Part shown: positions 1 through 64,000 of the stretch, one piece after another
Layout: every line of letters starts with the position of its first letter
Numbering within the stretch: position 1 is the stretch's first letter
Source: Lophium mytilinum
Lineage: Eukaryota
Length of the DNA stretch: 64,000 bases
Direction of reading: 5' to 3'
NCBI GenBank assembly: GCA_010093605.1
Contig: MU004188.1
Coordinates: forward strand, 1,999,918 to 2,063,917
Notes under the pieces: generated by a model
The model's database searches: none
Told to the model about the DNA's origin: nothing
Seen by the model: only the letters and a program-made list of their open reading frames with translations
Translations under genes and position numbers: made by a program

Positions 1-311
1 GAACCAATCTACTCCTTGCAAATAACGCACAGCCACGAACTGGGCTACCCCGGGGAAGCTTTCTACGTGGCTCTATCAATTCAGTAAGAAGCAGTCACGC
101 AGACATCACATGGCCTTGAAAATAGAATCTCTCCAGGGCTCCAATCCTTTTCAGTTCTTCAGCTATAACAAGATTACCGGCTTCCATTCCATTATGATCG
201 AGCTTACTTGAACGCGAGGATTGTAAACCCAACTCGGGAAGATAATCCCAGTCTAACATCTATAAGCTCAAGGCTACATTCCAAAAGGCTGAGGATTCTC
301 TACTCATCAAC

Positions 312-2221
312 ATGCTCGATAGACTAGCGATTGAAGTATTCTATCTAGTTCTGGAGCTGGTAATCTTCAAGGGATCGCAGGACACCAGATGAATAGCTAA
401 TAGGACTAGATTCCAGACCAAGCTGATGTCAACAGCCTATCCCAAGTATCGAAGCTGTTACATCGACGTACCGTGCCTGAGCTCTACCGATCTATCACCT
501 TCTCTGCCCCAGATGAGAAAGATCTCCTTGAGCTTGGGGTCGACTCTTTCCTCGCTAGCGGCGCACGAGAGTATCTAAAATATGTGAAAGACCTCCGATT
601 TAGAACGCCATTTTACCGTCAGCTCTACACACGTTGTCCTCATTGCAGAGATGCAACCTATTTCCCCTACTACGGGTCTGAGGAAGAACATGACGATGAG
701 GGTGATTCATTCCGCGAGCTGGACAGGAGTGATCGCATGCAGCCCGACGCGTTTCTTGTACACATGGCATCGCAATTAAAGCCGCTGCTGACACTCATCA
801 AGGATGACAGTCTGCGAAGCTTCAGGTTCGTTATATCTTTGGTTTCGCTCTGACATTGTTTCGTTAATAAGCTCATGCGCATAGCTGGGATATGGGGACC
901 CGCATGCCTAAATCCATTCTGAGCCACATATCCACTAAGCAGGCCAGCATCACGTCTTTCTCGATGACCGCTGCTGTTCATCAGTGGCCGGACCAGGGAG
1001 AGGCGAGTCCGTATGAAGCTTTCCGCCTGGCTCAGCTTCGGAAGATTTCATGGATCGCCGATGGAAACTCGCACTTGTTCGCTCTTAGACGCCTTCTTAG
1101 CAGCAGTTCAGGCCATCTTCAAGAGATCGTGATTGATGGGAAAAATTTTGATCCACTACAGCCCTTTTCCACCGTTTCACACAATGACGATCTCGCGTAT
1201 AAAATCCCCCAGGAGACGCAGGGCGAACGAGAGGTATTATTTCCATCTCTCAAAAAGCTCTCTCTATCCAGAGTCTATTTGGGCAACGTAAGAGTACCCG
1301 CGCTTCCGTGGCTGCCTCCTCGTTGGGTAGCGCCTGTAGCGTCCCTGGACGAGGGAGACCGGGCGGATACCGTACTTGCCTTCAATTATTTTCAGCTCCG
1401 GTCGCTGAAGCTTGAAAAGTGCTTGCGTGTTGATCACCTACTAAGCGTGCTCTCCGGATCATCAATGTCTATGGAGCTTACATCCTTCGAGCTCATTGTC
1501 GACAGTCGAGTAATTCCGAGACATGACCATTATCGGCTTGGAACCTGCGTCGAGGCGTTTCTGGAGTCCTTTGAAGGTTTGAAGAACCTCTATCTGGACT
1601 ATTCAAGGTTGCCCAATTTTTTCCAGGCAATATCTCGACATAAAGCTACACTGGAGAAGTTGGTTTACCAACAAAGGGAGCAATATGACAACCAATTCTT
1701 GTGGAAAAAGGAGCTGTCAATGCTGGATTTAAAATGTCTGGGAGTTGGCCTAAAGCCATCCGATCTGGTCTGTAAACGAGTGTCTACGAATAATGGCTAT
1801 GGGCTAACGTTTCCAGCTTCCTTGCCTTATCCAACTTGTCTTGGGCCCTAAAATAAGCGAACACACTATCTATCGCCCTTCAGTCCAGCTACTCCACATC
1901 AGAGATGGTGTACAGCTTACGTGCAAATTCAAAGGACCCAAAAGACTCGAGGCCGAGTTTCCAAGAGCATTACCCGAAATCTACAACTTCGCGCGCTGGG
2001 CCTTTGGGCCTGCTGGCTTGCCGAATCTAGAGATCCTCGCATATGGCGACTTTGCGCATCAAGGTCGCCAGCCGAACATCCTGCTGTGCAAATCACAGCT
2101 CGAGTCTGATGGAGAGACTCCATACCGGCAGCTTACCAAAAAGGATGTGAGGCTGTGGGAAGTGGTCCGAGAGAACTCCGACTTTCTGGAGACTTGTCCG
2201 GAGACTAGTTTGATGTATTAA
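312..2221 (+). CDS. F-box-like / LRR-like hypothetical protein (multi-exon)
   Basis: ATG 312 gives MLDRLAIEVFYLVLEL, then a GT..AG intron (360-409), then IPDQADVNSLSQVSKLLHRRTVPELYRSI (F-box-like N-terminus). ORFs 473-853, 892-1851 and 1841-2221 are joined by probable introns and contain leucine-rich LxxLxL segments. Confidence 0.55.
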
Positions 2222-2471
2222 TGGCGGGAAATATGGTGATTTGTTGATCTGTGTCTTAGGGGCGGCTGTTTCCGCTGCCGCTTTCGTGTCTGTATCTCCA
2301 TTTCTCTCCTGGTGTTTCTGAAGCAATCATCCCTGGATTTTCAGCAAACTCCATTCACCGCAATGAAATGCGACGTATATTTACTTCTACTGCGTCTTTG
2401 TGATTCTCTTCTTTACCCCGAATCCAACTGCTCTTTCTCACGCCTTCATTTTGCTCCACCCTACCGGTTCA

Positions 2472-3938
2472 ATGCCTCCAAAAATCTCCTTCCACCTCCT
2501 CCCGAAACCCCCTCTCTCGACTCTCGATCCCACTCGCTGGCCTGCCCTTGTCCAGAGAGCCGTGAATTTTCGCTCGCTTGCCCATTCAACATCACCAGCG
2601 GAGTGGGAGGCTCAAGAGGAGCGGGCGCGGATGACACAGGATAGGAGAAAGAGACTGGGTTTGGCGAGCTGGGTGTTTGTTGCGGTAGAGCAGCCAGATC
2701 AGGAAGAAGAAAAAACGGAGTATGGGGTTGGGAGCAAGAGCCAGGATGAAGAGGGAGAGCGAAATATCATTGGAAACTCGGGATCAAGTGTAAGAGACGA
2801 TCAGCCCGAAGCTGAAGAGTTCCCAGTCTCGGATGATGTAGGAGTCGACAAGGGTGATGCAGAAGTCTCGAAAGAAAGTCCGGAAAGTGACGAGGCTGAG
2901 TCTACCGAGCTCCTCATTTCCGAAGACGGAACCCTAGAACATGGAGTCACAGGAACACCGACCCTAAATCCCCTTGCCGACGGTTTTGAAGCTGAAGGCA
3001 TCCACACCCTCGAGGGCAACGAACCAGATTTTTCGGATGCAAAATCTGAGTCAACCCTCCAAGCTGAAGACAGAGAGGCGCAGGAACCCTCCCTTCTTGC
3101 CGATGAAGGATCTGGGACGCGCAGTACTAACGACACCCTCCTACCCCCACAAAACGACGAGACTGATGCTACCGAACTCCCCACCCCCGAAGACGAAGGA
3201 CTAGAGCAGACAGACACGGAAGAGGCAGATAAAAGCCCGGAAAGCGACCAGACTATACATTTCAATTTTCCTGCTTCAGCGCACGAGAACCTCCAGCCAG
3301 ATAGCGCGAACTCCCCTCAATCGAGTGCACCCACCGAAACAACCGAAGCCGAGGAATCACCCACCCCAGTTAAGCAAGAGCCAGAGACGGCGAATCGACA
3401 AGCGACAAAGCCTAGATTGCAAGTCGACGACTCCGAAGCTGCAACCTTCTTGATGGACATAGATGCAGAAATGGAGCAGGCAGTTCTTGAAGCGTCGAGT
3501 TCCACCATAGAAAATGATGAGGCCGAAGCGGATCCAGAGGCATTGGACGAGACCGAGAACGAGGAGCTAGCTACCAGCCTCCGCGGCGAATGGATCGGCA
3601 CCCTTAACCTCGTCGGCCCGATCCGGAGGCGCCCGCGATACGGTACTAATCCGTTTAGAGGGTTTGGAGATGATAATAGGGAGGCGTACTGGGAGTACGA
3701 GATTGCGTCGCTGTTTGTGCTGCTTGGGAAGAGAGGGCAGGGGGTTGGGAGAGGGTTGCTTAGGAAGGCAGTGGACGAGGGGGTGGGGATGTGTAGGGAG
3801 AAGGGTCAATTGAAGGTGAGGTTTAGTGTGGCTGTCCCCAGGGTGGGGAAGGGGAGAGATGTGGAGCGACTGAAGGAATGGTTTAAACGTGCGGGCTTTG
3901 AGCGGGCGCATGGGGATGTGAGAGCGGAGATGGAGTAG
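2472..3938 (+). CDS. GNAT-family N-acetyltransferase with a long acidic low-complexity insertion
   Basis: The C-terminus YEIASLFVLLGKRGQGVGRGLL...WFKRAGF contains the acetyl-CoA binding motif (R/Q-x-x-G-x-G). About 330 aa of E/D/S/T/P-rich sequence lie between the N-terminal strands (WVFVAV) and GEWIGTLNLVGP. Confidence 0.6.
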   Translation: MPPKISFHLLPKPPLSTLDPTRWPALVQRAVNFRSLAHSTSPAEWEAQEERARMTQDRRKRLGLASWVFVAVEQPDQEEEKTEYGVGSKSQDEEGERNIIGNSGSSVRDDQPEAEEFPVSDDVGVDKGDAEVSKESPESDEAESTELLISEDGTLEHGVTGTPTLNPLADGFEAEGIHTLEGNEPDFSDAKSESTLQAEDREAQEPSLLADEGSGTRSTNDTLLPPQNDETDATELPTPEDEGLEQTDTEEADKSPESDQTIHFNFPASAHENLQPDSANSPQSSAPTETTEAEESPTPVKQEPETANRQATKPRLQVDDSEAATFLMDIDAEMEQAVLEASSSTIENDEAEADPEALDETENEELATSLRGEWIGTLNLVGPIRRRPRYGTNPFRGFGDDNREAYWEYEIASLFVLLGKRGQGVGRGLLRKAVDEGVGMCREKGQLKVRFSVAVPRVGKGRDVERLKEWFKRAGFERAHGDVRAEME

Positions 3939-4320
3939 TATGGAGGTTTAGGACGAGGGTGTCGATGCAGTACACTGGCATCTGTGATCTGAAGGGCTAT
4001 GGTATTCGATAGTTGAAGAAGAGATGTCCAGCATGGGGTGGCAGAAGATGTTTCCACTTGTTCATATAATCGTTCTCAGTATAACTCTCTACCCCTCCAC
4101 CTCTCCGTCTACACTCCTATCCTCCCTTGAACTCTCTATCTCACTCCCTGATTCCTCCAACCCAACACGACCATACCGAATCTCCATCCCATCATCAGAA
4201 CGTAATGCTGACCAGCAAAAGACCCCACCAACAACCATCATCCCTCAATAGTGATGATCATCATCATCACAACCCAGCGTAGCCTAGTCAGTAAAATCGT
4301 CAAGAATGGAGATAGCTCGT

Positions 4321-4400
4321 CCCTAGTTAGCACCGGCCGTCCGCCCTAGTTAGCATCGGCCGTCCGCCCTAGTTAGCATCGTCCGACCGCCCTAGTTAGT
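4321..4400. repeat. 23-bp tandem minisatellite (ccctagttagcaycggccgtccg), ~3.5 copies
   Basis: Units start at 4321, 4344, 4367 and 4390. Confidence 0.85.
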
Positions 4401-4997
4401 AGTTTGCGCGAAGCGATGAGGAAAGAAGTTGGGGCGGGGCGTCGCCGTGTTGATATAGTCTGGCAGATGTGGTCGCTTACTCAGCCGCGCTAGATGACTC
4501 ATCAGCGCTAGACCGTTTAATCGAACGTTATAATCGTCCCGGCACCCGGTGCACCTGGGTGGGAGTGCGAGATTTTGGCAACTGGAGTAGGCTGTTGCCT
4601 GGAGTCTAGAATGTTCGACGGGTCACTGGTCTCTATGAAGAGATTAGAAAATTGTTGTTGGACAAACTTGTTGAAGTAATGATCACGTGCTTGAGGTTGA
4701 TAGGCCTTGCGATACCCCCATTGTGCCATGGAAGAGCGTGGTACGATATTTAGAACTTGAAACGTTACCATTTCTCCGAGGGCTCACAGAGTATGTGTCT
4801 TGTCGCAAAATCTATTGAAGTTGTCGCCATGGTAGAGAGGAGCGTGACATCGGGATGAAGCGCGTCGAGAAGCTTTGACCAGTGACGCCACCACTGTTTA
4901 CATCTTCGTTTAGACCTCCTTTTTCCTCAGATCTCTCTGCCATATACGACTACACTCCTTGACTCCCCTGCACGTGCGATATCTACTGCACAACACG

Positions 4998-6368
4998 ATG
5001 CCTCGCACGAAACGCCCTCTCGCCGAATCCGACCCCAATGCGTCTTCAAGCCGGAGGACGCGCTCCAAAGTCGCCAAATCGAACGAGTCCGAGGGGGTAG
5101 AGAACGCAGCCCCCATACAAGCGAAGAAGCCGAGCAACAAGAAGGAGGATGTCGTCAAAGTATCAAATGGTGGAGATCAGGAACCGGAAGGATATGCTTC
5201 CAAAACAAATGGAGAACTGGCGTTTATGCTCCGGGAACGAGGCCTTCCATATAACGGGATAAAATCAGTTCTCATTGGACGTCTTGAGGACTTCGACGAG
5301 AAGCAAAAGTCGAATATTTCGAAGCCAGGCGCCCCTGGAGGCAAAGCGGGCGAAAGCACGTCGGCGGAGCCCATACTCGATGAAGGCAATTCTGAGGCTG
5401 ATAGCCTCAGAAGGCAAACCGACTTCGCCTCCAAGGACAACAGCAAACTGCGCTTGATGCTAGAAGCACGCAAGCTCCCAGTGTCTGGTACACGCGACGA
5501 ATTGATTGCGCGTCTAGAGCAAAATCCAATCGTCGACTACGACCAATATACCCCGAACGAGCTATCCGCAATGGCGATGCGACGCAAGATGAGACAAGGT
5601 GCTGCAGGCCCCAAGGCCTCGAAAATTGCTCGATTACGTCAGAACGACGAGTTGAAGCGCGACACGGGAAATTCGCAGGAAGACACGCTGTATATCGGCC
5701 TATCGTCGATGGAAATGATTATGGGCTTGCTGCACCAGGAGCAAGTGAGTGCTTCCAGAGGCGACTACTCCTTTGTCAAGCACTACCGTAACTCCGGCAA
5801 GATTCTGGACGACATGTTGACGGAGCGGAATCTATCGGACGCAGGAACAATGGCGGCGAAGATGGACCGCCTGCGTGCGGACGATGCTGGAAGAGAGACG
5901 CCATTTGTATCGCCTTTTTGGCAAGAAAAGGTTAAACCTGCACAAGCTGAATGGGACCAGCTACGACTCGCATTCGAGGCGGCCACGGGACGGACGTTGG
6001 TGTCCGCGCGAGCGGATTTGAACGAAGAGGACATGATCTTGAAAAGCGATCCCCTCTATGCCCATAAGTAGAATGCTCCTCCAGTTCAGCGTCTTTTTTC
6101 CTATGACTGGAGGAAGTCCCATTGGGCAGATCGAACATGGCACCAACTGGTAGATATTGCTAGGAATAGGGACATGCCGCATGCCGGCGGAGCACCTAAA
6201 GGTGCAATGATCAAATGGCTCGAGACGGGAAACATCGACTACGAGGAATACTACGGCACCGCTCTTCATTCTATGTGCCGAGAGCGAAGACTAGTCGTCA
6301 AAAACACGGAAAAGAAAGAAGGGCTCATCAGATTGCTAAAAGAAAATGACGCGAATCGACAATCGTAA
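4998..6368 (+). pseudogene. Multi-SAP-domain protein interrupted by an in-frame TAG (6069-6071)
   Basis: Repeated SAP-like motifs (ELAFMLRERGLPYNGIKSVLIGRL; KLRLMLEARKLPVSGTRDELIARL; LHSMCRERRLVVKNTEKKEGLIRLL). ORF 6174-6368 is in the same frame as ORF 4959-6071, and the sequence between them is open apart from the TAG. Confidence 0.6.
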
Positions 6369-6381
6369 TACTGGCACCACG

Positions 6382-7578
6382 TCAGCTCTGCGCACCTTCA
6401 TCCCTTCTCTTCACAAACTCAGTCTCAAATTCCATCTCCGCATCTTGTCGTACAACTCCATACAACGAACTCGAGTCCAACGCCCTATTCCCTTTCTCCT
6501 CCGAAAACTTCTTCGCCCGCTCTAAATGCCCAATCACCACCTCTCCCACCTCCAACTTCACCCCTACATCCCTCGCACAACTGATCCCATGTCCAACATC
6601 CTTCAACGCAAGATCCAACCCTGAGAAGGGTTGCTGCCCCACTCCCGGTATATACACTCCTGTCGTCATCCGCTGGCTATCCGAGTACGCTAGCGCACCA
6701 AAATTCTCCTTTATCAGCGCCTCTAGAACGGTGGAACCGAGTCCACTCTTCTCAGCTAGCACGTGTGCTTCGGCGATTACTTCCATCAACCCGGCGATGA
6801 TGAAGTTGCCAGTGGTCTTCAGCATAGTAGCCTTAGATGCATCGTCGCCGATCTCGATAATCCCCCGTGCCATCACACCCGCTAGGTACGGCTTGACCGC
6901 GGCGCGAGCAGCCGGCGGACCCGCGAGTGCGAGGAGGAGCTGGCCGCTTTCCGCGAGGGGAGAGGCACCGAAAGCGGGTGCTTGGGTTATCAGCAAGACT
7001 TCGAGGAGATCCCCAGGTGGTGGGGGTAGCCTACCGGCGAGAAATTGGACATCCAGCTCCCTCAGTGTCTGCGCCCATCGGGCTGTGGTTTGCGGATGAA
7101 CGGTCGTGGTATCTACCACAATCTTGCCCTTGAAATGACCGCCGTCGATCATTGCGACTAAGATGCCGTCGAGGGCGGCGTCGTCGCTCGTCTCCGGAAG
7201 TCAGGTTTAGCTCGCACCAATTGTCTTGTAGGGGTTCTCACCGAGATGAAAATTATGTCGGACTTTTCTGTCAATTCAGCGATGGAACCACACGCCACGC
7301 CTCCTGTCTCTTGCAAGGGTGCGCCTCGTGAGATCGTGCGGTTGAAGTAGTGCAGAGCAGGTGCTGAAGTGGAACGGAGATGTGATTGGAGATTCTTCGC
7401 CATGCCGATACCCATGGTTCCGAGGCCTATGACTTGTTAGTCTAGCTGGCCACATTGTGCGGAGAGTTCAGATGGGAGATTGGAGGTATGTCACGTGAGG
7501 AAACTGGAAAGTGGAGAGGAGGAGGAAAACAGTACCTATCCAGCCTAATTGCAGCGAGGGAGAGTCTGAGGTTGCCAT
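6382..7578 (-). CDS. NAD(P)-dependent 3-hydroxyisobutyrate / 6-phosphogluconate dehydrogenase-family protein (multi-exon)
   Basis: QLGWIG...LGTMGIGMAKNL Rossmann motif, FNRT, IVVDTTTVHP, APAFGA, LKTTGN, LALKDVGH. Several short introns. Confidence 0.85.
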
Positions 7579-7660
7579 CGTTATAGTGAGTACAGTTTGA
7601 TCAACCAGTCGGTAGATAATGGAAATGTATGCGCGAATTAAGATTCTTATACAAAATCCT

Positions 7661-7673
7661 TGATGACTCATCA
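7661..7673. promoter_or_regulatory. Palindromic AP-1/Gcn4(CpcA)-type site TGATGACTCATCA
   Basis: Perfect ATGACTCAT core about 85 bp upstream of the dehydrogenase start. A second copy (GATGACTCATC) lies at 4493-4503. Confidence 0.35.
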
Positions 7674-7801
7674 CCTATTTCATCTTCCCTAGCACCATCC
7701 CAATACGGCAACTCTACACACCGAAACCATTCTTAACATCTCGGGCACTATCTCTCAATCACCCTACTCTTTCCCGTCCCCACTCCCTTCCCTACCACCC
7801 C

Positions 7802-8371
7802 CTACTTCAGCAAATCCTCCGCCTTGATCACCCCCCTCTTCAACATCACACCGACCGCCGGCATCGGATCCGAGAAAATCTCCGACCGCGCCAACTTAAT
7901 CCCCCCCTCCGCCCCCTGATCCTTCACATACTCAAACCGAAACGCACTCACCACCACCGCATCCCACTCCCTCCCATCCCCGCTCTTCGCCCCCTTCTCC
8001 CCATCCCCCTTCTCCCCAGGAATCTTCACATACAGATTCGCCCGCCCAAGCATCTCCCACCCGCTGCCGTCTTCCTTCTCGATGCAGAACAGCTCTAGAG
8101 GTTCGTGGTAGTTGGCGAGGAAAGGCCCGTAGATCTGGCGCAGCGCGGCCCATTTCTCGGCGGCGCCGGTGACGGTCACGCCGGCGGAGGTGACGAGGAC
8201 GGCGTCGGCGGTGAAGAAGGTCGTGGGGTCGGTGGAGGGCTTCGTGAAGGCGCGGCCGTCGATGATGGTGGTGGTGTAGTACTCCATCCATTTCATGGCC
8301 GGGTGGGCGCGCGAAGTGGGGGTCCAGCCGGTGGCGCGGAGGTAGAAGGTTGGGGTGAGGGGGACGGACAT
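7802..8371 (-). CDS. Hypothetical protein, probable SnoaL/NTF2-like fold
   Basis: 189-aa single ORF with strongly biased codon usage. The FFTADAVLVTSAG and terminal KLARSEIFSDP patterns are typical of SnoaL-like proteins. Confidence 0.55.
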   Translation of the reverse strand: MSVPLTPTFYLRATGWTPTSRAHPAMKWMEYYTTTIIDGRAFTKPSTDPTTFFTADAVLVTSAGVTVTGAAEKWAALRQIYGPFLANYHEPLELFCIEKEDGSGWEMLGRANLYVKIPGEKGDGEKGAKSGDGREWDAVVVSAFRFEYVKDQGAEGGIKLARSEIFSDPMPAVGVMLKRGVIKAEDLLK

Positions 8372-8415
8372 GGTGGGGAGAGAAGTGGGTATGATGGGGG
8401 TCTGGGGGGGTTATA

Positions 8416-8480
8416 GATTGGGGGTTTGGGGAGTTGAGAGGTGATTGGGGGTTTGGGGAGTTGAGAGGTGGTTGGGGATT
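8416..8480. repeat. 27-bp tandem repeat (gattgggggtttggggagttgagaggt), ~2.4 copies
   Basis: Directly visible upstream of the 7802-8371 gene. Confidence 0.7.
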
Positions 8481-9065
8481 TGAAGTTGGATGGGAGATGA
8501 TGAGAGAAGCATTGCTATCGCATTTTATAGCATACTTCATTGAATGCGGGGGAGAGCTGCGGCTGATAGAAAGTCACTGTATTTCCGAAGTTTTCAGGCT
8601 GTGATGGTCTAGAAGATGTAGAGGTTGTGGTGGCTAGCTGGAACTGTTGTTTTAGCTCTTGAGGCTGAAGTGCCGACGTCAGACACTAAATTAGCAGAAG
8701 TAGCGGGAATGTGCTAAGTGGTTAAAGATGCAAAAGCTGAGATCAAGGTTGGTGTTTATTGCTAGGGGTTGGGAATAGGTAGTTGTGGCGTCACCGGACC
8801 CTTTTACCCCTCACCACCATGCCAATCATCAACGATTGTTAAATTTCAGCTGAGCACTTGCACTACAGACTAATAGATACAAGCCGTGCGTGTCAAAATG
8901 AGGGATGGTATAGTCTCGTGAACGAATAGCGAAGTTGGTCGTTTGTCAGACGCCATTGAAATAGATTTTAGAAAGAGAGGTGCGTGGTAATGTTGAAATA
9001 TCCAGCGCAGCCATCATACCCTCCATATGTGGAAACAATAAAAGCAGGCTTTCAGCTCAATGCAG

Positions 9066-11986
9066 TCATCCACTAGTATCAGCGCCCGTACAAACGATCC
9101 TAGCACCCCCCTCGCTTTCGACTGCCATCAGCTGCGCTCGCAGAACCACCTTCCCGTCGTCTAGAATCGATTTCTTGACGTCCGCATCGGTCTTCAACGA
9201 GCTACTTTGCAGTAAATCATAGACATCTCCACCAATGATCTGCGAGATCGATGCCCATGCGCTGCCGAGGAGAGAATAATGAGTCAGCTTGATATACAAT
9301 ACCACTAGCGCAGCAATAAGAACCATATGCACTACAACTACGCATGCCATTGCCATGAAGCCGCGTGAGGAATACGGTAGTAAGACATCTTTGAAATAGG
9401 TTTCATGAACCTCGGAAACGTAATCGAAGGCAGGTTGTTGGCCGTAGTATGCAGACATTGAAAGTGTTGTAATGAGTCCGGAAAGAGCATGCGCTACGGA
9501 TACATTCTGCGAAAGTGCATTCGTGAAGAGGCTTGATATTGACGGGTCCGCCGCGAGAATGTTGGATGGCTCGTAGCTGAACTTGTTGAGTATGTTGATG
9601 AGCGGGAAGTCGCCGAAGAGCGTAGTCCAATTCGCATCTAAAGGTACGGTGGCACCGTTGATACTACCACCTTTGCCTGACATGTCGCCTTGGAGAAAAG
9701 AGCGTTGTTGGAATGGGACCGTATCATTTTTTGTGGGGATGAAGGAAATGGGCTTCTCTAACGTCATGATTCCTCGTGCTTCTAGGCTCTGTCTCGTTGA
9801 GTCAAATCCCAGTTGACTGGCGACTTCTATGGTGTTAAATGACCCAGCTGCATTCTCTCGAGTGGAAGGTTTCTAGCGAATCCTAGGTTCAGATCTGTTA
9901 ATGTCGCCGTAGATACTAACATCCAAACGAGCAGCGTCCCACGGAGCATAACATACGGACATCGATAAGACAGACTGATTGACGGATGGCGAGACAAGGT
10001 CGATCCACTCGTCATGGGCCATTATACTGGAAGTATTGGCGTTGGAAATCTCGGGCAAGCGTGACGCTTCCCATTGTGCGCGGTCGGTAGGATGTAGGAC
10101 TAGAAAGATTCCGCCATATCTTTTAAGTTCTGTACCGGCAGTTTCGTTCGAGAATTGACTGAGAAGTGTTGGGAGGTACTTTGGGCTCGGACACCCCAAT
10201 TGGCAGATTGAGTACTGGCCAGGCCCACCAAAGTAGCATATGAAACCAGCTTCGTCTGCCCGGTTATTTGTCATCACCATCGAAACGTCAGGATTTGCAG
10301 ATATTGTGCCAGTAATGTTGCTGTTGTACCCTTCACTCCAGAACAAGTTCGAGACAGTCGGTGCTTGACAAACCACTCGGGAGTCTAGCACTATTGCCTT
10401 GCCCGTGTAATTACGCAGCGTCTGTCTTGACTGAGCATCTGCGAGAGGGAGCATTGATCTAAGGAGAACTCCAGTGTCTCTTCTTCCCGTAGGACCTAGC
10501 GGTGGCAATTCTGAATATTCCGCGAAGGTGGGGTAGAAAGGCGGATTGGTCGACCAAATTGAACCTCGAGGGATCACGTTGTAGGATAATTTTCCGAAGG
10601 TCGTGCAACCTGCGAAAGAGTCTTGTTGACCCGGACAAGTATACTTGAATCCATTCAACGCCGATCGGTTCATGGCAAAGTTAGGCAAAGGACCAAGGTG
10701 CAGGTCAGATAGAAGTGCGGTGGAGCTGAACTGGAGGAGCGAAGTTGTGGTTAACAAAACCAACAGTAGCAACGCAACATGAGAAGAGATAACCGATGCT
10801 CTTATCACGTTACGGAAACCAATCACTGGAAAGATGACTGATTTACATAACGCCCAGGGAGTAGCAGCTCCAGATTTCATCGGCGCAATGACAGCAACTT
10901 CGGAATGCGGGATACCGTGGGATGACTCTATCATTAGAGCTGCGATTATTGCGGCCCCAATACTAGCTTGCATATCAACAGCAGTTCGGAGAACCAGAGT
11001 TGAAATCGAGATGGACCGTGTCAGCCATTCGTTAATGACTATGAGCTTCCAGATGCTGTTTGACGCGTCATCGAACCAGAAAAAGGAAATGAAAGCGGTG
11101 CAAGCTATCATTGTGATTGTCGTAGCGAAGAGAGTCAGGACTAGGCAGCCGTGAAGTCGGTGAGTGCCCTTGATCGCGGATGGTACGTGATGGACGATAG
11201 GGGCCGGCTGAGTTGACTCTGGGTCCTGTGAATTGCTATGTTTTTCAGCAGTCGCCAACTGACTTCTGATTTATAGTGATTAGTGGGTTGCAAATTTCTC
11301 GAGTTTGAGAGGCGGACATACTGGCTTTGTGTATGCTTCAGGGCTTGAATGTGCTCGTGGTCGCTCTTGTTTTCTCTTGGATTACTTCGAGCAAGCCAGA
11401 AAATCGCGCTGAGGATGACGAGGGAGGACAAAACGCCAATGGCTGCTAACGCGGCCAGTGCCCTATGTGGAGTGTTCGGATGCAGAAGAGTAGGGGCTGC
11501 AGTGACAAAAGGAGTTGTGACGGTATCTGTCGGAGTAGGCACCGAATTGTTCCCAGGTTTCGACGTTACGGCACTCGCATTTTTGTAGTTGGAAGGGAAA
11601 AAAGCGATATCTGTATCTTCGCCGGGAAGAAAAGCGCTTTCGAGATTTGCTGGGGGACAGCCAGTCTGGTTGTAAACGCCTTTCTGGCCGCATGGGTTTG
11701 TCGTACAGCACCCCGCGAATTGCGAGACTAGGCAGGTGTAAAAGTCCGCGCCTTGAGGACAACGCCCACTAGGAAGCTTGTTGACGGCGGCAGGGACGAT
11801 GTTCGCAGGAACTAGATCTTCTTTTAAACATCCGTTCTTGCAGGGCTCCTTCCTGCAACAGCCCAAGAATTTTGAGTCGGAATCGCACGTGTGCCAGAGC
11901 GCATCGCCCTGAGGGCAGTAGAGAGGGAAACTATCATACAAAAGCTCGCTTAACCAGTCCCCGGCAGACACGGACCCATTTTCCAT
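9066..11986 (-). pseudogene. Multi-pass membrane protein with Cys-rich extracellular N-terminus; in-frame TAG at 9873-9875
   Basis: ORF 11141-11986 (CPQG..C...FLGCCRKEPC repeats plus a TM helix) joins ORF 9873-11258 through a probable intron (gtatgt..ctaat..ag). ORFs 9873-11258 and 9066-9767 share a frame and are separated by a single TAG (RSEPRIR*KPSTRENAAG). Confidence 0.55.
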
Positions 11987-12964
11987 TTTGCGAGAAATAA
12001 ATTGATGGTTGATAGCAAGTGTAAGAGAGCATGATCATGTTCTTGGGACCGGAGATCCTTTTGAACGCGCAACCCATGGTTTCCCAAACCCTTGTTTTAA
12101 TATCCATTTATGAGGTTTCGTATGGCACAAAAGGAAGACTAGGTAGTGTCTTGGTAACTAAGTAGTATTCCCTACTGCTGTGTTTTGCATCGGGCTGAGA
12201 AGGCACCGATGGTGCACCCCATCTCGCCGCAAATAGAACGACTGTACTAGTCTTATCTTCGACAATTGGACGAGCCTGGTGTATTATTACAGCCTACATG
12301 CAGTGTTATGTAGGGTTGTGAGGTATCACTAGTCGTTGACACCACATCATCTGCAAACCCCTGAGGCACGGCGTGGACTGGGGCACAAAAGCGGCTGTGG
12401 TGCGGGCTGTGCGGGCTGTGCGAGCCGCTGAATGAGGATAGTATACGCTTTCATAGTGGCCAACAGATATACTCTTAAACGAAAATAGAATTGATGAAAG
12501 TGATGATGGATGAGATATCGCGATGAAGGTTGAAGGATGAGAGCTGGTGATGCCGATACCGGAAAGCCGACTGCTTCGGAAACGTTCTTCCGGCCGTTCC
12601 CACCAATCCCGCCCGCTTTGCCAACCTGCACCCTTCCATCTCTTCACATGTATTTGCTCCGAGTCTTTCAATAAGCGAATATCTTCTTGCCCATCGGGCA
12701 CATATATTTGAAGAGATTCTCAACAATATTTTCACCGATTCCCTCGAACTCATTGTCGCGCACTTCTCCCCAGCCCCTCAGTAGATCCTCGGGAAAACGG
12801 CCAACAATCCCGTCTCGGGATCTCTTGCCTAGTCTAGTCCGACTCAACCTCGCTCTTATATATCCGCCTCCCTTTTTCGTCCTGTGCTGATTTCTTGATC
12901 GTGAACTCTCCTGTTCTTCTCCTTTCCTCCCTTTCCTTTTTATCTCGTCCAACCCAACCTTGAG

Positions 12965-14471
12965 ATGTCGGAAGAAGATACAACCGTCATCCTTGGCGCC
13001 GGCGTCATCGGCCTTTCAACCGCATATTACCTATCGCTCTCCTCTCTTAATACGCACATCCACCTCATTGATCCGCGCCCCCTTGAATCTTTACACACCG
13101 CCGCGTCCGCATTCGCAGGCGGTCTTCTAGCAAAAACATGGTTTCCGCCTGCGCTTGCGCCCCTTGGCGCGCTAAGTTTCGATCTGCATAAGCAGCTAGC
13201 GGCGCAGCACAGCGGGCGGGAGAAATGGGGATATGCAGGTGTGAGAGGCGTAAGCTTCGTTGAAGGAGAAGGAGAGGGGAAAGAGAGACCGGAAGACTGG
13301 CTGAAGCCGGAAGACTGGTTGGCGGGGGGTGGGAGTCGGGCTGATGCCGCTAGTGTGGAGGTCAGAGTGGGTAAAGGCCCGGCATGGCTGAGGAGAGCGG
13401 AGGGAAAGGGGGTGAGGGTTCTGAGTGGGCGAGATGGTGGAAGTAAGACCGCGTTGGTGTGAGTCTGATGATTGATACTGCCGACTCTCTTTCAATCTGG
13501 GTGTGGTCGAGATGATGTAATTTTACTAACATTCCCAGCGATCCCCTCAAACTCTGCGAGTTCCTCCTCGCTGAGTGTCTCTCCCGCGGCGTCCAGCTTC
13601 ACACCTCAACTACCGCTGTATCAATTACGTCCCGAATCTCCAATCTCAATTCCACTGGTCACGTGATCCACCTTCGCCAACCGAACGGTACCCTCTTCGT
13701 CCCTTTCTCAAATGTCGTACTCGCCGCTGGGGCATGGACATCGCCTGTCTATCGTACCTTATTTCCTACCTCCGATCTCGAGCTACCGATCACCGCGATT
13801 TCAGGCCATTCAGTACTCCTGAGGTCGTCTGAATGGGAAGCCCATCCAGCAAGTCAAGGAGTAGAGACAGACGCAGTGTTCGCAACGGATGAGAGTGGCG
13901 ATTACTTTCCCGAAATGTTTTACAGGGCTGATGGTAAGTTGACACATTTTGATTTTTTTTTCAGATATTGGAGCTGGGGATTTTGCAGCTCATTTGCGTA
14001 GCTCATCTAAATCTCGTAATTATCTTTCTCTAACGTACCGCAGGTTCAATTTGGCTTGGCGGCATCAATCATCCCTCCAGCGAAATTCCGCTCCCGCAGC
14101 CAAGTGCCAAACCCACTCCGCTTGCCTCATCAATCTCAAAACTCCGCGAGACCGCCGAGTACCTCTACGGCCTCCCATCTTCAAATATTGTCACTGAGCG
14201 CGAATCTATTTGCTTCCGCCCAGTGACTCCTGCTGGCTTGCCAATAGTTGCGAAAGTACCAGACGTGCGACTAGGACGGGGATGGGGACGGAGGAATGCG
14301 GTAGAAGGTGTCTACGTAGCAGCTGGGCATGGGCCTTGGGGCATTAGTGGTAGTCTTGGGACCGGCAAGGTTGTTAGTCAAATGGTGCTGGGAGAGGATG
14401 TCAGTGTCGACCTGAGCGGGCTAGGGCTACAGAAGGGAGGAGAGGGATGGCAAGCTAGAGCAAGGCTTTAG
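12965..14471 (+). CDS. FAD-dependent oxidoreductase (DAO/Tda3-like family), multi-exon
   Basis: VILGAGVIGLSTAYYL dinucleotide-binding motif, ASAFAGGLLA, VVLAAGAWT, CFRPVTPAGLP, YVAAGHGPWGISGSLGTG. Confidence 0.85.
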
Positions 14472-15241
14472 AGTGAAGAAACCTTAATCGAGTATCAGAG
14501 GTTGTAAATAAAGAGAGCGACCGCGAGGTCATAATAACAAGGGGGGACTTGATGACGTGGCCAATTTTATAGATGAAGCCTTTCCCTTCAAGAGGAGTAT
14601 AGGGAGTCTTTTCCTGAAATCATAGAGCGTCTGTTAACCTCGGTTTAGTTATTAATTTTTTTTTTTTTCAACGCACGCTTCAACACTTACCCATGGTACA
14701 TTACTCGCTAGCGAAACCACCATTGGTGGAGGTGCTGACCAATTAGTCCCCCATCACTCTATTACAAAGCATCCTTCTCCAACCCCAACACCACGACAAC
14801 AAGGCTACGTCGTAGGTAGCATCGGTTCGTGCCGCTTCTGCATGAAGATGAAGCCATTCGATCCCGTAATTAAATCCGGAATCCGTTTCTACGCCCCGAT
14901 GCGGTCAAACGCTCCAACTCCGTAGGATTATATCCCCGTAGCTGCACCAAACTTACAAATCGAAGAGGTCTTGTCAATAAAAAACCAGTCCTTGGTGTCG
15001 AGTTTCTGGGATGCTCGCGGTAGTGCTTCAGCCGCAACATGAGTCGTTGAACAGGATTAGTGCAGCTAGGTAATGGGATTCAATCATGGAATTCCAAATG
15101 TCTCAAGACCCTCAATTTCCCAAATCCTTCTTGAATGTATAAAAACCATGCGGGGCCATCTTCCAACTCACCGTCTGCACCTCTTACCTTCAGCATCATC
15201 TCGCATTCTAGACATCGGCAAACCCCTCGTCTCAACTCACC

Positions 15242-16261
15242 ATGCGTTTCCCAACCCTCTCCACCCTTTTCTCGTCCTCCCTCCTCCTCCAATGGTCTAC
15301 GGCCCTCGCCACCCGTAACAGCGTCCACACCGTCCACCAACTCCCCAAACCTACCTGGATCGAGAACATCGCCGCCCGCGCCGACGGCCACCTCCTCGTC
15401 TCCCTCCTAACCACCCCCGACCTCAACCTCATCAACCCCTTCGCGAACCCCCCCGCCACCACCCTCATCCACTCCTTCCCCCCAGACTTAGGCCTCCTCG
15501 GCATCACCGAAATCACCCCCAACAAATTCGTTATCCTCAGCGGCAACCTCTCCCTCACAACAATCACGGCACCCCCCGGCGAATTCGCCGCCTGGCTCGT
15601 CGACTTCAGCGCCCCAGCCCACTCCACCACCCCCGCCATCCGCAAACTCTCCCAACTCCCCTCCGACACGGGCCTCGCAAACGGCCTCACAGCCCTCAAC
15701 CCGCACACCGTCCTCATCTCCGACAGCACACCCGGCCGCCTACTCTCCTACAACCTGCACACCAACACCTTCGCCACCGTCCTCGCCGACCCCGCCACCA
15801 TGGCGCCGGCACCGAACCCAGGCAACATCAAGATCGGCATCAACGGGCTGAAGTACCGCGATGGCTACGCGTACTACACGAACATCTACATCAGCGGGCT
15901 GTACCGCGTGGCCGTGGACTGCGAGACGGGGGCGGCGAGGGGCGTGGTGGAGACGCTGACGACGAAGCTGGGGGAAGCGGATGATTTTGCGTTTACGGAG
16001 AGGGGGGATGTGGTGGTTGCGACGGATTCGGGGAATACGGTGTTGTTGGTGAGTCCGCCGAAGAAGGGGAAGGGGGAGTGGAGTGTGAAGACGATTGCGG
16101 GCGCGAAGGATGCGTTGACGGTTGCGGGGGGCACGAGTGTGGCGATGGGGAGGACGGCGAAGGATAGGGGGGTGGCGTATGTGGCGACGCAGGGGGGGTT
16201 GGCGGGGCCGGTGAATGGGGTTGTGGAGGGGGGGAAGGTTGTTGCGGTGGCGGTTTATTAG
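15242..16261 (+). CDS. Secreted SMP-30/gluconolactonase-like six-bladed beta-propeller protein
   Basis: Signal peptide, then TWIENIAARADG, LANGL, GINGLKYRDG and ADDFAF motifs. Confidence 0.75.
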   Translation: MRFPTLSTLFSSSLLLQWSTALATRNSVHTVHQLPKPTWIENIAARADGHLLVSLLTTPDLNLINPFANPPATTLIHSFPPDLGLLGITEITPNKFVILSGNLSLTTITAPPGEFAAWLVDFSAPAHSTTPAIRKLSQLPSDTGLANGLTALNPHTVLISDSTPGRLLSYNLHTNTFATVLADPATMAPAPNPGNIKIGINGLKYRDGYAYYTNIYISGLYRVAVDCETGAARGVVETLTTKLGEADDFAFTERGDVVVATDSGNTVLLVSPPKKGKGEWSVKTIAGAKDALTVAGGTSVAMGRTAKDRGVAYVATQGGLAGPVNGVVEGGKVVAVAVY

Positions 16262-16420
16262 GGGCGTGTGTGGGAAGTTGGAAGGGATGGGGTAGAGAGG
16301 GGATGGGCGGTATGAGCACGTATGAGGGAGCTATATTCGAAAAGTAGGACTAAAGATTATTTCATTACCGTGAAGAATAGCTACCTACTGCAATAATTCA
16401 AAAAGCCTAGATTATTGACA

Positions 16421-18733
16421 CTAGATCTGGCGGTCGTGAGGAGGCCGCCATGGAACGCCCAGAATCTCGAAGATCCGCTTTTCGCTCCTGCTCTCTACTA
16501 AGGTTCCCTCTGTGATCTTGGCTCGGTTCGGACCTCTCATCACATCCTTGAAAAGGCCTCGCTGGTTCAGTCGCATGCCTTTCTTGCTTGCTAACAGTCG
16601 GACACTTCGATTGAACAAGTCGTTGCCCGTGAAATAGATCAGGGCAGCGCCCATCTCGTTCCATGGCACTAAGAGAAGGTCGATACGGCGCCAGACGGAA
16701 GACCCAGGCAAGGCCGAGGCTCCATGCCACTTCGAGCCATTGTCTTTGCTTGTGGTAGCAAGGCCGACTTTGAGGAAATCTTCTTTCATGAGCTGAGGCA
16801 CGAGCTCATCAACAACTGTGTTCCGAATGTAGTCGATGGATCCCTTGGGGATGGTGATGACACAATCAATGTCGCCGCAAGTTTTCGCGCCACGCCGGTA
16901 AGATCCCATGATCGTAACCTCGAACAAGGGATCGATTTTCTGCAGAGCCTTCCGAACAATCTGGCCATGAACCTCGACTTCGATTCTGGAGATCCGAGTC
17001 GCGAAATCATCGTAATGTTCAATTCCGATGTTTTGGTTCTTTGTGAGATGGGCCTTTTCCTTCAGGTCATCTAAAGTTCGGTAGCCCTGCTGGATCCACT
17101 TGTGTGCCTGCGTCAGACCGACCCCATAGATACCCAGGAATAGGCGTAGGTTCTCGTCTAACGAGTCAGTCTTCGTGCTCTCGAGACGTCGAAGGCCATT
17201 CGTCATAGCGATCTCCTCAATTTTAGCCGCCAGCCGCTCGCCGATACATGGGAGACGAATGGCTTGTTCCTTAGTGGTAATCCATTCCGTCTGTTTCTTC
17301 AGTGTTGTGACCGCCTTCCGGTACGCGACGGTTCTCCACGAGTCCTGCATCATGTCGTAATATTTGCCCATTTCTTGGAGAACCTCGATAGTTCGCTGAT
17401 TGGGGTTTCCGGATGTGCTTGTACCGTCGTTCTTGGTCATACACTGAAATTTGGATTGATCGAATTTGCTAAATTGCATGGGTGACGTCTTCCGAATCTT
17501 TCGCGGTCGTTCCTCTTCTGATTCGGTATCCGTTCCCGTTCCCTCTGACGTGCTTGGTCGGCTTGACGCTTCATCTTCTTCAAAATCCAGGGGAAGATGT
17601 TCAAACGCCTTTGCTTGGCCAATGGCGGCCGACAAGGCATCAGAATACTTATGTCCAGACGAGAGGCCAGATCGTGAGTCCGGCCTAGGAGATCTCGACG
17701 GTTGCCGATCTGGAGATATCGTCCGCTTTCGTGACTTGGGAGCCTCCTGCCGAAAGCTATCTTCAATTCTGGAAGGGCTTCGCTCCTCCCGGGCCGCGGC
17801 TTTGCCCTTTGACGGCTTCAGCTGAAGAGAATCCTGCGACTCTAATTGGGGCGAAGAGGAGTGCAGATTTGTCGTAGAGACCTGTGGGTCAGGAGCGCCT
17901 CTGATCCTGTATAGTGGACCATGTGGTTCAAGTGGCAGACACTTCAAATCAAACACGCGCCCCATGTACCAATCCCAATTGGTGACGATGATATGTGCCG
18001 GTATCTGCTTCACACCGTACCTCTCTTCGAGATGCTTCAAGAGTTCCGTGTAATTGATCCTCTCATCGACGATCACGTGTGTAACATCGTCTCGCCATTC
18101 CTTGACCCAGGCGCCACCAAGTTCGATGACTTTGTGGATTCGTAAACGCCGACCTTCGTCATAGTCGTTGTTCTGGTAGAAGTATACAATCAGATTCTTC
18201 ATATATTGTTGGGATTCCGGCCGTAGCTTAATATTAGCGGGCTTAGGTATCTTGGAACGGCCAAGAGCTCGCGGAACATCCCCGACTTCCTTGTACCACT
18301 CCATCTTGGGTGGCGTAGGTAAAGTCGAAGAATGTTGAAGCTTTGGCGGAGTAGTCTTCTTGGGAGCACGGGATGCAGGTTGCTTCCCTTTGTCCACCTT
18401 CTGCACCTTCTTTGGGGCCATGTCCGGGGCCGATGACACTCTCTTGATACCTACAATCTTAGGGAAATCCTCTCGAGCTGCTTTGCGCATCTTTGTGGTG
18501 ACAATCTCGAACTCATTCTGCCGATCGCGCAATCGATCCGAATCCGAGCTCTCCCGCTTGGTCGCCTTTGGGCGTTTTGGTTTCACAGGTGGATCTACTA
18601 GCGCACGCTCCGCATCTATAAGCCTAGCGTCCGGGAACCCCGTCTCGTCGTCTTCGACGTCGAGAATGATGGCGCCTTTGAAGAAGGCGATCTTCGCGGT
18701 GATGGACTTGTCGAGGTCTCGATTGTTGGTCAT
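16421..18733 (-). CDS. POL4: DNA polymerase X family (Pol lambda/Pol IV) with BRCT domain
   Basis: BRCT-like region (VTHVIVD), lyase/HhH region (LPCIGERLAAKI, GIYGVG), GSYRRGAKTCGDID catalytic motif, RRIDLL, YFTGND, ILGVPWRPPHDR. Confidence 0.95.
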   Translation of the reverse strand: MTNNRDLDKSITAKIAFFKGAIILDVEDDETGFPDARLIDAERALVDPPVKPKRPKATKRESSDSDRLRDRQNEFEIVTTKMRKAAREDFPKIVGIKRVSSAPDMAPKKVQKVDKGKQPASRAPKKTTPPKLQHSSTLPTPPKMEWYKEVGDVPRALGRSKIPKPANIKLRPESQQYMKNLIVYFYQNNDYDEGRRLRIHKVIELGGAWVKEWRDDVTHVIVDERINYTELLKHLEERYGVKQIPAHIIVTNWDWYMGRVFDLKCLPLEPHGPLYRIRGAPDPQVSTTNLHSSSPQLESQDSLQLKPSKGKAAAREERSPSRIEDSFRQEAPKSRKRTISPDRQPSRSPRPDSRSGLSSGHKYSDALSAAIGQAKAFEHLPLDFEEDEASSRPSTSEGTGTDTESEEERPRKIRKTSPMQFSKFDQSKFQCMTKNDGTSTSGNPNQRTIEVLQEMGKYYDMMQDSWRTVAYRKAVTTLKKQTEWITTKEQAIRLPCIGERLAAKIEEIAMTNGLRRLESTKTDSLDENLRLFLGIYGVGLTQAHKWIQQGYRTLDDLKEKAHLTKNQNIGIEHYDDFATRISRIEVEVHGQIVRKALQKIDPLFEVTIMGSYRRGAKTCGDIDCVITIPKGSIDYIRNTVVDELVPQLMKEDFLKVGLATTSKDNGSKWHGASALPGSSVWRRIDLLLVPWNEMGAALIYFTGNDLFNRSVRLLASKKGMRLNQRGLFKDVMRGPNRAKITEGTLVESRSEKRIFEILGVPWRPPHDRQI

Positions 18734-19489
18734 GGTGGTGTAGATGTGGGTATAGAACGATATGTAAAGAAGCAGAGGAGGCCATGAGTGAGCGGCTTTA
18801 TATATACGCGTAAGAGCTGTTGGTGGGTGAATTGATTCAAATGATCTATATTCTAGCCAGCAGCGACAGGTGAATGGATGTGAGTGGAGGAGTGTTGTCG
18901 CACGAGAGGCAGCAGTCGCGTTAGACGCGTTCGGCCGTTTTAACCGGGCCTGCTCTAGCGTCGGGGTTCACTCGGCCCGAAGTCTCCTTCAGCCTTCAGC
19001 CCTACCTCAAAGAGCCTCACCCTTCGAATCTACTTTCGAACTCAGTCTTTCCATAATCATCTTGGTAATACCAGCATACAGTTCTAAAAAGCGCTCAACT
19101 CGAGGGTTCATCGCCAAGATCGACGCCGCATCGAGTACTGTCCTGCCCAAGGCTGGAAATCTCCAACACAGAGAGCGCATGTCTTCTGTATTTCTGCGAG
19201 CCACGAATTTGACAGCTGCAACTTGTCCCAGAGGCTCATAACCCCCTTACACCATTGAATATATGCCAGTAAAGTTATGAACCGCCTCGAGACGAGCAGT
19301 CTGCCTCGCCTCGCTAAGCATGTGGCCGAGCTCTGACCAGGGTAATTTCTTTTTTTACTTATTATGTTTTTTATCCCTTAACCCGTCGCACTTGGCTCTA
19401 CGATATCGATAAGAATATAACCAATATGAAGCTTCAAGTTATGAGAGCTGCAGCGAGATGCTTGAGCAACACATGCCCTCTAGGCTTTT

Positions 19490-19900
19490 CGTACAATGGC
19501 CTAGCACCGCCTGGGGCACTGTAGTACATTATAAGAGATCGTAAAAGGACAGTTTTAACAAGACTGAAAGCCTTGCGGACTACCTCAAACGGTGTCAGAC
19601 TGTCCCTTTACACAGAGAAAGTCCGAGCGTTGCGCCACGACGGGCCAACGGATATATTCACCTGAATCGGCATAGGAGTTTTTGCCGTCTGCCTAGAATG
19701 CTGCTTCATAAGGCGAAGAGTGCTGGCAGCAGAAATATATTTCGTTTCAAGAAGAAAGCGATTGTCAAACCACCGTGCTTGCTGATCGGATTGCCGCCGC
19801 TTGGTCGCAGCACATCAATATACCACTGCCCTGACAGTGGCATCGAGCTTGCAAAACCGACGCTCAGGCAGTGATATCCGTGTGTCCGAGTTTATCACTG
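19490..19900. mobile_element. Degenerate longer copy of MITE family A
   Basis: Left motif caccgcctggggcac and right end cagtggcatcgagc...ccgtgtgtccgagtttatcactg|TA resemble the 227-bp elements at 36471-36926. The left boundary is uncertain. Confidence 0.4.
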
Positions 19901-20137
19901 TAATCCAGGCCTGCTTATTTTTATTTTGTCCCCCTGCCTATCCATCCAATTCTCCCTTATGACTGCCGGCTAGGCCCTCTATATGCGTAAATAATCCATG
20001 GGCCAAATCTATATATAGAAGACCTAGCCTTGCGATGCCAAAGTTGACACCGCGAAGACCAGGCAACCTCCTGGACGGTCACTTACCTGATTTCCAAGCC
20101 ACTCCTGATAGTGCTATCGAACGATCAAAAGAAGGCG

Positions 20138-21762
20138 ATGTTGCTACGGCGCAGGAAACTCTTTAAATTCATCTTTTATCTCTTTTACGCTGACCAAGCT
20201 TTCAATATCATCTCTCTCCTTAATGGAGTCTTACGGCCTTCATATATGAGCCCACCCCCACACTACCTACAACTCGCAACGCAGATCCAGGACTCCTCAG
20301 AAAGCGGTCGTGGTAACTCGTACGGGAAGAAGGTCTTCATTGCCGCGAACATCATCAACGAAGAGCTCATTCGAGGGAGTTGGGGCGATAACCTCCTTCA
20401 ACTCGTCGATATCTTAGGCCCAGAGAATGTCTTCGTCAGCATCTATGAAAATGACGCCGGGTACGGGACTCGCGACGCATTAATGGATCTCCGTGATAAG
20501 CTATCCTGTGAGTCCTTGTTCCTCTGAAGACCCGGTAGCCAGCGACAGTCTCGCTGAACCCCTCCCTAGGCAACACCTCTATCGTCGCCGGCGACCACAT
20601 ATCCCTATCAAGCTTTCCCACCGTCATCATCCCTACCACTGGTGAAGTACGCACGAAACGTCTCCTCTACCTCGCAGAAGTCCGCAACCGTGCCATCCTC
20701 CCTCTTCAAAGCGGTCTCTCAATCGACGCCTGGGCTGCTTCCCACCCCACTTTCAAGAGCGCGGCCACCACTCGATTCGACCGTATTCTCTTCCTCAACG
20801 ACGTCTTCTTCAACCCGGTCGACGCAGTCCAACTTCTCTTCTCCACGAATGAGGGGAGATACGACGCAGCGTGCGCGATTGATTTCGTGGGAAAGGTGAA
20901 GTTCCACGACACATTCGTAGTGCGTGATACAGATGGATATAGTCTGGGTCTCGCTTTCTATCCATGGTTTACACCTTCTGGCAGTGCTACTAGCCGGAAC
21001 GATGTTCTCTCCCAAACCGACGCCGTCCGCGTCCGCAGTTGCTGGGGCGGGATGGCCGCCTTCGACGCCGCAGTCTTTCAGCCCACACCGCCCCCGCTAA
21101 CCATCTCTCCAACCTCTCGAACGCCTGTTCAAGACAAGCAAAATTCTTTTGCAGGCGACACGACAAACTCCTCCCTCTCGCTACCGGGCCTTACATTCCG
21201 CTCCATAACCGAACCCTTCTTCGAAGAAGGCGAATGCTGTCTCCTCTTCGCAGACCTCGAGATTCGTCGCGCCGCAATCCACAACATGTTTCCTGCCTCG
21301 TCATCTGTTCAATCTCAGTCCAGTGACGCCAAGCCACTATCCGCAGGCGTCTTCATCAACCCCTACATCCGCGTTGCCTACTCCCCCGCCACCTGGGCCT
21401 GGCTTCCGACCGCTCGCCGCTATGAGCGCACCTTCCAGTTCCTGCAATACTGGAGATCCAAAACAGGACATTGGCCAGAACACAACTACCGCCGCACGCA
21501 CGAGGCCGGCACGATGGTGGAAGAGCGCGTCTGGGTGTCGGAAACGGTTGGCGTGGAAGAACGGCGCGGGCTTTTTGGGAGACGGGTGGGGTCGGATCGG
21601 ATCGGGGGAAGGTGGGAAATACAGAGGAGAGTGGCGGATGCTGGGGGCTGGTGCGGGCAACGAAGAATGTTTTTGATGAAGAGGGACTTGGGGGAGGCGA
21701 ATCGGGATGGGTGGGGGCAGAACTGGGAAGAGGTAGACGTGCCGGGCGGGAAGGGGCAGTAG
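20138..21762 (+). CDS. Glycosyltransferase family 69 (CAP59/CMT1-like alpha-1,3-mannosyltransferase)
   Basis: N-terminal anchor, VFIAAN, LGPENVFVSIYEND, one intron (~20508-20569), YLAEVRNRAILPL, RILFLNDVFF, YDAACAIDF, VRSCWGGMAAFDA, ECCLLFADL. Confidence 0.85.
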
Positions 21763-22361
21763 GTAACTCCTGGACTAACTAGTTCTATTCTTTCGGCCAA
21801 TCATTCGTATGTGTCTCTGATTGTAGGAGTCTTGCATGGAGTACAAGAGAGAAAAGGATCGGATTTAGCGGGGCATATGTAGTTGATGGGAACAGAGCAT
21901 GGTTGCAAGTAGACTTTCCAGCGAAGTAAACTTTGATTCAGTGAATTCTACACTACCTTCTAACACACTAACGAAATTTTAACTTGGGTACATATTTCAA
22001 TTTATTTTAGCCGTCAAGCAATAACCCTGGGAGTATTACAGTGTGATATTCAGCTGTACTACGCACAAAAACATCTACAAACTCCCTTGAGTATACCGCC
22101 GGTGGCGTCCCAGGGTTAATGCGAGTTCAACTCCTAGTGTGTCTATTTTCAAAAAACAATACCACCAGACAAGTCTTTCTTTACTTTTTGCATGCTCTTT
22201 CGTTGGAATTCTTCAGGAACGTTCAATTATATTGTATCTATCTTTTGGACGACGAATTATGTTTGGCTTTTGAGCGTTAGAGAAAGGATATTCCTATATA
22301 TGGCACGTGACAAGAAAAGGGTCGAGGCCAAAAGGCTAGGGATATGTACGACATACCAGAG

Positions 22362-22844
22362 CAGTGGCAGGCTATTCTGTGCGCCCTGGTCGGTACTGCT
22401 TGGGGTACACCCACCGGATTCCAAACATCTAAGAGCGATGTCAAATCTCAAGCAGTGCATATCAGACAACCCCTTGTACTAAATGGCTGCACCTCTACTA
22501 AGCCACTCCTAGCATCGGTACCACGCCAGAAAAAGGGAAGCTAAAAAAATTTAATTTATTGTGCGCGTCCATCCGATTGTGGGGTGGAGATTCGCTTACC
22601 TTTTTCCCGTCCTGCTGCATCCTACCTAGGCCACCCCCAACATAGGCATCGCGCGAGAACGAACCAAAACCCCTAATTGCTGCATGTTAGCGTGCCTTTC
22701 CTATGTTTGTGGGGTGAATATTAGCTAACCTTTCGTCTAGACAGTTCTATAGCAGCTAGGGTACTTCTTACAGTGGTTTGATGTGAGCAATATCGGAGCC
22801 AAGCAGTGATAAATCCGTATGCCTAGACTTATCGTTCAATACTG
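22362..22844. mobile_element. MITE family A copy split by a ~260-bp nested insertion
   Basis: 22362-22481 aligns by eye with the left half (cagtggcagg...ctgcttggggtac...aagcagtgcatatcagac). About 22741-22844 aligns with the right half (agcagctagggtac...gtatgcctagacttatcgttcaatactg|TA). Confidence 0.6.
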
Positions 22845-22893
22845 TACGTAATTTCTCCAATCTACGAAGCGCTTCTATATCGCAGTGCAAATT

Positions 22894-24120
22894 CTACCCT
22901 TCTAGCACAGCGAGAGACCATTCTTCTTCATCATCCTCAAAATCGAGGTAATGCACCCCTTCAAACTCTTGTTCCGTAGCGAAGAAACCAACATCCTTTG
23001 GTAACACTTCCTCAGTATCTACCGCAAATTCATCCACTTCGTCTTTCCGGTTCATGAACCCTGCGTCCCCTGGGTCGTACGTCTTCGCTATCAAATTGTT
23101 TTCGCCTTTCCACGACCAGCCCTCTTTCTTGATGATGTGCAACCGATAGGCAAGAATAGGGTCGCCCAGTACAGTCCAAGTGTCTGCAAGATGAGGATTT
23201 AGTCAATCAATGTCTCAAGTCGACATTTGTAACTCTTACCTTTATTTTCTCCCCCTTGATCGCCCTCCAAATTGCCCTTAACAGTCGCCTCCTGCGTTAC
23301 ATGGCCCCCTCCACTCACCGCGGCCTTATGCTCGTTCGCTCGCTGATTCGAATACCGAAGGCCCTTCGCGATCTTCAGCCCCGTGACAACATACACCTAT
23401 AGGGCCCGGACAATGTTAATAGATATCACATAAACACGGCACCATTATTCCGCTCTACAGTACTTTGCTATAAAGATCCGTACACTCTTTTGCCCCTATA
23501 TGGCGGATGCCCGTACTAATAAAAACTGGGGGTCGCGAATGTACAGTACTTCCCGTCTATCTGTGTACATCCTGCTGACGCCGTCTGGGGTAGCGTCGCG
23601 AGCTCTACCGTCGTCCAAAATGCTGAAGTTCTCTCTCTTTTGGATTGCCCAAAATACGATAAGGCTCCCCATGCAGCGACGAACGAGTATACGGATACAT
23701 ATAACGAGACAATGTACTTACCGGACCATTCCGCAACGCGCTTTTAAACTCCTCATCCTTCTCCCGAAACCTCTTCGCGTCCGCGGCCGTCGGATTCCGC
23801 TCCAGATACCACGCCGCGGCCTTGTCAAACGCGTAGATCGTCTTCAAGGAGCTGCTGGTCTTGGCCTCCGCCTGCCCGCCGAAAACGTCGTAAAGTTTCG
23901 CGGAGAGGCCCGCGTTGAGCGAGGCGTGGTGCTCGCGCTCGGTTTTGCCTTTGCTGTAGCCGGCCCCGGGAATGATCTTCGGCAGGGGGTCGAAGAAGGT
24001 GATGGGGTCTTGCGGGAGGGTCATGTCGGTGATGACGTTGCCGATCTTGATGGGGCCGTTGAGGCGGAATTCGAGATCGGGGGCGCGGAGGTAGAATTTG
24101 CGGTCTTTTGGGGCTGGCAT
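22894..24120 (-). CDS. Fungal gasdermin (RCD-1/HET-Q1-like pore-forming protein), 281 aa, 3 exons
   Basis: Exons 24120-23722, 23396-23240 and 23183-22894 have canonical GT-AG introns and splice in frame. Motifs FYLRAPDLEF..GPIKIGNVI, YAFDKAAAWYLE..PT, PVYVVTGLKIAKG and DPILAYRLHII, plus an acidic C-terminal tail, match my knowledge of fungal gasdermins. Confidence 0.85.
23458..23714. mobile_element. 257-bp MITE (family B) inside gasdermin intron 1
   Basis: TA|cagtactttgctataaagatccgtacactc ... gagtatacggatacatataacgagacaatg|TA: imperfect ~30-bp TIRs with TA flanks. Removing it leaves a 66-bp intron. Confidence 0.7.
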
Positions 24121-24662
24121 GTTGGGGAGAGGTTGGGTGAGTATGAATGGAGTTTGCTGGACTCTGCGTGTGAATATTACGGAGCTTGAAGAGTCGAGAA
24201 GACTTAGTGACGATGCGGGGTAGTGCCAGCAGGCTTCAGCTCGCCGGTCAAGGCTGAAAAATACCATGCATATGCACGATAGGCGGCAATGCATGATATC
24301 CTTGTAGATGGATGGTGATTGGTCGTAAGCAAGGTCATGTGGCGTTGGCACGTGATAGGGACCCATTGATGCCGTCGCATGGTCGTTTGCGGGGCTCTCA
24401 CGTACTCTTAGAAACCAGGATGAACGAGTAAAACTTAAACTGCTACAATGTCTTGACACTGTCTGCAGTGGCCTCGTGAGTTTAGTAGTCGTCTAAAATG
24501 TCGTACCTTTCTCTTTTTCGGAACGCCGAAAGTACTATAAGGCTCCTCAAACAGCTGTAAACGAGTGTACAGTTGTCTACGATGAGTAATTATGATAGGG
24601 ACGTATCACGCTGGAGGTTGCGGTACAGCCATAAGATTTCTACGAAGGAACGGGGGTATATA

Positions 24663-24894
24663 CAGTGGCGAGCTAGAGGTGTGATGCACACCCGTCTACC
24701 ACCGCTTGGGGTACCCTCATGGGGTTTCAACCGTCTAGGTGTGAGGTCAAATTCTAGGTAGTGCATCAGGGTACTGCTTGACTCACTACCCACTGGCTAC
24801 ATAGGCTGGGCTAATCCTCTTAGTGGTGTCAATTAAGCAAGATTGATGCGGAACAGTAATAAGTCCGTGTGCCTAGACTAGTAGCCTGATACCG
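24663..24894. mobile_element. MITE family A copy (~232 bp) between gasdermin and protease
   Basis: TA|cagtggcgagc...taccaccgcttggggtacc ... gtgtgcctagactagtagcctgataccg is colinear with the 36700-36926 copy. Confidence 0.7.
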
Positions 24895-24948
24895 CAGCAG
24901 TCAAACGGGGGCCTTCACAACTCGTTCAAGGTGAAGGCATTTAGACTG

Positions 24949-27900
24949 TTACTTCCCCTGCTTCAAGTTTGAAGCACCACTCAGTGCAATCTCAAAGTTC
25001 ACCCGATGCTCCTCCTTCGAGTGGTTATCGAGTGTGATATAGCGCTTCCGCGCTTCTGGCTCAGTCGAGAGCTCATACAGCAAGTTTTGGAAACCTTCAA
25101 ACATCCTGATGTTGTCCCACGACCCCTTCTCGTCGTAAATGTTGACATAAGCAACGACAATCGCAGCAATTGCAGCCGCAACGGCAGTCGCTGCGGATGT
25201 TCCAGTCCTGTTGATGTACTGTGGTTCCAACTTTCCTCGGTTCGAAGCTGGAACCTCCAGACCCAGCGTTCCAAAGACCTCTCCTTCTCGCTCAGGAAGG
25301 GAAGGGTTAAAATCTTCATGCTTCCCCGTCGAATTTGTTCCCCGAATCGAGAAAACCGTAGGGTGTTTGGCTGGGAACAGTTCGCGTTTGCTGCCACCTA
25401 GATTCGAAGCCGCAGCAAAAATCAACAGATTCTGATTTCGGTGCGAAAGTGCCTTAGAAATGGCGTTACTGATGACGCGGTTTTCGTCGACGCGTTGCTC
25501 CTGCTCCCAGCCTAGAGATAGAGACACGATGTCCGCATCTTGCTCCTCGACAGCCCAGAGGATAGCCTACGACGGTTTTATTAGCGATGAGGTATGTAAA
25601 GGCATATTGTTCGGTGCTTAAATACCTTAGCAAGGTTATTGCTAGTTGTTTTTGGATCTTCCTTCAAATCGGCGTCTTTGCCTGCAATACGTGCGACACA
25701 AATATCTGCAAAGGGTGCGATGCGATGGATGATTGAAAGCATAGCTGTTCCATGTCCTTCATTGTCTTGCGGCACGGTTTCAGACTTCCAATAGTCTTTC
25801 CAATTATAGTTCCCCGTCTCTGATGCGGAGAGCATGTTCAGCCGCTGCTTCAGCTTCCGATCCGCAAAGCGCGATCCACCGTCAAATCCAGTGTCTATGA
25901 TGGCAATTTTGGGTCTTTTCAAGTCTTTGATTCTATCAGAGACGTGACTATGCAACCAGGAGTTCGTAATGTTGTTGAGCCAGTCCCAGGACAAAACACT
26001 ACAAACTAATTAGCTTGAAAATTGAGGACGGAGGTACGTTAGGCATGAAAAAGGTGGCATGGTCAGCAATTATCTTGTTTCATGTGATCGTGTGTACACC
26101 TGTCTACCACTGTTTGAAGTGCTTGAACAGTTTCTACTTAGCCCAAAGCTAAGAATTTCCATCCTGTTCATATTATTTGAAATGTGTTGAAGCACTACAA
26201 GCAGCGGCTGACTGGTATGCACATGATAGAATGCTTGCTGAGTGTAACACGTTGTCATACCCAGCGTGGGAGGGTATCTCACACCTTGGAGTTTTGGGCG
26301 CTTTGTTGACGCTATCTTCAGTCTGTAACACAGACGGCTCGTTAGAGCGTGACATCTTTGGTGGCTCGAATGCCCTCTCACCCGGATCCGCCATGTCTTG
26401 AAACAGTTCGAACAGAGGGCGGACAACATGGTTTTTGAGTGCCAATCGTCTCCCTACAGCATCCAGGTGCTTCTCAAACAGGGGCCTGGGGACTTCTGGT
26501 TGAGTGGGGATGCATTCTTCAACAATGCGTCGGTATCTTGGCTTGGCTTTGGCCGGCAGCTCTATCGTGGGCCATGCAATATCTGCAGATATTTCGCAGC
26601 AGGATACGTAAAGGCCGTTACTCTTCAAGGCACCAGTCAGATGTGTGGCGTTCCCAGTGATGGATGGCTTGTCAGAAGTGATTGAGCCTAACTGGACTAA
26701 AAGTAGGCCAAGATTGAAGATATAAGGAAATGGGTGTAGATAGGGTGCCCCACTTGAAATTTCAATAGGTTCGTGCTCGTGGTTTGTTGAATCTTCTGAT
26801 TCAGCGGACTGAATCTTGAGGAATGGTGCTTCGGAGTCGGGGCTACTCGTTTTTTGCAGAAGTTGTATTGTTTCAAGGCTCCATTCCACGTTCATCCAAT
26901 CTGAGTCGTAATATTGCCAGAATGCTTTTGCTATGGTAAAAGCAAGAAAAATCTTGTGCCTCGCAGATAGTTCGTCTTGTTTTAGTGCCGTGGAAAGAAG
27001 CATAGGTGCGCCTCGCGGTGGAAAGATATTTGAAAAAGAAGCTTCTGGACTCCAGCAAAAACTGTGAGTCTCCAAACTCTTAGAAACGAGATTCTTAGTG
27101 ACATGAATGCGGAAGCATCTTATGTTCCATGTCAAGATTTTGCAGAAGTCATCCAGCGCTGTGAGAGACGTTTTATGGGTCGACGGTTCGTTCGTGGCGT
27201 CTTCAGGATCTTCAGAGCCTCTGGTTTCTCTATAGTAAATCAGCTACAATTCGCAGAATCCTTCTATACGTCGACGAACCTGGGAAGCTGAAACTGTACA
27301 GGCGTCCATTCGTGACTCTCGTCCCCTTTGTAAGCGACGACCGAGTCAAAGAAGCAATGATTGTCATCGCCAGGAACCTGTTGATATCCGTCCAGACGCA
27401 AGGCACAAACGTACTCTTCTGATAAGCATACGGCTCCACCTTTCCCTAAGCATGTACATGGCAGATAGGCACTTGTGTGAAAAGTTTTGTGTAGAGCTGT
27501 GGTAACTGACTCGGAGTATTTTTCCAGCTCGAGTCTCTTTGCAGAACGACGGTTTTCTGGCTCCTCGCTAGGTTGCGAAATATCGTTAGACGAAGTATCG
27601 CGGAGTGAAAGACAATCTGTGACGGTTTTGATCGCTGCTTGATTCGATGAAGACATCGGATCTAAAGTTAGTTGTCGTGCAAAACTTTTGATATTTTGAG
27701 CAGTATTCTGTGTCGTCGCCTGCTGGCCCTAAAGCTTAGAATATTAGCCTCGGATATAAACTTAATATCTGAGATCAATACGAACCAAAGTTTGAGCAAA
27801 CACATCCCTCGTTGTAGACACAGCCCCTGACTGCTCTTCAATGCTTGCAGTCTTGATAAATGTGCTGAGCTCAAATAGTTTAACGCTGTTGATTGTGTTG

Positions 27901-28043
27901 CGGAATGCCCTGAGCAGCCCGCCGGGCTCAGAGTTGTTGCATTGTTGCGCTTCTTCCGCGATTTCTCCCGCAGCATCAGCGATAAGAAAATCATAATCCC
28001 AGTCTTCTTCAGCCAAATCGTCTTCCAAATAATTACCACTCAT
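24949..28043 (-). CDS. Subtilisin-like (S8) serine protease with long N-terminal region (HET-Q2-like), ~880 aa, 5 exons
   Basis: Exons 28043-27786, 27728-27280, 27229-26285, 25998-25626 and 25566-24949 splice in frame. Catalytic motifs: KIAIIDTG (Asp), NEGHGTAM (His), FAAASN (oxyanion Asn), TGTSAATAVAA (Ser). No signal peptide, so probably intracellular. Confidence 0.9.
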
Positions 28044-28243
28044 AGCTGATATGCGAAGCAGAGGGACACAACAGGCTTGACGGGGAGCGAGAACGCGACG
28101 CTTTGAGCCTCTCCGGCCCCGCAGTTCCGGCCCCCACGAAACTCAGCTGAACTTCGGGGAAGAACACCAACTGGATCTAGAACCTGAGTTGAACCAACTT
28201 CAGTCGCCATCTCTGCTGCCTGCCTGCCGGCTTTGATCAAAGG
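28044..28243. promoter_or_regulatory. 200-bp putative bidirectional promoter shared by the S8 protease and kinase-HET genes
   Basis: Head-to-head ATGs at 28043 (-) and 28244 (+). Confidence 0.5.
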
Positions 28244-31200
28244 ATGACAGAAACCCTTCCGAGGAGTACAACGACCGAGATCACAGGCGAGCTATTCCCG
28301 ATACGCGTAGCTACTCACTTATGCCGGCAAAGACTTCAAGAATGTGCCAGTCAACCGTCCCTGCGGAAGGCTCACTGGGCGGAGAACCGTTCCAGTGACT
28401 TCAATCTGTGGGATTCTGGAGTTGGCGCCTGTGCGAACGAGCTGAATTGTTTGGATAAGCGTTTAGAGAACGACGTCTCTGCGCAGAAGGTCGTCATCGG
28501 CGCCCTCAGCACTCTTGCAGCGTGGACGACGAAGTGTAGGCAGCTGGCAGAAGCGGTAGAACCTAAGACAGGATCGCCGGACCATCCAGCTAGGAGCAAT
28601 TCACTGTCTACCAACGAACAAAGCACAGATCCAACCGACAGCATAACGCTGGACCAAGCGAAGAGCACGGTTGAAGGATTGCTCAAGATTCTTGTTGATC
28701 TAGAGATTGCAATAAGGAAGGCTGGTACAGCTTCTCGCGTGAGGAGGGCGGACCGCACATTCAACAAACGAAGGCATCGTTATGCGGAGCTCTCGAATCA
28801 TCTTGAGTTCATTCTACGAGTCTCCGGAGCCCCTCGACGGAACCATAGCTCATCGGACCAACGCTCTGCCCTGCCTGAAACCGACGAAATTGATGTCGGA
28901 TCTGCACTTGACCAATTATGGGGAGAGAAAGCTCCTTTACGTCCTGAGCAGCAAATACTCCTCCTTGCCAACATAAAGCGCACTGACCGTTTCCTGTTCT
29001 ACAAGGGGCGGCAAGTGCAGTTACAATCCGAACAAGCGGAAAAGCCTTCTCAGGCTATACGTGTCCAGGTCAGGTCATCTCGCGCCCAGCCTTCAGATTC
29101 CCCCTTAAAGGGCGATGAGCAACCTCGGCAATTATTGAAACCATTGACGAGCAAACATGCTACATCAGCTCAGTCTCAGCATTCCACTGGCACCACTAAT
29201 CAGGCATCGGATTACGTACCCAGTTCATCGCTGGAGAAAGCCACCGAGGTGACATCCCCAGATGTTGCAGCAACGGCAATCGCCCTTCGCGCCGATTATC
29301 CTAAACCCCCAAAAGATAAGACGAAGTGCCCCTACTGTTTGATACCTTTCAGAGGCGAAGCTGACGACATGCGTCGGTGGAAGTAGGTTCTATCCATGGC
29401 CCCACCGCAGACAAATATACTGATCATGTAGGAAACATGCCGCGGAGGACCTTCAGCCTTACACGTGCTACTTGCCGAACTGTCCCCAACAGTATCCTTT
29501 TTTCAATACTTTTGACGCATGGAAAGCACATGTCCTCTCAAATGAGCACAAGCGGTTTGAAGGGCGGACTTGTTTGCTTTGCCGATTTTCCTCGAATCCC
29601 ACCGAGGAATCAATCTTCCTGGACCATATTCAAGACAAACACTCCAACGCGTTTGCAAAAGAGTCTTTAACAAATTTTGGAAATATGTGCCGTCGATATA
29701 CGGCGCCGGCATTAGATAGATGTCCGGTATGTTCGACATACGCAAATGATTGGAAACTACGCAAAGATAGTGATATGAAGTTTGAGCCTAGAGTCAAGAC
29801 ATTTCTGGAACATATCGGGCAGTGTATGCACTACTTTGCTTTGAGAGTGCTGCCAGAGACCGAGCCCGAGAAGACTGGGGACGGATCCGGCCAAAACCTG
29901 ACCAATGGCACACCCATCGAGGACCGATCGTGGCCGTCTTGCTATCTGCATGTTTCACATCACTCAGACGGACTTACAGAGACTGAGCTGGAAGTATTTC
30001 CAGAGCTCACCCACCATGACCTGGTTGATAACGTTCGAAGAATGCAGACTTGGGTTGAGTTAACGGAAATCATGGACGATCCAGATTCCCTGGACGAAAC
30101 GATGCGCTTGGACCGTAGATATGACATGAACCACAGGGAAAATTCAATCGAAGCTATTGAAGGTGAGGCTACTGGTGATGTTGAGCTGGATGATGAAGAC
30201 TTCCTTTTTGAGTCATCTCCTTCGAGCACACTGGAAGACAGACTGTTGAAATCTTTTGTAGCCAGCACTTTCGATTCTCAGAGGCAGTCTTATCTTCCCG
30301 AAGGTCGTATTGTAGAGCTGGTGACAGCGGAGAGTATCACAGAGGAATTGGAGTTGGATCATCTTGACCCGAGCACCGCAGCCAAGTTCGATCAATCTCG
30401 GCAAGCTGAACTCGTCGACTGGATCCTCAACGGCGCTAGAAAATTATTCGCCATTTGCGTCGAGTGCGGCATTCTACCTCGGCGCAACATGCTGGCAACG
30501 TTTTTGCGATTCCGGAAGTACGGTTTTGATGATAAGAGCCTGCCTATTCGAAACCCAAGAGACAACTCTAGGCCGACTGCGAGCAACTCACCGGATCCAG
30601 TTTTTCACGAGCAGGTATGGTCCATGTTCAAACTCCACAACTTCTACGAGAAGCAGTGGAAGTATCTCGTTCCCGTCTTCGGATCAAATCAGTATGACTA
30701 CGATCTTCCATCTGATTGCATTCTACCTTTTCAAACGGATAGAGACGACACCGGACAAGGGGCCTTCAGTAGCGTCTACAAGGTCAAAGTTCACCCTGAT
30801 CATATGAGACTTGAGAATTCCGAGAAGGTAAGCTAGATTTCCAGTGTTTTGTCATGTTGTTGACACCTTCTCTAGGTTGCTATCAAGGAGATCAAAGGCA
30901 TCAAATCCAGAGGGGACGACGCGATGAACACTAACGCAAACTGGGAACGGGAAGCAAGAGCACTGCGAACGATCGGTACCATCAAGAACGAGCATATAGT
31001 GAACTGCATTGCTGCCGTAAGGAGAGGCGATAGTCGCTACTTCATCTTTCCTTGGGCAGACGGAGGCAGCCTCAGAGATTTATGGGAGGAAACTCCTAGG
31101 CAATTTCTGGAGAGGCGAATCATCAAAGAAGTTATTGTTCAGCTCCGTGGTATTGCAGATGCCCTTGACAGACTCCACAATTTCCGCGGAGCGAAGGCAC

Positions 31201-34200
31201 ACCAGGGAGATACACCATCGACACAAGTGCCATCGATACAAGTGGTTGATCCAGATGAGATGGCACAAGACGAAGACGGGTACTTTGAAAGCACCGAGCC
31301 TATAGAATCCATTCGACACGGTGACTTGAAACCGGAGAATATCTTAAGATTTCCATCTAGCACATCCACCATCGGCGAACTTCGTATAGCAGATATGGGA
31401 CTCGCAAAACGTCACAATGTCGAAACAGAACTTCGAACTCGCCTTTCGAGTACGAGATACGGCACTATGCTATACGAAGCACCTGAGGTAGTGACCCTAG
31501 ACCAAGCCAGATCACGGCTCTACGATATTTGGTCCATGGGATGCATCACATTAGAGTTCATCATCTGGATGCTATATGGGAATGACGAACTCAAGAACTT
31601 TCACAAGCATCTCCAGGGTGATAAATACCAAACGTCTCAATTTTTTGAAATACGGAACATTGATGGGCGCAAACATGCCGCGGTGCATTCAGTCGTTCGA
31701 TACTGGATAGACTATATACGCAACACGGACCCCGAGTGCTCGCAGAACTCTGCGATGAATGACCTTCTCAGCATCGTTCAGGAGAACTTACTCGTTGTCT
31801 CCTTTCCTCCTAGAAGGGCAGGCTCAATGTCCTCTGCTCAACCCCTATCGGACGCCAATCTAGGAGAAAAATCCACTCGATATCGTGCAACAGCTAGAGA
31901 ATTCCGAGAATCTCTTGACAGGATACTGGAGAAGGTAAGTAAAGACCCAACATATCTACTGACGGGGAAAAGCCGTGCAAATTTGCAACCACCGGCAACC
32001 ACGCGAACGAATCTTCTAGCGGTCGATCGTCCACTCAGAAGTGGGATGCTAGCCGATTTTGCGACGGAGAGGTACAGACACCCGAGCCTTACGTTGAAAT
32101 CTAGCTTGAGAGGAGTAAGTCTCATCTACCTATCTTTAACAACAACCTACTAAATCAGATAGGATGTAAGTTCATGTGTGACTTGCGACTCAAGGACTTC
32201 ACTGACAGCAAGTTTCATTTGCTCCTAACAGTATGTAAGTAATTTGTGAGCAACAATGAAACTCTCCGCATACCACGGTTGACTACACTGAAGACTGATT
32301 CGAAATTTCAAGCATAATATGGTAAGTCACATTGTTCCTACTTATGCTTGATATGTACTGATTAGTGTTTGTAGCCGGTACGTTCGGCTTTGAACAGCAA
32401 TCAAGATCCTACTAACCTGAAGGTGATTCGACTCCAAAGCATGTAGGTCGATCGCAACACCACACCCATAGATCCATCGAACCACTAATTCGAAGAAAAA
32501 GCTGGCCGACTGGGAATTTCCTGTGGATAATGAATTTGCGACTGGCGTTTTCAGAACGTGGGGCCTACACATACCACATGATCCGCATTTTAAGGCCCCT
32601 ACGAAATTGTGTCAACGATGCAATGTCCTCAACTTCTGGGCCGGGGGCTTCGATCTTGAAGACAGGATAGCAGATCTGGAAGCGAGAGCATCAGACTGTG
32701 ACTTCTGTCGAATGCTTCGTTCCATTTGCGCAAAGCATGAGGCGGACCACTTCCCAAAAGTACGATTCGAGCGATCGCAATCGAACCTCGTACTAGTATC
32801 TCCCAAGCCAGTAATAGCGCTATCAATTCTTCGAAGTTACGGTAAGTGTAACAAGGTTCCGGCCTATCTATTACGAAGGCCTGCAGTCGCTAACAAACGC
32901 CGGTCAAGAACTGGAGACTCCGCTTCCCATCCAGCTTGGGTTGCCTGAGCTACTTGCAGCGGGATCGGATGGCAGCTTCGACATCATGAGGGCTTGGTTA
33001 GACGATTGCGATACGAACCATGAAAACTGCCAACCCGATCGTGGTCCATACCAAACCAGTTCATATCCGACCAGACTGATTGATGTCGGCCATTCCAAGA
33101 GCCCCAAATTACGGCTTGTGGTTCCACGGACTGACTTCCAACCTTTTGATCAAGACAACGGCGGCGCACGAGAAGAGCAATGGATCGCTCTCTCCCATTC
33201 TTGGGGTAACCCTGCAAAACAGAATATGTTCTGGACAGGAAAAGATAACATCGAATCTTTCAGGCGAGACATTCCCTTCGAACAGCTACCAGCGACCTTT
33301 AGAGACGCCGTAATAACAACAAGAGCCCTTCACGTTCGCTACCTGTGGATTGATGCAATATGTATCCTCAATGGACCAGACGGCGACTATCACGAAGAAG
33401 CGAAACGTATGGAGGATGTGTTCAGTGGAGCACACTGTGTTATTGCTGCGAGTCGAGCCACAAGCCAAGCGGACGGATTTCTTAAGCCAAGACCACAACG
33501 CGAATATGTGAAATTCCAACGCGGCAGCGAGAAACCTTTCTACATGTGTGACCCAGTTGACAACTTCAATCAGGACGTCTTGGAAGGGCCTCTTAACCGG
33601 CGTGGCTGGATATTGCAGGAACGCGCTCTCGCGCGGCGCACGATCTTCTTCACAGATACACAGACATATTTTGAGTGCGGTAATGGCGTGCGGTGCGAAA
33701 CACTCGTAAAGATGCACAAGTAAGTCGACGAACTTACATTGTCTTCAAAGACTAGGAAAATGTATTTCTGGTGCTAACTTCTCTCAGCAATATGGCAGAT
33801 TTCCTTGGAGATCCACACTTCCCCAACAAAGCTATGAGTCGACCCCGAAGCATGATGATTCTACACGTTCAAGATTTGTTCCGGCAGTACTCTAGACTAG
33901 CGTTTTCACACAACGCAGACAGACCTGTCGCCATCGCGGGAATTGAGAACCGGCTTAAGAAGGCTTTAGGGGTGGGCGGCAATTATGGCGTGTTTGATGA
34001 CGGCCCAGGTGGAGGTCTCTTCCACCGTGGTCTGCTCTGGCAGCGTGGAGAGGACGAAGAATCTCTGACCCCTATTCATTTTACGGATGGCGGCAACTGG
34101 AGGGTGCCTACATGGTCATGGATGGCCTACGACGGGGGTATCGATTACCTCGACCCTCCGTTCGACTCCGCTGAATGGGAAACGACTGATGTCCGACCCC

Positions 34201-34547
34201 CTAAACGCTTCGGGGATTTTGCAGGATTTGAGGATGGAGCTATAATGCTTCCAGCTATAGTGCGGGACTTCAGCGTTGCTAGAAGAGGCATAGACGAGGT
34301 CAAGTTAGTTTACGATACTGATAAGCGCGACGGCATCGACAGGCAACGGCCCCAGTGCGTTGTTGTTGCGAAGTCTAAAACGGAGATGACGGCACGAGAA
34401 AAGACTTATTATGTCCTAATAGTTGTCCCCTCTTCTGCGCTTCACGGGTTTCCTAGCGAAACGATGTATGTGCGAGTGGGTGTAGGAAGAATGTTGGGAA
34501 AGTACATCGCTTTAGGTCAGCCGGGTATTCCGAGTATTATCAGCTGA
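28244..34547 (+). CDS. Helical N-terminal / C2H2 zinc finger - Ser/Thr protein kinase - HET domain protein, ~1900 aa, 11 exons including 5 micro-exons
   Basis: Exons 28244-29382, 29432-30827, 30876-32114, 32163-32165, 32232-32234, 32313-32321, 32375-32377, 32440-32442, 32502-32841, 32909-33719 and 33788-34547 give one open frame. C2H2 motifs: CPYC..WKKH..DLQPYTC, CLLC..HIQDKH, CPVC..HIGQCMH. Kinase motifs: GQGAFSSVYKV, VAIK, HGDLKPEN, DMG, APE, DIWSMG. HET motifs: PTRLIDVG, ALSHSWG, YLWIDAICI, RGWILQERALA, PTWSWMA. Confidence 0.85.
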
Positions 34548-34579
34548 AGTACGTATTTACTATAACTTAACAAGCTGTT

Positions 34580-35051
34580 AGATCCCTCTCACAATGCCAA
34601 AGTTGACACACTAGAAATCAGACTACCTCTTAGCCGGTGGTCCACCTGCTAGCTGGGGAACCTCTCATAGTGGCGTCGATCAATCACAAAGGAGCTTAAG
34701 TAGTGTAGTATCGAATTCATTGGCTTTTCATGCTCCGCTCAGGATGCTAAAGTTGACACAGCGAAAAGCAGACTACCGTTTGGCCGGCCAGCTACCTGAT
34801 GTCTACGCTAGTCCTGACAGCGCTATCCAGCGATCAAAACGGGCTATCAAGCAGTGTTTTATTCATGTGCTAGCTAAGGTTCCTAAGCTTTCCACCTTCG
34901 CTCGCGATGTCAAAATCAATACAACGGGAATTGGACGACTCTTCGTTAGACTGTGTACAGGTTGGTCAGGGCACCCTCGCAGTGGCGTCGAGAGAGCAGG
35001 TGTGGAACCGAGTAGTGGCGATTTATGTGCCCAGATTTTGACCTCCTATTG
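34580..35051. mobile_element. MITE family A derivative with three degenerate ~155-bp internal units
   Basis: Recurrent aaagttgacaca..agactacc motifs near 34598, 34749 and 34912. Ends atgtgcccagattttgacctcctattg|TA, like the family A right terminus. Confidence 0.5.
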
Positions 35052-35056
35052 TAGTC

Positions 35057-38000
35057 TTACACAGAGACATCTTCGGCCCCTTCGTTGCCGGCGCTTCGCA
35101 TCAAGCTATCGAAGAATGCCATGTCAACGCCCTGGAATGCCCAGTCATCTCCTCCTGCGGTCAGCCCAGGATACTCTCCATGCGGTAAGAGTGGATCGGA
35201 ATAGCCGCTGGGTAGTTGTTGGGATGCACAATGCGTAGCCATATCTTGGGCCTCAGGAGCCGGAACAGGAAGATCTCCCAGCTGTGCTTGGCTTCTGGCG
35301 TAAGGATCTGGTTCTCCTAGTGATAGCAACGGAGAGACCTCGACATGGCCGTAGACATCATGAGCCTGTGTAGGAACCACCCCTTTGCTCACGCCCTCGC
35401 GAGCAATCTTGATAATGCCAAAATACGGAATATGCACGCTCACTCCAGCATCATCATCTTGATCCGGTGGCGCTGTCCCAGGTCCCGCTTCCTCTACACT
35501 CACCCTCCCAGCGCAGCCTAAATGCCCATCCGCCGTCTCCACCTCAATCGCCAGCAACCGCCGCAGCAGATCCGCGCTCTGCGCACTAAGCGCATCTGCG
35601 TTAACACGATTCAACTCCTTCATATTCTCCTGCGCCTGCTCAATCATCGCGCGATCGCTCAGATACTGATGCGCCAGCAGATTTTCCGCCTCTGGGGCGC
35701 GGTGGCTGTCTAGGTGTGCCAGTAGCAACGTCATAGCAGCCATAAGCGCGAGGAAGTCGATGATGCGGCAGCTAAACGCAATGCGGTTGAAGCTGCGCAG
35801 CGTAATGAAGCGCGAGAGTACCTCCCGCGAGGCATTGACGCACGTGATGCGGGAGTATTCGTATTGGCGATCGGCCGAGGAGGAGCGCAGCATGTAGGGG
35901 AGGTGGAGCTGGTTGAGGAGGTTGTAGTGGAGGACCTGCGCGAACAGTCGTATTGTGTCCCAGAAAAGGGCTTCTGAGTTCGTTGAGGCGGTTTCGAGAT
36001 TTGGAGACAGCCACCATTTGCTGGGGAGCCCCCTGGCTGCTCGTTGCAACTCTACATCGAGTGTGCGAGTTAAAGCGAGGTCTTGGGAGCTGGGATTAGA
36101 TTCGTTGCGTTCCAAGATTCGAGAGGCGAGGACGCAGTGAATTCGCTCCAGGCGGCCCAACGGGGTGTCGTTTGCGAGCATTGCGTCGGAGGCTATACTA
36201 CGGTCCAGGGAACCTTGGGGAAGGCCCAACATGAGACAGAGCTGGCGGTCCAAAAAGAGCGTGCGGAACCACATGATTTGTGGGTGATATTCAGTCTTGG
36301 GATCAAGCACTTTGAATTGTGCCCGATTATCCGACCGGTTGAGACCCATCAGCTGTGCGATACTCATAGCTCTCCGATTCGCTACCCAGCCTCGTCGGAG
36401 ATTCCCCATGTTCATCTTCGACGTGTTAGTGCACATGGCGTGTTTGTGGCTTACAACGAGGGGGCTTGTAGAGTGAAAGGCCATAAGTCTGTGCACACTG
36501 GTTCACCACCGCTTGGGGTAACTCCATCAGACTTTGAAAAGCTAGGGGCAATGTCATGTTTCATGCAGTGTATATAAGACTGCTTCTTGAGGAACTAGCT
36601 GCTTAGCAGCTAGGCTACCCCACACGGCGGTGTCCAGAGAGCAAGATTTGAGCCAAGCCGTGATGAACCCGTGTGCCCAGATTTAAAGCGTACCTAGTAC
36701 AGTGACAGGCCACAGGTCTGGGCACACTGGTTCGCCACCGCTTGAGGTACCCCAGCAGGCTCTCGAGGACTCAATGCCTACACCAAGTGTTAAGCAGTAC
36801 AAATTAGACTACCTCTTGACTAACTAGCTGCTCAGCAGCCAGGCTACCCCGAACAGCGGTGGCGAGTAAGCAAGCTGGAGCCGCGCCGTAATGAGTCTGT
36901 GTACCCAGACTTATGGCCTAGTACTGTACCTTACTAGGGGACCTTACGCACCTGATACATAGTCTCGATCATAACGCACTCTAGACCTTCAAGGCTCCCA
37001 AGGAGCTCGTCGTTTGTTGTAACGAGACTACTAGCACGATCTGCTAAGCGTTCCATGATAGCTCGTGGCGATTCCGATAGGCCCCTTGCCTCCTCGTGAA
37101 GATCAGGAGGAACATGGAGTAAAACTTAAAGTTGCAGTACATATGTCAGCGCAAGTTTCACGAAGGGTTTTTAGGACAGCTACTGGCTCCCCTGCTGTCA
37201 ACTGTCACCATGTGCCACTTAAACGTGTTCAAACGTCATTTTGACGTAAGTTGCTTGTTCCGGGGACAATAAGACCAGAGAGACTGGTATGAACTAGAAC
37301 GTTACGTACAAATGGCGAGCTGGAGCATGTGCCTCGATATCAGAACGGGATGCACGTTGGGTCCCGGAAACTCCAGTAAGCTTTCGGGTAGTTTCAACCC
37401 GTTTTTGTCGAGCGTGGTGTACGGTATAGTCAACACTTCGTGGGCGAGGGCGCAATGGTGACGGCTGGCTTTGCATAGCTTCTTCATGTCTTCGCGCGAA
37501 GGAAATGCGTCATGCAAGACGTGGCACAACTTCTCGAATTTACCCTGTGGGGCTGGCAGATCAGCAGCTGCATCTCCGCCATTCCCACCGGCTTGGTCCT
37601 AGTAAATATAGTCAGTAACAATCAGAGGAGTATAGGTGTCATTTTGAGGGCACATATATCTCTCTGAGGACCCTCATGCCTAATCAGTTTCGTAATTCAA
37701 TGATGTCAAGTTCTCGAGCCTGTACATGGGGTATCGAGCTTTCGGTACTGAGTGATTTGCGCGGTAAGGCCAATATCTATGGTGCAGAAAAAAAGAACCA
37801 GATTCAGGAGCTCAAGGACTAGACATCGTTCATCTATGAATCTGAATAGGTATGAGAGGCTTCAGAGAAGTACACTCTTGACCCAAACGACACGCAGACA
37901 CGTTCGAGCTATGTAATAAGCCTAAAGAGTAGAAGGATCAAGGTGCAATAGAGACGAGCTAGAATCCCAGGCGCGGAAAAATGACACCATGAACATTCGA

Positions 38001-38644
38001 AAGGAGATGGTCCAGGGAGTCCTCAGAAGAGTTTTGTATCTGAAAGATAGTCCCCCAATTCATGGGCTCGGAGACTTGACATCAATGATTGTTGAAAAAT
38101 GAATAGGTAAGGGCGATCTTAAGAGCGTACGTATACGGTCAAAAGAACGCCGCAAGACACCTAATTTGTGCTAGTCGGTTGAAGGGAAATGAATACGTGC
38201 CTTAGAGTACTTGTAGAAAGCTAGAAATCGTAGAGGCTCTGAAGTCGTTGACGCGGGAGTGAGAATGGCATGGTCGGTCCTACAATCTTCGCTACGGGTC
38301 GTCGTGGGCGTTCTTCCCTCAGAACTAGTGCCATCGTCACGAGTAGCGTGCCTAACGGGTTGTTCAATTACAATTCCGTTTCCCACAACCCCTTGGTCCA
38401 TCAGGTCCGCGAGCAAGACGTCTTCGGGGAACTCCTGGCTGATACATTTAGAGCCCCGTCGCCGACAGCCCTTGCAAATGGCCTCGGTGTCAAATATACA
38501 CCTCATCTTCCGCCGCTTGCATTCCCAGCAGCTACGGGTTCCCTTGCGCACTTTTCTTCTCTTGACATAAGCTGGGTCTGTATCCTCAGCCGGAGCTTGG
38601 CGCTGGCGTGACGTTACCAGACGCGGAGATGTTGTAGCATCCAT
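35057..38644 (-). CDS. Zn(II)2Cys6 fungal transcription factor (multi-exon)
   Basis: KRRKVRKGTRSCWECKRRKMRC..CKGCRRRGSKC binuclear cluster. Approximate exons 38644-38201, 37598-37310, 37126-36952 and 36415-35057. Fungal TF middle region: LEGLECVMIETMYQ/MNMGNLRRGW, FLDRQLCLMLGLP. Confidence 0.85.
36471..36697. mobile_element. MITE family A, 227 bp, in TF intron (copy 1 of tandem pair)
   Basis: TA|gagtgaaaggccataagtctgtgcacactgg ... gtgtgcccagattt..|TA. Same length as, and colinear with, copy 2. Confidence 0.75.
36700..36926. mobile_element. MITE family A, 227 bp, Tc1/mariner-pogo type ends (copy 2)
   Basis: TA|CAGTgacaggccacaggtctgggcacac ... gtgtacccagacttatggcctagtACTG|TA: terminal inverted repeats with TA flanks. 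Confidence 0.85.
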
Positions 38645-39969
38645 GGCCTCAACGGATGGTGATTTACCGGCGGAAAGACTTCGAGCGCTACTGGATACAA
38701 ACAAAGCAAGATGAGAAATGCGGAATGGGAGTTGCTGCGGGCGGCGGAGGAAGGGGACCTTTTGAGGGCGGACGAGTTGGCGACATTCGACCGTGAACAC
38801 GGCGGACGAAGATGCAGCTAGCAGGCATTGGGCATAAAGTGGCAGTCCAACGCCGTATGGGGTGGCTCCGAGAGCTATCAGCCTTGTCATAACTGTTGGC
38901 CTTCAAATTTTGTTGACATGTCAGAAGACCTCAGGTGGTACCAGGCAAGCGCGTAAACAGACAGAAAAAGGAGTTTGAATGTCGAACAATGTAAGCGTCA
39001 TCTCCGAACCACAACTTCGTAGACTGCCACCTTGTGTTCAAGGGGTCCTAGGTGGCATGGATCTAACCGACCACGTGCCGACGTCTGTCATGCTTCGACC
39101 GCCACAACGCTCTGACTGCCCCTCCTATCCAACGAAAACACCGAGTCATTACTGCAGGGCCAGGCTCCGTTCAGCATGAAGTATTACTGCATGCCGTCTG
39201 AGACGGCCGGGCAAGCTATTGGGTTTGGCAAACCTGTAAGCTTACCGTTTCTGATACTAGATCAAGGGACCTCAAACGGTGCTAAGTGAGTGCACACAAG
39301 CATAGCCTTAACTTGGAACGGCAGTGTTGGAATAGATTCGCGGATTCGTGGACAGCTAGCTGTTTTTCAAAGAACCATGAGGACAGAGATAAAGCTGGCC
39401 AGGCTAACTATATTAGGTCTAGTACAGGCTTCGCTAAACTCAAAACCATCGAGCGCCTCACGAGACTTACCCTTCTTTAACTCACTTTGGCTCGTAGATC
39501 AGTCATTTCATAGATGAGTCCGCCGAAATGCTACACAGATCAATCGTCCTTTACAGAATAGGGGTTTAATATCAGTCTCCTACTTCACAATCCTCCAATG
39601 TGAAGCTCACATAGCCAAATAAGCGAGACTTCTGCGCCGTGAACCACTATCATATGCGCTATATTCGTCCACCCGCACCCCCTTTGACTCAACCGCAAGT
39701 ATTGAAATGGAATCCACTTTGGCCGTATTAACCCTTCTTTTCGCCAGAATTGCTAATCTAACGTATATAACAAGCTGTAGTGTCCAACGATTTCGACCGT
39801 GTCATCGACAGGATCGACACGGCGGACGAAGATGTACCTGACCTTTCCTCCGGTACTGATGCGCATACTATAAGTTGCGGCTTACCTACGAAGCTCCCTT
39901 CTGGTTCAACAGACCCTCTTTCCTCCTCAGCAATCCGGCAATACACAGCAACGCGGAAGAGCCAGTAAC

Positions 39970-41791
39970 ATGTCAGTCCAGAGTCCAGAGTTTGAGAGCA
40001 GCAAGCGAGCCGAGACGGAGGCAAACAATTCGACAAGCTTGAATAGCAACGGCGAGCATTCCCGGACCCACAGTATCCAAGAGAAACAGGATGGCGGCGC
40101 ATTACCTGCGCTTGACCGGCCCGAACCCGAATATGCGACCGGCTTACGGCTATTTCTCGTCATGTTCACCATCTTCATGAGCACTTTCCTTATCTCCTTG
40201 GAGATTGGTATTATCGCTACCGCGATTCCTGGTATCACCGACTCATTCCACCGACTCGACGACGCTGGATGGTATGGAAGCGCCACTTTCATCCTCGCAG
40301 GCGCCGCCTCGCCAATGTGGGGAAAGGCATACAAATACCTCAACGTCAAGTTCGTCTACCTTACTTCTGTCGCGTTGTTCCTAGTAGGAAGCATCGTGGC
40401 CGCCGCTGCTCCCAACAGCGTTTCTGTAATCATCGGTCGAGCCCTTCAAGGCTTTGGAGCCTCCGGTACTCTTAGTGGTTCCGTCCTCGTCATCAACTAT
40501 GTCGCCCAGCCTAAGAGACGCCCAGTGCTGATTGGTAGCTGGATGGGCGTCTTCATGACATCGACTATCCTGGGACCTCTGATAGGGGGCGCCTTCACGA
40601 GCAACCTCACCTGGCGATGGTGTTTCTGGATCAATCTTCCTCTTGGTGGTCCCATCGTCGTCCTATTAGTGCTGTTCTTGAAGGTACCGAAGCACATAAA
40701 GCCTACCCCAGCCACATGGAAAGAGATTGTTCTGCAGCTTGATCTTCCAGGTTTCAGCCTTTTGCTTGCATCGATTATTTGCTTCACATTGGCCCTGCAG
40801 TGGGGTGGACAGACCAAAGCGTGGAATGAAGGCTCCGTCATCGCTACCCTGGTTCTTTGGATCTCTTTTATCATTATCTTCGTCATTGTAGAGGGGCTCC
40901 AGGGCACACGCGCGATGGTTCCGCTAAGGCTACTCAAACCTCGGGTTGTATGGGCCAACGCCTTGTACTGCTACATGTAAGTTCCTGCTACCCACCTAAT
41001 CACTTTGTCTTTAACATAGCTAACCAAAAGCCCCTCATCAAGCTCCAACGCCGCCGACTTCCAAGTCATCTTCTACCTTCCCATCTACTTCCAGTCCATC
41101 CACGGCCAATCCGCCATCACAAGCGGGGTCAACAGCCTCCCTTTCTTAGCCTTCTTCGCTCTGGGCGCCATGGCCAGCGGCGTCGTCATCGGAAAAACAG
41201 GCCTCCTACAACCCTACCAGCTGATTAGCGCGCTTTTGATGACCGCTGGCATCGCTCTGCTTTACACTTTGGGCGTCGACTCGTCCAAAGCTCGATACAT
41301 CGGCCCTCAGGTTCTCTTCGGGTTTGGGCTGGGTCTCGGTAATCAGATCCCCATGACGGCTGTGCAAGGTTTCTCGAAGCCTGAAGACGTGGCAAACTCA
41401 ATTGGCATTATGCTCAGTGAGTCCCTATTGCCTATTTAACGCTCGGATTTCCACTAATGCTGGAATAGTGTGCCAATCCATTAGTGGCGCCTACTTCGTT
41501 GCAGTTGCGCAGTCTCTATTCGCGAACCGCATGCTGCAAGCACTTAAGACTTTTGCTCCGAATATCAACGCTCTTACGGTCATAAGCACGGGTGCATCTG
41601 AGATTCAGCATGCTTTCAAGGGCGGAGATCTGGTCGCTGTGCGCAGTGCTTATATGGTGGGGATCAAGGACGTTTTTGCGTTTTCTTTAGCTGGTTCAGC
41701 ACTTACTGTCCTCATTTCCTTTGTGATTCCGTTCAAGAAGCTACCTGGTCATGAGAGCAAGAAAGCTGAGAAGACGGTGGCGGCTGTCTAG
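39970..41791 (+). CDS. MFS drug:H+ antiporter (DHA2, 14-TM toxin efflux type)
   Basis: IATAIPGITDSFH..DAGWYGSA, IIGRALQGFG, LGPLIGGAFT..WRWCFWINLPLG, FYLPIYFQSIHG. Two introns. Confidence 0.92.
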
Positions 41792-42150
41792 GTATGCTGA
41801 TCATTGGGGAATGGGCGGAGGATCTGGCTTGGAGAAGAGAAAGAAACAGTATTGCCGCTTGTTTGCGCTGTAGAAAGGACTCTGTGGGTTTCTAGAGGGT
41901 ATCATACGTTTAATGCGCGGGAGACTAGGAGGCTATCATGGAACCTGCATCAAACTTAGAATGAGATTAGAGAAAGGTATTTCTATAGAAAAATTTGATC
42001 TACGAACAGTTAGCCGATTCTGTCATGCAAGCAGAATAAAGACGTGCGCGATTCGAATGTGCGAAAATGGGTCGCATAATGCAAGCAGATACTTGCTTGC
42101 TCTAAACAGGTTTCCGCCCAGCGTGATTAATAGACCGTCGAATTCTTTGC

Positions 42151-42830
42151 TTTATATAAGGGCACGAGTATTTCCACACTACACTATCGTAGTTTTACAC
42201 CCCTTGACTTTAGTAGATGCACACCCTCCTCCCGTCTAATCTTTTAATTGGTCTAGAGGGCTTGGATTACTGCTCCGGCGCTTATATATCCGTGTTTCAT
42301 GGTAAGGCTGCACAGTCTTCCTATTTTAGTATGTATTCTTACCGTTTCTAGCAGCCTATTAAGGCTGTAGATAAGGTTATATATATATAGGCCATTATAT
42401 TACTATATATATGCCTACGCGCCTACGCGCCTAGGAGCATGCTAAAATAGTTAAATCCTTACCTTACTATAACCTCTTCGCATTAAACCTGGCCCCCCTA
42501 TATCGCTGCTGCACCCCCTTAGCTGTCCTAATCTATAAACCCCTTTATCTCCTGCTTGTATAATGCTAATTAATGTTGGAGCTCCTTATAAGGAAGCTGC
42601 GCTAGCGCTGCCTAAGGTAAAGGAGTAAGCTAAGGCTAAGGCTTAGGATAAGCGCTGCCTTCTTGTAGTGCCTCCTTCAAGCCAGGCGGCCAGCTACTAG
42701 AGCTCTAAATAAAAGTCCGAGCCGTTCTAACTAATAAAAAGATTAGACGAGAGGGGTGTATATCTACTAAAGTTGGGGGGGTGTAAAACCACGATAGTAG
42801 GGTGTGGAAATACTTGTGCCCTTATATAAA
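42151..42830. mobile_element. Non-autonomous element with ~95-bp terminal inverted repeats, AT-rich degenerate interior
   Basis: tttatataagggcacgagtatttccacact...cccgtctaatctttt (42151-42245) is the near reverse complement of aaaagattagacgag...ggaaatacttgtgcccttatataaa (42737-42830). Confidence 0.8.
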
Positions 42831-43202
42831 ATTGAATTGGACCTGCGAGACTAAGATAGTAATTGGATTAAAGTGGCCGGGTGAAAGTGCAAATTGATTA
42901 GACGGTCTAATAGATCCCTAGCTAGGACCTAAAAAGAGTATAGCCTTTTCCTTATTAAGGTAAGCGGTGGTGACTTAGAGAGGATTGATAGAGCTTTGGA
43001 ATGATTGATTGGAAAGTTAAGAATGTGATTTAACGGACCGGGCATCAATCCGATTGAGGATTGGACGGTTTGTTAAGCACGCTATTTCTGACGCTAGTAA
43101 GTGAAGGTGAATCCATCCTAAGGCACCAAAATGATAGTGAAGGAAGGAGGGGGATTGACCAAGCGGATATTCGCTCCGACTACTCTCTTTGTGGGTTGCA
43201 TA

Positions 43203-44708
43203 ATGCGCGGCATAGCCACGATTTGGAGGTTATCTTCTCTCTCGCGCTTGCGCACACGAATTCAATTTTGTCAACGAAACCACACGATGGCAGGCTCCGG
43301 GCCTATCGAAGAGCAGACACTGCCGCGGTACCACCAAAAGCACTACTGCCCCGTCAAGCCTGGCGTTATCTTCAACAATCGATATCAAGTGATCGCAAAA
43401 CTAGGCTATGGTGCACACTCTACTGTCTGGCTTGCTCGAGACGAGAAGTCAGTTTTTTAACCGTGTCAAACATCTTCCCTACTCACTAATCTGGTTTAGA
43501 TCGAAAGAATACACCTCACTCAAGGTCTGCATTCAGGACGAGGCAGAGACGTCGCCTATCATGAATGAGATCAGTATGCTCAAGCGCCTAGCCAAAATTG
43601 CCGCAGAGGCTCCCCCGCCCGAAGACGAAGACTTTCATACCGGCATACCCTTAACCCGCCTTGCACGTGACATCTTCGAGATTCAGGGACCAACAGGCCG
43701 TCATCACTGCATCGCAATGAAGGCCGAAGGGAACAGTCTTGGGGATTTGCAACAACGGACCACAGACGCAAGACTCCCAATATATCTGCTACGACCTATA
43801 ATCCAACAGCTGTTGGTAGCTCTAAATTGGCTGCACGCAGACTGTGGGGTAATACATACAGGCAAGTGAGATTCCACTTCTCTTTAAGCGTAATTCTCGA
43901 CTGTTCTAACGCTAGGCAGATATTTCGCCCCGAAATATCCTAATGGCTGTCGAGGATGATGTGATCTTTCGCAATGTCGAGGGTGAAGAATCGAAGAATC
44001 CAAGCGTACCAGTCATGACTGACGGTGGCCCCGTTTACGAGTCTGTTCTTACCGGGCTGGCACTCTCTGGTACACCAGTTCTAACTGACTTCGGAAAAAT
44101 GCGGCTTGCGCAACCATTGAACACGGATTGGTGGATGCCTGATATATATCGAGCTCCAGAAGTCCTCCTAAAACTTCCTTGGGGCTACGAAGTCGATCTA
44201 TGGTCTGTGGGCGTCATGGTAGGTCATGAATAAATGCCGTCTTAACTATTAGCTGACAGATGCGCTAGACAATGGAACTCGTAGAAGGGAAAAACCTCTT
44301 CGATCCCGTCGATCGCGTGAACCATCAATACGTTCTCCCGTTAGCATTGGCGCAATACATTGGATACATGGGTCTTCCACCTCTCAATATGATCAAGAAG
44401 AGCCCCTTACTCACGAAATACTTCGATCCAGATGGTATGTTCCCTTCTTTGTTTTGAAATTTTTCGACTCAATCCGATCCTGCAGGTTTCTAATATATGG
44501 CCCAACCTTCACAGGCAATTGGGCTTATGACTACCCCATCCCCCAATCCACGTTCGAGAACTTCGTCACTGCTATTCCTCCTGGTGAAGACAAGGACACA
44601 TTCCTGAGGTTCATACGAAGGATGTTGACTTGGGATCCGGCAGCAAGAACTGGGTCGTCGGAGCTCGTTATAGACGAATGGCTCATGAAGACTGACAGTA
44701 CGTACTAA
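43203..44708 (+). CDS. SRPK-like (CMGC) protein kinase, multi-exon
   Basis: RYQVIAKLGYGAHSTVWLARD, SLKVC, VIHT-DISPRN (across a GC-AG intron at 43862), LTDFG, YRAPEV, VDLWSVG, MLTWDPAAR. The start could instead be 43287. Confidence 0.85.
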
Positions 44709-45642
44709 GTTCCGGCGCGGGCTAACATTCATGTTGTTTGATCTCCGCTTCTTCCTCTTCGCCTGAGCTCGCTCTCTGAGCCAAGTATGCAATACGGCGA
44801 CGCGCAGTCAAGCTGCATAATCTGATAGCTTTCCTACAAGTATGTAATAGTACGCATGTATCTTTACGTAGAGATACTCAGGAATCCACTGCCCTGCACG
44901 GCAAGTTCCTTTAACACGTCAATTTGAAATTTCCGGTCCGGCCTTCTACTGCGGTTTGTGCGAATCATATGAGTCGTCGTAGAGGGGTAAAAGGAAAGCT
45001 GATACAATGGAGTGGTCGCATAACCGTAGGATTCTTTTGTGCGGGATAGCTCTACAGGAACACAACGGAACGGAAATATGTGGCATACCATGCAGTTTTT
45101 CGGAGGCTTGTGATCTACTGCTAAAGGCTGCTTGTGGAGACGCTTTTGAGAGCGGAGGAGACCCATTTGGCGCGTGAGCCTTCCTGGACTTTCGACTCTA
45201 AGATCGTTCTGACGATGTGGTATCCCTTAGAGTAGTAGAACGCAATCATTTGAATCTCGTTACTGGGTTTACCGTGGATCCTCTTTTACACATCTGGATC
45301 CTCGCGCATGCGCGGCGAAAGGCCTTCAAGAATGCAATGGTAAATGGAATAAATGCGACTCCTACTCAGATCTCGATGTGTTGCGTGCTCTTTCGATCGG
45401 CGTTGAAGCAAACTTTGAAACCATGATTTATGTTGTAAATGCGAGCGTGCGAAGCCTCCTTGAAACTCTTCACATTGATAACACGCTAAACCGGATAGAC
45501 TTCCAGACTCTGCTTAGTCATACAAATACCAAAGATTACGCGACCGCCAATCCAACTCCACCTCATCCAAAATCTCCAAGCTCCATCGCAATCGCCGACC
45601 CCACCACAAACCTCGCAACCAACCTCTCTCGAAACGACCACC

Positions 45643-46251
45643 ATGTCGGCTGTAAGTCTGCGACCACTGGGCTAGAAGAGAGAAGCCAAGCTGACGCGCT
45701 CGTGTGTAGCAACAATTCATCCCCATAAACCCACGGCCGATGCTCCAGGGCTTGTATGTCTACCTCTCCACCTTTGCGCGTCCTTCACCGCCTGCCTAAA
45801 CTCCTCAATACGTCGTCCTATGATCCCTATACCAATCTGCCCTTGCGTTTGAATCGCGCCGCCGAAATTAGAAACTCGAGTCCAGCTTTGCTAACGGGCT
45901 GAATCGCAGGGTTGACTCCGACGTCCTCGTTCGCCTAAAATGGGGCCAGACCGAATATAAAGGCCGCTTGGTCAGTGTGGACATGTACATGAATGTGCAG
46001 CTCGCCGGAACCGAGGAATTTGTGGATGGGAAGAGTACGGGGACGTTGGGGCAGGTCTTGATTAGGTATGTTCGCGAATAGAGCAAGCTGCGACCGCAGG
46101 TGTCGCGCGGTTTCGTACGATGGTTGGGAGTTTTTAGGGACTGTGAGATACAAAAGCTAATCCGTGGGTCATTTTTCGCAGGTGCAACAACGTCCTCTGG
46201 ATATCGGCTGCGAATGCGGCGACCGGAGGAGATTCGTCTATGACGGGTTGA
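45643..46251 (+). CDS. SMX3: Small nuclear ribonucleoprotein F (SmF), 4 exons; missed by the ORF track
   Basis: Spliced sequence [77 protein letters not shown] contains Sm1/Sm2 motifs typical of SmF. Confidence 0.93.
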
Positions 46252-46801
46252 TGGGCTGGCTGCGATGGGATGAACGACGAAGATCGGAGATCTGCGAGAA
46301 GTGGATATCTGCATACCAAGCAAGAGCATTGCGCTAGTTCAGAGTGGCTGTTGAAGCTCCACGGCCGATTACAAAACATGGGCAAAGGTCTGAAGCTGAC
46401 GGAGTTTTGGATTTTCCAAAAGCGTCTACTGGATATTCGGGCAGACATGGCACCATCATGAGATGGAATAGTTCTCACACATGAATCGAGATACCCAAAG
46501 TTCAATATAGACCACTATGGAGGTTTTGTGACTGTCCAGTTTACACTCCGCGATGCTATGCGTCCGATCGCGATTCTTGCGCCCTCCTAAGCCACCTCTC
46601 ACGGTGGTATCTCCTCGGAAAAGTCGCGGAGTTCCAATCCACGACCTGCAAGTCTTTACCTCTTTTTCTACTTTTGTTTCGCGTACTGGAGCTACTCTTA
46701 ACGCTGCCGGCGGCCCAGAAAATGATCCAAATTAGGAGCCTAGATTCTTCGTTTCTAAGTCTAACCAAGCGCTGTCAATATCAATACCGCATCGCCCGAA
46801 C

Positions 46802-49800
46802 TTACTCGACCTCCTGAATCATACTCCTCCTCTGTCCACCTTCCCCATCACCAGGAACAACCGCCAGACCCCTCAACCCCCCTTCCAGCCCTTCAGACAG
46901 GCCTCCAATCCCTCCGTCCCCACCCGCCTCACTCCTCATTCCAAACCAAACGCCCCTCCTCCACGTGTCCAACTCCTCAAGCACCACCCCTACATGCCCC
47001 TTGACCAACTCATCCTCATCATCAGCCCCCACACGCTTCAGCACTCCCTCCACCTCCGCCCACTTCTCCGCAGCTAACCCTACTCCACCATCCCGAGGGT
47101 TACCCACATCATCCAGCCCCTTCAACACCCCTAACACAACCAACACCGCCGCCCTTCTCAACATCGCCCGCTCCACCCCACTCTCAATAACGAGACACCC
47201 AAGCACGATCTCGACAGCTTTATCCACCTCTTCTTGCGTGAACCTCTCCCATCGTTCTTCAAACGCTTTCCCGAGCACCGCGAGCGCGGACGCGCGGATC
47301 CGGATGTCTTCTTCCACGCCGGTGTCTTGCCACCCAGCGACGATGCGGGCGTTGAGCTCCTCGTCTGCGGTTTCTGACGCGGATGCCGGTCGTTCGAGCG
47401 AAAGAGATGACAGGGACGGGATATCGCCGCCCCATGCCTCCGAGGCTTTGCGGTGGCTACGAGCTTGCGCGGCGGCTAACTCGGTGCGTGCGGCGAGGGT
47501 GTCGGGGCGAAGCGGTCCGCGGCGGGACGCGAGCGTGAGGCTGACGGTGATGATGGCTTGGAGGGCGCGGGTGGCGTCCGGGGTGGGGTGAGTCCAGATG
47601 GAAGGGGCGGACAGGAGTTCGGAGAGGGTTTCGGCGATGCGGAGGCGGAGGTCGAGGCTTGTGGTGATTTTAGTGGTTTCGGGGTCGTCGACTGCGGGGT
47701 GATTGGTTTGAGAAGAGGGGGTAGTTCGCAGGGTTGATTCGTCTTCGTCGAGGAAGGTGGTGGTGAGAATTTCGGTGACGAGAGCGGGGTGGAGGGCTGC
47801 GAGGGCGATGAGGGGCGGGATGGCGGCGGTGTGGACGAAGGAGTCGGGGTGGGAGAGGGAGAGGGAGATGATGGTTTGGGTGGTGGAGGGGATGTCGATG
47901 ATCGAGGAGGTGTCTGCGGAGGATGCTAGGGTTTTGATGGTGAAGAGGGCGTGGGCACATATCGGTGGCTCGCTAGATTGGAGGTCGGAGAGAGCTGTTT
48001 TGAGAGTAGAGCGGAAGTGTGCTAGAGGGTCTGTGAAAGGTGATACGCTTGTCTGCGCGGAGGATAGGATGGAAAGGAGATTCTTGGCTGCGTTATTAAT
48101 TGCTGCAGTGGTTTTAATCTGATCCTCTCGAGGTCCCCTAGATGGTGTAAAACCAATGTACGGAGCTGCGTTACGACTTGCAGAAGTCGAATCGACGTCA
48201 GCCCCTTGAGGTCCTTCTGGCGATAGCAAAGCAAGGTAGGTAGCGACACTTGCTACGATTGCATCGATTTCCACGGTCCGCTTGAAGTCAGGATCGCTGA
48301 TCAAAGTTTCGAGGATGCTTAACGAGAAAAGGATCACAGTTTCTTCCTCGGAATTGGTGGTAGAAGTCTCGGTACGTGGTCCTTCTTGAACTATTTTTCC
48401 GAGACTCGCATACATTGATGTTTCCCTCTCTTTATCGCGCATTCTTTTTGCTCTCTTACCTTCAACGAACTCTCCAAGCAGCGTCCTTGCTAGCTGAATA
48501 GCATGTTCTGGGTGAGCTTCGAACTTGGGAGTCAGCTTTCGAGCCATAGCTTCACAGAGCGTAGCATTCAACAACTTCTCCAGCGGGTCTACTTCGACGT
48601 CGTTGGTGAGGCTGGGGGTAGTAGGTGCAGATGAGAGCCACCTTTTCATTGCAATTTGAAAGACGGCGATGCCCACGGTACTCGCTTGCAGAAGCTCCAC
48701 GAAAGTTGATACTCGTGCTTTGAGATCCTCCAGTCGTGCTAGTAAGTTATCCAGATTGCTCTTTCCTCGGGCTCGTCGACGGATTTCAATGCCACCTTCG
48801 CTTCCTGGCCCGTACGTCCACGCCGGCTCACCGTCGTAAAGCAAATTGGACGCAACACTATCGATACGGTCCGGTGATTCTGCGATATGAAAGTAGTGTA
48901 GCAAAATGGAGCGTATCGTATCCTGCCATATTCGTCCAGATATCTGCCGACTCTTGGCATAGTTCAGCAGTCCCCAGAGTTGGAGTATGATAGGACTTAT
49001 GAGCCGTTTTGCAAGACCTGAATGAGGATGCGAGGTTGTAACAATGTCCAAACTCTTGACGGCTTGTAGAAGAACGTGGTCTGAAACCAGGACACCCCTG
49101 GGTGAAGCTTCCACAAACTTAGGATTGAAAGCATCCAACAAAGGCTGCGCGAAAAGTTCCCATCCAATGGTGTCCGGAGGGCCTAGTGATTTTCGACTGA
49201 GGATATCAGCAATGATTTGTCCAGCCGCTTTGCTCATCTCAGGACCAACTTCTTCGTGAAGAAGATCCCATAGCCGAGGTGCTACTTTACGCAACCGCTC
49301 GTCTCGGGTTGCGGGAGGTGGGGGATTCAGGATAATGAGCTTGGTCACCTGCGTGACGGCTTCCTGTGCGATCGCGGTTTCGGAGCCCGCCGAATCTGAG
49401 AGGAGCCTCAGCAGTTGCTGTACGCCATGAGGTCGTAAAGGGATGAGCGAAAGACTTTGCGAGAGGGCCTGTTTCAGCCATGGGGGACCAGTATTGATGA
49501 TGAGGAGCAACGGGACGATTTCACTAGCTGGCGTTCTAGCAGAAATTAGCCTAGTGGCTGAGAGAGAGACACAATAAAAGGATCGCCATCGGCTGTTCTC
49601 TATCCTGCCACTGCTTGTATACTTCTATTTGTAACTGCTGGAGCTAGCTCGACAAGTACAGCTATTGACCTAGCGGTGACCTTTAGATTTCTTGCGATGT
49701 GATGAGACTTCTCAACAAAGTGTGACCGGCGAGTACGCGGATCTTTAAGCAAAAGCTGAAATGTGGAAACATACCCTTCCATGAGTACTTCATACCGAGT

Positions 49801-50374
49801 GATGGATTGAGAATGCACTGTTTCGCTGACGTGTGGCGCAAAAGCCAGCTCTGCTGCTCCAAGAACGATATCAACCAGTGAACGTTCTGTTATAAGCGGA
49901 TTGATTCCCGAAATACGATCTGAGAGTACTGAGGATAACCTCCCTATCACCTCCGCAAGTAGAGGAATGTCTTTTGAGAGCGTTGACGGGATTTGTATTA
50001 ACACGGACTGTGGCCGACGAAACGCTCTGACGCTCGCATCAACGGATGGTATGATCCCTACAAGAACTACAAGGTCGATGAGTCCATAGACCATTGCCAC
50101 GAGAGTCCCATCGTAATCACGGCGGGAGCTTGCCCGGTCGGCGTCATGAATCGCTTGAAGATGTAGAAGCGCGTCTCGGACCAGGCTTGATCTGTTGTAT
50201 CCTCCTGGTCTATCGAGAGTTTCGACCGACTGATCCCGCTTTTGTGTGAGATTGCCCTCTTGAGGAAATGTTAGCAGATTCCTGTAGGCGTGTCTTCCAG
50301 CATTGAATACCATCTTTCAGAAACGGACTTATGAAGCCCGCTGCACGCTTGACGGTATCTTCGAGAGTGCTCAT
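46802..50374 (-). CDS. RTP1: RTP1/TANGO6-like HEAT/ARM protein (nuclear import of RNA polymerase II)
   Basis: LSLIPLRPHGV, GWELFAQP, GPGSEGGIEIRRR, HPDSFVHTAAI, GWQDTGVEEDIRIRASAL, MLRRAAV. Upstream exons are in ORFs 49600-50313 and 50210-50458. Confidence 0.75.
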
Positions 50375-53300
50375 GATGGCGTTTTGGAACTTCAAGATGA
50401 TGGATGAGGCATCGCAGGAGGCAAGAGATGGAAACAAGAAGAATATGTGATCGGTCACGTGGAGCGCGATTGAAAGCGCGATTCGGCCTTCCCGGATCGG
50501 GGACTAGCGCCTGGCCCAAGCTCCCTCGTACCTTAAACGCGTTCCCCAACCTCGTCGACATTTCTCTCCACCACCAAACCCTCATTATCGACGACGGCCC
50601 CAATTGCACTCGTTATTTGCTTCAACCCCCCCTCCAGACTGGATCTTCCCATAGACTCCTCTGCTCGCGAATATCTGACGACGTTCGACAACGGCGGGTC
50701 CGCAATGCACCTCGAAGCTCTCTCTGTCCGCCCTTCTCTCGCCCTCGGGCACACACAATTCACGCATCTCCCTCTCTCTATAGCATGCCGATGTCTGTCT
50801 TCCGAGGCTTCGGCCAAGGAATCGTAACAGCTCTCTGCGTTCGCTTGCCTTCGTACCAGGAACACACACCCGAGCCTCGCAGCATGGTCTCAGTGGGTCG
50901 TTAGATGTGATGGGTACTTGGGCTGCGGTGGCAACACCGTATCCGGCGGCGTGGGGAGGACAGGCTCGGATCTTAACCCTAATCATCTTTCGGTATTCTC
51001 CCACGAGAAGTAGTCACGCGGTTATGTTGCCGACCTCATGACTACCTGTCGCTGCGAGCGGATGCAAGTCCGTGAGTGGCTGCAGTTAAAGTGAACGTCG
51101 TGGTTCGTGCCACTTTACACATGCGCCTGGTTGGGTATTAAAGTCCTCATGCGAGGACCGCGTCGGGTATCTTGGTTGAACAACAGACTCTGGTCAATGG
51201 ACGTTTTAGTGGTTGTCTTGGACGGCTCAGCATGGGGGAGATCCAGGTGGGAGGTGTCGGGCCTGCGAAGTCTTTTGGTTTCACTGTACCAGAGCTTTCC
51301 TTCCTCGTACTGCGATCTGACGCTGTTTGCCATTCGCCTGCATGTCGAGTTCCAAATTTGTATGTTTCGTTCAGCCGTCACACAGCACCTTCAATGGTGT
51401 CTTTTCTGACCTCTCTCACAACAAGACGCCCCAGCTGACCGATACCGAGCACGGATGTATACTGCCTCGCACACAGACCACTCCATTCTGCAATCCTTCC
51501 GAGATCCACTCGTCGGAAAGGTGTCTTTGGCACCCAGCGAGGTTTCGGATTGGTCGTAGATGGTGGAGGTACTTTACATATTGGCTTTTCCGTCACGCTC
51601 CAGCTGAGGTCTTGTGTGGCACTTGTTGTTGGGAGAAAAAGGAATCGGTGGCGTGCTGGGAGACTCATTTGCCGCATCACAATGGGCACATTCTGGACTT
51701 GATCCCAGGAAGGCTTCGGCTGCGTTTCGCATGTTACAGGCTGGACTTTGGGTTTATGTGAACGACCAGTACATCTCCCCTACACGCGATCTAGTTTACT
51801 AGACTTGCAAACCTGTCTCCAACCTCCATCCTGCCATCCAATCGACGCCGCAAAACCTTTGCTACGGCACCCTCCACTCAGCATTGTCGCCTCTACGGCG
51901 TGTCTGACCAGTCGCGTTAATCGTCTCCTTGTACGTTCAGCTTACAAGTCGATTGACGAGCGCCGACTTATATCTGCGCGACCTTTCCGGTCGTTAGCGG
52001 ATGCCTACCTCCAGCATGGAGATGGTGCGGCTTTTGAGGATGTACTTTGGCCGTTTCACAATGCCCTCCAATCACGGAGCGGAATCAAAGACTAGTCTCA
52101 GAGAGGAATGCCAATACACACAGAGAAGACCCTGGCTTGCCAGGTTTGGACATTGAGAGCGGAGAGATGCATTCGCGGTATCTGCTGGCACGAATGAGGA
52201 CTTCGCTGCGCAAGGGAAAGATGTGAAGAGAAGAAGGTCTGGAGGTCCGGAATTCGTGAGTATCAAGTCTGGTGTCGTTGTTTAGAGTTTTCTTCTTGAT
52301 CCTGGAGTCTTGCTGCTACCTGCTTTCAGCTACCACATTGCCGCTTCTCTGAGGCACCACTAACGATATGCACAAGTTGCATGAGCGTCGTCAGGCTGGT
52401 CATCCGTCCCAGCTTCAGGTGCTGACTTCGTCGGGTCTGGGTGAAGAGCGGTAGGACCAATGAATGACGGTGGTGGGACCTCTCCCCAGGGTGTCAAGGT
52501 TACGTACCTGTCTACTGCTTGTCGTTCACCTGCTGTATCCGAGTCTACCCCGACTGGGTCTTCATCGCGTGTTAGTCTGGGTACCTTGTCGGCTTGTCGT
52601 GTTAGTCCGGGTTTCCCGGCGTCGAAGACGTCTCACGCGTCTTGTTCTATGCGCTTGCCCGGGGTATGCAGCGTGTGGTGTGCTGGTGTGGGGACGTGGT
52701 GGGTGTGTCTAGGCTGCGGAGGGGCTTTGGTAGTGAGTGGTGGTGGTCTGGCGGCCTGGGGAGGGTAAGACTGGGAGGAGGCCGAGGAGGCCTGACCGTC
52801 CTTCGGGGCGGTCTATGAATTTCTTTATAAGTGTTCCCATCCTGACTGGAAAGATACCGCTAATTTTGACTAGGTTTGGGGTGGCATGTCTATACAGCGA
52901 GGACGTGTGCACTCGGAGTTGATAGCTTAGGGCTACGCTCCTAGTAAAGTTTTCAGTCAGCTCAAGTACGTTTCATTTGCATCACCTCTCTCTTTGCCTT
53001 CAATGATGATTCTTTTTGTACTATTTTCGACTAACGAGTCTCACTCGTATGATGAAACTTAAAATTCTGAGATTGGCGATCCAAGCACTGTCATATATAT
53101 ATCTTCATCTTGTGTAGAAGCTGATACCCATTAGGAGTACTAAGATTGGACCGTGGTGCCTACGTCTTTGACCATACACCCTCAATAAAAAGCGCGAGCG
53201 TTAGCTCGTATCGCATTCCACGAAGCCTACAGAGCGGTTCACCTCTAATGTAAGTGCCGATCAACCTTTCCTATATTCTCCGATGATGAATTTTCGTGTC

Positions 53301-53908
53301 AAACCCCAACATACTCAGCCTGGCATACTCAACATGTGGTCAACCATGCACAGCTACAACGGAAGATACACAGACCTTTACTGTTACTCTCTCTTGACAA
53401 GGTGCCTGAGGTCTGCAGTGAACCGATCATGTGTCCCTCTTCCACCGTACGCTATGTTTACTGTGGTGCGGCCATGCTGCCTGGAACCCTCCTGTACTAG
53501 TCGTTCATGGTTCCACCCCATGCCGGCCGGGAGGTAACATACAGAGCGCCTGTGTGCATAGCTGGTGTGTTTGGTCTTGTGCCTTGAGGGGGCGCTTTGT
53601 GAATGTTTGGGACGCCAAACGCACCTGGATCATAACAGGCAAGTGCTACGCACTATCACTTGGTTTCCTTTCGGGCTCGAGTATGGCGTTGACCTTCCAA
53701 ACGGAAACTTCTGAGATTAGCAACTCCTTTCAATTCCACAGACTGTATCTCTAGATGCTCGCTAACTTGGAAGAATGCGAACAGGCCTCACGCATCCCCA
53801 AGAACCGCTAGGACGACAACCTCCCGCGACGACCGAACACAAGTAACTCCCTCAATCCCACCTCCCCTCCCCAACCTCTAAACATGACCACCACCACCCC
53901 CAAAACAA

Positions 53909-54346
53909 TCAACCCCTCCCCCCATTATAATCCGCGCCCCCCGCCTTCCGACACCTCACCACCACATCCCCTTCGACCAAATCCCCCTTATCCCCCGCAT
54001 TAATCTGCACGCTATAATGCCGCAGCACCTTCTTCACCTCGCCGCTCTGGAACCCCACCTTCGCCTTCCGCATTACGCGCGTGTTCTCCCCGATCCAGAT
54101 GACCAGCGCGAACTTCACGCGCGTGGATTCCGAGTCGTTGGCGTACTCGACGCGGATGTAGGCGTACTGCGCTTGGTCGTCGAGGAGGTGGGTCTTGAGG
54201 TCTTCGATGCCGCCCGTGCCGGTTGCGGTGAGGGTTAGGGTATCGGAGTTCGGGGAGGCGTAGGAGAGGAGGAGCCAGTTTTCGGGAGAGGTTTCGGAAC
54301 GGATGGAGGCGTAGGCGGCGAGGATTTCGGGGGTGTCGATGTTCAT
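53909..54346 (-). CDS. Coactosin-like ADF-H/cofilin-domain actin-binding protein
   Basis: AYASIRSE...WLLLSY, QAQYAYIRVEYANDSESTRVKFALVIWIGE, KAGGADY. Confidence 0.9.
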   Translation of the reverse strand: MNIDTPEILAAYASIRSETSPENWLLLSYASPNSDTLTLTATGTGGIEDLKTHLLDDQAQYAYIRVEYANDSESTRVKFALVIWIGENTRVMRKAKVGFQSGEVKKVLRHYSVQINAGDKGDLVEGDVVVRCRKAGGADYNGGRG

Positions 54347-54638
54347 AGTTGGTTTCGAGAGGGGAAAGGAAGAGAGGGGGGGATATCAGAGGTTAGAGGG
54401 GAGGATTTGGGGAGAGAGATGGAATGAGGGTTTAGGGTTGCAATTGGGGTGTCTATTTGTATATGGAGGGTGTACTTGGTTTGGGGGAGGGAGGGATGGA
54501 GGGGCTGAGGATGTTCGAGGGGATCGGCGGTGAGGCCGGACCCTGGTTTGATGCAGCTAGCTAGATAGGGGAAGCGTGCACGTGATGTTGAACTTCACTG
54601 GTTTGCACGTCTGCGTGGGCGTTTCAACACCTGGCAAT

Positions 54639-55073
54639 CCCATAGAAAGTCACCGTTTTTATGCCTTTTTAAAGCACCCAGTCTAGCCTTGCATTAGCGC
54701 ATATCCAGTGTCGCCGCTTATAAGGGGCCCCCTACAAAATCAAGACCTCTAACATGCTAACGCTAAATGCATAATTATGCATATTATAAAACTATAGAAG
54801 ATTATATCTCTACTATTAAAAACTTCTAAGAACCTTATAGAAGTAGAAATTATAGTGTTTCTTATTAATTTACGCCTAATCCGCTTTTAATCACATTATA
54901 TTTAAGCCCTATTTAGATTTTTAAAGTTTATAGTATCTTAACTATAGCTTTCTAGGTTAGCATGGGCAGTAGATGGTGCTCGTTTAGCGTTAGACGCTAG
55001 GAAACCGAGCTACATTACATTAGGTCTACGGCGTACGCGCACGAGCCGACGCTAGTAGGTGACTTTCTATGGG
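54639..55073. mobile_element. 435-bp TIR element (family C), copy 1
   Basis: AT|cccatagaaagtcacc ... ggtgactttctatggg|AT: perfect 16-bp TIR. Confidence 0.85.
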
Positions 55074-55075
55074 AT

Positions 55076-55511
55076 CCCTTTAGGAGTTACCGTTTTTTAT
55101 ACCTTTTTAAAGCACCCAGTCTAGCCTTACATTAGCGCGTGTCCGTTATTACTATTTATAAGGGGCCCCCTGTAAAATTAAGACCTCTAATATACTAACA
55201 CTAAATATATAATTATATATATTATAAAACTATAGAAGATTATATTTCTACTATTAAAACCTTCTAAAAAGCTTGTAAAAGTAGAAATTATAGTCTTTCT
55301 TACTAATTTGCGCTTAATCTGCTTTTAATTATATTATATTTAAGCTCTATTTAGAATTTTAAAGTTTATAGTATCTTAACTATAGCTTTCTAAGGCAGCA
55401 TAGGCAGCAGATGGTGCGCGTTTAGCGTTAGACGCTAGGAAGCCAAGCTACATCACATCAGGTCTACGGCGTACGCGCACGAGCCGACGCTAGCAGCTGA
55501 CTCTCTATGGG
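55076..55511. mobile_element. 436-bp TIR element (family C), tandem copy 2, more heavily RIP-mutated
   Basis: Direct copy of 54639-55073, differing mostly by C>T/G>A. Ends gctgactctctatggg|AT. Confidence 0.85.
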
Positions 55512-55768
55512 ATAGGAGTGGTTGAAGGAAGGGAAGGCTTGAAACACAACGTCATCTGCTACGCGCGCTTTAACAACTACCTTCTTCAAGCATATCTCCT
55601 ACTCCCCTGCTCGAGCTTCCTTCAACTTTCCTACCCTAGAGCTACTACTAGACCATGTCCATTCATTGCGCACCGTCATCTCCCAGCAAACGCTCAGGTT
55701 GCTATTTTGCTGACCTCGTCGTCTCTCTCCCCTATAACCTCCCCCTGGAACCACTGCAGAACCCTGAA

Positions 55769-56344
55769 ATGTCCCCCGTGCCCCTCGTAGACCGCACGAC
55801 CGAGATCACCTTCTACAACCACCTCGCCTCCCCCCGCACCTCCTCCTTCCTCTCCTCTGCCGCCGCCTTTTCCCCGCTCTACCGGCAGGAAGCGTTCAAA
55901 TGCGTGGATGCAGAGGGCAGGGTCGAGGCGTGGACGTTCGCTGCGAACGTTTGGGTCCCAATCCCAGATCCAGATCTCGATGCGTTGGTGTTGGGGGAGT
56001 GGGCGGGGATCGTGACGCTTGTGGCGCCGGCGGGTAAAGATGAGACGTGGGAGATTAAGTTGTTGTATGTGATACCGCATGCGAGGAATAAAGGGGTTGG
56101 GACGAGGTTGTTGGAGGCGGCGGTGGGGTATGGGGTGCGTCAGAGTAGAGCGCGGGGGATGGGGAGGGTAGGGTTTCGGATTGTGGTCGCGTGCGGAATG
56201 GGGGTTATGGGGTGGTATGAGAGGCTGGGGTGGAGGGTTGGGAGGGTGGACGGGGCGATGGTGGAGATGGAGAGGTGGGTTGGTGGAGTAGAGAGACCAT
56301 TAAGAAGCGAAGATGAGGTGGGTTTGAGAGAGATAAAGGGATAG
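55769..56344 (+). CDS. GNAT-family N-acetyltransferase
   Basis: GEWAGIVTLV, WEIKLLYVIPHARNKGVGTRLL, WYERLGW. The start could instead be 55655. Confidence 0.75.
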   Translation: MSPVPLVDRTTEITFYNHLASPRTSSFLSSAAAFSPLYRQEAFKCVDAEGRVEAWTFAANVWVPIPDPDLDALVLGEWAGIVTLVAPAGKDETWEIKLLYVIPHARNKGVGTRLLEAAVGYGVRQSRARGMGRVGFRIVVACGMGVMGWYERLGWRVGRVDGAMVEMERWVGGVERPLRSEDEVGLREIKG

Positions 56345-56483
56345 GTATTGCGATATACACGCCTTCATGGCTTTGAATCGCCCAGCGCAAAATGCCAGCC
56401 CGATACATACGCGCCTGAAATGCTCCGTGAACTCCTAACGTCCAACCCGGAACGCCCTCCCCCGCATTGCCTTCGCCTCCTCT

Positions 56484-57313
56484 TTACTTCAAAATAACGA
56501 TTAACAGCACCAATATGATGATCAACACCACAATCACCGTCAAGCTCCAATTCTCCCGCGCCTTCCTCGACACCCTCTCCAACCTTCCCCTCGCTCTCCG
56601 AAACTGCCCCACGTGCCTATCCACCCCCTCATCCACCTCATCCAACAACAACGCCTGCCCGTCCAACTCGTCCCCAATATGCATGCTCAACTCCCGCTGC
56701 CGCCCAATGCTCTGCCCCAGCCGATCCAGTTGCTCGTCCTGCTCGTTCAGCACCTGACTATGATACGCGTGGATCTGCTGGTTGTCCATGCCGCCCTGGT
56801 CCGGCCCGGCGGCAGCCTTCGGGTTGTCGCGGTAGGGGAACAGGGCGGCGCGGGCGGGGTCGACGTCGGTGGAGTGCTGAGCGGCGGAGGGGTCGTCGGT
56901 GAAGCGGACGGATTTCGAGGGGCGGGATTGCGAGGCGGTGAAGTCGGCGCTTAGAGAGGGGTTGTTCGGGTGGGTTATTGTCGGGGAGGTGACGGCGCCG
57001 TTGGAGGCGAAGGAGGTGGTGAGGTCGGTGACTTGGGTGCGCAGGCGGGAGAGGTCGGCGGAGAGGGAGCTGGGGCGTGTTAGCTTTGGGGGGTCTGACG
57101 GCGCAGTTGGTGGGGCTGGACGTACTCGTCTGGTGTGGACTCGAGTTGTGTTTCTAGGGCCTCGATTCCCGAGCGCAACGAGTCGAGGGAGCGGGAGATC
57201 TGGCCATCTTGCGAGTTTGGGGAGAGGTTTAGCTGGATGGCTCGTTGGCGTTCTAGGAGGGAGAGCTTGATGTGGTCCGCTAAGAGGAAGAGCTGCGAGG
57301 GGTTCGTGGACAT
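56484..57313 (-). CDS. SYN8: Syntaxin-8-like Qc-SNARE
   Basis: MSTNPSQLFLLADHIKLSLLERQRA, intron 57070-57125, SNARE motif EQDEQLDRLGQSIGRQRELSMHIGDELD, C-terminal TM helix. Confidence 0.9.
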
Positions 57314-58224
57314 GGCTGTGGTGTGCCTAGAGCTATGGTTGAAGGTAAGGTTTCCGTGAGCCGGAGCGGAGTGCGGAGTCGAGGTTCGAGAATAGTTGGA
57401 AGCAAGCGTACAGAAGCACAAAGGAGACGAATTAGACGCAAGGAGAAGGTCCCGGGAGAATATACAGAGAACAGAGAGGGCGGTCTGGCGTGGGCGTCTA
57501 TATTTGGTGAATCTGATTCGAGACTACGGATGGCTGAAGTTGGTTGCGTAACGGTCTACAGAATGCATCATGTGACCTGGTATTAGCGCTTAGCTTAGTC
57601 ACATGAATTAAATCCCCACCATGTGTTACAAAAGTCGGATCGGGTGATCTGTGCATCTTGGTGACTTCTTCCCATCTTCACTTCTCGGCTTCGAGCGGCT
57701 TGAAAGGCTTCCTACGGCTGACCAAATGACTGAGGTACCTCGCATGCCATTGGCCACCATCAATATCAACCTTCTGTTTACAGGCCTATTCCTGGAGATT
57801 TAAGGTTAACCTTAAGCATTCGGAAGGAGCATCCACGTGGAAATAAGCAACTCACTCAACACTTCCGTGGAGCAGACCGATATCGGTGTTATTTGTTGTT
57901 TCAGCCCCTAAAACATTCCTCAACTCCAAACCACAAGTCTCACACCACTCGGTACCACCAAAAGTTGATATATTCCAGCGCCCCACCAGCTGAGTCACAG
58001 TACGCGTTTATTACCGTGGAGCCTCGGCGCAGGGGTACAGCTGGCATACCTGTGCCTGGTGTTTGACGTTGAACAACAATTCAAGCAATCCTCGCCATAG
58101 CCGACAACACCCACCCATAGCTACTGCCAGCTATGCCCTCTCCTGACCTTTCTTGTCCCAGCTTATAATAACTCGTCGACTGCCGCCCACCGCCTCCAGA
58201 CAACATCGTTTGGCCACCACCACA

Positions 58225-59813
58225 ATGTCATCGACCCCTCTGCCCAACGACCGTCGCTCGCGGGCATCCAGCAGAGCTGATGCGCTGCCTGTCAGCACCC
58301 CCCCTCTGCCAGTCTCGACTGGTCCGGCTGTCGTTTTCGACTCGTCCGATTTTGTGGTCGGTGGCCCGCCTTGTTCCCCTTCTCCTCTTGCTCTCAGAGC
58401 CTCGCACTCACCATCCTCGAAGCGCCGGAAGAGCCTCCGCACCCAGGCACCGCTGGACATACGCCTCCTTGAGTATGTCCCCAAGTGTGACAGCAACCTG
58501 GTGTGCCTCATCTGCCAATGCCCCTTCGACATACCCACCATGCTCGCCTGCGACCACGTCTTCTGTCGCGAGTGCTTAGACCATGCATTCCGGGTCCAGG
58601 ACGGCTCGAAGCGCTGTCCTACCTGCCGCACCCACGTCGACCTCAAGAAAGAGCCCATCCCCGTTCCTCGAATTCTGTTCTCGATGCTGGAAGACTTGAT
58701 GGTCAAATGCCCGAACACCAAGGCCGGTTGCACGTGGTTGAACAAGCGGGATGGCGTGCAGAATCATGTCGATCTGTACTGTGGATTCTCCACTGTGGAG
58801 TGCCCTGCCGGAGATTGCCGGTTCAGTGTCTTGCAAAAGGACTTCCACAAGGGTTGTCTTCATTACACCGTTAGCTGCGAGCTCTGCTACACGTCCATCA
58901 TGAAGAAGGATCTTGAGGTATGACGATTCCCGTACCCCGTGCTGATGGTAGCTAATCTCAACAGGAACACCAACGCACCACCTGTGCGCAGCGAATGATC
59001 CAGTGCCCGCACTGCGAAGTGGAAATGCTACGTCTAGACCTCAAAGCCCATATCAAGGACGTCTGCCAATTTGCTCCAACTGCCTGCCCCGGTGCCATCG
59101 TGGGTTGCGGCCACACCTGTGATCGCCGATTCGTGCCTGACCACGCCAAAACCTGCTCAATGGCCACAATGGCCCCCTTCTTCCACGCCCAGAAGACCCG
59201 CCTCGACGAGCAGGAAGCCGCGCAGAAGCTCCTCCAACGCAAAGTCGACATCCTTGAAGGCGGCTTCGCCAACATCAGCAACATCGTCTACCCCACAAAC
59301 GCCTCCGACGACTCCTCCTTCCCCGTCACCAACCCTCTGGACCCCAACGCGGCCGACTCATTACCGGAAACTCCCGATTTCCGCCTTCCCCCAGCGTCGT
59401 TCCCTCCCCCCGCCGCCTCTACAAACAACCCCCCTCCACCGCCCTTCGACAGCTCTACCCACCACCTCCTCTCCCTGCACGAGTCGCTCCGCGACGAGGT
59501 CGGCCGCATCGCCAACGACCTCGCGTCCGTCGAGGGCCGCACCCACCTGCTCATCCTGAACGAGAACCAGCGCGCGAAAGAGGAGATGCTGCACGCCAGC
59601 GCCGCCATCAACAGCCTCCGCACGCAGGTCCACTGGCTCTTGAGCGCGCGGTTGCAGCAGGGCAGAGCGTCCGCATCCGGCGGAGGTGGTGCCTCGGCCA
59701 GCGCGGGCGGGAGCGGGAGCGCTAGCGTGCCGGCGGGGAGCAGTCTGGGGTCGGCGAGCTTGGGCCCGCTGCGCCGGCTCAGCGACTCGAATCGGCAGGA
59801 TACGAAACTGTGA
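58225..59813 (+). CDS. TRAF-like RING/TRAF zinc-finger protein (probable E3 ligase)
   Basis: C3HC4 RING (CLICQCP..CDHVFCREC..CPTCR), VKCPN..GC TRAF zinc fingers, intron ~58918-58964, C-terminal coiled coil. Confidence 0.88.
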
Positions 59814-59853
59814 TCTCAGGTCCCGCATCACTCATCATAGGTTATTAAGAAGC

Positions 59854-59885
59854 GGCATCGGCATCAGCATCAGCATCAGCATCAG
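59854..59885. repeat. (GCATCA)n microsatellite
   Basis: gcatcggcatcagcatcagcatcagcatcag. Confidence 0.7.
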
Positions 59886-60585
59886 GAAAAGAGAGATACA
59901 CGATTGAATCAAAACGGGCGGTCGGTTGGAGGGGGTTTGCATGGCATGCATCACGGAAAAGATCCAGCGACTGGATTACGATATACTTACGACGGACAGT
60001 TATGAATATGACAAACACACACACGACAAAAAAGGAACGGGGTTTCTTGGTGACGGCTGGCTCGATTCTCAAGCTCTGCGAGCATTGGCGGATGGATCTG
60101 GCATCATGGGCAACCGTCTTCGTCGACGAAGAACATTAAAAGTGCGGGTTTTTGGAGTTTTTTGCGGTTTTGATAGACCGGGTTTTGGGGCGTTTTCGGT
60201 ACTTTTCGGCGTTTTGGAGATGGTTATGGCATGGGACTGGTGATGAGGCTTGCGAAAGCCGTCCGTGGTGGTGAAGAGGCTGGGAAATGGGACTGGGACA
60301 CGGCGTTCGTAACATAAATACCCAATAGTGCTAACGCAGTGCTGAAGCCGGATATCAAGGGCGTTTCTAGCGAGAGATTTGGGGCTGGGGACCATGCGGC
60401 ATGGTTGCTTGCGAATAGGAAAAGTTTTTGGTGATGAAGATGGGGGTGGTGGGGTAGATAGGATAGGATTATCGATATGGTTTAGCTTCACTTGGGTGGG
60501 TTTGAGTTGTGAAACGTGTGGATGAGCGAATGACTTGTAGAGGACGTGTTTGTTTTCGAATGAGGACTGATTCGATCCGTTGTAG

Positions 60586-64000: not shown

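Follow-up and report, generated by a model that had tools for sequence, protein, structure and literature searches.

A HET-Q1/HET-Q2-like gasdermin-protease pair in Lophium mytilinum with a divergent module-kinase gene as a candidate third component

The Lophium mytilinum locus described here encodes a gasdermin-like protein and an S8 protease and, head-to-head with the protease, a divergent gene whose N-terminal module and kinase recur beside a distantly related pair. The gasdermin and its protease belong to the published HET-Q1/HET-Q2-like class and are unremarkable within it; what is new at the locus is the ~590-aa N-terminal module of the third gene. We put at roughly 45% the probability that the locus is a HET-Q1/HET-Q2-type module in which the module-kinase gene is a conserved third component controlling the protease.

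Layout of the locus and gene models

The sequence examined is a 64,000-nt window of the L. mytilinum assembly GCA_010093605.1 (contig MU004188.1, positions 1,999,918 to 2,063,917, forward strand), and all positions below are those of this window. All three genes were found at the positions given by a first-pass annotation made from the sequence (22894 to 34547), with the following features.

22894-24120, minus strand: gasdermin-like gene, HET-Q1 family, 281 aa (846 nt; exons 24120-23722, 23396-23240, and 23183-22894)
24949-28043, minus strand: HET-Q2-like protease gene with DUF7580 and S8 domains, 880 aa (exons 28043-27786, 27728-27280, 27229-26285, 25998-25620, and 25566-24949)
28044-28243: head-to-head intergenic region, 200 nt from protease ATG to third-gene ATG, read from the sequence
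28244-34547, plus strand: third gene, ~1,894 aa (helical N-domain; four Cys/His zinc-finger motifs; kinase; HET domain)

The first-pass annotation had described a 281-aa gasdermin-like gene directly downstream of a co-oriented, ~880-aa S8 protease with a complete triad, and a divergent gene of ~1900 aa with kinase and HET parts starting about 200 bp from the protease ATG, and the gene models and domain searches bear out this description. The protease gene ends 828 nt upstream of the gasdermin-like gene on the same strand. Its ATG (28043, minus) and that of the third gene (28244, plus) are divergent and exactly 200 nt apart. Nine predicted introns were confirmed by spliced RNA contigs, together with an intron in the 3'UTR of the third gene.

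The gasdermin-like protein and its protease

Sequence relatives and a profile match support the membership of the small gene in the HET-Q1 gasdermin family. RNA contigs of run X1 are spliced across both of its introns (joints 23183>23240 and 23394>23720), and the gene model agrees with P0002, a P. subalpina protein of 282 aa with 90% identity over exon 1. No named protein for this gene was found in the public record, and a Pfam search with the protein gave no match. Profile and structure prediction had been proposed as a check in the first-pass annotation. The profile, built from 16 relatives and compared with the PDB, gave RCD-1 chains as four of its seven matches, including the top three (8jyz_A, E = 0.007; 8jyz_B, 0.066; 8jyx_A, 0.067), a weak but specific signal, and the fold comparison yielded only leads. 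The AF2 model of the protein has a pLDDT of 37, and the Atlas model of P0002 (pTM 0.65) reaches, as leads only, TM scores of 0.58 with a fungal cluster labelled Bact_GSDM, 0.48 with bGSDM, 0.48 with pejvakin, and 0.44 with gasdermin D. A conserved Gly-Phe at about residue 227-228, ~53 residues from the C-terminus, varies little or not at all in alignment A1 (G228 and F229) and is followed by an acidic C-terminal tail. The E. spinifera relative P0005 (PV08_01941) is probably KIW21361.1, judging by consecutive numbering, and KIW21361.1 was retrieved with HET-Q1 in Clave 2022 (PMC8851545).

The S8 gene is similarly supported, by its domains and orthologues, as a member of the HET-Q2-like family. 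Two joints were seen in RNA (27727>27785 and 25998>26285), the latter giving 880 aa versus the 888 aa of the public model that maps onto this gene (P0140), and the reading frame runs from the ATG at 28043 to a stop at 24949. Pfam recognizes DUF7580 and Peptidase_S8 (S8 E = 4e-20 on P0140), arranged as a ~560-aa N-terminal region containing DUF7580 and then the peptidase domain. The triad motifs IIDTG, GHGT, and GTSAA are present in the translations, with the Asp, His, and Ser codons placed by manual count at about 25895-25893, 25754-25752, and 25197-25195, respectively. On visual inspection the protein shows no signal peptide. The protease has no repeat-type sensor domain, its N-terminus consisting of the DUF7580-containing region only, and an hhalign comparison showed no likeness of DUF7580 to kinases (probability 0.9%). 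The orthologues KIW21359.1 (E. spinifera) and CZR67103.1 (P. subalpina) are listed as HET-Q2-like in Dataset S2 of Clave 2022 (PMC8851545); KIW21359.1 is paired with KIW21361.1 in Datasets S1 and S2, and the HET-Q2-like protease table (1,601 proteins according to the paper) contains WQYY, the hallmark of DUF7580, 53 times. The gasdermin relatives in E. spinifera and at the metagenome loci L003 and L004 are likewise paired with an S8 protease. In the public models of C. immunda, the protease is fused to a Zn2Cys6 factor, so that a different neighbour lies downstream.

The divergent gene, its module, and its recurrence

The third gene comprises the following parts.

28244-29382, plus strand: exon 1, all-helical N-terminal domain (N1), hallmark DFNLW
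29432-30068, plus strand: Cys/His zinc-finger region, forming with N1 the conserved N-terminal module of ~590 aa
30753-31800, plus strand: protein kinase domain (Pfam Pkinase, E = 1e-22)
32115-32501, plus strand: kinase-HET linker with tandem GTAAGT...YAG units and possible 3-nt exons, 32442>32502 being its only confirmed joint
32502-34547, plus strand: HET-domain part (exons 32502-32840, 32908-33719, and 33788-34547)
34549-34621, plus strand: 3'UTR intron directly after the stop (RNA joint 34548>34622, GT..AG ends)

Its RNA joints are 29382>29432, 30825>30874, 32442>32502, 32840>32908, and 33719>33788, and a 2,231-nt RNA contig covers exon 2 and extends past both flanking introns toward the exons for the helical domain and the kinase. 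At the 3' end of exon 1 lie the first cysteines of the zinc fingers (CPYC). The kinase G-loop (GQGAFS) starts at 30753, and the VAIK Lys (30885-30887), the HGD Asp (31323-31325), and the DMG Asp (31392-31394) belong to motifs that are invariant in alignment A4; an intron (30828-30875) lies inside the domain, whose PDB matches are generic Ser/Thr kinases (E about 1e-7). The HET match spans 33181-33621 (E = 4e-26) and is full length (profile positions 1-146 of 146), and relatives of the HET part align at 46-58% identity. If 32114 is joined directly to 32502, the coding sequence comes to 5,685 nt and 1,894 aa by our own arithmetic. There are 125 in-frame GT..AG paths through the linker, and the fused relatives P0161 and P0021-23 have only ~11-21 residues across this stretch. 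The sole RNA contig entering the linker carries an in-frame TAA (32413-32415), and the kinase and HET parts may therefore not always form one protein.

The N-terminal module matched no Pfam family. N1 has 453 representative relatives at E values of at most 1e-3, and the four Cys/His finger motifs are kept in at least 11 of 12 family members; an Atlas annotation of zf-C2H2_AcuF on 16% of members is a lead only. Homology with P0144, P0146, P0160, and others stops near 30056-30077. The window N1 is nearest to NLR-type proteins (P0144, 69-71% identity; P0146, 57-59%), and carriers of NLR domains among the module relatives include P0146, P0184, and P0266. The 37 long relatives that were scanned comprise 13 NLR-like proteins, 5 with a kinase, 2 with kinase and HET, 1 with HET, 1 with CHAT (P0225), 1 with DUF7580 (P0195), 2 with PNP_UDP, 4 others, and 8 without annotation. 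The DUF7580 of P0195 matches that of the window protease (E = 1e-10) and that of the L004 protease (4e-11). A Pfam search of all exons of the third gene found neither a NACHT or NB-ARC domain nor C-terminal repeats; the gene shares its module with NLRs and is itself no NLR. Four variants of the N1 hallmark had no occurrence in the protease N-termini given in Clave 2022 (PMC8851545), so that fusion of module and protease is rare. The module, fused in various relatives to NLR, kinase, HET, CHAT, or DUF7580 parts, is a candidate for a signalling or effector domain common to immune-like proteins of fungi.

A metagenome scan gave nine loci with a gasdermin relative. Only L004 carries the 5' end of the protease together with the upstream flank, six others being too short or protease-less, and the comparison upstream of the protease is confined to metagenome loci, with E. 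spinifera, C. immunda, and P. subalpina outside it. At L004, a distant contig, a module gene stands head-to-head with a DUF7580-S8/gasdermin pair. It matches the window N1 (E = 2e-39) and finger region (E = 6e-34) and reads, in order, N1, fingers, a kinase (HND and DLG motifs), and a vWA-like region (DDSASM) in place of HET, which is absent from this gene. The two N1 sequences fall in the same clade (33 of 131 rows, support 99). The layout is kept at ~45% gasdermin identity, and collinearity with the window ends at the gasdermin end, beyond which L004 has a GCIP-domain gene with nothing like it in the window. In addition, L008 and L009, two contigs that are 97% alike, hold a relic in which a piece equivalent to window 28575-28718 abuts one equivalent to 23172-22851 (75-76% nucleotide identity), with order and strands as in the window and the middle deleted. 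The layout thus recurs in only one intact independent locus and one relic lineage, and this recurrence of module and kinase supports the divergent gene as more than a chance neighbour. The first-pass annotation had taken the third gene for part of the system, with C2H2, kinase, and HET as its unit, and had pointed to synteny as a check. The linkage of the module-kinase gene to the DUF7580-S8/gasdermin pair is conserved by these comparisons and that of HET is not; the replacement of HET at L004 places it outside the conserved unit, whose constant signature is the N-terminal module.

Complex prediction with protease residues 1-560 and N1 gave a score of 0.47 (runs of 0.44, 0.47, and 0.50), with contact agreement of at least 25% and partner pLDDT of at least 53; the best control scored 0.03. 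Of 78 solved complexes, 51 reach the mark used, as do 2 of 108 mismatched pairs and 7 of 44 blind-drawn neighbouring pairs. Scores of 0.60 or less that pass the mark include only 5 of the 78 solved complexes versus all four passing mismatches (of 180), and the protease-N1 score lies in a band that the tool rates wrong more often than right. The prediction hints weakly at a complex of the protease N-terminal region with N1.

An alternative that we consider rather unlikely is that the third gene, with its 4-helix-bundle-like, kinase, and HET parts, acts independently in immunity-like functions or incompatibility and shares a variable island with the pair, co-inherited or co-transferred with it but mechanistically unlinked to the protease and the gasdermin. 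Kinase-HET fusions are very common without a gasdermin context (238 matches, most of the 120 listed carrying both domains); those without the module were not seen beside gasdermins. The module sits on many unrelated architectures, and the gasdermin and kinase-HET relatives of Neocucurbitaria have widely separated gene numbers (024020 and 031630) on contigs of equal length. The 90% identity of the window gasdermin to that of a Leotiomycete raises the possibility that the whole block was transferred together, in which case linkage could reflect co-transfer and not function, and such clustering was ascribed to joint inheritance in Wojciechowski et al. 2022 (PMC9815663). However, L004 keeps the layout at far lower gasdermin identity and with a different flank, fusions of the module to DUF7580 and CHAT exist, and the protease-N1 score, weakly positive, exceeds its controls.

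The AF2 model of N1 is all helix (pLDDT 75). In fold comparison it comes closest to cell-death four-helix bundles from plant NLRs and from MLKL, led by Rx CC (Z 11.0, rmsd 2.7, 103 aligned) and followed by Sw-5b (10.2), NRG1.1 CC-R (9.7), the MLKL N-terminal domain (8.4), AtMLKL3 (7.4), and MLA13 (7.2). These matches, the effector-domain position of N1 at the N-terminus of NLR-type proteins, the complete HET domain, described as TIR-like in a 2025 review, and the 200-nt head-to-head spacing would fit a second, parallel death arm, with N1 as a CC/MLKL-like membrane effector joined by HET and the gene co-regulated with the protease from this bidirectional region, but this is improbable, as all Z scores fall below the caution line of ~13, under which a match between helical bundles may reflect no more than a frequent arrangement and where designed bundles reach 10.4, a Foldseek search with N1 found nothing (best E = 0.33), and the L004 gene lacks HET.

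Proposed mechanism and comparison with known systems

In the preferred reading, the locus would be a HET-Q1/HET-Q2-type pyroptosis-like module whose divergent neighbour is a conserved third component, the module and kinase being constant and the tail variable (HET here, vWA-like at L004). We infer the cleavage, docking, phosphorylation, and direction of control in this scheme. The S8 protease would remove the short acidic tail of the gasdermin-like protein, with the cut probably falling behind the conserved Gly-Phe, a candidate site by analogy with L237/F238 of HET-Q1, and loss of the tail would release the pore-former. In its most likely working, the module would dock on the protease N-terminal region and the kinase part would relay a signal that licenses the protease, with HET as an added, lineage-specific effector. 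It is distinctly unlikely, in our estimate, that the locus represents a three-component gasdermin subclass in which the NLR-shared module docks the kinase onto a sensor-less DUF7580-S8 protease and phosphorylation licenses cleavage; if true, fungi would possess a kinase-gated pyroptosis-like cascade, and the module would be a death-fold-like adaptor across NLRs, kinases, and caspase-like (CHAT) proteases. The regulation of fungal gasdermin-activating proteases is named as an open question in a 2025 review. Many HET-Q2-like proteases, including the DUF7580 class, are without a repeat sensor, and a conserved divergent kinase gene with an unannotated N-module is a concrete, testable candidate for the missing step of protease control.

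The locus resembles HET-Q1/HET-Q2 in that a ~280-aa gasdermin-like gene adjoins a gene for an S8 protease whose triad is complete and that a short C-terminal tail follows a hydrophobic or aromatic residue, HET-Q1 being cut after F238 (Clave 2022, PMC8851545); that paper lists three L. mytilinum pairs, none of which is this locus. It is also like fungal NLR/effector clusters in having an N-terminal module common to NLR-type and other signalling proteins and partners clustered in the genome; unlike in fungal NLRs, the third gene has no NOD domain and carries a kinase in its place. NWD2/HET-S is such a fungal NLR/effector gene cluster. The list of 19 Pfam N-terminal domains in Wojciechowski et al. 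2022 (PMC9815663) contains none like N1, and the terms "C2H2" and "zinc finger" have no occurrence in its main text. As in MLKL/RIPK3 necroptosis and plant CC-NLR and CC-R helpers, a predicted four-helix-bundle-like N-terminus precedes a kinase-type domain, although unrelated helical bundles also reach Z scores of 7-11 and no sequence-level link ties MLKL or CC-NLRs to N1. The third-gene kinase retains its catalytic residues, unlike MLKL, which is a pseudokinase. Bacterial multi-gene gasdermin systems combine a protease with adaptor or NLR-like partners. Their domains differ from those of the Lophium locus, and the two, compared by description only, are alike in bringing together a gasdermin, a protease, and extra regulatory genes in one cluster.

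Gene models and splicing at the three-gene locus

A gasdermin-like gene, an S8 protease gene and a divergent kinase-HET gene lie together in the window, which confirms the three-gene arrangement reported in the first-pass annotation. The gap between the protease ATG (28043) and that of the third gene (28244) is exactly 200 nt. The gene models are as follows.

24120-23722, 23396-23240 and 23183-22894, minus strand: gasdermin-like gene, three-exon model, 281 aa
28043 (ATG) to 24949 (stop), minus strand: S8 protease gene, five exons, co-oriented with and upstream of the gasdermin-like gene
28244 (ATG) to 34547 (end), plus strand: large third gene, divergent from the protease gene

The single public run covering this stretch is X1, the "RNA?" label of which is a guess. 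X1 contigs contain 14 joints that skip 48 to 325 nt with GT..AG or CT..AC ends, and because of these joints the contigs were read as spliced transcripts. Twelve of the 14 joints fall within the three genes, 10 of them exactly at previously predicted introns. Both introns of the gasdermin-like gene, two of the protease gene, and five of the third gene plus one in its 3' untranslated region (UTR) are skipped. The 3' UTR intron (34549-34621) begins two bases past the stop codon. The protease joint 25998>26285 gives a protein of 880 aa, versus 888 aa in the public model P0140 ("subtilisin-like protein"). A 2,231-nt contig sits on exon 2 of the third gene and extends past both exon 2 introns; therefore, the helical N-terminus, the zinc finger region, and the kinase belong to one transcript. 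The same contig contradicts the public JGI model P0020 (1,180 aa; "HET-domain-containing protein"), which splices out the VAIK region and also joins 31976>32496. The first part of P0020 (start at 30126, intron 30828-31088) was rejected, since the contig has a 48-nt intron at 30828-75 instead. In addition, one contig at 23368-23749 (plus strand) retains most of gasdermin intron 1 and skips 23541-23593 with plus-strand GT..AG ends, and it looks like a spliced antisense transcript across the gasdermin gene.

The linker between the kinase and HET domains (32115-32501) is the single weak spot of the third-gene model. If the linker is joined directly, the protein has 1,894 aa; fused relatives span this region with only about 11 to 21 residues. 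There are 125 in-frame GT..AG paths through the linker, so sequence alone cannot choose its splicing. The sole contig entering it reads without a gap through the 69 nt preceding the 32442>32502 joint and includes an in-frame TAA. The linker looks like a row of short units resembling introns (GTAAGT, branch, YAG) split by the 3-nt pieces GAT and TAT, which may be micro-exons and would read Asp-Tyr, the "DY" of fused relatives at the same point.

Domain content and relatives of the N-terminal module

Pfam searches identified DUF7580 (E value of 2e-9) and Peptidase_S8 (4e-20) in the protease model P0140 and Pkinase (1e-22) and a full-length HET domain (4e-26) in the third gene, and they returned no family for the small gasdermin-like protein, for the first 380 aa of the third gene (N1), or for its finger region. 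The kinase retains VAIK, HGD, and DMG, and its best PDB matches are STK17A, MAPK, and CDK2 (about 1e-7), with no particular kinase family favored. The four Cys/His motifs of the finger region are kept in at least 11 of 12 family members. Single-sequence PDB searches with gasdermin exon 1, the DUF7580 region, and N1 gave zero matches each. A pseudokinase assignment for DUF7580 was unsupported (hhalign probability of 0.9%).

N1 has 453 representative relatives at an E value of ≤1e-3, and the match is nearly always N-terminal. Homology runs on through the finger region to about 30068, which gives a module of about 590 aa. Among the 37 long relatives surveyed for domains, 13 carry NLR-type parts (NB-ARC or NACHT with TPR, ANK, or WD40), 5 a kinase, 2 a kinase with HET, 1 HET, 1 CHAT, 1 DUF7580, 2 PNP_UDP, 4 other domains, and 8 nothing known. 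The two kinase-HET proteins (P0161 and P0269) match the window gene end to end. In P0195, the module is fused to a DUF7580 that matches the proteases of both the window and the metagenome locus L004. The closest kinase-HET relatives from other Dothideomycetes, of about 1,900 to 2,060 aa (P0021 to P0026 and P0028) have a second, divergent kinase-like region in place of the N1-finger module, with about 25% identity to the window kinase in the three that were mapped (P0021 to P0023). Because the module is replaced in these relatives, the front end of the kinase-HET gene family is exchangeable.

AF2 models N1 as entirely helical (pLDDT of 75), and a Foldseek search with this model gave no match (best E value of 0.33). 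In an exhaustive alignment, the plant NLR CC, the NRG1 CC-R, and the MLKL N-terminal domain were among the best rows at Z scores of 7 to 11, a range in which designed bundles score equally and which lies below the value of about 13 under which the aligner advises caution for helical models. The sole match of the N1 profile in the PDB was Arfaptin-2 (0.003), across one helix pair, and this was read as a coiled-coil likeness.

Linkage of the third gene to the gasdermin/protease pair

The first-pass annotation proposed that the third gene is a component of the gasdermin/protease death system. Searching metagenome contigs with the gasdermin alignment yielded nine loci, of which only L004 (11.4 kb) has sequence upstream of the protease start. 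L004 carries the protease and gasdermin genes in the order and strand of the window, and its divergent gene matches the window N1 (2e-39) and finger region (6e-34). After the fingers, this gene encodes a kinase with HND and DLG, followed by a vWA-like stretch, with no HET. Collinearity between the window and L004 stops at the gasdermin stop codon. The window and L004 N1 sequences fall within one well-supported clade of 33 of the 131 rows. In L008 (87-550) and L009 (363-825), which are 97% alike, a piece equivalent to window 28575-28718 abuts one equivalent to 23172-22851 at 75 to 76% nucleotide identity. These two loci are a relic of the three-gene layout with the middle deleted: 144 nt of the N1 gene is joined directly to the last gasdermin exon, and nothing is left of the protease or of either 5' half. 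L003 holds just the protease 3' end and the gasdermin gene, L001 and L002 are contigs too short for a layout check, and L005 to L007 have no S8 gene within reach of the gasdermin relative.

A predicted complex of protease residues 1 to 560 with N1 scored 0.47, against 0.03 for the best control, and gave weak support to the link. Of 78 solved complexes, 51 passed the mark used, as did 2 of 108 mismatched pairs; scores of ≤0.60 account for just 5 of the 78 and for every one of the 4 mismatches (of 180) that passed. Contact agreement between the runs is 25% or more, and the pLDDT of the partner is 53 or higher.

Several points count against the link. The sample is tiny, HET is not conserved, and the nearest N1 relatives are NLR-type proteins. 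In addition, four variants of the N1 hallmark have zero occurrences in the protease table of Clave 2022 (PMC8851545). The block 22894-28043 may also be horizontally mobile. The closest relatives of its gasdermin are those of the leotiomycete P. subalpina, at 90% identity, and of Eurotiomycetes, at 69% and 63%, versus just 41 to 61% for other Dothideomycetes. With these values, the block may have passed from one class to another by horizontal transfer. A scan of 26 flanking open reading frames revealed neither a Starship-type recombinase nor any other mobile-element gene. The flanks appear to encode a DNA polymerase of the beta/lambda type (16424-18967), a CAP59-type mannosyltransferase (20539-21759), a Zn2Cys6 factor (35060-38902), and an MFS transporter (39874-40977), and these genes look like housekeeping or ordinary ones.

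The proposal for the third gene is partly supported, in a sharper form: the N-terminal module and the kinase recur, whereas HET, replaced by a vWA-like stretch in L004, does not. The recurrent part is an undescribed N-terminal module with a kinase, and any mode of action of the third gene is inferred.

Comparison with known gasdermin/protease pairs

Within the accessible part of the literature on gasdermin, kinase, HET, and gene clusters, no description of the three-gene layout was found; that on DUF7580 gave no mention, and that on the acuF-like finger (zf-C2H2_AcuF, PF26082) gave only an unrelated one, with bioRxiv supplements and subscription journals outside the literature covered.

When 16 relatives of the small protein were combined in a profile, its three best PDB matches were all to RCD-1, a Neurospora gasdermin (0.007 to 0.07). 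For the P. subalpina relative, with 90% identity over exon 1, the Atlas model gave TM scores of 0.44 to 0.58 against gasdermin-labeled clusters. An AF2 model of the gasdermin from the 16 sequences was too low in confidence to use (pLDDT of 37). For Lophium mytilinum, the database matches of the gasdermin include no protein with a name and just the raw read-through ORF P0001; therefore, the gasdermin gene (22894-24120, minus strand) looks unannotated in the public record despite its coverage by spliced contigs.

The E. spinifera orthologue of the window protease is P0143 (KIW21359.1), and Dataset S1 of Clave 2022 pairs this protease with the het-Q1 homologue KIW21361.1 (PMC8851545). One gene lies between protease and gasdermin in E. 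spinifera (tags 01939 and 01941). In Cladophialophora immunda, the public models P0141 and P0142 combine the orthologous protease and a Zn2Cys6/Fungal_trans transcription factor in one protein. Two genes have probably been merged in these calls, and the models suggest that a transcription factor gene lies between protease and gasdermin in that lineage. Dataset S2 lists the protease of P. subalpina (CZR67103.1), which by eye has about 85% identity to the window protease, and the protease table of the same work contains 53 occurrences of WQYY, the hallmark of DUF7580 (PMC8851545). Its supplement places L. mytilinum in the Dothideomycetes, Mytilinidiales, and its datasets list three pairs for this species (patatin-S8, TPR-S8, and CVNH-TPR-CHAT), all at loci other than that of the window (PMC8851545). 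The gasdermin/protease pair described here is an additional, unannotated member of this known class.

Follow-up and report, generated by a model that had tools for sequence, protein, structure and literature searches.

In the micro-exon genes of Schistosoma, which encode small secreted proteins, the coding sequence consists mostly of symmetric exons of at least 6 nt, in multiples of 3, which are skipped to produce variants. The stwintrons of Pezizomycotina are complex intervening sequences in which one intron interrupts the splice signal of another, with nothing left between the two, and their removal needs consecutive splicing reactions. For short fungal introns, the usual alternative outcome is retention rather than skipping. 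Micro-exons of animals and plants, including exons of 3 nt and even 1 nt, lie between GT..AG introns, are present in mRNA, and are often missed by annotation; in the accessible parts of the sources, they occur singly or two or three together, with long introns and in exon-defined genes (PMC8831610; PMC12207440). Human RPS24 carries three consecutive micro-exons of 3, 18, and 22 bp, and a rice gene has adjacent exons of 5 and 12 nt (PMC8831610; PMC12207440). According to the part of PMC11121469 available to us, fungal micro-exons have been little studied and functional ones were previously undescribed in filamentous fungi; the case presented there is a single regulated micro-exon of Trichoderma virens Xlr2, whose inclusion alters the protein, and the same part describes no array.

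Two further systems concern the multiplication of introns. Introner-like elements, which are new spliceosomal introns, occur in Dothideomycetes, where two per gene are possible and two introns lie within 15 nt in one species (PMC4457414, as far as accessible); they are near-identical copies, longer than regular introns and stably folded (PMC3609843, likewise). In Cryptococcus, the accessible part of PMC2395259 documents joint loss of adjacent introns as well as intron gain by expansion of an intron-containing repeat. A search of the literature outside subscription journals turned up no earlier description of fungal 3-nt exons in runs, nor of introns within kinase-HET linkers.

We analyzed a 64,000-nt stretch of the Lophium mytilinum genome (contig MU004188.1), referred to below as the window. 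A gene inferred on its forward strand encodes, in order, an N-terminal region without a Pfam domain, a protein kinase, a linker carrying micro-exons, and a HET domain. Outside the linker, its features are as follows.

28244..34547, + strand: inferred gene of ~1901 codons in 11 exons, based on open reading frames (ORFs), junction sequences, and Pfam
29383..29431, + strand: ordinary intron, 49 nt, GTAGGT..TAG, phase 2, inferred from frame continuity
30828..30875, + strand: ordinary intron, 48 nt, phase 0, between the kinase Gly-rich loop and the VAIK motif
30876..32114, + strand: exon that holds the greater part of the kinase domain plus ~190 more residues and ends in ...SLRG (Pkinase PF00069, E 8.9e-23; RNA contig over 31600-31975)
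32502..32841, + strand: exon beginning with LADWEFPVDN and holding a Cys-rich stretch ahead of HET; covered by the RNA contig and conserved in homologues
32842..32908, + strand: ordinary intron, 67 nt, phase 1; contig joint 32840 to 32908 skips 67 nt, GT..AG (cut +1)
32909..33719, + strand: exon with the HET domain (PF06985, E 3.4e-26)
33720..33787, + strand: ordinary intron, 68 nt; public model P0001 reads ...MHNNMADF across it
33788..34547, + strand: last exon, with the stop TGA at 34545-47

Both domains scored above their Pfam cut-offs (PF00069, 81.4 bits against 31.7; PF06985, 92.8 bits against 22.5), and no significant domain was found by Pfam in the N-terminal 840 and C-terminal 252 residues. 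The translation contains the catalytic kinase motifs VAIK, HGDLKPEN, DMG, and an APE-like stretch, as judged at the sequence level, and the H-G-D-L-K-P-x-N and D-x-G columns were invariant across 22 aligned sequences. The start ATG at 28244 and the first intron (29383-29431) are putative and follow from the reading frame, while the second intron (30828-30875) is further supported because it splits the kinase domain.

Between the kinase and HET exons, positions 32115-32501 hold six complete GT..AG introns of 48-78 nt that alternate with exons of 3, 3, 9, 3, and 3 nt, and these reproduce exactly the positions given in the preliminary description.

32115-32162, + strand: array intron 1, 48 nt, GTAAGT..TAG, phase 0; comparative support, outside RNA cover
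32163-32165, + strand: micro-exon GAT (Asp), aligned with the conserved D or E preceding Y in homologues; outside RNA cover
32166-32231, + strand: array intron 2, 66 nt, GTAAGT..CAG, phase 0; the RNA contig ends at 32232, with this junction outside its cover
32232-32234, + strand: micro-exon TAT (Tyr), in the loose end of the contig, directly joined to CATAATAT
32235-32312, + strand: array intron 3, 78 nt, GTAAGT..AAG, phase 0; removed in the RNA contig
32313-32321, + strand: micro-exon CATAATATG (His-Asn-Met), in the RNA contig between TAT and CCG
32322-32374, + strand: array intron 4, 53 nt, GTAAGT..TAG, phase 0; removed in the RNA contig
32375-32377, + strand: micro-exon CCG (Pro), in the RNA contig; aligned with the conserved Pro of D-Y-x-x-P-P
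32378-32439, + strand: array intron 5, 62 nt, GTACGT..AAG, phase 0, with a perfect TACTAAC box; retained in the RNA contig
32440-32442, + strand: micro-exon CAT (His), at the contig joint 32442 to 32502
32443-32501, + strand: array intron 6, 59 nt, GTAGGT..AAG, phase 0; the contig joint skips 59 nt, GT..AG

The donor at 32115 and the acceptor at 32501 both fall on codon boundaries (of the kinase ORF, 30876-32153, and of the HET-side ORF, respectively), and all junctions are therefore in phase 0. All array exons are multiples of 3, which bears out the earlier claim that each consists of whole codons. Full splicing is predicted to give ...SLRG-D-Y-HNM-P-H-LADWEF... in frame, within a single protein of ~1900 residues, and the last seven codons of the linker are the parts divided by the array introns. 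The array spans 387 nt (129 x 3) with a G+C content of 0.40, as compared with 0.51 for the window; each of its introns has a branch-like site and a donor scoring 7.5-9.6 bits, and their sizes are in line with those of the four other introns of the gene (49, 48, 67, and 68 nt). A chain detector that required a GT[AG]NGT donor, a branch-like motif, an [ACT]AG acceptor, introns of 45-100 nt, and gaps of 3-9 nt found one chain of more than one unit on both strands of the window, namely the linker array with its six units. In 100 block shuffles of the window, the longest chain had one unit in 86 and two units in 14. No special RNA structure was detected over the whole array (fold z -1.16), and the search for coding-sequence duplication near the array returned only repeats of 13-14 nt, at chance level. 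An inverted repeat (32305-17 / 32342-54) lies inside the array region.

This arrangement differs from those described above. Micro-exons of animals and plants share the tiny size and the flanking GT..AG introns, whereas fungal arrays of the kind found here place up to seven one-codon exons in a row, separated by introns of 46-140 nt, in a layout conserved across a gene family. Identity with stwintrons was rejected: as complex intervening sequences of Pezizomycotina requiring consecutive reactions, stwintrons are similar, but the array introns stand in tandem, each with intact signals, and the 3-9 nt between them remain in the RNA contig.

The RNA support comes from one public run, whose type is recorded as a guess ('RNA?'), and concerns the window locus. 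One 1154-nt contig (0 mismatches, 100% identical; depth ~6.6) was spliced across part of the array and runs in the order TAT, CATAATATG, CCG, intron 5, CAT, and 32502 onward; its loose end consists of 11 letters, the first three being TAT, directly followed by CATAATAT. Introns 3, 4, and 6 were removed exactly as predicted and intron 5 was retained, in a single contig covering three of the six junction pairs. RNA cover is absent over 31976-32373, and for introns 1 and 2 and the exon GAT the evidence is comparative. Within this run, removal of the ordinary intron 32842-32908 from the same contig provided a positive control for splicing, and no molecule with the whole array spliced was observed. 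The joints of TAT to CATAATATG to CCG and of CAT to 32502 corroborate the view that the micro-exons are units of splicing. Retention of intron 5, the sole departure from full splicing in the contig, shifts the frame and leads to a stop 169 nt beyond the intron. Retention of intron 1 would end translation early at a stop codon at 32151-32153, as the preliminary description had stated.

Public model P0001 of this gene joins ...LLTGKSR to KKLADWEF and omits everything between. It would fit a gene without micro-exons, in which one long intron (32115-32501, or 31977-32495 as in the model) separates the two parts or the kinase and HET belong to separate genes; RNA contig 1 ends at 31975, near the donor of P0001, and 38 of 100 public homologue models lack the x-Y motif of the linker. 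However, the spliced contig holds the micro-exons joined together and uses the acceptor at 32501, by which this reading is largely refuted. At intron 32842-32908, too, P0001 disagrees with the contig, and it leaves out the VAIK stretch of the kinase; ahead of the Cys-rich stretch, the HET-side ORF contains no in-frame ATG, and inclusion of the micro-exons restores a conserved motif. We thus give the reading without micro-exons almost no credence, and P0001 is wrong at the linker. The alternative acceptor proposed earlier at 32495 stood in part: an in-frame AG at 32494-95 exists, adds two Lys, and is used by P0001, but the contig uses 32501 and homologues start this exon with L. Some Fusarium models are exactly seven residues short relative to a sister model. 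The motif is skipped in models from the Fusarium clade of P0099, P0103, and P0106 (compared with P0107), from Hyaloscypha (P0086), and from Colletotrichum, Cytospora, and Apiospora. Gene callers skip such exons, so that database entries of kinase-HET proteins are probably mis-modelled or split.

The motif restored by the micro-exons is D-Y-x-x-P-P, located just ahead of L-x-D-W-E-F in kinase-HET homologues, and the micro-exons supply D, Y, and P at its conserved positions. This agrees with the linker conservation expected in the preliminary description and, together with the presence of both Pfam domains in 106 of 120 homologues among the matches listed, with its assignment of kinase and HET to a single gene. 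The x-Y pair occurs within eight residues before the L..W exon in 62 of 100 public models having both flanks. Among 44 homologous metagenome loci with both flanks, a set that includes several near-duplicates, 16 have A-D-Y-T-L-P-P-L-K-D-W-E-F, or a close variant, encoded within one ORF. For an intron-free homologue (P0014), the AlphaFold model gives linker residues pLDDT values below 50 up to residue 569, and order begins at L572, which corresponds to the L at the start of the HET-side exon; the micro-exon-encoded residues thus probably lie in a flexible stretch, as judged from this homologue model. A search of transcript-derived proteins for a Fusarium homologue (P0103 residues 530-720 compared with shorter proteins) gave two matches, both kinase-only models, and none spanning the linker.

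Introns at the linker motif were numerous in this comparison set: 16 of the 44 loci had none, 2 had one, and 26 had several. At ≥85% identity, only intron-free loci matched listed proteins. We searched these loci for splice paths with no preference for phase or exon size, using splice-site weights that were approximations rather than trained values; in most of the loci with introns, the path consisted of consecutive phase-0 introns separated by 3-nt exons. An in-frame path of phase-0 introns and exons of ≤12 nt was found in 17 of 21 distinct multi-intron genes, as against 0 of 100 shuffles for each, with up to eight introns and seven consecutive one-codon exons. The remaining four genes gave no clean path (L028, partial only; L031, L065, and L078, none). 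The Tyr codon forms its own exon in 15 of the 17 solved paths; the exceptions are L066, which reads WL in both path searches, and L068, in which Y lies in a 12-nt exon. In 14 arrays, 72 of 83 micro-exons measured 3 nt, and the 97 introns had a median length of 65 nt, with GTAAGT or GTGAGT donors in 49. Chains of at least three units in the homologous loci were all located at the linker, including two that were scored beyond the anchored interval and proved to be linker arrays (L050, without a HET anchor; L062, with a 4-nt overshoot); none occurred elsewhere in 406 kb of plus strand outside linkers or in 437 kb of minus strand. These arrays are predicted from sequence. The array is thus probably a conserved architecture of the kinase-HET gene family and not a local oddity or a peculiarity of Lophium.

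As all exons consist of whole codons, the preliminary description had suggested that exons are skipped in combination, for up to 32 linker variants in frame, and that a phosphorylation or cleavage site may be tuned in this way. Phase-0 junctions and exons in multiples of 3 are found here and in the 17 solved arrays, the encoded residues belong to the low-confidence, probably flexible stretch mentioned above, and runs of symmetric exons of the same phase also characterize the Schistosoma micro-exon genes. The kinase-HET array differs from those genes in that its exons are single codons and lie in a short linker belonging to a large intracellular protein; the one contig, in which rare variants would be invisible, showed no skipped form. 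Furthermore, D-Y, often with P, is conserved throughout the family, which argues against routine dropping of these residues, and variants lacking D-Y are unlikely to be the purpose of the array. The spacing from Y to W, counted on the solved-path strings, is nine for most arrays as well as for the window gene, as would fit micro-exons that are included constitutively. We therefore regard the generation of linker variants as an improbable role.

The distribution of arrays bears on their age. On the kinase tree, an unrooted tree from a quick search, arrays occur in both halves and reduced forms with zero, one, or three introns are nested among eight-intron forms; one locus (L022) lies near a Hyaloscypha finlandica protein. 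At least five changes of array state are required over 39 loci. Gain and loss are formally indistinguishable since the tree is unrooted, but the presence of arrays across homologous loci and in both tree halves indicates that the array is probably an old family trait with several losses.

If introns had been gained in a recent local burst within the Lophium lineage, for instance through introner-like elements inserting repeatedly at a hotspot, this would account for the absence of linker introns from the closest homologues (44-55% identity); in the accessible part of the source, Dothideomycetes are known to carry such elements, and a single gene can receive two of them (PMC4457414). However, the six introns are dissimilar (best pair, z 3.9 among 45 pairs), they have no unusually stable folds (z -0.9 to +0.9), and arrays whose junctions match around D/E|Y are present in more distant homologues from both halves of the tree. 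We consider a recent burst highly unlikely. An introner-like origin was likewise rejected: the array introns are of regular size and are unlike one another and unlike the other introns of the gene.

The explanation that we favor as a whole, and hold to be likely, is that of a real six-intron array that is ancestral in the family, with the losses, serial splicing, and origin proposed here. In an ancestor of the kinase-HET genes, nearly each codon of the motif would have been a separate exon. The window gene would have lost two introns, within HNM, and several lineages, including its closest relatives, would have lost all array introns, with neighboring introns lost jointly, most likely through recombination with spliced cDNA. 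The array itself would most likely have arisen by expansion of a repeat unit of one codon and one intron, anciently enough for similarity to vanish; no residual repeat signal remains in the introns of the window or of other arrays, where 0 of 94 adjacent intron pairs within arrays exceeded z 3. Repeat expansion in Cryptococcus provides a similar route to several neighboring introns and to their joint loss, although the new introns there, in the accessible part of that source, are copies identical to one another and lie within repetitive sequence (PMC2395259), whereas here no similarity is left and the exons are one codon long. An all-phase-0 spacer could also let paralogues recombine between modules without a break of frame. 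A weak test for such module shuffling across the array showed no sign of it: with a tree of the HET-side exon (30 rows, 111 columns), the main split found for the kinase was not rejected (p-AU 0.87).

Because all array introns have strong donors and branch boxes, each would be recognized singly, by intron definition. A 3-nt exon would lie wholly within reach of both neighboring splice sites, and adjacent introns can thus probably not be removed at once but must go in turn. Several splicing rounds would in that case be required for a full-length mRNA, and failure to remove an intron would usually end the reading frame before HET. The practical effect would be a slow, leaky route to the HET-bearing protein, irrespective of whether this effect is selected or the array is a tolerated relic.

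The preliminary description had raised the possibility that the array is a switch for a toxic HET domain, which we retain as a candidate idea. In its selected form, the array would be kept to throttle or time the HET domain, with partial splicing leading to a kinase-only product or RNA decay; the one-codon exons would act as a multi-step splicing fuse between the sensor kinase and HET, so that the lethal full-length protein would appear late and in amounts capped at a low level. The HET domain is described as inducing cell death and as having remote TIR homology in the accessible part of PMC10890737. Retention of a single intron in the 14 arrays introduced a stop or frameshift that ended the frame before HET in 93 of 97 cases, the only contig seen retains one array intron, and eight-intron arrays persist in many divergent lineages. 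By contrast, chance alone would be expected to place stops in retained introns, which are A+T-rich and ~65 nt long, these fungi often conserve intron positions that have no function, and the 16 of 44 relatives that do without introns at the linker indicate that a gate is dispensable. Selection for such a gate is a tentative proposal, to which we give rather less than even weight, and the fuse is put forward with the same reserve; the recombination spacer is an alternative or an addition to it.

Three-nucleotide exons are a rare curiosity, and there has been hardly any search for them in filamentous fungi. About twenty distinct genes from diverse fungi show the pattern described here at one and the same motif, with partial RNA support in one instance. 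For splicing, the array bears on the minimum exon size and the density of intron packing under intron definition, and it offers a natural substrate for studying the order in which neighboring introns are removed. For intron evolution, it is a case of numerous neighboring introns that must have originated at successive codons and later been lost in blocks. The array also marks D-Y-x-x-P-P at the kinase-HET junction as a motif worth testing. If the tentative fuse reading holds true, the array would represent a post-transcriptional safety catch in fungal cell-death genes that has been kept across several classes of Pezizomycotina.

The kinase ORF and the ORF leading to the HET domain were parted by six back-to-back intron-like units (introns 1–6 from the 5' end), which enclosed five micro-exons. 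From the reading frames and junctions, we inferred a single gene with a putative start, laid out as follows (all on the plus strand):

28244–34547: predicted kinase–HET gene, approximately 1901 codons
30876–32153: kinase ORF
30876–32114: Pkinase domain (Pfam, E 8.9e-23)
32115–32501: array of six introns and five micro-exons
32163–32165: micro-exon GAT
32232–32234: micro-exon TAT
32313–32321: micro-exon CATAATATG
32375–32377: micro-exon CCG
32440–32442: micro-exon CAT
from 32472: ORF leading to the HET domain
32911–33720: HET domain (Pfam, E 3.4e-26)

The units measured 48, 66, 78, 53, 62, and 59 nt in order, with GTAAGT, GTACGT, or GTAGGT as donor, and each carried a branch-like box and a terminal AG. 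Every array coordinate read in the preliminary description was re-derived identically from the window sequence, and the observation itself was confirmed. Because the donor of intron 1 and the acceptor of intron 6 lay at codon boundaries of their respective ORFs, all six junctions were phase 0; the predicted spliced product was ...SLRG-D-Y-HNM-P-H-LADWEF.... The four other introns of the gene were 49, 48, 67, and 68 nt long, so that the array units individually look like ordinary introns for this genome. Across both strands of the 64-kb window, a simple chain detector reported a single chain of more than one unit, namely the six-unit array, and the longest chain in block shuffles (n = 100) had one unit in 86 and two in 14. 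The array region as a whole showed no unusual folding stability (z -1.16). A 13-nt inverted repeat with 92% complementarity (32305–32317 and 32342–32354) paired the intron 3 acceptor plus the beginning of the 9-nt exon with an internal stretch of intron 4.

Several other features of the locus were recorded. In the kinase (31300–31480), H-G-D replaced the usual H-R-D and D-M-G replaced D-F-G, and both variants were invariant in 22 of 22 aligned family members. The approximately 840 N-terminal residues (28244–30827), encoded by long, open ORFs, matched no Pfam domain (best matches, E 0.05–0.15), and a Cys/His-rich stretch near 29430–29700 weakly resembled zinc fingers. A neighboring 481-codon ORF (35057–36502, minus strand) weakly matched a fungal-specific transcription factor domain (E 8.7e-4; 18.9 bits, under the cut-off of 23).

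Transcript evidence came from one public run that matched 0.75 of the words sampled from the gene and whose kind was recorded as a guess only. Two contigs of this run aligned to 31600–33000 with zero mismatches. One of them, 1154 nt long, lacked 32443–32501 (intron 6; 59 nt, GT..AG) and the control intron 32842–32908, which indicated its origin from spliced RNA. Its alignment began at 32374 and was preceded by an 11-letter loose end, TATCATAATAT, which together with the G at 32374 spelled TAT, the 9-nt exon, and CCG, demonstrating that introns 3 and 4 were excised exactly as predicted. Intron 5 was retained, which causes a frameshift. The array units are individually complete introns, at least three of which were precisely removed. 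As this contig started at the first base of TAT and the second contig ended at 31975, the interval 31976–32373 was uncovered, and the RNA support extends to neither introns 1 and 2 nor the GAT exon. Neither of the two contigs represented a fully spliced molecule.

The best protein match was P0001 (99% identity), a public Lophium mytilinum model annotated as a HET-domain protein. This model fuses ...LLTGKSR to KKLADWEF by skipping 31977–32495, which deletes 46 open-frame codons and every micro-exon; it also lacks the stretch of the kinase VAIK motif, places the intron near 32842 differently from the RNA contig, and starts within exon 2. The conflicts at the linker, the VAIK stretch, and the intron near 32842 mark the model as unreliable here. 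The end of the second contig at 31975 had no loose end and lay 1–2 bases off the donor implied by P0001 (after CGT, 31976); it may reflect either a gap in coverage or a minor splice form.

Next, we compared the linker with those of homologues. Both domains were present in 106 of the 120 homologues listed, in agreement with the earlier proposal that kinase and HET belong to one gene. In many of these, the joining stretch ended in A-D-Y-T-L-P-P-L-K-D-W-E-F, and the proposed alignment of homologues bore out a conserved linker motif, to which the micro-exon-encoded D, Y, and P of the window gene aligned. An x-Y pair lay no more than eight residues before the L..W exon in 62 of 100 public models having both flanks. 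The distance from Tyr to the conserved Trp, counted on constrained-path strings, was nine residues in the window gene and most arrays, so that the CAT (His) exon fits the usual array spacing, and eight in intron-free Pleosporales-like genes. For the intron-free homologue P0014, AlphaFold (mean pLDDT 75, pTM 0.48) gave pLDDT below 50 over residues 532–569, D566–L569 included, and was confident from L572. The micro-exon residues thus form a conserved short motif ending a probably flexible linker, right before the ordered HET-side module.

Scanning of metagenome contigs by kinase-exon alignment yielded 80 fungal loci, 44 of which had both kinase and HET-side exons. The motif lay within one unbroken ORF in 16 of the 44 and behind a single intron in two; in the remaining 26 (near-duplicates included), the kinase and HET-side ORFs were 300–1270 nt apart. 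An unbiased best-path search using splice-site scores and open frame only, with phase and exon size unweighted, recovered phase-0 intron runs with 3-nt exons in most of these 26 loci.

Residues encoded by successive micro-exons in four homologous loci
L051: I, D, Y, G, S, T, G (unbiased path)
L062: D, E, Y, R, N, A, RQ (unbiased path)
L077: N, T, Y, T, H, E, N (unbiased path)
L022: P, D, Y, A, H, P, P (constrained search, agreeing with reading by eye)

In 14 arrays from the unbiased search, the 97 introns had a median length of 65 nt (range, 46–140), 72 of the 83 micro-exons were exactly 3 nt, and the strong donors included GTAAGT (31 times) and GTGAGT (18 times). A strict test (the constrained search), which allowed only in-frame ORF-to-ORF paths of phase-0 introns and exons of up to 12 nt and omitted six near-duplicates, found a path in 17 of the 21 distinct genes with multiple introns, the window gene included; for each gene, 100 shuffles gave none. 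L028 gave a partial path, and no strict path was found in L031, L065, or L078, although inspection by eye showed runs of one-codon exons in L065 and L078. All chains of at least three units lay at the linker; the two scored outside the interval between kinase and HET-side exons were themselves linker arrays (L050, without a HET anchor, and L062, with a 4-nt overshoot), and no further chain of this kind was present in either 406 kb of plus strand beyond the linkers or 437 kb of minus strand. These data supported the structural interpretation and suggested that the array is a family trait.

The motif was absent from 38 of the 100 public models. The Hyaloscypha finlandica model P0086 runs from ...SRQN straight into EFPVDN, and in its close relative L022 (4014–4583) the corresponding interval contained seven one-codon exons and then the beginning of the exon that follows. 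The Fusarium models P0099, P0103, and P0106 had exactly seven linker residues fewer than Fusarium P0107, Tyr included, and P0113 carried D-E-Y-R-N-A, the residues of the L044, L054, and L062 arrays. We predict that the named genomes of these models hold arrays skipped by annotation, and the kinase-only models P0121 and P0122 may stem from genes that were broken up at the array.

In a quick, unrooted maximum-likelihood tree built from 64 rows of the kinase portion, one half contained the window gene (six introns), L028 (three introns), and all of the closest intron-free genes. The other half held nearly all arrays, with forms of zero, one, or three introns (L037, L039, L070, and L068) nested among eight-intron forms, and no fewer than five switches between an array and one or no intron were required across 39 loci. 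Because the junctions match around D/E|Y, we infer a single old array that was lost repeatedly. L039 (5282–5338) and L070 (2103–2159) kept the first array intron alone, with the remaining motif contiguous. Such a pattern is expected from cDNA-mediated loss proceeding from the 3' side, and together with block loss it would fit recombination with spliced cDNA, by which loss of adjacent introns is documented in Cryptococcus (PMC2395259). Expansion of intron-containing repeats, a documented route of intron gain (PMC2395259), was the only described route found, in the portions of the literature consulted, that would yield many neighboring introns. None of 94 adjacent intron pairs within arrays had z > 3, and the best of 45 pairs of window introns had z 3.9; the lack of residual similarity points to an old origin, which is unproven. 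Introner-like elements were unsupported, the array introns being regular-sized, mutually dissimilar, and not stably folded.

Each array intron would be recognized via intron definition, and a 3-nt exon would lie wholly inside the sequence contacted at the acceptor upstream of it as well as at the donor downstream of it; neighboring introns are therefore probably excised successively. The RNA contig, lacking introns 3, 4, and 6 and retaining intron 5, is at least consistent with introns being removed stepwise. A single missed intron introduced a stop inside the intron in 73 of 97 cases and a frameshift in 20, so that incomplete splicing gives no HET domain. The HET domain is described as an inducer of cell death that is remotely homologous to TIR domains (PMC10890737). 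A regulatory interpretation is a candidate idea from sequence: selection for slow, leaky production of the HET-bearing protein is conceivable but rather unlikely. The array may instead be a tolerated relic, and the 16 intron-free loci show that it is dispensable. Exon skipping generating up to 32 linker variants, as previously proposed, appears very improbable, because D-Y, which the micro-exons encode, is conserved and the RNA contig contained no skipped form.

Comparison systems include the micro-exon genes of Schistosoma and stwintrons. Micro-exon work in a full-text literature search concerned animals and plants; human RPS24 has three consecutive micro-exons, and one regulated micro-exon is known from Trichoderma, whose authors state that no functional one had been described before in filamentous fungi (PMC11121469). 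For a run of one-codon exons, this search, with subscription journals outside its scope, returned nothing similar. The finding widens to a conserved gene architecture, undescribed in the literature so covered.
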